From positions 62,001-126,000 of the forward strand of contig NIVC01001743.1 of the NCBI GenBank assembly GCA_002269645.1: a stretch of DNA of 64,000 nucleotides. Direction: 5' to 3'. A model generated the notes under the pieces. It did not search any database and was not told where the DNA came from. It saw only the letters and a list, made by a program, of their open reading frames with translations. This document shows, in pieces, positions 1 through 64,000 of this stretch; position 1 is the stretch's first letter, and each line of letters opens with the position of its first letter. A program made the translations under genes and the position numbers. Source of the DNA: Macrostomum lignano (taxonomy: Eukaryota).

Positions 1-719
1 AATTGGTTTTTCAAAAAATCTACCATTCTGGAAAAGGGCATTATGCGATATATGCGTCTACATGTAGTTTGAGCTTGGGTTCAAATCAGTTGCAACAAGT
101 GTTGTCCTATTATGCAACTTTTCGGATCTATTGCAATCGATTTCAAGCAAGTCCAGAGCGGTATTTTCGTTATTAAATTTATTACGCTTCTTCAGAAAAA
201 AAGTCTTATATAACAGTCTGACTTTTCAGCTTTGCCTCTTCTATTACCAAGCTTGGATAGCCTAAAATAAAACAACTCGCTTTATAATTAAAATCACCTG
301 TTTGGTAGTTGTCAATTTTGTAACGATTTTTGTCCGTAATTTTTGCCGTAAAAATAAATGTTAAAACAAATTATCACAAACGCAAACAGACAATTTAACA
401 CGAGACGTAAAAACCTTACAAGGTATCTTTGAAAAATTAATATCTGAAATTTCTTTATGCAATAAGACTTATTGACAAACCTAATGATAATTAATTATAC
501 ACGATATTTCGAAGCTGGTTTCATTTCCAATTTCTCTTTTTTGTAAATATTTTAATAGAACCGTCTCAGCTAATTGTAATTGTTTTATGTTAAAGTAATT
601 TAAATCTAAAAATATCATTAGGAATGAAAGTGTGATTAAAAAAGAATTAGTCTTTATGCATGTTTTCCCTAATATTTTGTCAGTAAAGAAGGCTTAATGT
701 ACCATTTTTCAGATTTAAA

Positions 720-10652
<9,933 letters not shown>

Positions 10653-12519
10653 CTTTTGTCGCTTCAGCCTGACGACAATCATAAGAAATCAATTTTATGC
10701 CCCCGGCGGGCAATTTCGATTCCAATTGAGTCAATTTATCCTGCCAAGAGATCAAGGAATGCGATGACAGACCGATCTAATAATTAAAATAGTAACCGCT
10801 AGAATTTTGTTTTACTCTGTTTTAATCCACTGTTAGTAGCTGAAATCCCGCATCTTTTTCATGCACTTTTGTCCAATGTCACTGAATGTGACTGTTCTGT
10901 CGTTAAAGTTCACGCATTGAAGGTCACACGTCGTGCTTTGTACAAAATGAGCGTTTAAACTGCACAATTTTTTCTTGAGTCCTAATCGATACATTTCCTT
11001 TATTAATATTGTACTATACCACTTGTTGCAGCTTATATCAGTAGTGCAATATTTTCGCGCCTGATACGAAATATTTTCTTATGTATGCATTGCATTGTGT
11101 CGAGCTTATTTTTTAGCTGATAGAACAAAGCTATTTAACGAATAAAACTACGCTTCATAAGCTTCGTTTAGGGTTTAGGCCCAGGGCAATAAAAAGCTGA
11201 GCTTTCAGTTTGGTTCACTTAACCCTCTCTAAAATGTACATGCTTTCAGTTAGCCTTTCCGTTAGTCAACTTCTTTCCCTCTCTCTCCTGAATGTACATT
11301 GCAGCCCACCCCCTGATCCCCTGAGCTGGCTGTACATAACCTATCGGTGTGTTTATCTCAACCCTTTAAATCTCTTATCTTAACTTCCACCCTCAGTCCC
11401 CAATATTAATGAACCTTCTATATTTAGAAACCGGCACAAGCGTTCGCCAATTTGATGAACCATCGCCTACTAATTAAATTAGGTAATTTACTTATTCGTA
11501 AAATAATTCACGCTCTCAATTTTATTATGCAGTTAACGAAACTACAAATATAAGCTAGACATATTTGGCTATTACTACTACTACCAATAGTGATGAATAA
11601 GAACTCAAATAGCTACATTTAGTCAGACATTTTTTTCACATACGAGTCCTATCAACCAACTGCTAGTCCTAAATATCTGGATTCGATATCCATTAATATT
11701 TTTCGCTTTATAGTAGCAACAGCAGCCCTACTTCTTGAGCAGCTTAAACTATCTCTTGATTCTGTATTATTCATTAGCACTTTCGGTTGACTATTTCCTC
11801 TCGAATTTTTCGGGGGTTGTTAGTCACAATTTTCATAACCATATAAAACACTTTAATTTTTTAATTTGCCAGAATATGGTTGTTAACGCTTTTTACATTA
11901 TGCTGCATATTTTTGTTAGAGTCAGATAAAATGTTGATCGAAATTGATTTGTACGCTGCGAAATAGTATTCTGTCTATTTTTACTACACATTAATATACT
12001 TTCCTTTTATTGACAAATTATTCTATAAATCGCGTTTATAATTTATATCTTTCTCTGTCCATTTCTATTTGATTGAGTCAGTGCATGGCGCGTCTGCAAT
12101 TTTTTTGGTCAAAACTTTTTATTTCTATCTCTTATTTCTAGCTCTTGGTCTCATTTTCAAGCTTTGTTCGAACTGACTGTGTTTAACTGCACCAATCTCT
12201 GTCGATAATTTTCGGTTTTTTTATCAGCGGCGACTTTTTTCCTGTGAAAATTTGCGGGTTTTTCCTTATTATATTCATTTATTTATTCGCTAACAGATTC
12301 CAAAAGCATCTAGATAAAACAAACAATTCGATTTTCTAAATACAAAAAGAGATATTTATTTAATAGCTAAAGAAATAATACAGACTGCCTGACTGTAACT
12401 TGTGTGGAAAGTGTATTGTGTCTTTGATCTATTAGCGCTGAATATCCCCTATTTTGAAAGCTTTCTTTATTGGCTTGGTAAATTTTAACTCGACCAAAAA
12501 ATACCTGTTTAAGTCAAAT

Positions 12520-12940
12520 CCCTGGGATCCCGGTGCACCAACCCTCATGGGTTCTAATCCCCTGGGATCCCGGTGCTCCGACCCTGGTGCTCTAATCCTG
12601 GGATCCCGGTGCACCAACCCTCATGGGTTCTAATCCCTGGGATCCCGGTGCTCCGAACCTGGTGCTCTAATCCTGGGATCCCGGTGCTCCGAACCTGGTG
12701 CTCTAATCCTGGGATCCCGGTGCTCCGAACCTGGTGCTCTAATCCTGGGATCCCGGTGCTCCGAACCTGGTGCTCTAATCCTGGGATCCCGGTGCTCCGA
12801 ACCTGGTGCTCTAATCCTGGGATCCCGGTGCTCCGAACCTGGTGCTCTAATCCTGGGATCCCGGTGCTCCAAACCCTCATGGGTTCTAATCCCCTGGGAT
12901 CCCAGTGCTCCGACCCTGATGCTCTAATCCTGGGATCCCG
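12520..12940 (+). repeat. 36/40-bp minisatellite array, left copy
   Basis: Units CTGGGATCCCGGTGCTCCGAACCTGGTGCTCTAATC and CTGGGATCCCGGTGCACCAACCCTCATGGGTTCTAATCCC. Confidence 0.95.
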
Positions 12941-12984
12941 GTATTACGGTTTAGAAACTCCGGGGCTCTGGTCGGTTTTGGGTC

Positions 12985-13255
12985 GCCGATCCGGAGACTG
13001 CAAACGGGCTGGGATCTCCGACCGGAGATCTTAAAGGGTTTAGGATCTCCTTCGGAGAATACAAACGGTTAGGGATCTCCACGATCAGAGATCCCTAACC
13101 GTTGTGGGATCTCCGGAGCATGGTCAGGTCTCCCTATCCGGAGATCCAAAACCAGATTCTGTTATCCCCTCGGAGATTCTACACCGTTTGCCGATCTCCG
13201 TCACGAGTGCAAAAACTAAGGTTTGGTTTAGGATCTCCGGTTACCGATCTCCCCA
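12985..13255. repeat. array of spaced inverted repeats GGAGATC-N13/14-GATCTCC
   Basis: Clear pairs at 12993/13013, 13024/13044, 13054/13074, 13087/13108 and 13172/13193, plus degenerate ones. The centres differ between units. Confidence 0.8.
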
Positions 13256-13545
13256 TTTTTATAAAGTCCGAAATCGTAATCGTGCAACGAGTGTTGCTGT
13301 AGTTTCCTTCTCTTAACCGTTTAACAATTTTCATCGAAGCATAAAAGGTAGTAAAAATCGCTAACAATGTCAGTCATTTTTTCCATTTCAAGACATTTTA
13401 CATTCCGTAAGATCGTAGTTTAACGTTTCACTGTAGCCAGTATATTTTGCAGCTGTCATGCACCATACCAGGGCAAAAACATGAGCTAGAAACCTTTGAT
13501 AAATACTCGTACGAGTGCCGTCAGTTCAGAATCCCGCATGCGATT

Positions 13546-15066
13546 CTAATGAAAAACTGGAGATTCGCTCAACCATTGTACTTGTAGAAAGCACTTCTTG
13601 AGATGCCAGCCATTGACACGTCTAGTGAGTCCTCCTAATCGATATACGTTGCGACCGAGGCACCTCGTCACGATGTAGACCTGCTGACTCCAGGTGTATC
13701 GCATCTTGCCACCCTTCCGATCATCCCTCCGCAGATTTCGAAGCCGAACTCTGTCTCCTTGCTTTAGCTCTTGAGCTCCAGCAGCCGAAACCAAGTGACG
13801 CTGTCGCATCCAAGGTCCTTGGTCGCATCTTTTCTTGAGCGATCTTGATTCTACGCGCAATTAGTTTTCGCGCTGCGGCTCGCTTCTTGTCCTTGTTGGC
13901 AAGCAATCGCCTGTTGATTTCCATCGGCTCCGGAACCGAAGCCAGTGCTGCGGCATGATCGCCTAGCAATGGCTCAAAGCCAAAGGCGGCTCTAAAGATA
14001 AATGGAGGCATATGAACTAACATTGTCTGCTACAGTATAGAAATATGCTTTATAAAATATACTTGATTCTCTATAAACTTTATTACTTTCATATTTTACC
14101 TGCACGGCGAGAAGCCTGTCACCGAATGTCGGCGGCTGTTATATGCGAGTTGAACATCATTCAGCATGGAATCCCAGTTAGTTGGTTCCTCAGAATCACA
14201 CCGCTTTCTCAGTAGATTAATGCACGTTTGGTTGAGGCGCTCAGTCTGACCGTTTGTCTGGAGAAAATTAGTGATCTACTCGTACTTAAAAAATGATGCA
14301 CCACTACTACATAATATCAGAAGCATAAAACATTACTGTTAAGGTTACCTGTGGGTGGTAAGCACTGGTCACTCTTCTTTGCGTTCCTCCCGACTGCAGC
14401 AGGGCGTCCAAGACAGAGTTGCAAAACTCGCGTCCTTGATCGCTGAGAATGACCAATGGCCAGCCAAAAAGCGCGAAGATGCTCTTTAACTCTGCTGCGA
14501 TAGTCAGCGCTTTGATGTTCGGCAACGCCCGAAAAATGGCAAATTTTGTAAACTTGCAGCATACCGTTTGGTGTGGTAGTCGGCATTGTGATGCAGTCCA
14601 TGCACAAAAAGCCGAAGAGGCGCTCTGCATTCCTGGGAACTTCAATGGGATGCAGCTCCTTCTGCGCTGAAGAAAACTTCTTGTTGACCATTTCGCACCT
14701 CGCACACGCCTGAACCACAGCTTTGGCAATCGGTGTTACAGGTATATCGGCATAGTACCTTACCGTGAAAAGACTCACGGTGCTGTTCACGCCAACATGG
14801 CTCCCTTGAGAATGAAGGCTCAAAACCTTTTCTTGCACTTCTTGCTCGGTAAACAGCACCTTGCGTCTGTCTTCGGGCCGCATGCGCTTACTGCCATCTT
14901 TATTTTTCACCATGTAATACAATGCTCAATCGTGAATGCTAAAATTTCTGCTCTTTTCCCTGATGCGCCTCTTCAAATTGCTTTTCTCTCTCGAGTTCAA
15001 GTCAACAGGAATTTGTGCGTAGTCATTGTTCAGTACATAAAAGAATATTTGATTCAAAGTAGCCAT
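13546..15066 (-). pseudogene. Ginger1/GIN1-like Gypsy-type integrase/transposase gene with 2 introns, inactivated
   Basis: ATG at 15066 (MATLNQIFFY..KRRIREKSRNFSIHD*ALYY), HHCC finger (HSQGSH..CARC), DDE core (MDCI, SDQGREF, SAYHPQ|TNGQTERLNQ), NWDSMLNDVQLAYNS..TGFSPC|RAAFGFEP and a C-terminal GDRVRLRN..KMRYTW SH3-like module. GT-AG introns at 14258-14348 and 13992-14099 restore the frame. Lesions are an in-frame TGA near 14930, a frameshift near 14560 and a 19-bp insertion at 13803-13829. No gag, RT or RNase H is adjacent. Confidence 0.85.
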
Positions 15067-15514
15067 TTGACAAGTAGAAAGTAAAGATAACCGCAAACAG
15101 ACAATTACTCACAATAAGTTTTATTTCACTGCTTATATATGACAATCAAATCCCTCGACAAATGCACAGAGACGAAAAATGATGCGCAAGTCTGGCCAAC
15201 CCTAAATTTAGCCCTCACAGGGCATGCAAATGTACGATGTACTAGATGGATCAACTCATCTAAAAAGTTGCGCAAGCTATAGGCTGCTCACGAGCTGGGC
15301 GTTCTAGAATCAGAGAAATGTAATTTATCTCTTATCTTCCAATTTTCTAAGATAATAATACTCCGGAGAGTCTAGCATGGCGGCGATCTGTAACCTTATC
15401 TTATGTCATGGTTCCTGATATCCATCCGTGAGGGCGATTGTAAAATCGCGTAATTTTTTTGGTTGGATCGCCGAGCCGGAGATCCTTAACTCCGGAGAGC
15501 AGAAACCCTAACAC

Positions 15515-15990
15515 CGGTGCTCCAACCCTCATGGGTTCTAATCCCCTGGGATCCCGGTGCTCCGACTATGGTGCTCTAATCCTGGGATCCCGGTGCACCA
15601 ACCCTCATGGGTTCTAATCCCCTGGGATCCCGGTGCTCCGACTATGGTGCTCTAATCCTGGGATCCCGGTGCACCAACCCTCATGGGTTCTAATCCCCTG
15701 GGATCCCGGTGCTCCGAACCTGGTGCTCTAATCCTGGGATCCCGGTGCTCCAAACCCTCATGGGTTCTAATCCCTGGGATCCCGGTGCTCCGACTATGGT
15801 GCTCTAATCCTGGGATCCCGGTGCACCAACCCTCATGGGTTCTAATCCCCTGGGATCCCGGTGCTCCGACCCTGGTGCTCTAATCCTGGGATCCCAGTTC
15901 TCTGACCCTGGTTCTGTAATGCCTGGGATTCCGGTGCTCTGTTTCAACCCTTGTGCTCTAATCCCCAGGGATCCCAGCGCTCCGACCTTA
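15515..15990 (+). repeat. 36/40-bp minisatellite array, right copy (same family and orientation as 12520-12940)
   Basis: Same two unit types, decaying after about 15900. Confidence 0.95.
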
Positions 15991-16497
15991 GCGCCTAGTG
16001 CTCCAAATTTACATGTATACCGCGATTTTATCCGTTCCCTGCTGTGCTCCAGTCCCGGTTTCTCAATCCCCGGTGCATGCGATACCTGTGCAGTACATGT
16101 AGTCCCGTTTCTTAAACTTAGAGCTCAATTTTCCTTGACACAATTGTCTCGAATTCTCGATCAGAATACTCTATCAAGTAAAAATCCTGCCTAAAGTGAC
16201 TTTTGCATCAAAACTTTTTGTGTTGCGACCGGAATTCCGCGCCGGAAGAGAAAGCATTTCAAGTAGTCTCTAAAAATGATTTTACATGTACGTAAATTCA
16301 AATATCTGACGAAATTTTCCGGATTTTTAAAAAAGGCTAATAACGACTGCGCGCGCCAGTTCAAATTCTGGTGTGGTAATAAAGTGATAATAATTAAGTG
16401 TGGTACGCGAATTGGTGCAAGGTCTCGAATGAATGCTTAATTAGATAGCTCCATTGTATCTTAAAGACGCAGCTAATTAACTTAGACAGTTTCAATT

Positions 16498-19400
16498 ATG
16501 AGACCTGGTCACATGAGCAGCAATGCTGAGCAGCAGAAACGAACGAACCCAGCAGACGATGCAGCCGCAGCAGAGGTTGGTCGAGTCGCTCGAATCAGGC
16601 AGATGTTTCAGGCCGCTTCCGCTGCGGAATCTCATCGCCAGTCCAATTTGAAATCGACCAACAATTCTAGGCTGACAGCCTCATCGTCCGGGATGCTGCA
16701 GGGTCAGGGAGTCAGACAGCAGCAGCAGCAGCAGAAGCAGAAGCCATCGAGTGCCGAATTTCTCAAAGTTCGCTTGAGACGAACGCCAAATGTGGCTGCC
16801 ACTGGACGAGAGAAGCCTCAGGTGCAAATCCGATCCATGCTGGCCAATAGGTGAGGGAGTAACTTAATTACTATGCAGAGTGAGAGAGTCGAATTGAGAT
16901 TTTGAGTGAGATGAGAAGGGTGGGATAGAGAGTGAGATAGAGAGTGAGATGGAGGGTGTGATGGAGAGTGAGATGAACAGGGAGATGGAGAGTAAGACGG
17001 TCGAGGGTGAGATGGAGGGTGAGATAGAGAGCAAGGTGAATAGTGGTAGAGGGTGAGATGGAGAGTGAGATGGAAGGTGAAATGGAGAGTGAAATGAACA
17101 GGGAGATGAACAGTGAGATGGAGAGCGAGACGGTCGAGGGTGAGATGAAGGTTGAAATGGAAAGTGAGATAAGCAGTGAGACGGAGGGTAAGATGGAGAG
17201 TGAGATAGAGAGTTAAATGAACAATGAGATGGAGAGTGAAATGGACAATGAGATAGAGAGTGAGATAGAGAGTGAGATGGAGAGTAAGACGAAATAAGGG
17301 ATCATTAAGTGAGTCTGCTCGGCAGAAAAAGCTACACTCATATTCGACCGGAAGAGGTCATATCAAAACCAGTTACTTTGGCTTAAAAGCTACGCAAGCT
17401 CAGCTGAGCCCAATCGGCAGCCCAAACCGCGTAATTCCTCCTTGGCTACTCAAAGGCCTCGCGCATGTATTGGAGTTTGCAGTACAGCGCGCAGGGGGGT
17501 TGTAAAAAACAGATTTTGCATTTCTCCAAGTATAAGCTGCATGGATGCGCACAGGGGACAGCATTGGAGCGGCCGGTATGCTAAATATAAATAATGCACG
17601 TTACTTCGGCCAGAAAGTATAAATTATATATTACTGTAGGCGCTCAATATTGAGGCCAGGAAAGAGAGTTAACTAACCGTGTGAATAAAAGCCTACTGCG
17701 GGAGTTTGAAATTGTGTTTCTAAGTGAATTAGTTTTCGACCTTGGAAAGGCAGGATATTGGAACTTACTGAGAACAATGGCCTGTGCAGCACCAGGGCTA
17801 AAGGGAAAGGAAAGTTTATATAATTAACACTACATTTACTAAAAGATGCTCTTAGAATTTACATGCAGTACATGCTACTCGTTAGTACAGGTAAAGAAAA
17901 TCGCACACGACTATATTTCTCTGGATCAATTTATAATATTGCGCTACAAAAATTCGTTTATAATATTTTTTCTTAATTTACCGATAACCGCTCTCTTAAT
18001 ACTCTGATAATCTCCTTCTAAATCTACCGAAAATTAATCGCCCTCTTAATCCACCGATAATCTCCTAAACCCACCGACAATCTCTTTGTAAGTCCACCGA
18101 TAATCTATTTGTAAATCCACCGTCGCCCTCTTAATCCACCGATAATCTCCTAAACCACCGACAATCTCTTTGTAAGTCCGCCGATAATCTCTATGTAAAT
18201 CCGCCGATAATCTCTTTGTAAATCAACCGATAGTCTCATTGCAAATCCACCGATAATTGCCGTATAATTGCCTTATTGCCTTAATCCACCGATCATCTCC
18301 TTGTAAATCCAACAATAATCTCCTTGTAAATTTACTGATAATCTCCTCGTAGATCCACCGATAATCTCCTTGTAAATCCACCGATCATCTCCTTGTAAAT
18401 CCACTGATAATCGCCTTCAAAGGTTTTCTTCAAACCTTTACCTTTTAATCTTTTTTTAAAAATAGTCGCTTTTTCGCACATGCACTACTTAAATAGCAGA
18501 CAATCAGTAGCATAGAAAGAATATCCAGCTAAATATTAGTACTGAAGCCGCGCCCGCACCCACTATTGCAGCGACGCCACCGCAGCCTCCAGTAGCGAGG
18601 ACGAATCCGCGGCAGCCTCCGTCCTCGGTGTTGTCGCAGAACTCGAACGTCGAGCGAATCGGCTGCGTCAGCTGACGATAGAGCTGCCGCGATGGCCGGC
18701 CGACGGTCTCGGAGTCGGACTGGCGGGCGTCGGCCTGACGGCAACCGGAAGCGGCGGCGGCGGCGGCGGCAGCGAGCGGATTGGCGTCTACGTGAAGTCG
18801 CTGACGCCAGGCGGCTGGGCTGAGCGGGACGGCCGCATCCGACTGGGTGACCAGGTGAGTCACAGCTGAGCAGGACTGATGGCGCACAATTTAACTCTCC
18901 TGTTGCAGTTTAAGCTCCCCCTGTTCCAATTTAAGCTCCCTCTGTTGCAATTTAAGCTCCCTCTGTCGCAATTTAAGCTTCCTCTGTTGCAATTTAAGCT
19001 CCCTCTGTTGCAATTTAAGCTCCCTCTGTTGCAATTTAAGCTCCCTCTGTTGCAAATTAAGCTTCCTCTGTTGCAATTTAAGCTTCCTCTGTTGCAATTT
19101 AAGCTTCCTCTGTTGCAAGTGAAGCGCCCCTGTTGCAAGTTAAGCTCCTCTGTTGCAATTTAAGCGCTCCTGTTGCAAGTGAAGCGCCCCTGTTGCAATT
19201 TAAGCGCTCCTGTTGCAAGTTAAGCGCCCCTGTTGCAAGTGAAGCGCTCCTGTTGCAAGTGAAGCGCCCCTGTTGCAAGTTAAGCGCCCCTGTTGCAAGT
19301 TAAGCGCCCCTGTTGCAAGTGAAGCGCCCCTGTTGCAAGTGAAGCGCCCCTGTTGCAAGTAAAGCGCCCCTGTTGCAAGTGAAGCGCCCCTGTTGCAAGT

Positions 19401-22400
19401 AAAGCGCCCTGTTGCAAGTGAAGCGCCCCTGATTACAAGAGCTCTTAGGACAAAAACTGCGCACCCGGAGCCTCATCTGCATGCAAATTCCAAAGCCGAG
19501 TGGTCAAACCAAATTCAAATGTCAAGTAGCAAGCCTACAACACAACGTCTGCGCAAATAGTGCCCCTCTCCACTCACCCGAATTTTCTTTTGCTAATTAA
19601 ATAAAAGACCAATTACGCTCGTAGAGATTTGGTGCAATTTGTCTGCCAATAAAACAGTTAAATCCATTCCGCCTTTGAAATTGTGTCTCTATGCAGTGCT
19701 GGCACCTTGAGAACTTGTCCAAATTTCTTTTATGCAACCTCAGATTCTGGAAATCAACAATCGGCGTCTGGTGGCGGTGACGCCGGCGGTTGCTACGGAG
19801 ATTCTGCAGCAGTGCGGCCGAGGGGCCGGTCACGTGACTATCAGACTGGGCCGGCGGGCGGAGGCCAGCGGATTCGATGGTGGCAGCTGCGGCGAACAGG
19901 TTGATGGAGAGGATACGGTACAGCGGCTGCTGAGGGCTGCGACTGCCGCGCCGGGGTCTGGGTGAGTGATGGGGAGTGATTCTGGCTCATAGGGAGTGAT
20001 TTTGGATTATGGGGAGTGCTTTTGGCTCATGGGAGTGACTTTAGCTCATGGGGAGTGATTTTGGCTCATGGAGAGTGATTTTGGCTCATGGGAGTGACTT
20101 TGGCTCATGGGAGTGACTTTGGCTCATGGGGAGTGATTTTGGCTCATAGGGAGTGATTTTGGCTCATGGAGAGTGATTCTGGCTCATAGGGAGTGATTTT
20201 GGATTATGGGGAGTGCTTTTGGCTCATGGGAGTGACTTTGGCTCATGGGGAGTGATTTTGGCTCATGGGGAGTGATTTTGGTTCATTGGGAATGATTTTG
20301 GTTCATTGGGAATGATTTTGGCTCATGAGGAGTGATTTTGGTTCATTGGGAGTGATTTTGGTTCATGGGGAGTGATTTTGGTTCATGGGGAGTGATTTTG
20401 GTTCATGGGGAGTGATTTTGGTTCATGGGGAGTGATTTTGGTTCATGGGGAGTGATTTTGGTTCATGGGGAGTGATTTTGGTTCATGGGGAATGATTTTG
20501 GCTCATGGAGAGTGATTTTGGTTCATGGGGAATGATTTTGGTTCATTGGGAATGATTTTGGTTCATGGGGAGTGATTTTGGTTCATGGGGAATGATTTGG
20601 TTCATGGGGAATGATTTTGGTTCATGGGGAATGATTTTGGTTCATGGGGAATGATTTTGGTTCATGAGGAGTGATTTTGGTTCATGGGGAATGATTTTGG
20701 TTCATGGGGAATGATTTTGGTTCATGAGGAGTGATTTTGGTTCATGGGGAATGATTTTGGTTCATGGGGAATGATTTTGGTTCATGGGGAGTGATTTTGG
20801 TTCATTGGGAGTGATTTTGGTTCATGAGGAGTGATTTTGGTTCATGGGGAATGATTTTGGTTCATGGGGAATGATTTTGGTTCATTGGGAATGATTTTGG
20901 TTCATGGGGAGTGATTTTGGTTCATGGGGAATGATTTGGTTCATGGGGAATGATTTTGGTTCATGGGGAATGATTTTGGTTCATGGGGAGTGATTTTGGT
21001 TCATGGGGAGTGATTTTGGTTCATGGGGAGTGATTTTGGTTCATGAGGAGTGATTTTGGTTCATGGGGAGTGATTTTGGTTCATGAGGAGTGATTTTGGT
21101 TCATGGGAGTGATTTTGGTTCATTGGGAGTGATTTTGGTTCATGAGGAGTGATTTTGGTTCATGGGGAGTGATTTTGGTTCATGGGGAGTGATTTTGGTT
21201 CATGGGGAGTGATTTTGGTTCATTGGGAGTGATTTTGGTTCATGGGGAGTGATTTTGGTTCATGGGGAGTGATTTTGGTTCATTGGGAATGATTTTGGCT
21301 CATGAGGAGTGATTTTGGTTCATGGGGAGTGATTTTGGTTCATGAGGAGTGATTTTGGTTCATGGGGAGTGATTTTGGTTCATTGGGAGTGATTTTGGTT
21401 CATGAGGAGTGATTTTGGTTCATGGGGAGTGATTTTGGTTCATTGGGAGTGATTTTGGTTCATGAGGAGTGATTTAGGTTCATGGGGAGTGATTTTGGTT
21501 CATGAGGAGTGATTTTGGTTCATTGGGAGTGATTTTGGTTCATGAGGAGTGATTTTGGTTCATGGGGAGTGATTTTGGTTCATTGGGAATGATTTTGGCT
21601 CATGAGGAGTGATTTTGGTTCATGGGGAGTGATTTTGGTTCATGAGGAGTGATTTTGGTTCATTGGGAGTGATTTTGGTTCATGAGGAGTGATTTTGGTT
21701 CATGGGGAGTGATTTTGGTTCATTGGGAATGATTTTGGCTCATGAGGAGTGATTTTGGTTCATGGGGAGTGATTTTGGTTCATTGGGAGTTATTTTGGTT
21801 CATGAGGAGTGATTTTGGTTCATGGGGAGTGATTTTGGTTCATTGGGAATGATTTTGGCTCATGAGGAGTGATTTTGGTTCATTGGGAGTGATTTTGGTT
21901 CATGGGGAGTGATTTTGGTTCATTGGGAGTGATTTTGGTTCATGAGGAGTGATTTTGGTTCATGAGGAGTGATTTTGGTTCATGGGGAATGATTTTGGTT
22001 CATGGGGAATGATTTTGGTTCATTGGGAATGATTTTGGTTCATGGGGAGTGATTTTGGTTCATGGGGAATGATTTGGTTCATGGGGAATGATTTTGGTTC
22101 ATGGGGAATGATTTTGGTTCATGGGGAATGATTTGGTTCATGGGGAGTGATTTTGGTTCATGGGGAGTGATTTTGGTTCATGGGGAGTGATTTTGGTTCA
22201 TGGGGAGTGATTTTGGCTCATGGGGAGTGATTTTGGTTCATGAGGAGTGATTTTGGTTCATGGGGAGTGATTTTGGTTCATGAGGAGTGATTTTGGTTCA
22301 TGGGGAGTGATTTTGGTTCATGGGGAGTGATTTTGGTTCATGAGGAGTGATTTTGGTTCATGGGGAGTGATTTTGGTTCATGGGGAGTGATTTTGGTTCA

Positions 22401-25334
22401 TTGGGAGTGATTTTGGTTCATGAGGAGTGATTTTGGTTCATGGGGAGTGATTTTGGTTCATGAGGAGTGATTTTGGTTCATGGGGAGTGATTTTGGTTCA
22501 TTGGGAGTGATTTTGGTTCATGGGGTGATTTTGGTTCATGGGGAGTGATTTTGGTTCATTGGGAATGATTTTGGCTCATGAGGAGTGATTTTGGTTCATG
22601 GGGAGTGATTTTGGTTCATTGGGAGTGATTTTGGTTCATGAGGAGTGATTTAGGTTCATGGGGAGTGATTTTGGTTCATTGGGAATGATTTTGGCTCATG
22701 AGGAGTGATTTTGGTTCATTGGGAGTGATTTTGGTTCATGGGGAGTGATTTTGGTTCATTGGGAGTGATTTTGGTTCATGAGGAGTGATTTTGGTTCATT
22801 GGGAATGATTTTGGCTCATGGGGAGTGATTTTGGCTCATGGGGAGTGATTTTGGTTCATTGGGAGTGATTTTGGTTCATGAGGAGTGATTTTGGTTCATG
22901 AGGAGTGATTTTGGTTCATGGGGAGTGATTTTGGTTCATGAGGAGTGATTTTGGTTCATGGGGAGTGATTTTGGTTCATTGGGAGTGATTTTGGTTCATG
23001 GGGAGTGATTTTGGTTCATGGGGAGTGATTTTGGTTCATTGGGAATGATTTTGGCTCATGAGGAGTGATTTTGGTTCATGGGGAGTGATTTTGGTTCATT
23101 GGGAGTGATTTTGGTTCATGAGGAGTGATTTAGGTTCATGGGGAGTGATTTTGGTTCATTGGGAATGATTTTGGCTCATGAGGAGTGATTTTGGTTCATT
23201 GGGAGTGATTTTGGTTCATGGGGAGTGATTTTGGTTCATTGGGAGTGATTTTGGTTCATGAGGAGTGATTTTGGTTCATTGGGAATGATTTTGGCTCATG
23301 GGGAGTGATTTTGGCTCATGGGGAGTGATTTTGGTTCATTGGGAGTGATTTTGGTTCATGAGGAGTGATTTTGGTTCATGGGGAGTGATTTTGGCTTCAT
23401 GGGAGTGATTTTGGTTCATGGGAGTGATTTTGGTTCATTGATTTTGGTTCATGGGAGTGATTTTGGTTCATTTGATGGTTCATGGGGATTTTGGTTCATG
23501 GGGAGTGATTTTGGTTCATGGGGAGTGATTTTGGTTCATGGGGAGTGATTTTGGTTCATTACTTGACTTGAAAAACATTACTCAAAAAAGTACGCATTGG
23601 AACATTCACACCCTGTTATCACTGCAGCCAGTCGCTGTCCGATCTGCAGTCGCATTTTGCTTCGACGGGAACGTCGAATCAGTCGATGAAAAACGACTTT
23701 CCGGATCGACAGTTGCAGCAGCAGCTGCAGCCGAAATGTAAGAGTGCCTTTGGAGACTGGCGCTGGCGCCCAATTTACAGACACAGTTGGCGCCCGATTT
23801 ACAGACAGATGGTGCCCGATTTACAGACAGATGGTGCCCAATTTACAGACACATTTGGCGCCCAATTTACAGACACAGATGGTGCCCAATTTACATACAC
23901 AGATGGTGCCCAATTTACATACACAGATGGCGCCCAATTTACATACACAGATGGTGCCCGATTTACAGACAGATGGTGCCCAATTTACAGACACAGATGG
24001 TGCCCAATTTACATACACAGATGGTGCCCAATTTACAGACACAGATGGCGCCCAATTTACATACACAGATGGTGCCCGATTTACAGACAGATGGTGCCCA
24101 ATTTACAGACACATTTGGCGCCCAATTTACAGACACAGATGGTGCCCGATTTACAGACAGATGGCGCCCAATTTACAGACAGATGGCGCCCAATTTACAG
24201 ACACATATGGTGCCCAATTTACAGACACATTTGGCGCCCAATTTACAGACACAGATGGTGCCCAATTTACAGACACAGATGGTGCCCGATTTACAGACAC
24301 AGATGGTGCCCAATTTACAGACAGATGGCGCCCAATTTACAGACAGATGGTACCCAATTTACAGACAGATGGTGCCCGATTTACAGACACAGATGGTGCC
24401 CAATTTACAGACACAGATGGTGCCCGATTTACAGAGGCAGATGGTGCCCAAATTACAGAGGCAGATGGTGCCCAATTTACAGACACAGATGGTGCCCAAT
24501 TTACAGACACAGATGGTGCCCAATTTACAGACACAGATGGTGCCCAATTTACAGACAGATGGTACCCAATTTACAGACACAGATGGTACCCAATTTACAG
24601 ACACAGATTGTGCCCAATTTACAGACAGATGGCGCCCAATTTACAGACACAGATGGTGCCCAATTTACAGAGGCAGATGGTGCCCAATTTACAGACACAG
24701 ATGGTGCCCAATTTACAGACAGATGGCGCCCAATTTACAGACACAGATGCTGCCCAATTTACAGACACAGATGGTACCCAATTTACAGACACAGATGGTG
24801 CCTTCGTTTTTAAGCCACAGTTTCAAAAGAGACATGTAAAAGTGCATTTTCTTTAAGTAGAGTTGAAAAGTAGTATATGCAGCGAAAGTATTCCAGTTAA
24901 AACAGGTTAATTTTCCAACACTAGGCCGTGACCAGCAGCCGCCTCATCCGCGCCTCTCAATCGACGCTCGTCGCCAACTGCTGGAGGCGCACGCCGAGGC
25001 GCAGAGCCTTCGCGACCGCCTAGCAACGGAGCGCGGTCGGACCTCACGTTGGGAGCTGGCCGCCCAGATGGAGGAGCGCCGCCTATCGGAGGCGCGCGAC
25101 CGACTGGCGGCCACCCAGGGCGAGTTCGAGCAGACGGAGAAGCTGCTGGCCGAGACGCTGGCCGAGACCGACCAGCTGAGACGTCGGGCAGCCGAGCTGG
25201 ACGCCTGCGCCAACGAGATGCTCGAACGGTTCGGCCAGCAGCCGAGCAACACCGGAAGCATGGTGGCTTCGAGTCGCGGTAGCAACGTCATTGTAATAAC
25301 CAAATCCTCGAAGCACCTGTCTGGCAAGGCTTGA
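16498..25334 (+). CDS. neurabin/spinophilin (PPP1R9)-like PDZ and coiled-coil protein, 5 exons, about 457 aa
   Basis: Exons 16498-16850, 18572-18854, 19744-19961, 23628-23737 and 24925-25334 are phase-consistent. AELERRANRLRQLTIEL..DGLGVGLAGVG..ERIGVYVKSLTPGGWAERDGRIRLGDQ|ILEINN..LVAVT resembles the neurabin PDZ domain and the residues before it. The N-terminal VARIRQMF resembles the actin-binding motif, and the C-terminus has heptad repeats. Confidence 0.8.
16880..17290 (+). repeat. degenerate 12-bp purine-rich repeat (GAGAGTGAGATG) in intron 1
   Basis: Direct reading. Confidence 0.85.
17985..18410 (+). repeat. degenerate ~23-bp repeat (CCACCGATAATCTCCTTGTAAAT)
   Basis: Direct reading. Confidence 0.85.
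18890..19435 (+). repeat. 21/20-bp minisatellite in intron 2
   Basis: TTTAAGCTCCCTCTGTTGCAA grades into GTGAAGCGCCCCTGTTGCAA. Confidence 0.95.
19964..23545 (+). repeat. 20-bp minisatellite, about 3.6 kb, filling intron 3
   Basis: Unit GGGGAGTGATTTTGGTTCAT with GAGG, TGGG and AATG variants. It starts within the donor site. Confidence 0.98.
23755..24800 (+). repeat. 24/20-bp minisatellite in intron 4
   Basis: Unit GATGGTGCCCAATTTACAGACACA, with variants lacking 4 nt. Confidence 0.97.
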
Positions 25335-25674
25335 ATTATTAACTAGGTCGTAAATACAGACATCTACAGCTCGTGGTTTCACATCGTCAAATAGACCTCT
25401 CTAGTCAACTCTCGCTATAGCTCACACCCTAACATGTGCGAACGATTTCGATTCAACATAAAAATATTGGTCACTCTTAGCGGAGCCATAGACTACTTTT
25501 TTTAATAGTAGTACACGTAGCTTAAATGCATTTTAAACGATTTTTAACAGTCTTTATTCATAGACAATCTGCTAAGAGTCCCGCGTGGAGCTGCATGGTC
25601 TCCCATCGCGTCTTCGACAATTGACTGCCACAATCATGGCAACCAGCAATTTGACTGACAAGAGTTAGAGATCT

Positions 25675-25865
25675 GACTGCCAGTGACATTTGACTGCTAG
25701 TGACATTTGACTGCCAGTGAGATTTGACTGCTAGTGAGTGAGTGAGTGACATTTGACTGCTAGTGAGTGAGTGAGTGACATTTGAATGCCAGTGAAATTT
25801 GACTGCTAGTGAGTGACATTTGACTGCTAGTGACGTTTGACTGCCAGTGATATTTGACTGCTAGT
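25675..25865 (+). repeat. short 19-bp-core repeat (GACATTTGACTGCTAGTGA) with GAGT inserts
   Basis: Direct reading. Confidence 0.85.
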
Positions 25866-26843
25866 GCCAATTGGCTCGCGGTTGCAGCCCTTGCTGGATC
25901 CGTACCTGCGTCCTGAGCGACACTGCAGATCCTGGCTCTTCACAGAAAGCTGTTGTCAAAATTAACATAGGACGGCTTATCGAACTTGTTCGAGAGTCAT
26001 TCTCTGCGGTGCTTCAAAGAGTTACGCTAGCGCCGTTCCTGTTCGTTCAGGAGCTTAAATGGATGCTGTAGATTGCTCTTCTCTTTAACGACGATGGCTT
26101 TCTGCGTGTCGTACGACATCAAGACTGACATTTGTTGCTCGGAGACGCGGACGCACAGACGACAGCACTTCCACGATGTCCTCTACGAATTCCTCTACCT
26201 TGATTGTCTGTTTCCCCGACGTCCGCGCGAGATTCTGACGCGTCGCCTGGACGCTGACGGATTCGCTCGAACAATTTCGAGCACTAAACGCTTACAGCTT
26301 ATCAACTTTATAAACAGGGGAAACTAGCCTAGATGAGTACCGTAGACTCCTTCGTGGTGCTAGTAACAGAGGAAAGGATGTTCTTCAACAAATTGTTTAG
26401 GAGCGGAGTATTCGCTGAGTCGAAATTATAGCCGAGAGCTGGTGTGACGTACTGGAGATGCGGAGATGCGTAAAACGTTAAGGTGCCATTTGTCCGGGAA
26501 CAACAAGACAGCAGCAGAATTTCAAGAGAAATTCTCATTCTCTTGAAATTCTGGAAGACACTGCCATTGTCATCAAGTTTTTTGAAACGCCGCCATTTTA
26601 AACTTGGGTTTTCAAGTTTAAGCAGCTTCTCACAAGAGCAAACCCTCACTTTATTATCTTTATTAAAGAATGCAAAAAATCGACAAAACACACAGTAGGT
26701 TTTCTTGTTCCAAAAAAGACTGAAAAGCAGAAGCCCTTCGGATCGAATCGCGTATTATATTTTATTTATTAAATTTCATAATTATACTAGCCAACAATCC
26801 AGCAGACTTTACCGCATTAATAACTGTCATTAACCATTCGAGT

Positions 26844-27338
26844 CTACTCGGGCACAGCGTAGCTACCATCGTTCACTTTGTCGATGATATCGTGCGGATT
26901 CGAACCATCGACCGTGCAGCCAACGGACTGAGCTGTGCCAAGAATCTCTTTAACAGTGCCGGCCATAGTCTTAGCCATCGATCTCGGCCGCATCGTCTTA
27001 GCGATGTCAACAACCTCGTCGAAGGTGATGTTGCCAGTGTGCTTGACGTGTTTGACCTTCTTGCGATCGCGCGGCGGCTCGTTCAGAGCGCGGATGACCA
27101 AGGCGGAAGCCGTGGGCACCACGCTGGCCACCGCCTGACGGTTCTGAATGACCAGCTTCACCGTCACCTTCAAGCCCTTCCATTCCTTCGTAGCCTTGGC
27201 AATGTCTTCGCCGACCTTCTTTGGCGACAGGCCAAGCGGCCCAATTTTTGGCGCCAACGACGCTGTGGCGCCGACTTCGCCTCCGACGGCGCGCAGATAA
27301 ACAATGTTGATAGCGGTCGGGTCAATCTTGGGCGGCAT
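26844..27338 (-). CDS. RPL12: 60S ribosomal protein L12 (uL11), intronless CDS, 164 aa
   Basis: [90 protein letters not shown] lies about 75 nt after the stop (26761-26770). Confidence 0.98.
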
Positions 27339-27469
27339 GGCTGCGGCTGCTGTCTCTTAGAGGGTCGAACCTGCTCAGCATGCAAGTTTTGAGTTTTCAA
27401 AGCAATTAGGGATTAGTGAAAGAATGCTCTAAGAGTTACTTTCTTTTTGAGGGAAGCAAGGAGATAGGA

Positions 27470-28920
27470 CAGGTGAGAGATGCAATAGAGACAGGTGAGA
27501 GATGCAATACAGACAGGTGAGAGATGCAATACAGACAGGTGTGAGAGATGCAATAGAGACAGTTGAGAGATGCAATAGAGACGGGTGAGAGATGCAATAC
27601 AGACAGTTGAGAGATGCAATAGAGACAGTTGAGAGATGCAATACAGACAGTTGAGAGATGCAATAGAGACAGTTGAGAGATGCAATAGAGACGGGTGAGA
27701 GATGCAATACAGACAGGTGAGAGATGCAATAGAGACAGTTGAGAGATGCAATAGAGACGGGTGAGAGATGCAATACAGACAGTTGAGAGATGCAATAGAG
27801 ACGGGTGAGAGATGCAATAGAGACAGGTGAGAGATGCAATACAGACAGGTGTGAGAGATGCAATACAGACAGGTAAGAAATGCAGTACAGACAGGTGAGA
27901 GATGCAATACAGACAGGTAAGAAATGCAGTACAGACAGGTGAGAGATGCAATACAGACAGGTGAGAAATGCAGTACAGACAGGTGAGAGATGCAATACAG
28001 ACAGGTGAGAAATGCAATACAGACAGGTGAGAAATGCAGTACAGACAGGTGAGAGATGCAATACAGACAGGTGAGAGATGCAATACAGACAGGTAAGAAA
28101 TGCAGTACAGACAGGTGAGAAATGCAGTACAGACAGGTGAGAGATGCAATACAGACAGGTGAGAGATGCAATACAGACAGGTAAGAAATGCAGTACAGAC
28201 AGGTGAGAAATGCAGTACAGACAGGTGAGAGATGCAATACAGACAGGCGAGAGATGCAATACAGACAGGTGAGAGATGCAATACAGACAGGTAAGAAATG
28301 CAGTACAGACAGGTGAGAAATGCAGTACAGACAGGTGAGAGATGCAATACAGACAGGTGAGAGATGCAATACAGACAGGTAAGAAATGCAGTACAGACAG
28401 GTGAGAGATGCAATACAGACAGTTGAGAGATGCAATACAGACAGGTGAGAAATGCAATACAGACAGGTGAGAGATGCAATACAGACAGGTGAGAGATGCA
28501 ATAGAGACGGGTGAGAGATGCAATAGAGACGGGTGAGATGCAATACAGACAGGTGAGAGATGCAATACAGACAGGTAAGAAATGCAGTACAGACAGGTGA
28601 GAGATGCAATACAGACAGGTGAGAGATGCAATAGAGACGGGTGAGAGATGCAATAGAGACGGGTGAGATGCAATACAGACAGGTGAGAGAGAGATGCAAT
28701 ACAGACAGGTGAGAGATGCAATACAGACAGGTGAGAGATGCAATACAGACAGGTGAGAGATGCAATAGAGACGGGTGAGAGATGCAATACAGACAGGTGA
28801 GAGATGCAATACAGACAGGTGAGAGATACAATACAGACAGGTGAGAGATGCAATACAGACAGGTGAGAGATGCAATACAGACAGGTGTGAGAGATGAGAG
28901 AAGATACAGGTGAGAGAAGA
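27470..28920 (+). repeat. 22-bp minisatellite between calumenin and RPL12
   Basis: Unit GAGAGATGCAATACAGACAGGT. Source of the three ~500-aa CIASLT ORFs. Confidence 0.97.
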
Positions 28921-29388
28921 TACAAAAAGAAGACAGGTGAGAGAAGATACAAAAACAGTAAGCAATAATAAAAAACAGAGAAACAAAACAATTAAAATTA
29001 TGCTAAAAAGCAAACAGACTAATTATGCAGGCATTTTAATGCATGTGTATGCGCGTTAATACAGTAAATCCACAATGAATAAAGCTTGAAGCAGATTTAC
29101 CAGAAAATCAAGCAGCAGAACACGTACCGACAATCATTTTGCAACATTATGGGAGTTGAAAAAAAGAGTATCGAATGAAACCGAAAGCTCCGCTCTTATA
29201 CCACCAGTAAAGGGAAATACTAACAGACAAATTGTAAGGCCTTATAAGAGTTGGCGAGCTCAGATATGAATCAACAGTCGAACTATTTAACAAAAATCTG
29301 AATAAAATAAATCAAATGAATTATAAGAAAATTCAAATTGTTCGCTCTTAACTCCGTTTGCAAAATGTCAGAACAAGAACTTGTCTTC

Positions 29389-31017
29389 TCAAAGCTCTTC
29401 GTGATTGCGCAACGCTTCGCCAAAGTCCGTAGCCTGACTGCCGGCAAAGATGTCGTGATGGTCCAGAATCTCCTGTTTTGATAAGCGGCCGTCTTTGTCC
29501 AAATCAGCTTGGCTGAACAGGTGCTTGGTCTCCGCGTCCACCTGCAGTTTGGGGGGGGGGTGAAATTTTAGTAGAGCTGATGGGAGAAAGTCTGTGGGGT
29601 GGGGATTAAGGGCGATTCTATGGGGGGTTGAGGGCGATTCTGTGGCGGATTGAGGACGATTCTATTTGAGATTAAGGGCGATTCTATAGGGGGATTAAGA
29701 GCGGATTCTATGAGGGGATTAAGGGCGATTCTATGGGGGATTAAGGGCGATTCTATGGGGGATTAGGGCGATTCTATGGGGGGATTAAGGGCGATTCTAT
29801 AGGGGGATTAGGGCGATTCTATGGCGGATTGAGGACGATTCTATTTGAGATTAGGGGCGATTCTATAGGGGGATTAAGAGCGGATTCTATGAGGGGATTA
29901 AGGGCGATTATATGGGGGATTAAGGGCGATTCTATGGGGGATTAGGGCGATTCTATGGGGGATTAAGGGCGATTCTATAGGGGGATTAGGGCGATTCTAT
30001 GGCGGATTGAGGACGATTCTATTTGAGATTAAGGGCGATTCTATAGGGGGATTAAGAGCGGATTCTATGAGGGGATTAAAGGCGATTATATGAGGGATTA
30101 AGAGCGGATTCTATGAGGGGATTAAGGGCGATTATATGGGGGGATTAAGGGCGATTCTATAGGGGGATTAGGGCGATTCTATAGGGGGATTAGGGCGATT
30201 CTATAGGGGGATTAGGGCGATTCTATGGGGGGATTAAGGGCGATTCTATAGGGGGATTAGGGCGATTCTATAGGGGGATTAGGGCGATTCTATGGGGGGA
30301 TTAAGGGCGGTTCTATGAGGGTCAACGGCGATTCTATGGGGGAATAAGGGCGATTCTATGGGGATTAAGGGGATTAAGGATAAATTCAAAACTATATAGT
30401 CAAGAAATGCCTTAGTTCAGGCACTAAAACTCACCTGATCATAATTAGTCGGCAGTATCCAGGCCGATACCTCAGCCAGATCAAGCTTGCCATCCTTATT
30501 AGCGTCCCGCTGCGATCGGAACGTGTCCCGCTCCTGCTGGACCCAGTCCGGCTCCGGCTCCCCGCTGTCCTTGCCCGACCACATGTCGCCGATGTATTCG
30601 GCTTCGTCAATCGCGCCGTCGCCGTTACGGTCGAGATCTTCCAGCGATTCCAAGGCGACAAGTTCGCGCATGTGGGCAGCCTCCTCCGGATGGGCGAAGT
30701 CGGTGAACTCGGCCAGGCTCAGCAGGCCGTCGGCGTCTCGGTCGGCGCGTTGCCAACGGCGACGCTCCCGTTCGATTGTCTTGGTGGTGTGCGGGCCTGG
30801 GGATGGGCCGAACACCTTCGTCTGGGGGATGGGAAGGGGGCTGATCATGCTCATATCTGCATGTCTGTGTATTTATAGCCACAGTGGCCTGTCTGTGTCT
30901 GTCTGTCTGTCTGTCTGTATGCCTGTCTGTTTGATTTAGTTTCTGTCTGCCTGCCCGTATGCCTGTTTGTCCTAGTATCTGTCTGTCTGTCTGTCTCTCT
31001 CTGTCTGTCTGCCTGCC

Positions 31018-31048
<31 letters not shown>

Positions 31049-31064
31049 GTTTGTCTGTCTGCCA

Positions 31065-31124
<60 letters not shown>

Positions 31125-31702
31125 TTCTATCTGTCAGTCAGTCAGTCTTTGCCTTAGTAGTCTGTCTGCACATCTAGCTCTCTGTCTTAGCATATCAGGC
31201 ATACACATAGTGCCCAGCTGCCCGCAGCCTGTTCTGCACATTGCGTTCATACATGAATTACGCCAGTCACCTTATAGGTATCCCAGTCGATCTTGGCGTC
31301 CTCCTTGCCGTCGCTATAGTCGTTAAACTGCCTTTTGCTGTTCTCGCGCACATACCGTTTGGCAATGTAATCAATCCAGCTGTACATCTCCTGCTGCGTC
31401 ACGAAACCGTCGCCGTCTTTGTCAATCTTGTCAACAATTTTAGCCAAAGCCGCGGTGCTCTGCTCCGGCGTCATCTGGTCGAATTTCTCCGAGTCCTCGT
31501 GGCCGAGAAATGCCTCATGATCAAATTTGTGATCGTCGGCTAGAGGGTCTTCGTTGTGTGGCAAATCGCTTAGCGGCTTCTCACCCTTGGCTATGCGATC
31601 TTTGCTGCTGACATGGAGAGCCGGGTTGCCGTAGCAACTGTTGCTATGGAGCAGTGTTACAATTAGCAGTAGAATTACTGCAGAGCAAATCTTGGAACCC
31701 AT
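29389..31702 (-). CDS. CALU: calumenin/reticulocalbin (CREC family) EF-hand ER protein, 3 exons, about 323 aa
   Basis: Exons 31271-31702, 30435-30821 and 29389-29541. Signal peptide, DHEAFLG, multiple EF-hands ([60 protein letters not shown]), [11 protein letters not shown] and a C-terminal HEEL ER-retention-like signal. CALU versus RCN cannot be resolved. Confidence 0.93.
29590..30370 (+). repeat. 21-22-bp G-rich minisatellite in calumenin intron 2
   Basis: Unit GGGGGATTAAGGGCGATTCTAT, with a ~178-bp higher-order period (marker GCGGATTGAGGACGATTCTATTTGAG at about 29645, 29824 and 30002). Confidence 0.95.
30885..31190 (+). repeat. (CTGT)n / (GACA)n microsatellite in calumenin intron 1
   Basis: Direct reading. 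Confidence 0.95.
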
Positions 31703-34700
31703 GCGAGTGCGTGACTGCATGAACAGAGTAAAATCAGAAGATTATAAATCAAATAAAATTGGCTCAGCAGCTGAGTGGCCACAAAGCCCTGGTTAGCTCT
31801 CATGCAAAGCCACATTATACTGGGGTTTGTGCAAAAAAACTAACTAATTCAGACCTATGAGCTGGTTTTCTTAGTGTCACAATTGTAATAGCATTGGTAT
31901 ATTGGGTCCAAATTCAGGATTATTTTATATTAAATGCCAACAGTCTATATTTAAGGTTTAGTAAGGTATGAAATAGGGATTGGATGATATCACATTTCTG
32001 CATCGAGATTTAAGATTAAGCAGTTAAGCCTAATTAGTATATAGTAGGCCTATTTACACTATTATATCTATCATTGCTAATTAATATTATTTGTTAAATG
32101 TGTACAATGATGATAATAGAAGGAAAAACAAATAATATAAAATATTGAGCTTGTTAGTAATTTGATGTGTATTTAATATAACACTGACGTACTGACAATA
32201 TCCTAGTCACCAATAGTCACAGAGTCACAAATCTTAACTTTTGAAATCTTGAAACCAAGATTGAGATTGAGAAAATTGCCAAGGTCCTGACAATTAAGAT
32301 CGAGATCTTATTTGATCCCTAGTATGAAAATAGGTCTAATGTAGAATAGCTATACAAAATAATATTTTGCAACTGCCAACTATACAAAAAATATATTTGT
32401 GCCTTTTGATACATATGAATATCAACTTGACTGCTTCTTGATTAAGCCTATTTTCTCTTTTCTTTATTTTTTTTCCTTTTTATTTTCCTGGCAATCTTTC
32501 ATTTCACTTTTGTATAGTCATGCTTAGACGCAACCTAGGGATTCACCTGACCATTTCTATTGACAACACACACACATGAGTCACTATTGGACAGAATAGT
32601 AGTCATGTGACTGCTCTTAGCCAATAGCAACTTACATGTGTGTGTTGCCAATAGAAATCGCTGAGTGAATCCCAAGGTTGCATATGCATGTGTATAGTTA
32701 ACTATTTTTTTAGAATTTTGTAATTTAAATGGGTATAAAATGATGTGGCTTAAAAGATTTATATTAGGCACAAACTCTAACTATCATTTTGGTCAATAGA
32801 CTTAGTCATGGTCAATGGTCATGGTCAATGTAGGACAAATTCAATTAACTTATCAATATGATTTATAGTCAATATCAGGTGATATAACTAATTTGTCTTT
32901 ATAGTTTAGGCTGTCTTATTGAATTACCAAAACTATGGCTAGCCATAGTGGCTAATAGCCACCTACTTACATCTAGAGAGGGCCTGAAAATTTGGCTAGA
33001 ATTTTGGGTACCCAAAATTTTGGGCATTTTCATTTCAAATTTTTGGGTATAGTTTCAATTTTGGGTATTACACTTTTGGGTAGATTGATACCCAAATTTT
33101 TAAGCTCATTGTATTATATAAGATTCATTAGAACCATTTGCTATATATGCTACACTTTCTATAAAAGGTTTGGGTCTGTCCTAATTTCATTATTGGGTCA
33201 GATAAATGCTTGAATGAAATGTGCAATCTATAGTGACTCAGTCAAAACAGGGTAAGAAAAAAACAACTTGGAAGGTAGGTGAGATTAATCACTTTAACAC
33301 TAGAGTCTAGACTAGGCACTGCTAGGGCATGGATAGGATACCAGACATAGTCACAATTAGTGAATTAATCTATATAAATTGATAATAAGCCTATAAACTT
33401 AATATAGAAAATAAGAGGCAAATCTAAATCTGCACCATTTAATTCCTCCCTCTTCTTTGTATGTTTGTCACTTCAGCCAACCCCTCCTCTTTTCTCCCCT
33501 AATCCTTCAATGTTTGCCACTTTAAACCCTCTTTCTCTTTTTTTCTCTCTTTATAAATTCATAATGGAATTTTATGGGTTTGCCTTGCCACCTAAACTTG
33601 TGGGCTCTACTGATCACACTCTCCTTTCATTATTTGATTCCAAACCCCCAAGTTGGCAACCCTCAAACACCAAAATCTGAGCCTAGTCTTGTGCAAGCTT
33701 TATATTGATTGAAAACAAATAAAATTGAAATGCTTGCCAGGTATATTCTTGTTGTGTTTGCTTTCAACATGGATTCTAAACATCTTTTCAGAGTTGAGGG
33801 ACTCATTGTGACTAAGAAGAGGAATTGGCTTTTAGCTAAAACCTCAGCTAGCTATTGTTCATTGAAGCTAATTTGAACTTAGTCTTAAGGCTCTAAATAT
33901 GCTTAATGAATAATGATATTCTTGAATATTTCAAATGAATATGATTGAAATATAAACTATATCTTAATTGCATGTATGCTTAATTGCATTGTTGGCTTTA
34001 AAATTTTGGGTTTTAGGTAGTAGCAAAAATCTTTTTTGGGCCATCTCTATCTTTATCTATAACCATTGTTTATTGTTGCTATTATATAGTCATTTCTTTC
34101 CTTAGGCTAGAAAAAGACTGTAAAAGGGAACTAGGCCTACCTGAACATATTTTAGGGCCTAGTGATAAGAAAATAGGCCTAGGCCTAGGCCGCCTAGTAT
34201 GCTAAAATACAGATTTTCTATGCTACAATACTAACTAAGGCTGAGATAGAGCTTACTATTGATTTGTGCCAACTGTCTGCTACTCCCATGTGAAGGGCCT
34301 AAACCCTATGGACTAGGCCTAGGCCTATGGTGATTGATTAAGACCAATAGCAAGAACAACAATGTGAAGATTAGGCCTCTATTTTCACCTGGAACTTTAG
34401 GCTTTAGCCATTGCCCATTGCTGACATAGACTACATTGGTGGGCAAATGGGGAATACATAGGCCTAGCTTAGTAGATAGACAGGGACAGCTTGCTTAGGA
34501 CTAGGCCTACTAAGCAGTAAGCTTAAAAGCTTAGTTCCCTTTGTAGAAAGATTTTGGCTTTAAAAAACCATTAGCATTAGCCAAATTCCAAATACACTAT
34601 TTCCTAGGCCTATCGTAATAGTCCTAATTCCGAAACTAACATGACTAGGTAGGCCCTAAGACCTAGGAATAAATGAAATCTATTCCTATATCCTAAATCT

Positions 34701-34740
34701 TCTAATATACTAAACCCATACACTAAAATGACGACAAATT

Positions 34741-35580
34741 ATAGGGTGCGTTCAGTACGTACGCTTGACATGACATGACAACACGGGACGGTTCTGAAGG
34801 CACCCGTGTCCATCCTAAAAAATATAATTTGTACAATTTTTTTCAAACAAAACAATAATGCAACGTGCTATATTTAAAACTTCACAAATAATAGCTTAAA
34901 AAAGCAGTCCTAAATTGTTTTTACATTTTTTGTTAAATCTAGTCACTTAAGCAGATTTTTAAAAATAGAGCTTTTCTACGAAGTTTTTATTCCCACCATC
35001 ACGATTCACATCCTTGGTACGGGTTCTTGGCGCATTTCTGCAGAAAAGTCTCTATTTCTATAGAAAAAAATCTATTTAATAAGCAATAGACCATAAGTCT
35101 TTAGATGTCAAAAGTTGCTGATTTTTTGTCCTTTTTTAGGCCTCCCAACAGTATATTTACACGTATACAATTATCGCCAAATAGATTATGAGCAATCCTT
35201 TTACTCGATAGTCGATAGGCCTATTTTTTCGTAAAAACCGCAAAAAAACTTATACGCTCTTTCAAATATTATATTTTATACAATTTTGTTATCACCTAAT
35301 AAATATCTATATAACTTATTTTTATAACCTATGGGCTAAACTGTTTTGCGCAATATCGCCAACTACATACATAAATTTCACGCAATACCTTTTAGCTCGT
35401 AACTCCCTGCTTTTTCTTCTCGTTTTTTCACCTCGTTAGTCGTCCGAAGTTTCGTCAACAAAATTTACGCGTTATTTAAAATACTATATAATTGCAAAAC
35501 TTGTACTTTGCAATCGTAGTAAATAACTAATGCTAAAATATTGCCTTCTGTTCCTGAAGTAATCTTAAAATACACAGAAA
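34741..35580. promoter_or_regulatory. CpG-retaining island, candidate bidirectional promoter region for calumenin and CPT2
   Basis: About 30 CpG in 840 bp counted by eye, versus about 9 in the preceding 3 kb. It lies between two divergently oriented genes. Confidence 0.5.
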
Positions 35581-36989
35581 TATATTGGCCAAACAGGCTT
35601 CTTGCCTGAGCCAACTTACTAATACTACTACTACTAAAAAGTTGGAATTCATTTCTTTAGGGTACAGCTGGGTTTGTTCATATAATCATAATCACCATCT
35701 ACTAAATCATAGTAAATCTCTAAGATCTGTCTGTCTGTGTCTGTATGACTTTTTGTCTGTAAGAGTTGTTAAAAAACAATTCTGCTATTTCTATCTCCTA
35801 ATTCCTTACTGTAGGGCCTAATTGACTCATTGACTGTAATTCAAATTCAAATATATTCTTCTATTTCATGCCATGAAATAGGCCTATACCCCATAGATAC
35901 TTGTAACTTGTAGTGCATTTAGGCCTAATTCTTAGCTATAGGAATGAAGGCATTCTTTCATTTTATGATCACAGCACTATCCCTATAGGATTTGGGACTT
36001 TCGATATATGATATCCCCTTTAGAAGATGGCAAAATTTCTAAGTTAAAATTAGGCCCTCTTAAAATCAAACTTCAAAATTGGATCACTTTAAGCGCAGTA
36101 TCATAGAATCAAGTCTTGTGTTTTGTTGAAATGTAGCTTATATTCACTTTTTTGATACTATCATTTAAATGGTGAAATTATATCTGGGCCTAGGCCCTAG
36201 GTGAGCCTAAAAACTAAAAGTTAGTTTTTAATTACAATCAGTAATCATATCAATAATAAAATTGGATTGGATTGAAGGATTGTTGGTTTTTAATTAAAAA
36301 ACATCAATAATAAAATGGGATTGAAAGGATCATATGAACTAATGGATTAATAAATTTGCAGTAATAATTTTGAGTTGGCAACAAATTTATTGTTAACATT
36401 AATGGCAATATAAATGACCAAAGATGCAAAGAAAGAACAAAATGTCAAAATATAAGTCTAAAGAGAAGTTATTTACAACATTACAAATGTATTTGAATTT
36501 ACCTAAATGCCTAATTAAGCCTAATCTATTTGTTTATGATGATGATCATGCAAATGTAAAAATTTCTTACTAATAAACTTTAATAATAAATTAAAATTGT
36601 GAATCTTTATTGCTTACATGTAGGCATTGATCACTTTGTTTTACTTCTTTCCTAATCTTTGTAACACTTAGCTGTGTTTACTAGGCCCAATGCTATTATA
36701 AGTTACTTCTATTACTATATGCTTGCTTTTAGTAATAGGCCCTATTATACATACAAGTTTTTTTAAATTATTATTTAATTTAAAACTTTTTAGCTTGTAA
36801 ATGCTTAGATGACCTCTGTGTTTCACTAAAAAGATGGAAAAGCAAAGAGTGCATTTAAAAAGTTTCTATTTTTAGAGAAGATTTCTATTTTTTGTGTTTA
36901 TTTTAACATTGATTCCTATTAATAATTAAGCTATCAATTAACTTTTAGTTAACTTAACAAAATTAAGAGTTAATGAGACAATAGGCCAC

Positions 36990-38165
36990 TTGGTTACGTG
37001 GACACACATGAGTGGCCTGCCTATGTCCTGCCTAGTCCAGACTATGTCCAAGATCACAGACATTGCCACCCCCGTGTCTAGGTGACACTGAATTGGGATT
37101 TTCTTATCCTTGTACACAAACTATAGGGTGACACAGATGGCATCCTGAGTCGGGCCTACAATTGCTCCAATTGTGAACAGGTCTCCATTCATTGCTAGGG
37201 ACTTGCTGAACACAAAACTGTACTGAGTCAATGTGGCCTGCAATGTCTGTCTTTGTCCAGCATACCTTATAAAAATGGTCAGTGGCATAACCAAGGGGGG
37301 GGGAAGGGTTGTTGCCCCCCCCCCTTAGGCGGAGACCCAAAAAAATCAAAGGGGGGACCAAGCAAATTTTTGCCATAAACAGAGCCATCTCTCTGTCCCC
37401 CTCCTAGGATTATACCCTCTAAAATCTGCCCCCCCTTTAGAAAAATTCTGGTTGCACTACTGAAAATGGTTTAGCTTAATTCACTTGTGACAAGCCTTCC
37501 CAGTTGTTGGGCCCTGCATTTTTCCATGCAATGAACCACATCAAGGATAGGTGGTGCTAGTGCTACCTTTGAACTTGCTGCAACTTTGTTCTTTCAATGA
37601 TTGTCCTTTTGAATTGAGCACACTGATCTTCATGACGGCCATACTCTCTCCTTTTGGTGCACTCTTCATGATCTCCATGGCTATTATGGTGGAATAAGCC
37701 TCAGCCTCGGCAACTGCATCCTTGAGGGTCAAGCTATGATGGTCTTGACCAAAAGCTTGCCTACAATCTGTTGATCCATCAGACTGCAGATGAGTTGGTC
37801 TTGCAGGTATTTATCTTTGTTATCAAATTTGCATTTCTCCAATGCCCTTAGAAGCCATTCAGCAAATGCCCACACTGACTCTCTAGGTGTGTGTGTGCAC
37901 TGTTGGAATGTGTACCATTCAGCCAAAACAAAGGTTGCCAGTACCAATAGTTCCTATAAGGCAGCCTCCAGCACTGCAGCTAACAATTGTTTCAGCTTTG
38001 TTGGAGCCACCCAATTGGCTACTCGGTCATACAGGGCCAGAGACAGGTTCATGAGCAGCATCTACACCTTAGTCTTGGCATCCCAGTAGTAAAATTTTGC
38101 CCAAACTTCAAAATGGTTCATCCATCAGGTGAAAGATTTCTGATGTCCAACCGCTCAATCTCCAT
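36990..38165 (-). mobile_element. degenerate Gypsy (K02A2.6-like) gag-protease relic
   Basis: Gag: WMNHFEVWA..VAPTKL..LAEWYTFQQC..ESVWAFAEWL..CKF..LQDQLICSL..LTLKDAV. Zinc knuckle CHK*IKLNHFYKVC once the MITE is removed. Protease IPIQCHLDTGVAMSVI, with LDTG at 37070-37081. Multiple stops and a frameshift. Confidence 0.85.
37280..37462. mobile_element. hAT-type MITE with 8-bp TSD
   Basis: Ends CAGTGGCATAACC and (reverse complement) CAGTAGTGCAACC. The flanking direct repeat AAAATGGT is at 37272-37279 and 37463-37470. Removing the element and one TSD copy restores the gag knuckle frame. Confidence 0.9.
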
Positions 38166-39249
38166 GGAGCCTCCTCTGGCTGGTGTGCATTGCTGCACTA
38201 GCAGCTTCATAAACTGGTGTCTTGACAATAGAGACTGCTGCCTTGGTTGACTGGCTAGCTGGTGGAATTGCTCCTGTTTTTGTTGGGGAGCTGAGTGTTT
38301 TTTGATGCAAGTCTAAAATGGAAAATGGAAAGTGCATAAAAGAATGGAAGGGTCATGCAAAAAATCATAGAAGCATCATGCAAAAACTCATGGACAAAAA
38401 TCACAAAATATTAAATTTAGGGTTAGGGTTAGGGTTAGAAGTTTGACAGGAGATTTTTTTAGATTTCAAGGCTACATGTAGCTTATTAAAAATATGTATT
38501 GCATTTCTTTGGCTCCCCAACAGGGGGTGTAGATTGCTAGTCTATAGCTGATCCTGCTCACAATGACACTGTTATGTTGTGGTTTTTTGAGAGTCTTTGC
38601 TCCCACAGTTACTTTTTGTTTTTTTGGCTTTCTTGCTAGCTTTGTCTCTTTACATATAATTCTTATTTAATGTAAAGTGCAGCCCACATTAAGTCATAGA
38701 CATAGACAAGTCTGCTGTGGCGGATAAATAAAACTAAATCCACAGCAAAAAGTTTTAAAATGTTGTTATTGTAATATTACTTAGCATATCTTCTTCAAGT
38801 TCTTTCACTAGAATAATCCATGGTTGCTCCTTATATTTCATTGAGTTCTTAGAGTCTAAAATGTAAAAAAATATAGTTTTAATATAGTTTTTATTAATTT
38901 AAGTAAACAATTTTATTATTGGCTGCTTTGTTATTTTTTACCTTTAGCAATCTGTGTTGGTTCCAATTGAATATAAATATTTTGTCTTTCTTCTATCTCC
39001 ATTTGCATACCTTAAAGACATGCACTGCCACTGGCATAGTGACTGTATATCTGGCTTGCCTGGAATGCAAATTGTTTTGAATGTTAAATGTAAATAGATA
39101 GAAGTCTGTCTATATATTCTGCTAACTTCTGAACATAATCTCTTACACATGCTAACATGTATATGTCAGCTCCAGATTGTCAGTCTGGCCCAGTTTAAGT
39201 TAATATTACTATAGCTAAATTATAATGCAATATCAGTTATATATAACAT

Positions 39250-39740
39250 AACATATGCTCTACTGACTCATGCCAGTGTGACACACGATATGCTCTACTG
39301 ACTCATGCCAGAGTGACACACGATATGCTCTGCTGGCTCATGCCAGTGTGACACACGATATGCTCTACTGACTCATGCCAGAGTGACACACGATATGCTC
39401 TGCTGGCTCATGCCAGTGTGACACACGATATGCTCTGCTGGCTCATGCCAGTGTGACACACGATATGCTCTACTGACTCATGCCAGAGTGACACACGATA
39501 TGCTCTGCTGGCTCATGCCAGTGTGACACACGATATGCTCTACTGACTCATGCCAGAGTGACACACGATATGCTCTGCTGGCTCATGCCAGTGTGACACA
39601 CGATATGCTCTACTGACTCATGCCAGAGTGACACACGATATGCTCTGCTGGCTCATGCCAGTGTGACACGATATGCTCTACTGACTCATGCCAGAGTGAC
39701 ACACGATATGCTCTGCTGGCTCATGCCAGTGTGACACAAG
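39250..39740 (+). repeat. 35-bp minisatellite upstream of the CPT2 start
   Basis: Unit TGCTCTACTGACTCATGCCAGTGTGACACACGATA, about 14 copies with alternating variants. Confidence 0.96.
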
Positions 39741-39880
39741 ATGTGCGATAATGCTTTTATGTCAGATCTTTAAGCTTATGTAATGGAATCAAACACGAAT
39801 TATGAATTATTGCCACAATAATTTGTCTGCAACAAATTGCTTCTTTATGTCTGCTGCATGCCATTCAGCCAGCAATTATC

Positions 39881-42838
39881 ATGCTATCCGTCTTACTTCG
39901 TCAGTGTCGGGTTCCCCGTTCCACTCCGACATCAGGTCGCTTATTGTCAACCTCGGCTAGCAACATCCTTGACGAGCACCTGCTGCACCGAAGTCCTGTG
40001 CACACGGAGTTTTTCCAGGCCAGCCTGCCTCATCTGAAAGTCCCAGATCTCAATGCCTCAGTAGAGAAGTACCTGAACTCGCAGAGGCCGCTGCTAACAG
40101 ACGAGCAGTTCTCCGCCACCACATCGATCTGTCAGGAGTTCCTCAAACAGGACGGACCCGAGCTGCAGCGCCTCCTGTTGGACTATGATAAATCCAATAG
40201 CGATGGCAACTATGTGAGCGACTTCTGGTTTGACATGTACCTGCGCGACAGGCGTTCTCTTGTGCTCAATCATACACCGTTTCTGGCGTTCTCCGCCGCG
40301 CCTGAGCAGCCCGATCCACTGGATAGGCTGACCAACATGGTCTATTCGTCCGCCAGGTACCAGCTGACCTATGCTAATCGGGTACTGAAGCCCGAAGTGT
40401 ACTTTCTCGATCCGAAGCTGAGCGAGGAAAAATTTTATCAGAGAATGAAGATGCTCTCTAGGTGAGAGTTCAGTTCCGTTATATATCGAGATTTGAACAG
40501 TAAAGTACAATAGAATTTGTTGAAAAATCGAACCTTGGACCACACCAAAATTTTACACCCATAATGGATGTTTACATGTCTGCTACTCTACTTATAGTAA
40601 AAATATAGGAAGGATAAGAATAATATAATAATTGATTACACTTGCCCTGATGGGGGGCGGCGCATCTGAAGGTAGCGTACGGCTGTTCAGCCCAATGACT
40701 GGGGGGGGGGGTCGCCACACTCACCCTTAATTACCCCAGTTAATGTTGGAACCCATTTTACAGCTGGGTCACCTGAAGCAATGCAAAGTTAAGTGGCTTG
40801 CTCAAGAATTGTTCCAAGTGGGTCGGGAATCGAACCACCGACCTTTCAGTCGTTTTTTTTTACAAAAAGTTTAACAACACCTCCCCAATGCACTCTGGCA
40901 GGATTCCCGGCCATTCTCGGCTGGCTTGGGCCGCCGCCTATTTGCACAAAGCGTTCCCGCTCGACATGTCCCAGTATCCCAATTTGATGGCGTCCACTCG
41001 GCTGCCTCAGACTGGCCGGGACTCGCTTCGACGCTATCCGGACTCGAGGCATATTGTGCTCATGCGTGGCGGCCGGTTCTACAGCTTCGATATTATTGAG
41101 GTGATATATCTGTAGCGATTTTTTATTTAGTAGCCGATATGTAGCGATTGTTACATTTAGTAGCCGATATGTAGCGATGGTTATTTCGGTAGCCGATATG
41201 TAGCGATTCTTATTTTCAATAGCCGATATGTAGCGATTATTATTTCAGTAGCCGATATGTAGCGATTGTTATTTTCAGTAGCCGATATGTAGCGATTGTT
41301 ATTTTCAGTAGCCGATATGTAGCGATGGTTATTTCGGTAGCCGATATGTAGCGATTCTTATTTTCAATAGCCGATATGTAGCGATTATTATTTCAGTAGC
41401 CGATATGTAGCGATGGTTATTTCAGTAGCCGATATGTAGCGATTGTTATTTTCAGTAGCCGATATGTAGCGATTGTTATTTTTCAATGGCCGATATAAAG
41501 TACATATGTACTTTTGCCCGAAATTCAGCCCGACGGCCTCAGCATCGTCCCGGCCTCAACAATCCGGGCTCGCCTGTCCGAATGCCTGGCCGATTCGCGT
41601 CCGGCCGCCGAGTTTCCGGTTGGCGTCCTGACCTCGGCCGACCGCGACGTCTGGACTAAAGAGCGGCAGAAGCTGGCCCACGCCTCCAAGACTAATTCTG
41701 CCTCGTTAGAGGCCATTGACTCTGCGCTGTTCCTCGTCTGCCTAGACGAATCCCAGCAGACCAGCGACTCGGCGCTCTGTCACGCATTCCTGCACTCTGG
41801 CGACGGTGCCAACCGATGGTGGGACAAGAGCCTGTGCCTCATGGCCATCCTGCCGGTTGGCGAGTTCGCAGTCAGCTTTGAGCACAGCTGGGGCGACGGA
41901 GTGGCCGTGTCTCGGTATTTCAACGAAGTGTTCAACGACTCGAATCGGTGAGTTCGGGGCGTTGCTATTGTGCGCTCTTTATTAGATCCGCATGAGATTC
42001 CTCAATGAGATTAGATTAGATTACTGTTTAGATACGACCGTGAGATTTCAATGAAAACTCAGTCAGAAAAGAACCAACCGGGAGGTCTCCAATTAAATCT
42101 CCAATGAGACTAGATACGACCGTAAGATCTCAATAAAATCTTCCTATGAGATTAGATACTTACGCGAATGTTCTCTTTGCGATTAGATAGATGCCTTCCT
42201 CAAGTGTTAATGCGATCCTACGATTAGGTATATTTCATTAGATTTCACTAAAATCTCTCCATGATATTAGATGCCTGAACTCTCATCCCCAACCCCCTTT
42301 CCCCAGCCGTCCCGGCCTCTCCTCAGGCCAGTCCGAATCCCTCGCCGCAGACTCAGCCTCTGTCCGGCGGCTCGAGTTCGATTTGGACGACAGCCTGAAG
42401 GCCTCCATAGCAACCTGTCGCGAGCAGCTCTCAGCCCGGACAGCCGATCTCGACTTGGACTTCTGGCAATTCGACGGCTTCGGCAAGTCCAGCGCCAAGC
42501 GGGCCGGCCTCAGCCCCGACTCAGTGTCGCAGACGGCCATCCAGCTGGCCTACTACTGGCTGAGCGGCGGCGCCACCGCCCCCACCTACGAGTCCTGCAG
42601 CACGGCCGCTTTCCGGCGCGGCCGAACCGAGACCATTCGATCCGCTACCTCGGCTACGAAGGAGTTCTGCCGGCTGGCCGGGGGCAGCGAGCCCGCACCG
42701 ACCGACCAGCTGCTGGCCGCGCTGAAGGCTGCGTCTGATGCGCACTCCACTCTGACTAAGGATGCCGCTATGGGCAAGGTGAGGCTTGGGGCAGACAGAC
42801 AGATAGACAGACACACAGACAGGCAGACAGACAGACAC

Positions 42839-42869
<31 letters not shown>

Positions 42870-42940
42870 CACAGACAGACAGACATACAGACAGACACAC
42901 ACACAGACAGACAGACAGACATACAGACAGACAGACAGAC

Positions 42941-42997
<57 letters not shown>

Positions 42998-43022
42998 CAC
43001 ACAGACAGACAGACATACAGAC

Positions 43023-43067
<45 letters not shown>

Positions 43068-43074
43068 CACAGAC

Positions 43075-43119
<45 letters not shown>

Positions 43120-43178
43120 CACAGACAGATAGACAGACACACAGACAGACATACAGACAGACAGACATACAGACAGAC

Positions 43179-43259
<81 letters not shown>

Positions 43260-43286
43260 CACACACAGACAGACAGACATACAGAC

Positions 43287-43327
<41 letters not shown>

Positions 43328-43358
43328 CACAGACAGATAGACAGACACACAGACAGAC

Positions 43359-43395
<37 letters not shown>

Positions 43396-43442
43396 TACAG
43401 ACAGACAGACAGACATACAGACAGACAGACAGACATACAGAC

Positions 43443-43535
<93 letters not shown>

Positions 43536-43907
43536 TGCTCAAAGGCAATGCCCCAAACCGCTCCCCAGGGCTGGGACCGGCACTTATTCGCCCTGCGCTG
43601 CATGTCGGAGCGCCGTGCCGGAGGCGCCGTCCCCCGCCTGTTCACGGACCCGGCCTATCGCAAGATAAACGAGATCGTGCTGTCCACCAGCACCCTGTCC
43701 ATGCCGGCCGTGAAGATCGGCGGCTTCGCCCCGGTCAGCCCGGCTGGCCTTGGAGTCGGGTACGCCATCGAGGACTCGTCGATGGGCTGCGTGGCCACGG
43801 CGTACAAGTCGAGCAGCAGGAGCTCGGCAGAGTTCATGCGGTGCTACCAGCGGGCCTGCCTGCTGCTTGCTGATGTTATTGGCAAGGCGTTGGATGCTAA
43901 GAAATAA
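39881..43907 (+). CDS. CPT2: carnitine O-palmitoyltransferase 2, 5 exons, about 669 aa
   Basis: Exons 39881-40461, 40902-41100, 41529-41947, 42307-42778 and 43569-43907. Mitochondrial presequence, [38 protein letters not shown], catalytic [42 protein letters not shown] and GGFAPV. Confidence 0.96.
40615..40890 (-). mobile_element. tRNA-derived CORE-type SINE in CPT2 intron 1
   Basis: The minus strand reads B-box GGTTCGATTCCC, then TTGAGCAAGCCACTTAAC...CAGCTGTAAAATGGG (resembling the CORE/MIR GGGCAAGTCACTTAAC...CTGTAAAATGGG), then a TTA-rich tail. Confidence 0.7.
41110..41490 (+). repeat. 31-33-bp minisatellite in CPT2 intron 2
   Basis: Unit AGTAGCCGATATGTAGCGATTGTTATTTTC. Confidence 0.95.
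42793..43535 (+). repeat. (GACA)n microsatellite filling CPT2 intron 4
   Basis: About 740 bp of a 790-bp intron. Confidence 0.98.
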
Positions 43908-44614
43908 AGAGATTTGCTTGATGAGGAAAATATTGATAGCTTCTTCGACTGAAAATTTTACAGTAAACAAACTTTAGAAGCTTATGTAAGGCGTGTGTCT
44001 CTCGTTGGCAATATTGCGCTGACTCCTGACCACACCCAAGCGCGCCACTTGCGCTCACACAGAGCGTTCAGCGGCCTGACTGTCTAATCGTCAGACCATG
44101 TAAGGAAATTAATTAAAATTTCTACGGTTTGTAATTGTTAGCATTAAATAACAAAAAAATTAGGTTTCTATATGTTATACTGCCTCGATATTATTTTTAT
44201 TGTATTTATTGCGTTAGTTGACTTGATTGTAAGATAAATTTAGCTATAACGTTGACTCTACTATAAATCTTGTTGTTTGTTGTTTTTCTTTCAAAAATTT
44301 TGGTAATAAATTTTCAATAAATTCTGCTTACAAATCATTAAAATGAAGGCTTTCAGTTTGATTCGATTCTCTAGTTTAAGCCACAGCTACGGTTACTAGA
44401 AAAACTTGGTATGTCAATTTTAAAACTACGCTCATCTACTGTTTTATCAGTAGCAAAATTAGCACTTTTTGCCCTTTTACGAGTAATACTATAAAAACCC
44501 TAATCCAGTGCGTCTGCACAGCGAGCAAGAGAGAAAAGGCCAGGCCGATAAACAGTTTGCTTTTCCTCCTTCCCGCTCAAGGTGAGGTCAAAGTGAACAC
44601 TTTGTGTCGAAGTC

Positions 44615-44835
44615 AGACACTTTGACCTCTCTCCTTACTGCTCTCTCATTGGCTGAGCTACGAGTCGATTGGGCCTGCCACCTAGGCTGAGTTTCGTCCG
44701 TCTGATTTTGACCTCTCTCCTTACTGCTCTCTCATTGGCTGAGCAAGATTGGGCCTGCCTCCCCCCCCCCTTAGGCTGAGTTTCGTCCGTCTGACTTTGA
44801 CCTGTCTCCTCACTGCTCTCTCATTGGCTGAGCCA
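44615..44835. repeat. triplicated ~87-bp unit containing ATTGG (CCAAT) boxes
   Basis: TTTGACCTCTCTCCTTACTGCTCTCTCATTGGCTGAGC at about 44621, 44708 and 44796. Confidence 0.85.
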
Positions 44836-46532
44836 GTGACGCAGCGCAGAGAAACTACTGAAAGAGTAGATGCTCTACTTTTTCACAACTTTAATGCGGG
44901 TGAACATCTGATCCAGATATTCCAGTATCTGTGGTTTAAGCATAGAGAAATGGCCAATTATATTTTGTAAATTAGGAAAATCGACTCATAAAATCCAGTG
45001 GAGTTTGATCGGAAATGACTTTTTCACTTAAGAGCCTGTACTTTAGGCCATAGTCACGTTTATCCTGCATTTGGCGAGGCCATGATCCTGTCTTGCTTCG
45101 ACCTTGCTTGAAGAGAGGAAATGAGAAGGAATAAAGAAGTGAGAAAAGGAAAGGAGAAGAGAGAGGAAAGCAAAGAGAGGAAAAAGAACGGAGAAGAGAC
45201 CCAAGCCCCGTGCTGGCCGCATTGCTATTGTGCAGTATCGAAGGACCGGATGGCCGAATTAGTTAGGACCCTGGCTTAGCAACCGTGGATTAGTCTTGCT
45301 TTCAACTGCTTTGATTGAAATTTAAAATGATTGAAAAATGATTGAAAGTAATTGCCTAATAAATCCTAATGTGCCTATAAAAATCTGCTAATCTGCCCAC
45401 TAAATTGCATCATTCTTACTTAAAATTAAAAATAAAATATATTGCAACTAACTCGGAACATCAGGTGATATTATTAGCTTGATTTATTGTGCATGATAAT
45501 TATTCAGCTTATTCAGCTTATTAATGTCATTTAATGGTCAATTAAACAGCCCAGGTTGACAATGACATCCTACACTCGGATGAACCAGTCCCAGTAGTGA
45601 TAATATTTGCAAAGCACTCGTGCACACGTTCACATGGGTGTACAGCGGTCCTGACTAGCTTTCTAATCTTCAGGCATTGTACACTCAGTGCCTTTGGGGA
45701 AGGGGGTTGGCCCTCATGTTGAATCGTGAACCAGGGGCCGTGGCGCGAGTGATGACAATCCACGCGGATTACTGTATTACATGTAGGTCTGTGACCGCAG
45801 ACATTCCAAGAAATCGATCAACTTGTTGTCCAACAGATCAGTAGCATCACGCGTACCGAAACTCAGAAATGCATGTACTTTCTTCCAGCTCGTCAATCGA
45901 TGTATCATGATCTTTAAGGCTCTGCATGCGGTGAAACATGTCATTTATGGGTCATAATTATTGTCAAGATCACAAAAATAAACCTTGAAGCACGAAATCA
46001 ATTTGCTCCAACCTAATGATCAGACAGACGGACAGACAAACAGTTAGGCACAGTCAATGACGCACAGAAAAATGATGTGAACTTTCTGTAGTATTTCGTT
46101 TTTTATCGCATATTAGGTAAAATTTGTACTAAAGGTGCAGAGGTTAAATTTTACAGCAAAAAATCGGCCTTTAATTTCCCCCACGAATTAATTTTGAGTC
46201 CCTTAGAAAGCTGTGGGATTTCACCGAAGTCTGTTTAACAGTATAAAGAGATCGTGAATGGTTCCTCTCCCTCTCTATCAGCTCCTTATGAACTTTCTGA
46301 GTCGCACAAATAACAAAAAATTGCATCAATTTACTAAAAAAGACGGATTTGCATAAAAATCGTGTTTAATAAATTCCGATTGCCGACCATTTCTGAAGCG
46401 GATTCTTTCGCCGAGAAGGTTTATTTTAAAAAAAATGAGTATAAAGTGTCCGGTAAACGCAAAATTCAGCCGAAAAAAGCTACGCCACAGACGGGCCTAG
46501 AAAGTCGGCTTCATCAAGAATGCCGATGCCGG

Positions 46533-47816
46533 TCACTCCTCCTTGGGCTCGGCATCAGCAGCGGCGGCGGCGGCGGCGGCTGCAGCATCTGCAGGCTTCG
46601 AGGTGCTGTTCTGCGAGCTACCAGCGTTGGACTCGCCGTCTTTCTTGGCCTTGTCTTCCTCCTTGCGCTGCCAGGGCACGCTGAGGTAGAAGAAGTTCGA
46701 CTCGCGGTGATACGGCAGCACCATGTTCTTGAGCTCGGCGAACTCCTCGACATACTTCTTGATCCGTTCGGCCTTCTTGCGGTTAAGCACCACAGGCTGG
46801 GTGCCGTCCGCGATCAGCGTGGTCTTAGCCGTGGCGTAGTCGTCCTTGAACGAGTCGTACAGCTTGTCCATCTTCTTCGGGTCCAGCTGGTGCAGCTTCT
46901 TGGCCTTCAGGTCGTTGATCTCGTCCCGGATCTCCGTCATGTCCGTGTTCTGCGCGGTGAAGACGTTGGCCAGGTTGTCCTCCTTGCTGGTCTCGTAGAA
47001 GCTCTGCATCTTCTCGAACACCTTGATCCTGGTGCGCACGTGGCTGACCAGGTTGTTCAGCTTGCTCTCCTCGTCCTTGCCATCGTTCATCAGCTGGTTG
47101 TAGTCGGGGAAGATGCTGAGCTCCATGTCCGTGCGGCTCGTGTCTGTCGAGAACAGCGCAGCCAGGCCCTTGCCCTCCGAGGTCTTCAGGATCTTCTCGT
47201 CGAAGGAGCGGAACACCGACTGGTCGGCCTTGCGCATGTTGTCGGTGAACTTGGCCAGACCGGTCTTCTGCGCGCTCTCCTGACCCTTGGCCTTGGCCTT
47301 GGCCGGGCTGGCGCCGCCTTCTGCTTTGGCGTCGGCGCCGTCCGCGCTGTCCGGGCTCGCGCCACCGCCAGGCGTCTTCTTTCGTCGGCGCCGTTTTTTG
47401 CGCTTCTCGCCTGCGCTGGCGGCGTCTTTTTCGTCTGCGATCGGCTCGCCGAAGGGCGACAGGAACAGCGGGTAGGCCTCGGCCAGGGTCATGTCCTTGT
47501 TCTTGTCGTTGCCAGTCTCTTTGTTAAGGAAGCAGTAGCGCTCCTGAAGCAGGTAGAACATCTTCATCTTGAAGAAGAGCGCCTTCTCGTCGGGGCTGAG
47601 GAAGGACGGCTGCGTGAGGTCGGCGGTGGCCGAGGTGAAATCGGTGGGGCCGGCCTCCATCTTGCAGAGGTTCCGCATGATCCTCTTGCAGTCATCTGTC
47701 AGTATGAGGTTCTCGTTGCGCTTGTCAATCACAATGTCGCGGTCTTTGATGTTCACCCGCATTACTCCATCGTCTGGGCCGACGGAGACCCGCTTCTGAG
47801 AGGGTTGCTCAGCCAT
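46533..47816 (-). CDS. intronless 427-aa protein of unknown function with a basic NLS-like motif
   Basis: Uninterrupted ORF with strong G/C third-position bias (AAG, GAG, GAC, TTC, CTG), an AG acceptor 11 nt before the ATG (CACAG|GATCGCAAGCCATG), KRKKRRRRKK and a poly-Ala tail typical of the host genes. No recognisable domain. Confidence 0.85.
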   Translation of the reverse strand: MAEQPSQKRVSVGPDDGVMRVNIKDRDIVIDKRNENLILTDDCKRIMRNLCKMEAGPTDFTSATADLTQPSFLSPDEKALFFKMKMFYLLQERYCFLNKETGNDKNKDMTLAEAYPLFLSPFGEPIADEKDAASAGEKRKKRRRRKKTPGGGASPDSADGADAKAEGGASPAKAKAKGQESAQKTGLAKFTDNMRKADQSVFRSFDEKILKTSEGKGLAALFSTDTSRTDMELSIFPDYNQLMNDGKDEESKLNNLVSHVRTRIKVFEKMQSFYETSKEDNLANVFTAQNTDMTEIRDEINDLKAKKLHQLDPKKMDKLYDSFKDDYATAKTTLIADGTQPVVLNRKKAERIKKYVEEFAELKNMVLPYHRESNFFYLSVPWQRKEEDKAKKDGESNAGSSQNSTSKPADAAAAAAAAAADAEPKEE

Positions 47817-48069
47817 GGCTTGCGATCCTGTGTTCCCTTGTTTTGCTTTTGCAAGCTGCTTCTTTACACGGGGCCCAGCAGATTATTTTCTTTCAAGCCG
47901 ATTGACACCTCCTGTACAACAGACTGAGTTGCCTTATATAATTGCACTCGTTCCAGCTCTGCCTCGATACACCGTTGCCTTTCAAGTTGTGCCATAGACA
48001 TCAGATTAATATCTGATTCCGAATTTTATACTGACTCTTATAGGCGCATTTAGTATGGGAATCTTAGAC

Positions 48070-48395
48070 ACAGAAATTCCAGATTGATCGAGAGGGACCA
48101 CAGGAATTCCCGATTCAACCACAACCAAAGGGATTCCCGATTCAGATAGGGGAATTCCCGATTCAGATAGGGAAATTCCCGATTCAGCCACAAGCAAAGG
48201 AATTCCCGATTCAACCATAACCTAAGGAACTCCCGAGTAAGATGGGGAATTCCCGATTAAGACGGGGAATTCCCAAATCAGTCAGAGCCAAAGTGATTAG
48301 TTAGGGCCAAAGAGATTTCAAGATTCAGATAGGGGGATTTCGGATTAGGTCAGAACATTCAGAAGCAAAGGGATTCAAAAAGGAATTCCCGATTC
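48070..48395. repeat. degenerate ~20-bp repeat with a GGGAATTCCC palindromic core
   Basis: About 10 GG(A)ATTCCC cores. Perfect GGGAATTCCC at 48150, 48245 and 48265, and GGGAAATTCCC at 48170. Confidence 0.8.
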
Positions 48396-49110
48396 TAATT
48401 TTAGCTTTGTCGTACAAGTTTTGACCAAAAATTTCAGAGAATTTTAATGGATAAAAGCATCAAAAACAACAAGCCACGCTCGTAATTGGAGTTCAGCAGA
48501 ACCAATTAAGTAAAAGAATCGCCTCATCAGCCGGTCCACCCTAAATGAGTGTAATATAATTGGATAGAACCTACACTTAATACAACACCTTATAAAAGTT
48601 CAATTTGGGTTTAAATAGACAAAAAGGGAAAATCTGAATAGCAAACACACAGCCAAATAGTTGTATAACTGGTTGCTAAGGGCTTTCGATCCTGCACTCG
48701 GCTGATGAAATTAGCATTCAATACATTGGCATTCGGGATTTGCTTGCGAGTAAAAAACTCCAAGGATAAATGACAAAAAATTTTAACAGCAAAACAGATA
48801 GCATCATCATTTCTCACAAGCAGCATAACTAGAATGATAATAATTAGAATTTGGCCTAAAAATTGAAAATTAATTCCGACTTTGTATGCATAAAATTGCA
48901 AATAATCAGGAGCACTAATGTAGGTACCTTTCTACCTGAATTAATAGATTTAAATCGAAGTTGCTATTCTGTTTGGAAGGCGTATAATTAAGGTATAAAT
49001 AACAATTTCATGCAAAAAGGCTTACTGTAAATACAACAACAGAGAACTAAATATTCTGGAATATTATTGTTAAATTTAAAGGGTAGGACAGGCCCTTATT
49101 ATAGGGATGA

Positions 49111-49377
49111 ATGAGAAAATCGCTATCTACATTGGAGAGGATGGTGGTGTACGCAGGAGCCAGGAGGACTTCGTATGATATGTACATACCGGGTAGAGAA
49201 CTTAGCCTAAAAAGGGTCGAAGAAAAGCGGTTTGCTATGTACATTAGGGATCATGTGTACATTGAAGCTGAGATTGTAAATGGCTACGTGTGTACACTCG
49301 TTCTAGTTAAAAGGTTCCCGGAGCTATTTTTAGCATCAGCGTACACCACCACCCCATTTTCATTCCCAAAACAATAA
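49111..49377 (+). mobile_element. possible APE-endonuclease fragment of a non-LTR retrotransposon
   Basis: YDMYIPGRELSLKRVEEKRFAMYIRDH..ELFLASAYTTTP loosely resembles the LINE endonuclease pattern IPGY..R...GGGVAxYxR...+xSxYRPP. Confidence 0.35.
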
Positions 49378-49960
49378 TATCGATCATTCCTTACCCCTTG
49401 AGTTGGGGTCGCCAGTTAATTATCGATTGATAGAGTTTTTAGTCACTGTTTTTGTTCGATAAATAAATATAAAATCATCGAAACATGTATGAATGAAAAC
49501 AAAAATGGATAAAAGGAAGACTGACACAAATAATTGATAAAATACATACACTTACTGGCGACACGGTTAGCTTAATTTTAAGACAAGTATATTGGAATTT
49601 TTATATTGTTTTTTTCAAAGAGAAAAACAACTACAAAATCTGGCGCATTCACTGTGAACAAAGAAAGGTGAAACGATTTGCAGCAGAAGTACATTCATTA
49701 GCTTATAAGAATCACAGAATAACAGACGGCTACATTTGTGACCGAATTCTAATTAGAAAGCTCACGAAATGATTGGCAAACTCTTAACAGACTGACAGTG
49801 TCGCTTCATTCTGTATCAACAAAGAATATTTAAAAAATAACTACAAAGCAGACTGCTGGACATCATACCAAGACTTTGCAATAAGTATTATAATATTAGA
49901 TTTAGATAGATAAACGTTGTTGATTTCTATAGTTATTTGCACCTGTACTTCCTTAAACAG

Positions 49961-50822
49961 TTAATAGGAGAAGGTGTCCAAAGCCGCTTGAAGTTTGTTG
50001 GCGATCTGAAAGATTATATAAGAGAAATATTAAATTTAACAGTTCGTTTAATTTTTAAATTTACAACCAAACTAAACGAAGCAAACGGGAAGTGACTGAG
50101 ACACGGAGTGACTGAGACAGGGAGTGACAGAGACAGGGAGTGACTGAGACAGGGAGTGACTGAGACACGGAGTGACTGAGACAGGGAGTGACAGAGACAG
50201 GGAGTGACAGAGACAGGGAGTGACAGAGACAGGGAGTGACTGAGACAGGGAGTGACAGAGACAGAGAGAGACAGAGACAGGGAGTGACAGAGACAGGGAG
50301 TGACAGAGACGGGGAGTGACAGAGACAGGGAGTGACTAAAAAGGAGTGACTGAAATAAAGCGTCAGTGCCGCTCACCTCCTGGTGGAAGCGCACCTGCTC
50401 CCGCAGGAAGTTGGCCATCATGGCTTTGTAGTCGGCGTCCACTTCGCGCCGGAAGTTATTCATCTCAGCGCACTGGGCGGCGCTGACCAAAGCGGCCCGA
50501 CGCGTGGTCTCCTGGGCTTCGGCCGGCGAGATGCGGCCCTCCTCCAGGCCGCGCTGGCAGTCGCGGGCGGTGGCGATGGAGCCGCGGCCGATGCTGATGA
50601 CGGCCGGCAGGCAGGAGATCAGGCCGCTGTACTCATGCAGCGCCTCGGCCAGCTGGTCCGAGTCCGAGCGGGGCTGCTGCGCCCACAGCTCCGACACCTG
50701 CTGATAGGACTGCCCGGCTGCGTGCATGGCCTGGGACAGCTGGTCCAGCTCTGCGGGGGGGGGGCGGACAGGCTGGGACAGACAGACAGACAGACAGACA
50801 GAAGACAGACAGACAGACACTA

Positions 50823-50859
<37 letters not shown>

Positions 50860-50882
50860 CACAGACAGACACACAGACACTA

Positions 50883-50947
<65 letters not shown>

Positions 50948-51156
50948 CACAGACAGACAAACAGACATTAAGACAGAGAGACAGACAGACAGACAGACAC
51001 ACAGACACACAGACAGACAGACAGACAAACAGACACTAAGACAGACAGACAGACAGACACACAGACAGACACACAGACAGACAGACAGACAGACACACAG
51101 ACAGACAGACACACAGACAGACAGACAGACATTAAGACAGAGAGACAGACAGACAC

Positions 51157-51203
<47 letters not shown>

Positions 51204-51240
51204 CTAAGACAGACAGACAGACAGACACACAGACAGACAC

Positions 51241-51279
<39 letters not shown>

Positions 51280-51322
51280 CACAGACACACAGACAGACAG
51301 ACACACAGACAGACACACAGAC

Positions 51323-51357
<35 letters not shown>

Positions 51358-54300
51358 CACAGACAGACAAACAGACACTAAGACAGACAGACAGACAGAC
51401 AGGCAGATAGACGGACAGACAGACAGCAGTTACTCACTGTTATTCGGCACCAGACAGGCCGCCTTCTCCATAGCAAAGCAGGCGTCAGCAATTCTTGAAT
51501 ACTCTTTCCTAATATTATTTTCGCATTTCTTCGAATGCGACAGAGCGGTGTCCATGGCCAGCCGGGTGGCCGTGTCCATCTCGGTGGCGAATCCGTCGAA
51601 CGCATCGGTGTAGCGCTCCATGTCGGTGAGGTCGCAGGGGGCCGACAGGCGGATGGTGTGGTACACCTGACCCCGACTCAGCTTGTCCTGCTCGGCCCGG
51701 CGTTTGCCTTCTTTCCAGCGTTTGCCCTCGTCGGTGCAGGTTAAGAAATGTTGGAATACCAGCGACGGGCCGGTGACGGGATGGGCGGACATCCGGTTCA
51801 TCCAGCACTGCAGCTGGCGCATCCGAGCGTTGATGAAACTCTCCTCGTAGCGGCCTGATAGAGCAAGAGATAAAATATTTTTGAAAATTTTCTCAATTAC
51901 AAGAAATGCGCTATCGTGCTTCTCTCAGTACAAACAACGAGTTGACTTACTAAAGTAAAATTAAAAGGCGACAAAGATTTTAACGTCGATTTTTACGTAC
52001 ATGAAAAATAAAACAATACGGTGGTTGTTAAACAATTATACAACTGGGTGAAAAAACTTAACACATATGATCAAAGATAATCACATATTATGTACCTCAT
52101 TTTACGCTATTTCCTCGGCGATTTCACTTTGAACAGATGTCTTGTAAAAATTAAGGTCACGCTTGTTGGTTATTTTTTCCACTGAGAGTAGCGCGTAACA
52201 CAAGAGTTAAGCATTGACTGTCAACTAAAGAGGGTTGGCTGATTGTGAAAATGGGGTGGGGCTGAATTGGATCGCCAATAAAATACACAGATAACAACCC
52301 AGCAGAGGATCGATAAGGGTGTGATAATGGGGTGGGGCTGAATTGGATCGCCAATAAAATACACAGATAACAACCCAGCAGAGGATTGATAAGGGTGTGA
52401 AAATGGGGTGGGGCTGAATTGGATCGCCAATAAAATACACAGATAACAACCCAGCAGAGGATCGATAAGGGTGTGATAATGGGGTGGGGCTGAATTGGAT
52501 CGCCAATAAAATACACAGATAACAACCCAGCAGAGGATTGATGAGGGTGTGAAAATGGGGTGGGGCTGAATTGGATCGCCAATAAAACACACAGATAACA
52601 ACTTAGCAGAGGATTGATGAGGGTGTGAAAATGGGGTGGGGCTGAATTGGATCGCCAATAAAATACACAGATAACAACCCAGCAGAGGATTGATGAGGGT
52701 GTGAAAATGGGGTGGGGCTGAATTGGATCGCCAATAAAATACACAGATAACAACCCAGCAGAGGATCGATAAGGGTGTGATAATGGGGTGGGGCTGAATT
52801 GGATCGCCAATAAAACACACAGATAACAACTTAGCAGAGGATTGATGAGGGTGTGAAAATGGGGTGGGGCTGAATTGGATCGCCAATAAAATACACAGAT
52901 AACAACCCAGCAGAGGATTGATGAGGGTGTGAAAATGGGGTGGGGCTGAATTGGATCGCCAATAAAATACACAGATAACAACTTAGCAGAGGATTGATAA
53001 GGGTGTGAAAATGGGGTGGGGCTGAATTGGATCGCCAATAAAATACACAGATAACCACCCAGCAAAGGATTGATAAGGGTGTGAAAATGGGGTGGGGCTG
53101 AATTGGATCGCCAATAAAATACACAGATAACAACTTAGCAGAGGATTGATAAGGGTGTGAAAATGGGGTGGGCTGAATTGGATCGCCAATAAAATACAGA
53201 TAACAACCCAGCACAAGATCGATAAGGGTGTGAAAATGGGGTGGGGCTGAATTGGATCGCTATTAAAACACGCAGATAACAACTTTGTCACCCCCAGCTG
53301 TCACCAGAAATAAATTAATTTGTTTTATAGTTTTTAGAAAAATATTTTTAGTTAAGAATCCAAATATTATTATTTAGTTTAAACGATTTCACCATTAATT
53401 CGTGTGGTCAACTGGTTTGAAGTGCGAAGGCGTAGAATTAATTAATATATCTTGATTAAATGGTTTTAGAAAATCTAACCTTATCTCAAGCAAACAGAGT
53501 GATAAAAACACACTGTAGACTACACCAAATATGACGAAAAATAGGGAAATTTTACATAAACTATTTTTTGTATCTACACTACTGAAAGACGTGGCATAAA
53601 ACAAAAGATGATAACAGATACCTCGAATATTTTAACAAATTTATTATACGATTAAATTACTCAATTTGGCATTCTCGAGGTACAAATGGCCCAATTTGTT
53701 GTAGGCGCTGCTTCTCGAACTCGCCGCATTGCCTAATAGTTAATTACAGCAATAATATTATTCAATAATATTATCTGCAGAGCAACATTTTTAGATTCTC
53801 CGAAATATTAATAGGCAATAAATTTATAAAAGCAGTCACGGTGCTCACCTGTCACCTGTTTGTCGGGCAGCGGGGCACCGCCACGCAGGGAAACTTGTCG
53901 CACAGCTGCTTGTGCAACCAGTCAAAGTGCTTGTAGCGCCTGCTGACCACTAGATCAGGGTTCGCCTGATGATTGGGGATGGAAGGATGGATAAGTGAAG
54001 GTGGGGTGGCGGATTAGTGAGGATGGGATGGAGGATTAGTGAGGATGGAGTGGCAGATAAGTGAGGATGAGGTACACTAGCGGATTGGTAAGGATAGGAT
54101 AGCGGATTAGTGAGGATGGGATAGCGGATTGGTAAGGATAGGATAGCGGATTAGTGAGGATGGGATAGCGGATTAGTGAGGATGGGATAGCGGATTAGTG
54201 AGGATGGGATAGCGGATTAGTGAGGATGGGATAGCGGATTAGTGAGGATGGCATAGCGGATTAGTGAGGATGGGATAGCGGATTAGTGAGGATGGGATAG

Positions 54301-57106
54301 CGGATTAGTGAGGATGGGATAGCGGATTAGTAAGGATGGGATAGCGGATTAGTGAGGATGGGATAGCGGATTAGTGAGGATGAGGTAGCGGATTAGTGAC
54401 GATTAGAAAGTGGTAAGCGGATTAAAGCGGAGTAGCGGACTAGAGCGGACAAGGAAGCAAACTAAGAGATTAGATATAAAAGTACAAGGAATGGTAGCTT
54501 CCCCAAAAAGACAATCAGTGTGCTCAGCAACACGCACCGAAGTGGAGATCTGGTAGGCAATGTAGCTCTTCAGACCCCTCATTTTGCTGGCCTTGGACGG
54601 ATCCGTGACCTTGCAGGTGAAGGCCTGCTCCCGAGGCTGCCAGGCCAGCTCTTGACCGTCAAGCTGAGTTGCAAATAAATCAATGTTATTATGCACCAAG
54701 CTATCAGATTTCCTAAATGAAATCTGTAATGATGAATTTGGCTAGATAGAACTCACAACAACTGTCACAGTGTCAACGTCTGTCACGGGGGCACCTCGTC
54801 CGTCAGTAAAAATTCCTTGATGCCAGCAACTCTGAGGTGATAAAAATACAAAAATTCCGAGTTCACAGTCTTCAGAATCAGAGACAAAATTTTTAATAAG
54901 GCCCAGAAACTGAGGGATCTGAGAGGCTGGCCCAGCAACTGAGGGATCTGGGAGGCTGGCCCAGCAACTGAGGGATCTGGGAGGCTGGCCCAGCAACTGA
55001 GGGATCTGGGAGGCTGGCCCAGCAACTGAGGGATCTGGGAGGCTGGCCCAGCAACTGAGGATCTGAGAGGCTGGCCCAGCAACTGAGGGATCTGGGAGGC
55101 TGGCCCAGCAACTGAGGGATCTGGGAGGCTCACCCAGCAACTGAGGATCTGGGAGGCTGGTCCAGCAACTGAGGATCTGGGAGGCTGGCACAGCAACTGA
55201 GGGATCTGGGAAGCTCACCCAGCAACTGAGGATCTGGGAGGCTGGCCCAGCAACTGAGGGATCTGGGAAGCTCACCCAGCAACTGAGGATCTGGGAGGCT
55301 GGCCAAGAAAACTCAACCGCAGCAAACGCACGAGGCTACAACAGTACACCAGTCTATTTTTATCGTGCAGAAAGGGCGGATTTCACTTGCAAGAGTGCAG
55401 CAATGGAAAAAGAAGCGATATATGTCTATGCATTTCATTCACCATATTAAGTAAACAGCAAGTCGTCGTGCATAAAAGAAACTGCACAGGAGACAGCAAT
55501 AATTTGAAGTAGACAGAATGCCATACAAGTCCTTTAAATATTAAATATATCTATGATTATCACAGAGAGTGACAATAGGCTGGAATCCCCCCCCAAAAAT
55601 GGGATTCACTTGTAACCAAGGAAAATCCCTCACTTAGGCAGGCCGCGGATGGTCTTTCGGTTGTTGGCCTCAGCCGAGGTGGTGGACAGCGTGCTGGAGA
55701 CCGCCTTGCGCAGGGCTGGGGCGCCAGCGGGACCCTGCGGTTGTGGGCGAGTAAGGCAGCAGCAGTGGGGCAACGTGGGATGAACTGGAGCAGCCTTCTG
55801 TCCGCTTTCTTGACCTCCTTTATCCGCCCTCTAGTGACCTCTCTTATCCACCCTGTAGTGACCTCCCCATATCCGCCCTGTAGTGACCTCCCCATATCCG
55901 CCCTGTAGTGACCTCCCCATATCCGCCCTGTAGTGACCTCCCCATATCTGCCCTGTAGTGACCTCCCCATATCCGCCCTTTGATGACCTCCCTTATCCAC
56001 CCCTCTGGTGACCTCCCTTATCCACCCCTCTGGTGACCTCCCTTATCCACCCCTCTGGTGACCTCCCTTATCCACCCCTCTGGTGACCTCCCTTATCCAC
56101 CCCTCTGGTGACCTCCCTTATCCACCCCTCTGGTGACCTCCCTTATCCACCCCTCTGGTGACCTCCCTTATCCACCCCTCTGGTGACCTCCCTTATCCAC
56201 CCCTCTGGTGACCTCCCATATCCGCCCTCTAGTGACCTCCCTTATTCTAATCCCTGACTTCTCTAATCTTCCCTATGGACTTTTAATCCACGATTTAGAC
56301 ATAACTGCTAATCCTCACCATCTCAAATTCCTCAATCGGCACTAGCTGATCCCTAATCCTCCAATTCCGCATTCTCACCTGCCCAGGTGTCCCAGCAACC
56401 GAGAAGCGACTACCCTGGCCCGCCCGATTGGTGACTGCAGCTCCGCCGCCGCCTCTAGCGACATTACGCGGGGTCACGGCGCTGGCACCGCCGTCATCGT
56501 CATCGGAGCTCCAGCTCTCATCAGCGAAGAAGCTCTCCTTCGGCGGTGGCGGAGCTACTGGCGAGGCCTGCTGCTGCTGGAACTGCTGGTAGTGCCGCGG
56601 CTGCGGAGCCAGGTTCTCGTAGGATGGCGGCGGCGGGGGCGGCGGCGGCGGCGGTGGGGGTATCGACGGCTCAGGAGGCGACAGCAGCTCAACGAAGCTC
56701 TCGGGTATGTAGCCCTCCTGACCAGAGGCAGACCGGCCGAGCCACCAGCCTTCATAGCCGTCGCCGACGTACTGCAAATTAGTTTTGGTTAGAAAGAAAA
56801 TGCAACTTACCTATGAAAGAAACCGAAGCACAATCAACGTAATTTTGGGTAAACAATAAGAGTAACTATAACTGTACTGTCAAGGATAAATGCCTCGTCA
56901 GCTAATTAGTACTACATCTGTATTATTTGTGTGGACATTTTTGTGACTTAGTAGGGCTGGATTTTGCGCATGTACAAGCATATGTCTAAGGAGGCAGCAG
57001 CATTGATCCAATTCACACTCACCTGAGAAACAACAGTCAAAACTTCGCCAGTACGAAACGACAATTCATCCTCATTTTGAGAAGCAAAGTCGTACATTGC
57101 TCTGGC
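49961..57106 (-). CDS. SNX9: sorting nexin 9/18/33 family (SH3-PX-BAR), first coding exon not located; two apparent -1 frameshifts
   Basis: Exons 57023-57106, 56379-56771, 55634-55734, (55318-55335), 54757-54831, 54538-54663, 53849-53965, 51438-51854, 50377-50750 and 49961-50005. SH3 [25 protein letters not shown]; [37 protein letters not shown]; [18 protein letters not shown]; [23 protein letters not shown]|IANKL. The symbol is family-level only. Confidence 0.92.
50090..50350 (+). repeat. 16-bp repeat (GAGACAGGGAGTGACT/A) in the last SNX intron
   Basis: Direct reading. Confidence 0.92.
50775..51425 (+). repeat. (GACA)n microsatellite filling an SNX intron
   Basis: Direct reading. Confidence 0.97.
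52245..53285 (+). repeat. 76-bp minisatellite, about 13-14 copies, in an SNX intron
   Basis: Unit GGGTGTGAAAATGGGGTGGGGCTGAATTGGATCGCCAATAAAATACACAGATAACAACCCAGCAGAGGATTGATAA. Confidence 0.96.
53975..54410 (+). repeat. 22-bp minisatellite (GAGGATGGGATAGCGGATTAGT)
   Basis: Abuts the acceptor at 53966. Confidence 0.95.
54905..55310 (-). repeat. 29-30-bp minisatellite related to the SCAI intron 8 array
   Basis: Sense (minus-strand) unit TCAGTTGCTGGGCCAGCCTCCCAGATCCC. Confidence 0.93.
55820..56240 (+). repeat. 25-bp minisatellite (CCTTATCCACCCCTCTGGTGACCTC)
   Basis: Direct reading. Confidence 0.95.
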
Positions 57107-59711
57107 CTAAAATTGGTGACAAAAGTATACAGTATGCAAATTACAGTTAATTTAATATACGAGTAACTTCTTAAGCTAAAGATCCTGATTACATTGAAAA
57201 ATCCTAGAAACTTAACAAAAATTGGAATCCTGATATCATCTGATCTAAAAAATGTCAAACCAAATTCAACCTATATATATACTTATATATTAGACAGGGA
57301 TCCTACAGATATTATTCATATAATCCTAAAATATTGGGATCCTAACAAAAAAAGAACTATGATCCCATCCAATTCTTAAAAATCTTGATCATGTCAGACT
57401 TTTGTTTTAAAAGTCAAAGTCAAAAGGCTTTTAAAAGGCCTTTAAGCATATAAAGCCTTTATTGTTCTTTTTTAATATAGATATATTTAGGCTTACATTA
57501 TAGTTACTAACAATTACTAATGAGTGAATAATACTTTATATTGTATATATATAACTAAGGTTATTATGCTTAAATTTTGTTTAATAGTTTAAAGATTATA
57601 TATTTGAAAACAGTAACAGATCTAGGAATTCTGTTTTGGGGAAGGGTGGGCTATCAGTAGGGGTGCCAACATTCACAGAAATGGTACTAAAATTTGCAGC
57701 AAGGGTCCCTATATTTGTAACAATGATGCCATAAATAAAATGGGTATCATCAGTAGAGGATACCATAAACCCATGACCAAAATTTGTCCCTGTTTGTAAA
57801 GTAGCCAATATTTTTTTATAATTAGGCCTTATATTAATATGCTACTTAGTAGTCTAGCATGGCACTTGGCTTGGGTCTGCAAGTGCAATCAATACCTTGA
57901 AGGCCAATCATTTAAGTACAATTAAATATGTATACTTACGAATAAATAAAATTAAGGCCATAATATATTCTTATAAGTACGTCTATAGGAATGATTATGA
58001 CTATGTTAATCTATGTCAATATGTTATATCTAGAATATAATAACATGAAAAAATTAATAAGATTTATTTATAGTTTTCAAAATCTCACATAAATGACATA
58101 ATTTATAAAAACATACCTGAATTCGTGCCATTTGGATATTTTGAAAACCAGGTCCAGAATGCTTTTTTAAAAACTGTTTGCTGATTATATTTGTATTAAC
58201 TTAATGACCAAGTGAAATACTAAAAATTTGCTATGCAGCAACAGGCAACATCAACATGCACATAAATGATAAAGTGAAGTTATAAGGATGCAGGTCTACT
58301 AAAGGTCTAAAGTTAGTATTTTATTAATTATTTATTAAAGCTTTACTTATTTTGCTAAGAAGTTGTTTTTCTGACAGACAAAAATTAATTCACAAACTTT
58401 ACTACAACAAATCTTTACGCCTAATTTCAACTCAACTTATTATTTGACAACTGAATTTAGATCAATACTAACATGTCCTTCCAATCTAGCCTTATCTTAT
58501 CCAGTTAAAAGAATGGAATAAGTTCAATGAATATGCTTTAGAAGTATTTGCAAACTGATTCTTCGCAATAATAAGCAATATTATTATTTTAATTTGAATT
58601 ATAATACCTAGATGCAAAATTTTTATTTTTACAGCTTCAAAAAGTGGTACGATCGCTCGCGAATCGTAGAAAAAAAGCTGTTTGAATTTGTAACATCCTT
58701 CGTTTGGAAGCAAAATCGTATAACAACTGCTGACTAAATACCGCTTTTTTGCAGCACCAAATTGCTTTAAGGATAGTGAAATAAATAATCTACTTGGCTA
58801 TTTGTAATTATACAAAAATAATTTAGAAGTATTATGAGTTTTACATTAGGCCCTCGTTATTTGTCCGGTACCGGAGAAATAATGTTTGCGTTATTTGTCG
58901 TTATTCCTCCGGTATACTAAAAATAGCCTAATGGCTCTAACGGTAATTTATCAGGTTGGTCGGCATATAGCTGCGCCTAAAGCCAAAAGGAAAAAATAAG
59001 TGACTTAGACCAAATTTAATATTTTATTGAAAAGCAAAAGCGGAAACCGCTTATTACAGTTTTTATTGCTACATTGTTTAAAATTAGAATTAGCAGCAGC
59101 AAAGTATTTAGGAGACATAGTTCGAAAATTCTATCATAATGTACGCTTAAGACCAGAAACTATAATCTGAATAGTGGATAATCAATTTAACTAGTATAGG
59201 TCCTCAGTTTCACACATTTTAAACTACATTTTACTTAGTGTGTATGCTCAGTGACAGTGACGTTGCAATGGCAAATTAAATTACACCAACTCTTGCAAGT
59301 ACCAACACAATTTTTCTTATGGCAAATTTTTCTGAAAGTAATTTCAGGACCTACATATACATGTATATACTAGGTCAAAGGTTTCAATGACGAGATCCAT
59401 ACATTTAGCTACATGTAGACATGTAGCTATATGCGTCCCATAGATTGCATGAATTTTTAGACAAAATTTTGGCATTCACAAATAGGCTATGGTGTTTTCA
59501 CTGCCATGGAGAATTTTATATTTGATTAAATACTTTAATACACCTGTATTTTATTTTTTTTTGCATATACATAAATGAAAATATGTAAATAAAAATATAC
59601 GCTTCGTCTTCATTTCCTGTTATATATGAGTATATTAATATATTTTACATTTTTAAAAAAAAGTACACATGCTGCGTATCTTAGGCTTACATGCCCCGAC
59701 AAAATGTGCAA

Positions 59712-60579
59712 ATGCTGTCCATCATCTAGTCTGGCACCCCTTGAAGAGGTGCAGATGCCTTCTATCTAGTCTTGCACCCCTTGAAGAGGTGCAGCTGCTG
59801 TACATCTAGTCTTGCACCCCTTGAAGAGATGCAGATGCTGTACATCTAGTCTTGCACCCCTTGAAGAGATGCAGATGCTGTACCTCTAGTCTGGCACCCC
59901 TTGAAGAGGTGCAGATGCTCCGTCCATCTAGTTTGGCACCCCTTAAAGAGGTGCAGATGCCTTCTATCTAGTCTGGCACCCCTTGAAGAGGTGCAGATGC
60001 CTTCTATCTAGTCTTGCACCCCATGAAGAGGTGCAGATGCTCCGTCCATCTAGTTTGGCACCCCTTGAAGAGGTGCAGATGCCTTCTATCTAGTCTGGCA
60101 ACCCTTGAAGAGGTGCAGCTGCTGTACATCTAGTCTTGCACCCCTTGAAGAGGTGCAGATGCTGTACCTCTAATCTGACACCCATTGAAGAGATGCAGAT
60201 GCCTTCCATCTAGTTTGGCACCCCTTGAAGAGGTGCAGATGCCTTCTATCTAGTCTGGCAACCCTTGAAGAGGTGCAGCTGCTGTACATCTAGTCTTGCA
60301 CCCCTTGAAGAGGTGCAGATGCTGTACCTCTAATCTGACACCCATTGAAGAGATGCAGATGCCTTCCATCTAGTTTGGCACCCCTTGAAGAGGTGCAGAT
60401 GCCTTCTATCTAGTCTTGCACCCCTTGAAGAGGTGCAGATGCTGTACATCTAGTCTTGCACCCCTTGAAGAGGTGCAGATGCTGTACATCTAGTCTGGCA
60501 CCCCTTGAAGAGGTGCAGATGCCTTCTATCTAGTCTGGCACCCCTTGAAGAGGTGCAGATGCTGTACATCTAGTCTTGC
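59712..60579 (+). repeat. 40-bp minisatellite with an internal inverted repeat
   Basis: Unit CATCTAGTCTTGCACCCCTTGAAGAGGTGCAGATGCTGTA, about 21 copies, with a TGCACC/GGTGCA stem. Confidence 0.96.
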
Positions 60580-60740
60580 CAGTGTTGGGCACTTCCGTTA
60601 CCGAGTAACTTGCAAATGGTAACGCAAGTTACTTTTTCGCAAAGCGTTCCTTACGCAAGTTACTTTTTTATTTTAGTAACGGAGTAACGGTAAGTTACTC
60701 AAATTTCGGAAGTCCGTTACAGTTACTTTTCAACAATCTG
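60580..60740. mobile_element. hAT-like terminus or MITE with GTAAC/GTTAC subterminal repeats
   Basis: Starts CAGTGTTGGG and contains about 9 GTAAC/GTTAC motifs. The far end CAACAATCTG is an imperfect match and no TSD was found. Confidence 0.55.
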
Positions 60741-61328
60741 ATGAGGACGCACTTTTTTCCAAACCCCGCGCTAGCACATGGGCTCTAAACTTACTAGCCT
60801 ACTAACAGTGAGCAATGGGCATTTTTATCCTTTTCCTGCGAATAGTCTTAGAATCTATACTAGATATAATGTTTGGTCATACTAGTAGTCATAATAACAT
60901 AGGCGCAGCTTTTGGGTCATAAATCATCGCTTTCGAAGCTGGTCTGACAGCCACCTGCGCCTCACTCAGTGTTGAGACGGGCGCCAGATGGTCTGAGAGG
61001 ATGCGGGCGGTAGCTTTTTTCTCATCATTTTGACAGGCCATCAAGATTTATGAGGTCAGAGCCTATTGTTCGTGTTCACTCAAGCGTGTGACAGCTTTGA
61101 CAGCTATGCGTTTTACCCCTAAAAGTATACCTTGGGATTAGCGATTAGCGATTTCTCTTCATTATCTTCACTTTCTATTTAATAAGAGCTTTCTAATGTA
61201 TATTTTTTCATTAATTTCTGTCAATCCTACGCGAAAAGTCATAAATCATTTTGTTGCGATTTTGAGTGATTTATGGCCGCACCTGTCATCTTTTTACGAC
61301 CCTGTGGGAACTGATAGGATCTCTCGGT

Positions 61329-61459
61329 CACGTGATTCTGGGTAGCAACAAGCTTAGCCAATCAGAAAATTCGGCGCTCATTCTAACAAAACGGCTCAGC
61401 CAATCAGAATCGACGTGTTCCATTATAACAAACTGCGGTCCAGTTGGCGGCTATTTAAA
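61329..61459 (+). promoter_or_regulatory. textbook Pol II promoter cassette (E-box, two CCAAT boxes, TATA-like)
   Basis: CACGTG at 61329, AGCCAATCAG at 61355 and 61398, TATTTAAA at 61452. No downstream ORF was recognised. Confidence 0.5.
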
Positions 61460-62723
61460 CCGGAGTTTTTGGCCCGCTCGGACTAACTCTTGCTCGGGCC
61501 CAGCACGCAACTTCTGGTTCCCGGAGCGCGACCGTCGTTTCTTGATCCCCGGATTGCGACTTCCCCCCATCATCATCAAGGACGAATCCCCCGGTCGTCA
61601 GCAGCGAACATCAAGTTAAGAGCATCACCTGCTAGCTAACAGCGAAGATTGTGACAGCATCATCCCGAGTCTACAGCTGCAGAGCATCGAGCCGATTCGG
61701 TCACTGTGGATTACCTGGTCTCCGGCTGTTGAGTTTCTGATTGGTTGGGTGAGAGGCTACCTAGACTTGCTTGATTGGGTGATCCCTTTTCTGTCCCCTG
61801 TTGCAGTAGCTGAATTAGGCGCACACTTTTGCTCATTTTGTTCAGTAGTGCTGTTGCTGAGGCAGAAATCATTCAATAATACTGCTAGTAGTCTAAGACT
61901 CCAATTCAATCTGAAGTGTGAAGTGAACTAAGGAGAAGGTTAAATCTAACAGTTATTTTTATCGGTTTTATTTCTTTGTTCGCCGATGGCTCAGATGAGT
62001 AGCTAAGCTAGTAGGCGCCGGTCACAGTGGACCAATGGCAAGGCAGTTCTCAGTCGACCAATCTATCAAATCAGTGAGCAAAACTGCCAGAAGTGCAGAA
62101 TCGGCGCCAGAGATGTACTTTGTGCACTCTAGGGTAGCCAAGCGGCTCGGGTAAATGAATCACGCGGTCTCTGAAGTTCGAGTTAGTCTATCATCAGCGC
62201 TATGAGAGGCTAGTTGGCGCGTTGAAGGCCAAAAGTACATATCTTCGTATTTAGCAATGTAATAGTACATGTAGCTACCCCATAGACTCGCCACCGCAAG
62301 AATCCCCTGCACAAGTCCCCTCTGTACCTGCATGGCCAATGCGATCTAGTCCCAGCAGTGTCCCTTATCATCGGCTATGACTTCGAGATTGACAGCAAAA
62401 AGACACTAGTTGGCAGGTAAGTGCAAAGCCCCTTCTAGTCGGAAGCCCGATTTCGAGAGTCCCGGTGTGGTGAGCCAGGGCGCACGGGCTGGTGGCAGCA
62501 AGTTAGTTGATCTGCGGATTAGCTAATTTCTACTTTCAAAATTCTCCCTGCTCGTCTCTCGCTGTCCCTTTCTTAGCTATAGGACCTAGACTGCTCGCCA
62601 CACGATCAAGCTACCATGGGGCTGACCATCTGACAGGAGTGGGGGGCCAGGTCTCTAATTGATTCATTTCTGAGCCTGAGGCCCGAAGGCTTCCCTAACA
62701 AGGAGCCCGAAGGTCGAAACCCA

Positions 62724-62726
62724 TCA

Positions 62727-62792
<66 letters not shown>

Positions 62793-62830
62793 CCAATCAA
62801 TTAATTGTGCACTAATCAATCAATCAAAGA
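62724..62830 (+). repeat. (AATC)n microsatellite
   Basis: About 16 perfect units, then decay. Confidence 0.95.
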
Positions 62831-63208
62831 ACAATTAATCGACCAATCAATCAATTAATTAATCAGTTAATTAAATTAATCAATATCGATCGATCAAATC
62901 AAGCTGCTCGACAAGCGGCTATCATAGACTTAAGGTGGACTAAAGGCCTAAGGTCTAAATGCGCTAAGGCTTAGGTCTAAGGTCTAAGGAAAAAGCCTAT
63001 AAGGTCACTGCACCATCGAGGCAATTATACTTATTAACAAATTGATGCCTTTACATGTGAATTAACAATGTGTGAGGATTACGAATAAGTAGCTATTTAC
63101 TCTTTGTATATCGCCTTTGTAAATGAGTTGTGAATTGATGACCCAACTGACTGACGGCCGGTACTAACAAGCCTAGTCTTTTTTAGTTCGATTCTCTTGA
63201 AGCGTGCC

Positions 63209-63572
63209 CACATGCAGGCGCGTCGCCACCGGGGGGGACAGGCCGGGGGACATGTCCCCCCCCCCAGTAAAAGCTATGAGGGAACATGCCAATGCTTTGT
63301 GTTCCCCCACCCTACCTTGTGACTCGTTGTGGCAATCAATAATGTGGCAATCTTTCGGGCGCCAAAATGAGTGCCTGTGGCGCTAAACTGAGTGTCTGCG
63401 GCGCCAAACTGAGTGCCTGCATGTGGCGCCAATCTGAGTACCTGCTGCGCCAAAATGAGCGCTGACAACACCGATTCTCAAAATAATGGACATGTAGGAA
63501 TTCATTCATGTACGTACATGGTGACTTCTTGCCTTTATCCCCCCACCATAAAATACATGGCGATCGCCCCTG
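63209..63572. mobile_element. hAT-type MITE
   Basis: CAGGCGCGTCGCC near the left end and (reverse complement) CAGGGGCGATCGCC at the right end. The 8-bp direct repeat AGCGTGCC is at 63201-63208 and 63573-63580, with the left TIR offset by 6 nt. Internal GGCGCCAAA(A/C)TGAG repeats. Confidence 0.65.
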
Positions 63573-64000
63573 AGCGTGCCATAATATTTCCGAGCCAAGT
63601 CTCCAGGGCACAGTGGTATACATGTAGTTTAACCCTGTCTTAAGACGAGAAAGTCAGGACCGAATTGCGTAATACCCTGTGTTAATGAAGCAACTTGTAC
63701 AGTGCAAACTGTAGCATTGAAGCCCCAATTGCCACTATAGTCTCAGGCTGATAAAGCAGCAGCTATACTCAAGGAGCACATACTCTCACGCATATTTTAC
63801 ACATTTAATCATCCTTGGTGTTTAAACTACAGAACTACGCTTGTACATGTAAATGTGGGGTTAAACAATGAATTCATCCATTTAGTTATGGGATGGCTGT
63901 GCTGTTATAATCTGCTGACTCGGCCCGACCTGGTTTTTTTTTATTGGAGGCAAGGGGGTTGTGTGCACCCTGGCGCACTTTAAGCGACATAGGCACACAA

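Follow-up and report, generated by a model that had tools for sequence, protein, structure and literature searches.

The locus analysed here raises the question of how a Gypsy-type integrase gene can stand alone in the genome of the flatworm Macrostomum lignano while being interrupted by two spliceosomal introns. It lies in a 64,000-nt stretch of contig NIVC01001743.1 (hereafter the window; all coordinates without a locus prefix refer to it). The original prediction, made from the letters of the window, was a decayed Ginger1-type element or a lost domesticate. We conclude with high confidence that the locus is a complete yet broken copy of an element with many copies, CCGG flanks and a two-intron integrase gene, likely a cut-and-paste transposon of the Ginger1 kind. 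The ends of the element, its CCGG duplications, its copies at independent sites, its splice junctions and the DD35E triad of open-frame siblings were all read directly.

Structure of the integrase gene

The integrase open reading frame (ORF) is located on the minus strand and extends from an ATG at 15066 to a TAG at 13546-13548. Exon 1 (14349..15066) encodes a YPYY-type motif, an H2C2 zinc finger and the first two catalytic aspartates (codons at 14596-14598 and 14439-14441). It is followed by intron 1 at site s1 (14258..14348; 91 nt, GTAAC...CCAG), a phase 0 GT-AG intron that separates YHPQ|TNG. Exon 2 (14100..14257) carries the catalytic glutamate (14240-14242), with DD35E spacing in the sibling copy L003, and intron 2 at site s2 (13992..14099; 108 nt, GTAAA...TTTAG) is also of the GT-AG type, in phase 2. 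Exon 3 (13546..13991) encodes a helical linker and a C-terminal module with RRDDRKGG, possesses no literal GPY motif and lacks a protease domain. The GC content of the introns (32% and 25%, respectively) was low compared with that of the exons (48-52%). A TATA-like sequence on the same strand (15131..15141), about 70 nt upstream of the ATG, may serve as the promoter.

In the Pfam search, the broken pieces of the window copy matched rve (E = 9e-7) and Integrase_H2C2 (E = 0.008), both under the curated cut-offs; in sibling L003, rve exceeded its cut-off and H2C2 stayed below. None of the 74 window ORFs scanned by domain search contained a reverse transcriptase (RT), RNase H or gag domain, no RT or LTR was found for the element, and six Gypsy-like pol ORFs of the host genome (G000; five of the six with YxDD) matched the window solely in the integrase, all in agreement with the initially noted absence of gag, RT, RNase H and LTR.

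The window also contained host genes for SCAI (1604-3883), ribosomal L11 (26847-27356), an EF-hand protein (29392-31741), a carnitine acyltransferase (39806-43904) and an SNX9-like sorting nexin (50017-56810), as well as a minus-strand segment without Pfam match (18549-18869) that we take to be a PDZ-like exon.

Splicing of the introns

Intron joints were read in contigs of several sequencing runs; the RNA label of runs X1-X5 is a guess, and every junction came from a single study. In family A, to which the window copy belongs, a contig of run X3 (depth 2.5) joined 14138-14257 directly to 14349-14419, with intron 1 precisely removed, and a contig of run X2 fused the end of exon 1 to exon 2 in a deletion copy of the L010 type. 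Another X2 contig, from an A-like relative, omitted intron 2 at a depth of 38, its register being confirmed by a loose end, while a second X3 contig kept intron 2 unspliced. Runs X1 and X6 showed no intron joint on family A among the matches listed. In the related family B (L066), probable RNA runs contained GT..AG joints of 93 nt (X2, X3), 77 nt (X2, X4) and 86 nt (X2), corresponding to its three predicted introns at sites s0, s1 and s2. An intronless processed copy of family A or B was also sought in the assembly and rejected, as the exon-junction patterns of s1 and s2 gave 0 matches in G000. Family B further comprised many internal-deletion derivatives (L164-L173; L066:2137-3085), one deletion joint being present in 4/4 runs examined, and its fragments have been built into UniRef gene models labelled as EGF-like proteins (P0001-P0003).

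Both GT-AG introns of the window gene are real, as read from contigs of probable RNA runs of one study. The proposal that they restore the integrase frame was borne out by their coordinates, phases and low GC content and by their exact skipping in contigs, and the junction reads for which it had called were obtained for intron 1 in family A and for intron 2 in close relatives.

These junctions bear on the idea that the gene is a remnant of a Gypsy LTR pol gene, or of a Maverick/Polinton integrase, carrying two chance insertions. Such an origin would fit the 29-46% identity to the host's own Gypsy-like pol integrases; moreover, an AlphaFold model of family C (pLDDT 78) submitted to a fold search returned an integrase fold and nothing more, with the Ty3 and foamy-virus (PFV) integrases as the best solved relatives. 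It is nevertheless highly improbable, given the gene's own ATG, the lack of RT, RNase H and LTR, and the exact GT-AG skipping. RT or LTR remnants, or introns that were simple insertions in a Gypsy pol gene, had been named at the outset as observations that would count against the prediction; both were looked for and neither was found. Unlike a Gypsy LTR retrotransposon, the window element is a 2.57-kb unit bounded by terminal inverted repeats (TIRs) and a target-site duplication (TSD), without LTR, gag, RT or RNase H. Mavericks differ in their 6-bp TSDs and AG...TC ends (available part of PMC6839031), compared with the 4-bp CCGG TSD and TG ends found here, and are described without a zinc finger in the accessible part of PMC2836005.

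Ends, target site and copies of the element

The complete Ginger1-like element of family A spans 12942..15513 on the minus strand (2,572 bp). It begins with TGTTAG, terminates in ...TAATA (TGT...ATA) and is bordered on either side by CCGG (left duplication, 15514..15517; right duplication, 12938..12941), where neighbouring satellite units have one CCGG. The left TIR (15490..15513), starting with TGTTAG, was identical to the right one (12942..12965) at 16 of 24 positions, the latter ending in ...TAATA with TA in place of CA; weak gapped similarity extended to about 50 bp. Subterminal repeats of the GGAGATCC type (13011..13238, minus strand) are putative transposase-binding sites. The target array is a CCGG-rich minisatellite, one half of which has a 36-nt unit (12521..12941) and the other a 76-nt higher-order unit (15514..15895). 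Single-CCGG empty units occurred in the satellite, the best match to the insertion point having 2 mismatches in 50. The minisatellite unit (CCGGGATCCC..., in both halves) loosely resembled the subterminal repeats of the element. The original prediction had found the integrase gene and had overlooked the element ends, the CCGG duplication and the many copies.

A genome search with the element yielded at least 81 matches, from the 40 of 161 candidates that were scored; some of them were full-length copies and others derivatives with internal deletions. The exact left-end pattern had 29 matches with 16 distinct flanks, 14 of which ended in CCGG, and the right-end pattern had 25 matches with 15 distinct flanks, 13 of which began with CCGG (reversed patterns, 0 matches; CCGG background, 0.002 per base); about three pairs of these "distinct" flanks (L186/L192, L187/L194, L217/L222) probably represent one insertion each. 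A 13-nt right-end pattern was dropped as unspecific (136 matches vs 166 in the control). Among the 15 distinct right flanks, the element ended with TA in 9 (inward TATTAC) and with CA in 6 (inward TGTTAC). Since the TA right end was present at many independent sites and in the related family E, it is tolerated. The flanks of copy L002 were those of the window copy, and L002 is the same insertion; family-A copies located elsewhere were 1.3-2.2% substitutions apart, and an older subfamily 11-12%.

At two loci (L028:1021-4468 and L067:1565-3168), Ginger1-like elements were arranged in tandem or nested with a common CCGG, one CCGG lying inside the left end of another element, as explained by a target that is regenerated through its own duplication. 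A further family-A copy (L068:1910-4856; G000:C3474) contained an insert of 2.9 kb, presumably Crypton-like and marked by a 5-bp direct repeat, whose ORF had a weak match to the QRICH1 domain below the cut-off (E 7e-6).

The prediction of a decayed Ginger1-type element is sustained by the TGT ends, the CCGG duplication, the copies at independent sites and the OTU-bearing nearest non-host proteins, and its second branch, a lost domesticate, is not. A host gene of the GIN1/GIN2/Imagin kind, domesticated and later lost, would account for the introns, the spliced transcripts and the purifying selection between families, and GIN1, GIN2 and Imagin are themselves intron-bearing, Ginger1-derived integrase-like genes (PMC2836005, PMC3424704, PMC12863088, as far as accessible), with three conserved introns in the GIN genes (PMC2836005). 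The window element differs from them in keeping both TIRs and the TSD, in its many copies at unrelated CCGG sites, in its many internal-deletion derivatives and in its intact DDE triad, whereas Imagin has lost DDE and inverted repeats according to the available text of PMC12863088. Such a domesticate is thus a scarcely credible source of the locus.

Lesions of the window copy and proposed mode of movement

The three lesions foreseen in the window copy were all confirmed by comparison with sibling copies. The first is a premature TGA at codon 47 (14926..14928, minus strand), where siblings have a sense codon. The second (14564..14565, minus strand) is a 20-nt deletion relative to siblings that shifts the frame and is not an intron remnant. 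The adjacent 12-nt GTATGCTGCAAG (14553-14564), initially read as the possible relic of a third intron, codes for V-C-C-K in siblings, which have 20 extra coding bases just upstream of it (16 in L026/L029). In families B and F, a real intron lies a few codons from GTATGCTGCAAG, exactly where the 20-nt deletion starts. The third lesion (13803..13829, minus strand) is a frameshifting 19-nt insertion (13811-13829) made of an 8-bp duplication and CAAGGACCTTG.

This last lesion is likely the excision footprint of a P element, judging from the 8-bp duplication around CAAGGACCTTG and from the P-like element L258, whose ends read CAAGGAC and whose TSD is 8 bp long. Sixteen P-like loci were sampled, of which 13 had called TIRs and 7-8-bp duplications and one (L258) ended in CAAGGAC. 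G000 contained many P-like elements of several families (L245-L260; 3.4-4.0 kb, CA-starting TIRs, 7-8-bp TSDs), with 150 scored matches to PF21788.

Because the same 19-nt frameshift was common to the window copy and to the L006-L009 copies at another CCGG site, a copy of the window type likely moved in trans after its frame was broken; gene conversion could be another route by which common lesions spread. The window copy is a non-autonomous, dead insertion that, with its stop at codon 47, would need transposase in trans. In L003 and L004, all three exons were open, and the spliced product comprised 440 aa with D157, D216 and E252.

An intact copy would be transcribed from the internal TATA-like promoter and spliced to give a 440-aa DDE integrase-type transposase. 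This protein would bind the short TIRs and the subterminal repeats and excise the element, whose two 3' ends, one finishing in CA and the other in TA, would then be joined to target DNA at a CCGG, the two joints being staggered by 4 bases. Strand transfer of this kind would be as in retroviral-type integrases. Movement would proceed through DNA, so that the introns would persist. Excision and reinsertion by the transposase may be reflected, indirectly, in the lesion-sharing copies at different CCGG sites.

Comparison with Ginger1 and other named systems

In the accessible part of the founding paper (PMC2836005), Ginger1 elements are described with a 4-bp CCGG or CCGT TSD, a TGTNR 5' end, TIRs of about 40-270 bp, and proteins of about 500-800 aa with 0-4 GT-AG introns per family. 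The proteins possess a YPYY motif ahead of the H2C2 zinc finger, a DDE core, a GPY/F motif and a C-terminal OTU or Ulp1 domain, for which the single-copy Ginger1-1_BF is given as sole exception. The mode of excision is called unknown there.

Against this description (PMC2836005, same part), the window family shared the 4-bp CCGG TSD (14/16 left and 13/15 right distinct flanks), a left end (TGTTAG) fitting TGTNR, and a single Gypsy-integrase-like transposase gene with GT-AG introns at low copy number in an animal host. Also shared were the H-x5-H...C-x2-C zinc finger with the D157, D216, E252 triad in L003, and a YPYY-type motif in exon 1, F-Y-x(5)-Y-x(3)-P...F...G-A-L-Y-Y, which is degenerate and was judged by eye, and which aligned with OTU-bearing protein matches. 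It differed in several respects (PMC2836005): an OTU or Ulp1 domain was found in none of six families (no Pfam match), the ORFs terminating about 40 residues past the W...Y of the C-terminal module; the proteins were 440-444 aa long; GPY was replaced (W-S-Q-Q-V-Y), the RRDDRKGG...W...Y module aligning although families A, B, C and F have other residues in place of G-P; the TIRs were imperfect and about 24-30 bp long; the right end was TA in families A and E; and the host phylum lies outside the four species listed. Non-host protein matches (P0004-P0006, P0010) had an rve+H2C2+OTU architecture. In a FastTree analysis that contained no named Ginger1, the element grouped with unnamed OTU-bearing proteins apart from the six host Gypsy-like integrases (0.875-0.95), and a chromodomain protein (P0012) fell inside the group. 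The element is a Ginger1-like variant rather than a strict Ginger1 member, because it has no GPY/F motif, no protease domain (OTU/Ulp1), short imperfect TIRs and one TA end.

Ginger2/Tdd elements have an AT-rich RTATAY target and no YPYY, whereas the window family has a CCGG target and a YPYY-type motif. IS3EU/GingerRoot and IS481EU are likewise integrase-related DNA transposons tolerating TA or AYA ends, but the available parts of their descriptions (PMC10045372, PMC6839031) give them TSDs that are 6 bp long or variable, and no HHCC/YPYY; relative to them, the CCGG-specific 4-bp TSD and the H2C2 finger are the window element's own features. No description of these families was among the papers listed in literature searches; Repbase and Dfam may already contain them.

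Related families and the history of their introns

Protein searches and fetched regions revealed at least six CCGG-flanked families (A-F) in the genome, plus a decayed locus (G). Family examples measured 2.1-2.6 kb, the family D example with both ends being a 1.4-kb deletion copy, and none of these families (at least six) had long TIRs, an OTU/Ulp1 domain or the literal GPY motif. UniRef matches were 68-75% identical and labelled Macrostomum lignano, and families A and B had a dN of 0.12 and a dS of 1.64. A third intron site, s0, lies in phase 1 in the Gly preceding x-x-Y. Introns were present at s1 and s2 in family A, at all three sites in family B, at s0 and s1 in family F and probably at s1 and s2 in locus G, and at none of the sites in families C, D and E. 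The intronless junctions were contiguous codons without scars, and family C included one single 444-aa ORF. Apparent gaps in family D were considered as introns and rejected, since they were due to insertions, P-like in L071 and L075 and solo-LTR-like in L065. The latter (L065:2560-2755; TG...CA ends, 5-bp duplication) lies within a family-D-like copy.

Phylogenetic trees placed family F outside A-E with a support of 100/97 (99/98 with G included), a position that weakened under a mixture model (81/77, L082 inside); apart from the A+B grouping, no clear support was obtained for the order in which A+B, C, D, E and G diverged. The AU test rejected a single clade of intron-bearing families (p = 0.02 and 0.002) and did not reject C+D+E as one clade (p ~0.1), with groups chosen after the first trees had been seen and trees built on reduced sequence sets. 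All tree rows were projected on family C, a possible bias, and short or poorly projected rows were left out (A_L012, A2_L059, I_L074, D_L077, F_L174, x_L133). Both F introns matched those of B in codon and phase, a coincidence with a chance of about 0.005 even among 36 MAG|R sites.

Precise loss is favoured over parallel gain by the rejection of an intron-bearing clade and by this coincidence of the F and B introns. The s0 and s1 introns are probably old in this lineage; families C, D and E would have lost both precisely, and family A would have lost s0, most likely through recombination with reverse-transcribed mRNA. A reverse-transcriptase route, suggested by analogy, has been proposed for CACTA elements (available part of PMC4158355), where in-frame intron loss between families of one DNA-transposon group was likewise credited to reverse transcriptase. 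That case concerns another superfamily, in plants and across species, whereas the losses proposed here would fall within a single animal genome, for which splice junctions were read.

An intronless ancestor, with parallel gain at the same sites in F and A+B(+G) or with ancient recombination between families, appears rather unlikely as an account of the intron history. Consistent with it, none of 80 non-host metagenome Ginger1-like loci had YHPQ|GT (80 of 495 relatives were kept, and the scan favours intronless loci), two non-host loci (L141, L156) showed apparent introns at other sites, most intron sites resembled proto-splice sites, and intron sequences showed weak similarity at best from one family to another (z 0.3-3.3). 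The shared codon and phase of the F and B introns argue against it, as does a single loss in the C+D+E ancestor, which the AU test did not reject. One of these non-host loci, L141:2409-7508 in a metagenome record, was a Ginger1-like element of 5.1 kb that has long TIRs and CCGG flanks.

Returning to intron loss, a further reading can be put forward tentatively: the families may form a distinct Ginger1 sub-lineage, active in recent times, that lacks the protease and GPY and has short, asymmetric TG...TA ends, the intronless families having arisen by spliced-cDNA recombination between the TIRs. If so, a DNA transposon would have been renewed through a cDNA step.

Significance

Ginger1 elements occupy the boundary zone between Gypsy integrases and DNA transposons. 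As an insertion, the window copy is dead and unremarkable; what is of interest is the compact lineage, its intron series and its naturally open copies. These families indicate that spreading requires neither an OTU/Ulp1 domain nor the literal GPY motif, and they supply a within-genome series of intron loss. Its target being strictly CCGG, its transcripts spliced and some of its copies naturally open-frame, this compact lineage, likely of a laboratory flatworm, makes excision testable without reconstruction; if the tentative reading above holds, its open-frame spliced copies would offer a direct test of DNA excision by a Gypsy-type integrase.

Follow-up and report, generated by a model that had tools for sequence, protein, structure and literature searches.

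In the flatworm model Macrostomum lignano (assembly GCA_002269645.1, contig NIVC01001743.1; coordinates are positions in the 64,000-nt stretch analysed, hereafter the window) an 8.2-kb spacer that includes both CpG-depleted and CpG-retaining DNA separates two divergent genes, for a reticulocalbin on the minus strand and a carnitine acyltransferase on the plus strand. The first, a reticulocalbin/calumenin-type EF-hand gene at 29389..31720, has three coding exons with its signal-peptide ATG at 31702; the model spliced from them shares 100% identity with the Macrostomum lignano entry Reticulocalbin-3 in UniRef (P0004), and there is a gene call in L009. The second, a carnitine O-acyltransferase (CPT2-like) gene, occupies 39881..43907 with its ATG at 39881. 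Two-state HMM segmentation of tandem-repeat-masked DNA divides the spacer in three. CpG-depleted block 1, the reticulocalbin 5′ flank (31715..34610), has 6 CpG in 2896 nt (observed/expected ratio, o/e, 0.07; GC 34%; GpC 1.40). A CpG-retaining ‘island’ follows at 34611..35526 (32 CpG, o/e 1.43, GC 32%), and then CpG-depleted block 2 at 35527..39252, which is the portion of an HMM segment, 35527-39888 (o/e 0.11), that extends up to a 14-copy array of a 35-bp unit (39253..39746) lying between the block and the CPT2-like ATG. Block 2 contains, at 37007..38301 on the minus strand, a decayed Ty3/gypsy-type gag with the start of the protease, mapped with phmmer and tblastn. Elsewhere in the window CpG-depleted block 3 (57167..58561; 4 CpG, o/e 0.15) starts 70 nt upstream of the ATG of an SNX9-type gene (57097-57095, minus), and a second CpG-retaining patch, 58562..59160 (22 CpG, o/e 1.44, GC 32%), lies distal to it.

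The counts of 9, 30 and 11 CpG that an earlier note had given for 31741-34740, 34741-35580 and 35581-39200 were recovered exactly, and correspond to o/e 0.10, 1.46 and 0.09. The gap it had placed at about 32655-34150 has one CpG, at 32659, and then none until 34191, a CpG-free run (32659-34191) of 1532 nt, and the pattern does recur upstream of SNX as described there, with 4 CpG in 57300-58550 (o/e 0.16) and 22 in 58560-59160 (o/e 1.44). With the CpG rate in AT-matched undepleted DNA from the same sample (o/e 1.02) as baseline, the Poisson probability of so few CpG is 5e-27 for 31741-34740, 5e-17 for 32655-34150, 2e-37 for 35581-39200 and 2e-7 for 57300-58550, while both islands are mildly above background (P = 0.04 for 34741-35580 and 0.07 for 58560-59160). 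A further domain proposed at SCAI exon 1 did not hold up, as it amounts to a 435-nt CpG-free gap (1108-1543) in DNA of 21% GC, and the segmentation called no depleted segment between 12 and 31710. Many other bins of the window with zero CpG are tandem arrays whose repeat unit lacks CG, and are separate from the phenomenon.

The genes themselves are spared. Exons of the reticulocalbin gene have o/e 1.0-1.2 and those of the CPT2-like gene 0.86-1.08, and 12 exons pooled from the reticulocalbin, CPT2-like, SNX, RPL12 and SCAI genes give 0.99, in agreement with the CpG-rich coding exons of the earlier note. Unique intron pieces are mostly at 0.97-1.37 and other spacers are without depletion. CpG-bearing tandem arrays are spared too, as the earlier note had seen for many intronic repeats; the single CpG of the 35-bp unit is kept in all 12 of the 12 aligned units of exact length, and hypervariability of CpG columns in arrays is absent. 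The higher-order array at 59723-60576 was discarded as evidence of decay since its consensus unit has no CpG; the few CpG that it does have may be variants within a 160-nt repeat of higher order. CpG depletion of gene bodies, the canonical invertebrate mosaic, was looked for in these genes and not found, the depletion being upstream of genes instead. With about 90% of CpG gone from the spacer and those of the flanking genes retained, the contrast has the character of a mutational mark left by long-term methylation of the spacer, as far as base composition can tell.

The deficit is specific to CpG. GpC is not depleted in any interval examined (o/e 1.3-1.6), and pooled depleted DNA has CG 0.09, GC 1.47 and TG/CA 1.18 with all other dinucleotides at 0.78 or above, against CG 1.02 and TG/CA 1.06 in AT-matched undepleted DNA. 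When AT-matched 300-bp chunks are compared, TpG/CpA is higher in depleted (1.16) than in undepleted DNA (1.06), with a bootstrap 95% CI of 0.04-0.17 for the difference, and the TA excess in depleted DNA is likewise significant. The CpG-specific loss with TpG/CpA gain that had been proposed is thus borne out, and neither of the observations that would have spoken against it, an equal depletion of GpC or a lack of TpG/CpA excess, was made when checked for. By rough arithmetic from dinucleotide frequencies about 280 CpG are missing from 13.8 kb, the excess of TG plus CA being about 144 and that of TA about 119, and GC content is 2.7 points lower in depleted DNA.

The depletion is also bimodal and sharp-edged, and is repeated at other loci. 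Chunks of 500 bp fall into two peaks, at o/e 0-0.1 and 0.7-1.2, and the blocks make up 15% of the sampled length but hold 1.4% of all CpG. Besides that upstream of SNX, blocks of the same kind are present on other contigs, upstream of a PTPS gene (L008) and of a paralogous reticulocalbin (RCN) gene (L011), and for all five genes (RCN, CPT2-like, SNX, PTPS and the paralogous RCN) the block ends 0-70 nt from the first coding base. The reticulocalbin ATG sits 2-13 nt downstream, in the sense of the gene, of the left edge of block 1, and CpG are dense from 39889 on, 8 nt past the CPT2-like ATG. The sharp bounds at 5′ flanks to which the earlier note drew attention accordingly coincide with start codons or with a probable first acceptor.

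Whether the blocks could have been CpG-poor from the outset, as a repeat class or acquired DNA, or have been shaped by some other CpG-directed mutation or selection, with no part for methylation, needs to be weighed here, keeping in mind that they deviate from normal DNA in more than CpG: CC/GG is 1.33 as opposed to 0.96, and TAGGCC is about 23-fold over-represented relative to expectation. Deamination accounts for neither of these, and to that extent they count against a 5-methylcytosine (5mC) reading. Yet the missing CpG are roughly balanced by the excesses of TG/CA and TA, and each block is host sequence, present in single copy and with conserved synteny. They are found at 94-99% identity and adjoining host genes on NIVC01001743.1, NIVC01000129.1 and NIVC01000412.1, block 1 being matched at 99% in L005 and at 94-96% in L010, the latter collinear with the window only to 34301 and non-collinear beyond. 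The synteny in two or three independent contigs and the host gene neighbours rule out foreign or misassembled DNA, a possibility that the earlier note had itself raised against its proposal. High-copy transposons were considered as well and rejected, as only homeologs, and no interspersed copies, match the blocks among the sampled loci. With these points and the arginine-codon decay of the gag remnant in block 2 taken together, an origin of the blocks free of methylation is very improbable.

The retroelement remnant at 37007-38301 has several stops and one frameshift and ends before the reverse transcriptase. It matches P0124 and P0126 in phmmer searches, and the Pfam domains of these are gag-asp_proteas, RVT_1, RNase H and integrase. 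Arginine is kept at 1 of 25 positions in the remnant, compared with 173 of 306 (57%) for other residues (P = 1e-7), and nearly every former arginine is now W, H, Q, stop, K or Y. A single step from a CGN codon yields W, H, Q or stop, and these make up 12 of the 24 changed arginines as against 14 of the 133 changed residues of other kinds. This loss of arginine codons shows CpG-to-TpG/CpA decay in place, after insertion, and it is for 37007-38301 alone that loss relative to an ancestral state is demonstrated. The identification came from an exhaustive HMMER search; the gag pseudo-protein has no Pfam match, the fragment matched nothing in a word-indexed search of proteins, and the ten longest stop-free stretches (eight from blocks and one from each island) have no Pfam match either. 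Transposon origin alone does not entail depletion, since an integrase remnant at 14307-14922 lies in CpG-normal DNA. The association with transposons is accordingly divided, with one remnant depleted, and the integrase remnant and MITEs undepleted.

In the blocks, inserts that vary between homeologs are CpG-normal: a 293-bp MITE, an element of 2.7 kb related to this MITE, and one further insert of 960 bp (homeolog-polymorphic at L005 4430-4693, L010 2323-5007 and L007 2226-3185). That these and the 35-bp array keep their CpG suggests that methylation may not reach new DNA or may have ceased. The second alternative would make the blocks a fossil signature, methylated in an ancestor and no longer, with the scar on old DNA only and later inserts CpG-normal. 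Every homeolog-polymorphic insert and the retention of CpG in 39253-39746 accord with it, as do the zero CpG differences in blocks between the window and L005, a comparison of 99% identical copies with almost no statistical power. It has to contend with a block o/e of 0.07-0.13 without sign of recovery, with MITE copies that are 98% identical and so possibly too young for decay, and with the DNMT1, DNMT3 and measurable 5mC that review passages report for M. lignano (PMC11292947, PMC9246332), and it seems doubtful. In a comparison meant to reveal ongoing CpG hypermutability, homeologs differ at 9 of 14 CpG sites in blocks and at 32 of 512 elsewhere, a contrast that is unpolarised, there being no outgroup, and therefore confounded, as some 12 new CpG are expected through ordinary TG/CA mutation.

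The CpG-retaining island noted earlier does keep its CpG (o/e 1.43-1.46), but the exceptional feature is the depleted blocks rather than the island, whose CpG content is that of ordinary undepleted AT-rich DNA or at most slightly richer. It would have been protected as a promoter or else inserted at a later date. The island has no long ORF, its longest stop-free stretch has no Pfam match, and scanning the window for Rfam families and tRNAs gave nothing. A search for target-site duplications or terminal repeats around the two islands yielded just an unconvincing 10-nt inverted repeat (34571, 35527), the one candidate terminus of the first island. It has no second copy in the sampled DNA, its L005 counterpart being 99.3% identical, and the notion that the two islands are one repeat was dropped, as they are dissimilar to each other and to the rest of the roughly 190 kb sampled. 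Measured by the definition of Gardiner-Garden and Frommer for CpG islands, it satisfies the length (>200 bp) and o/e (>0.6) thresholds with 902 nt and 1.43, and fails that for G+C (>50%) with 32%.

Close to the earlier note's own interpretation is the proposal that each island is a true, unmethylated transcription start, followed by depleted DNA that reaches to the first acceptor or ATG and forms a methylated outron or 5′ intron. Blocks do end at a start codon or an acceptor-like site, as with the ttttag at -9 relative to the SNX9-type ATG, and aaaattgcag immediately precedes the coding start of PTPS, which is without a genomic ATG; furthermore, the layout of depleted, normal and depleted DNA is common to two divergent gene pairs, that of the window and that in L011. 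Against it, an antisense retroelement remnant lies inside block 2, no sequence is common to the two window islands, and the other CpG-normal patches in blocks are demonstrable mobile-element insertions. The middle segment in L011, with its 3.1 kb, GC of 42% and RT motifs of LINE type that were recognised solely by eye, resembles an insertion and not a promoter, though an outright LINE reverse-transcriptase reading of L011 4813-7901 was set aside, the motifs being by eye and Pfam giving no match. Such an arrangement seems unlikely. Of what the earlier note had proposed, methylation on 5′ introns or promoter flanks, the position of the blocks on 5′ flanks stands, and the intronic part does not, 31740-39200 being intergenic and at least 1.3 kb of it decayed retrotransposon.

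The best reading is that germline 5mC is confined to blocks in 5′ flanks or intergenic DNA, and we consider it probable. The depleted blocks would be non-genic DNA, 5′ flanks or spacers of transcription units and in part old transposon remnants, that has been CpG-methylated in the germline over a long time. Spontaneous deamination of 5-methylcytosine would have turned nearly all of their CpG to TpG/CpA and then partly to TpA, and exons, most introns, CpG-bearing arrays, other spacers and recent insertions, if unmethylated or only briefly methylated, would have kept CpG as expected; the island would be a patch of spacer spared erosion, through protection as a promoter or later arrival. From these compositional traces we infer 5mC as the cause, and also that methylation of the blocks persists to the present. 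Methylated 5′ flanks of housekeeping genes would be unusual among animals, which counts against a 5mC reading. No DNMT genes lie within the window. A more far-reaching version, speculative and on present indications unlikely, is an inverted animal methylome. Germline 5mC would then specifically mark kb-scale DNA ahead of the first acceptor or start codon, as promoter flank or outron, and would be kept out of gene bodies; the real promoters would be small AT-rich patches without methylation, and a block-enriched motif of the TAGGCCTA type could have a role in targeting.

Passages in reviews that draw on Wasik et al. 2015 (PMC11292947, PMC9246332, PMC10658182) describe low-level global 5mC in M. 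lignano and the retention of DNMT1 and DNMT3. For this species 5mC is hardly disputed, the debate that the earlier note mentions for the group being over parasitic flatworms and planarians. The 1.4% of CpG that is in blocks fits the low global level reported. As this flatworm model retains DNMT1 and DNMT3, the blocks offer a prediction, from sequence only, of where its 5mC would be, in some 15% of the DNA and 1-2% of the CpG, upstream of genes and outside their bodies, and such a placement would account for the ‘low’ global 5mC. If true, M. lignano would be a counter-example to the invertebrate gene-body rule, and eroded or methylated upstream DNA may bear on the choice of promoter fragments for transgenes.

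Among known systems, mosaic methylated genomes with bimodal CpG o/e share with the M. lignano blocks a CpG-only deficit, a TpG/CpA gain and two sharply distinct sequence classes, and DNMT1/DNMT3 are present in M. lignano according to the literature. In the usual invertebrate mosaic, however, it is broadly expressed genes whose bodies are depleted, whereas here gene bodies are at o/e of about 1 and upstream or intergenic DNA is depleted. The patch of some 0.9 kb between divergent genes, its CpG no fewer than expected and its flanks at o/e of about 0.1, resembles vertebrate CpG islands; but the patch has 32% GC instead of at least 50%, about 15% of the sampled length and not the whole genome is depleted, and comparable M. 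lignano patches elsewhere are young mobile-element insertions, the patch being a putative promoter only. Cytosine methylation targeted to transposons or heterochromatin, a genome defence of plants, fungi, vertebrates and some invertebrates, has its parallel in the LTR remnant with CGN-codon erosion within a block, yet most block sequence is without recognisable transposon, the integrase fragment and MITEs are undepleted, and block edges track gene starts rather than element ends. Fungal RIP likewise erodes selected blocks to AT-rich DNA by C-to-T change, but it acts on duplicated DNA and mainly on CpA; the blocks are single-copy except for homeologs and show no CpA-to-TpA bias, and with CpA undepleted, indeed in excess (1.18), and only CpG lost, a RIP-like process is excluded.

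A recount of CpG in the window reproduced exactly the contrast drawn in the earlier note: 9 CpG in 31741-34740 (observed/expected ratio, o/e, 0.10), 30 in 34741-35580 (1.46) and 11 in 35581-39200 (0.09), and likewise 4 in 57300-58550 (0.16) and 22 in 58560-59160 (1.44). With AT-matched undepleted DNA as the reference for CpG rate, Poisson P values for the depleted intervals are 2e-7 to 2e-37, and the islands are only marginally above that background. The longest CpG-free run in the window outside tandem arrays is 32659-34191; many further zero-CpG bins are tandem arrays whose repeat unit has no CG, and these were masked for every later analysis. A two-state HMM run on the tandem-repeat-masked DNA of the whole window gave seven segments, alternately normal and depleted: 12-31710 (normal, CpG o/e 1.03), 31715-34610 (0.07), 34614-35515 (1.43), 35527-39888 (0.11), 39889-57160 (0.95), 57167-58561 (0.15) and 58564-63998 (0.85). 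The first of these takes in the region of SCAI exon 1, where a similar domain had been proposed and no comparable one was found.

The first two depleted blocks (31715-34610 and 35527-39252) and the CpG-retaining island between them (34611-35526) lie within an 8.2-kb spacer separating two divergent genes. To the left, on the minus strand, is an EF-hand gene with its signal-peptide ATG at 31702, whose splice model is 100% identical to the UniRef protein Reticulocalbin-3 of Macrostomum lignano; to the right, a CPT2-like carnitine O-acyltransferase gene is encoded on the plus strand from ATG 39881. By the HMM, the spacer blocks reach outward to within 13 nt of these start codons, and the edge of the third block (57167-58561) is 70 nt upstream of the ATG (57097, minus) of an SNX9-type gene with SH3 and BAR_3_WASP_bdg domains, at -9 of which there is an acceptor-like ttttag (57098-57110). 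Over 16844-37338 the window matches NIVC01001743.1 at 100% identity. The locus has two homeologous copies, on NIVC01000129.1 (L005, about 99% identity) and NIVC01000412.1 (L010, 94-96%), and both keep a palindrome of the first block with 61-nt arms (32530-32590 and 32621-32681, 80% complementary) and a 30-nt loop. RPL12, a single-exon ORF at 26844-27338 (minus), is encoded by six contigs of GCA_002269645.1. Its protein is identical in two genomic contexts, beside the reticulocalbin gene and beside the genes for PTPS and a GPN-type GTPase (L006-L008); the DNA identity of only about 85% between them points to an ancient duplication or retrocopy under strong purifying selection.

The deficit is CpG-specific. 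GpC, whose joint depletion would have spoken against methylation, stands at 1.3-1.6 in all intervals, and the TpG/CpA excess anticipated in the earlier note is significant relative to AT-matched undepleted chunks, as is that of TpA. Rough arithmetic from dinucleotide frequencies puts the CpG missing in 13.8 kb of depleted DNA at about 280, of which extra TG+CA covers about 144 and extra TA about 119. The strongest evidence on the cause comes from a decayed retrotransposon inside the second block. In an exhaustive search with HMMER, 72 stop-free residues (37732-37947, minus) matched gag in polyproteins that also bear protease, RVT_1, RNase H and integrase domains, and tblastn widened the remnant to 37007-38301. 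Against its closest relative it keeps 1 of 25 arginines and 173 of 306 other residues (P = 1e-7); W, H, Q or stop, which a CGN codon yields in one step when its CpG turns into TpG or CpA, has replaced 12 of the 24 changed arginines and 14 of the 133 changed non-arginine residues. This pattern of arginine loss shows that this DNA was CpG-rich on arrival and was then eroded at its present site. Just 5′ of the remnant, three telomere-type TTAGGG units (38419-38437) sit in a stretch that may be its leader or LTR.

A frameshifted integrase remnant at 14307-14922 (minus; rve at E = 9e-7 and a weak Integrase_H2C2 match), which lies between related 36-nt and 76-nt arrays (12521-12942 and 15514-15895), has normal CpG content, unlike the gag remnant, so transposon identity alone is insufficient for depletion. 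Nor does depletion cover all non-coding DNA: CpG o/e is 0.83 in the convergent spacer 43908-46532, 0.75 in the spacer 47817-50013 and 0.97-1.37 in most unique intron pieces, with two short ones at about 0.5. Among 168 chunks of 500 bp the ratio is bimodal, with peaks at 0-0.1 and 0.7-1.2. The suggestion of mosaic methylation sparing exons is supported as to the CpG-specific loss, the TpG/CpA gain and the exons themselves (pooled o/e 0.99, n=12); the main domain is an intergenic spacer between divergent genes rather than an intron.

The same two sequence classes are present at unrelated loci of the same genome. L006 and L008 have a 3.4-kb depleted block (o/e 0.13) ending 2 nt before the PTPS coding start. 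This start lacks a genomic ATG and directly follows aaaattgcag (L008 6860-6870), which makes a trans-splice acceptor probable here; in flatworms the AUG can come from the spliced leader. Both this site and that upstream of the SNX9-type gene look like spliced-leader acceptors in sequence. At L011 (NIVC01000013.1) the depleted block (2.1 kb, o/e 0.21) of a paralogous reticulocalbin gene ends at the gene's ATG, and its 8-kb divergent spacer runs depleted, normal, depleted, as in the window. The sole regularity found among blocks is their position upstream of the first coding base. That methylation was targeted at promoter flanks or outrons and bounded by first acceptors is rather improbable. Also at L011, a gene call of 972 aa has its 5′ exon (1353-1898) within a depleted block, and this exon weakly matches a transposase zinc-ribbon domain (E = 0.007); the call may be a transposon-derived gene with a CpG-poor first exon.

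Within blocks CC/GG is in excess, and so is TAGGCC/GGCCTA: 17.8 kb of depleted DNA contains 62 sites, roughly 23-fold the number predicted from base composition, with undepleted DNA at expectation. The motif is the core of the palindrome TAGGCCTA. It ranges over 32045-37153 in the window, densely in 34132-34650 and 35815-36982, where (AGGCCT)n forms short runs (34173-34191 and 34312-34328), and recurs in the unrelated L011 block (26 sites in 3.5 kb, 1353-4811). One 28/29-bp satellite family that lacks CpG, made up of AGCCTCCCAGATCC(C)TCAGTTGCTGGGCC and a similar unit, is shared by introns of genes that are unrelated and lie on different contigs (window 54900-55304 and 8299-9700; L011 10441-10876).

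Past germline 5mC on these 5′-flank and intergenic blocks has solid but indirect support. As to the present, the inserts within blocks that differ between homeologs are all CpG-normal: a 293-bp MITE whose insertion sites in L005 and L010 differ, a relative of it in L010 that measures 2.7 kb, and a 960-bp insert in L007. The 35-bp repeat array (39253-39746) retains CpG in 12 of 12 exact-length units aligned. Both observations are compatible with inserts of very recent origin, or with methylation that has ceased or fails to spread. CpG sites changed between homeologs at 9 of 14 positions in blocks versus 32 of 512 elsewhere, a comparison confounded because ordinary mutation, acting on abundant TG/CA, should make about 12 new CpG. 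The MITE is CpG-rich with terminal inverted repeats CATGCGCAAC...GTTGCACATG; its two copies (L005 4422-4714, L010 119-411) are 98% identical and inside the depleted block of the two homeologs. The longer relative (L010 2318-5016) has an internal tandem array, and an old copy in SNX intron 1 (window 56797-56949) is about 78% identical with several CG-to-TG/CA changes. The island at 34611-35526 lacks a long ORF, clear termini and any RNA-family match; its longest stop-free stretch has no Pfam match, and the sampled DNA contains nothing related to it. It may be either promoter DNA that was protected or DNA inserted later. We lean slightly to insertion, for which the MITE inserts offer a parallel, as does the middle segment of the L011 spacer, where LINE-like motifs are seen by eye only.

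M. lignano is described, in passages of PMC11292947, PMC9246332 and PMC10658182 that each cite Wasik et al. 2015, as keeping DNMT1 and DNMT3 with low-level 5mC. The blocks hold only 1.4% of sampled CpG, so methylation limited to them would appear ‘low’ globally. Among known systems, RIP is excluded for the blocks because CpA is undepleted, and the island is too poor in GC to count as a CpG island. The usual invertebrate mosaic is defined by depleted gene bodies, a feature that the blocks of M. lignano are without; yet in the restriction of the deficit to CpG, the gain in TpG/CpA, the bimodality and the demonstrated loss they behave like the methylation-decay compartment of a mosaic genome.
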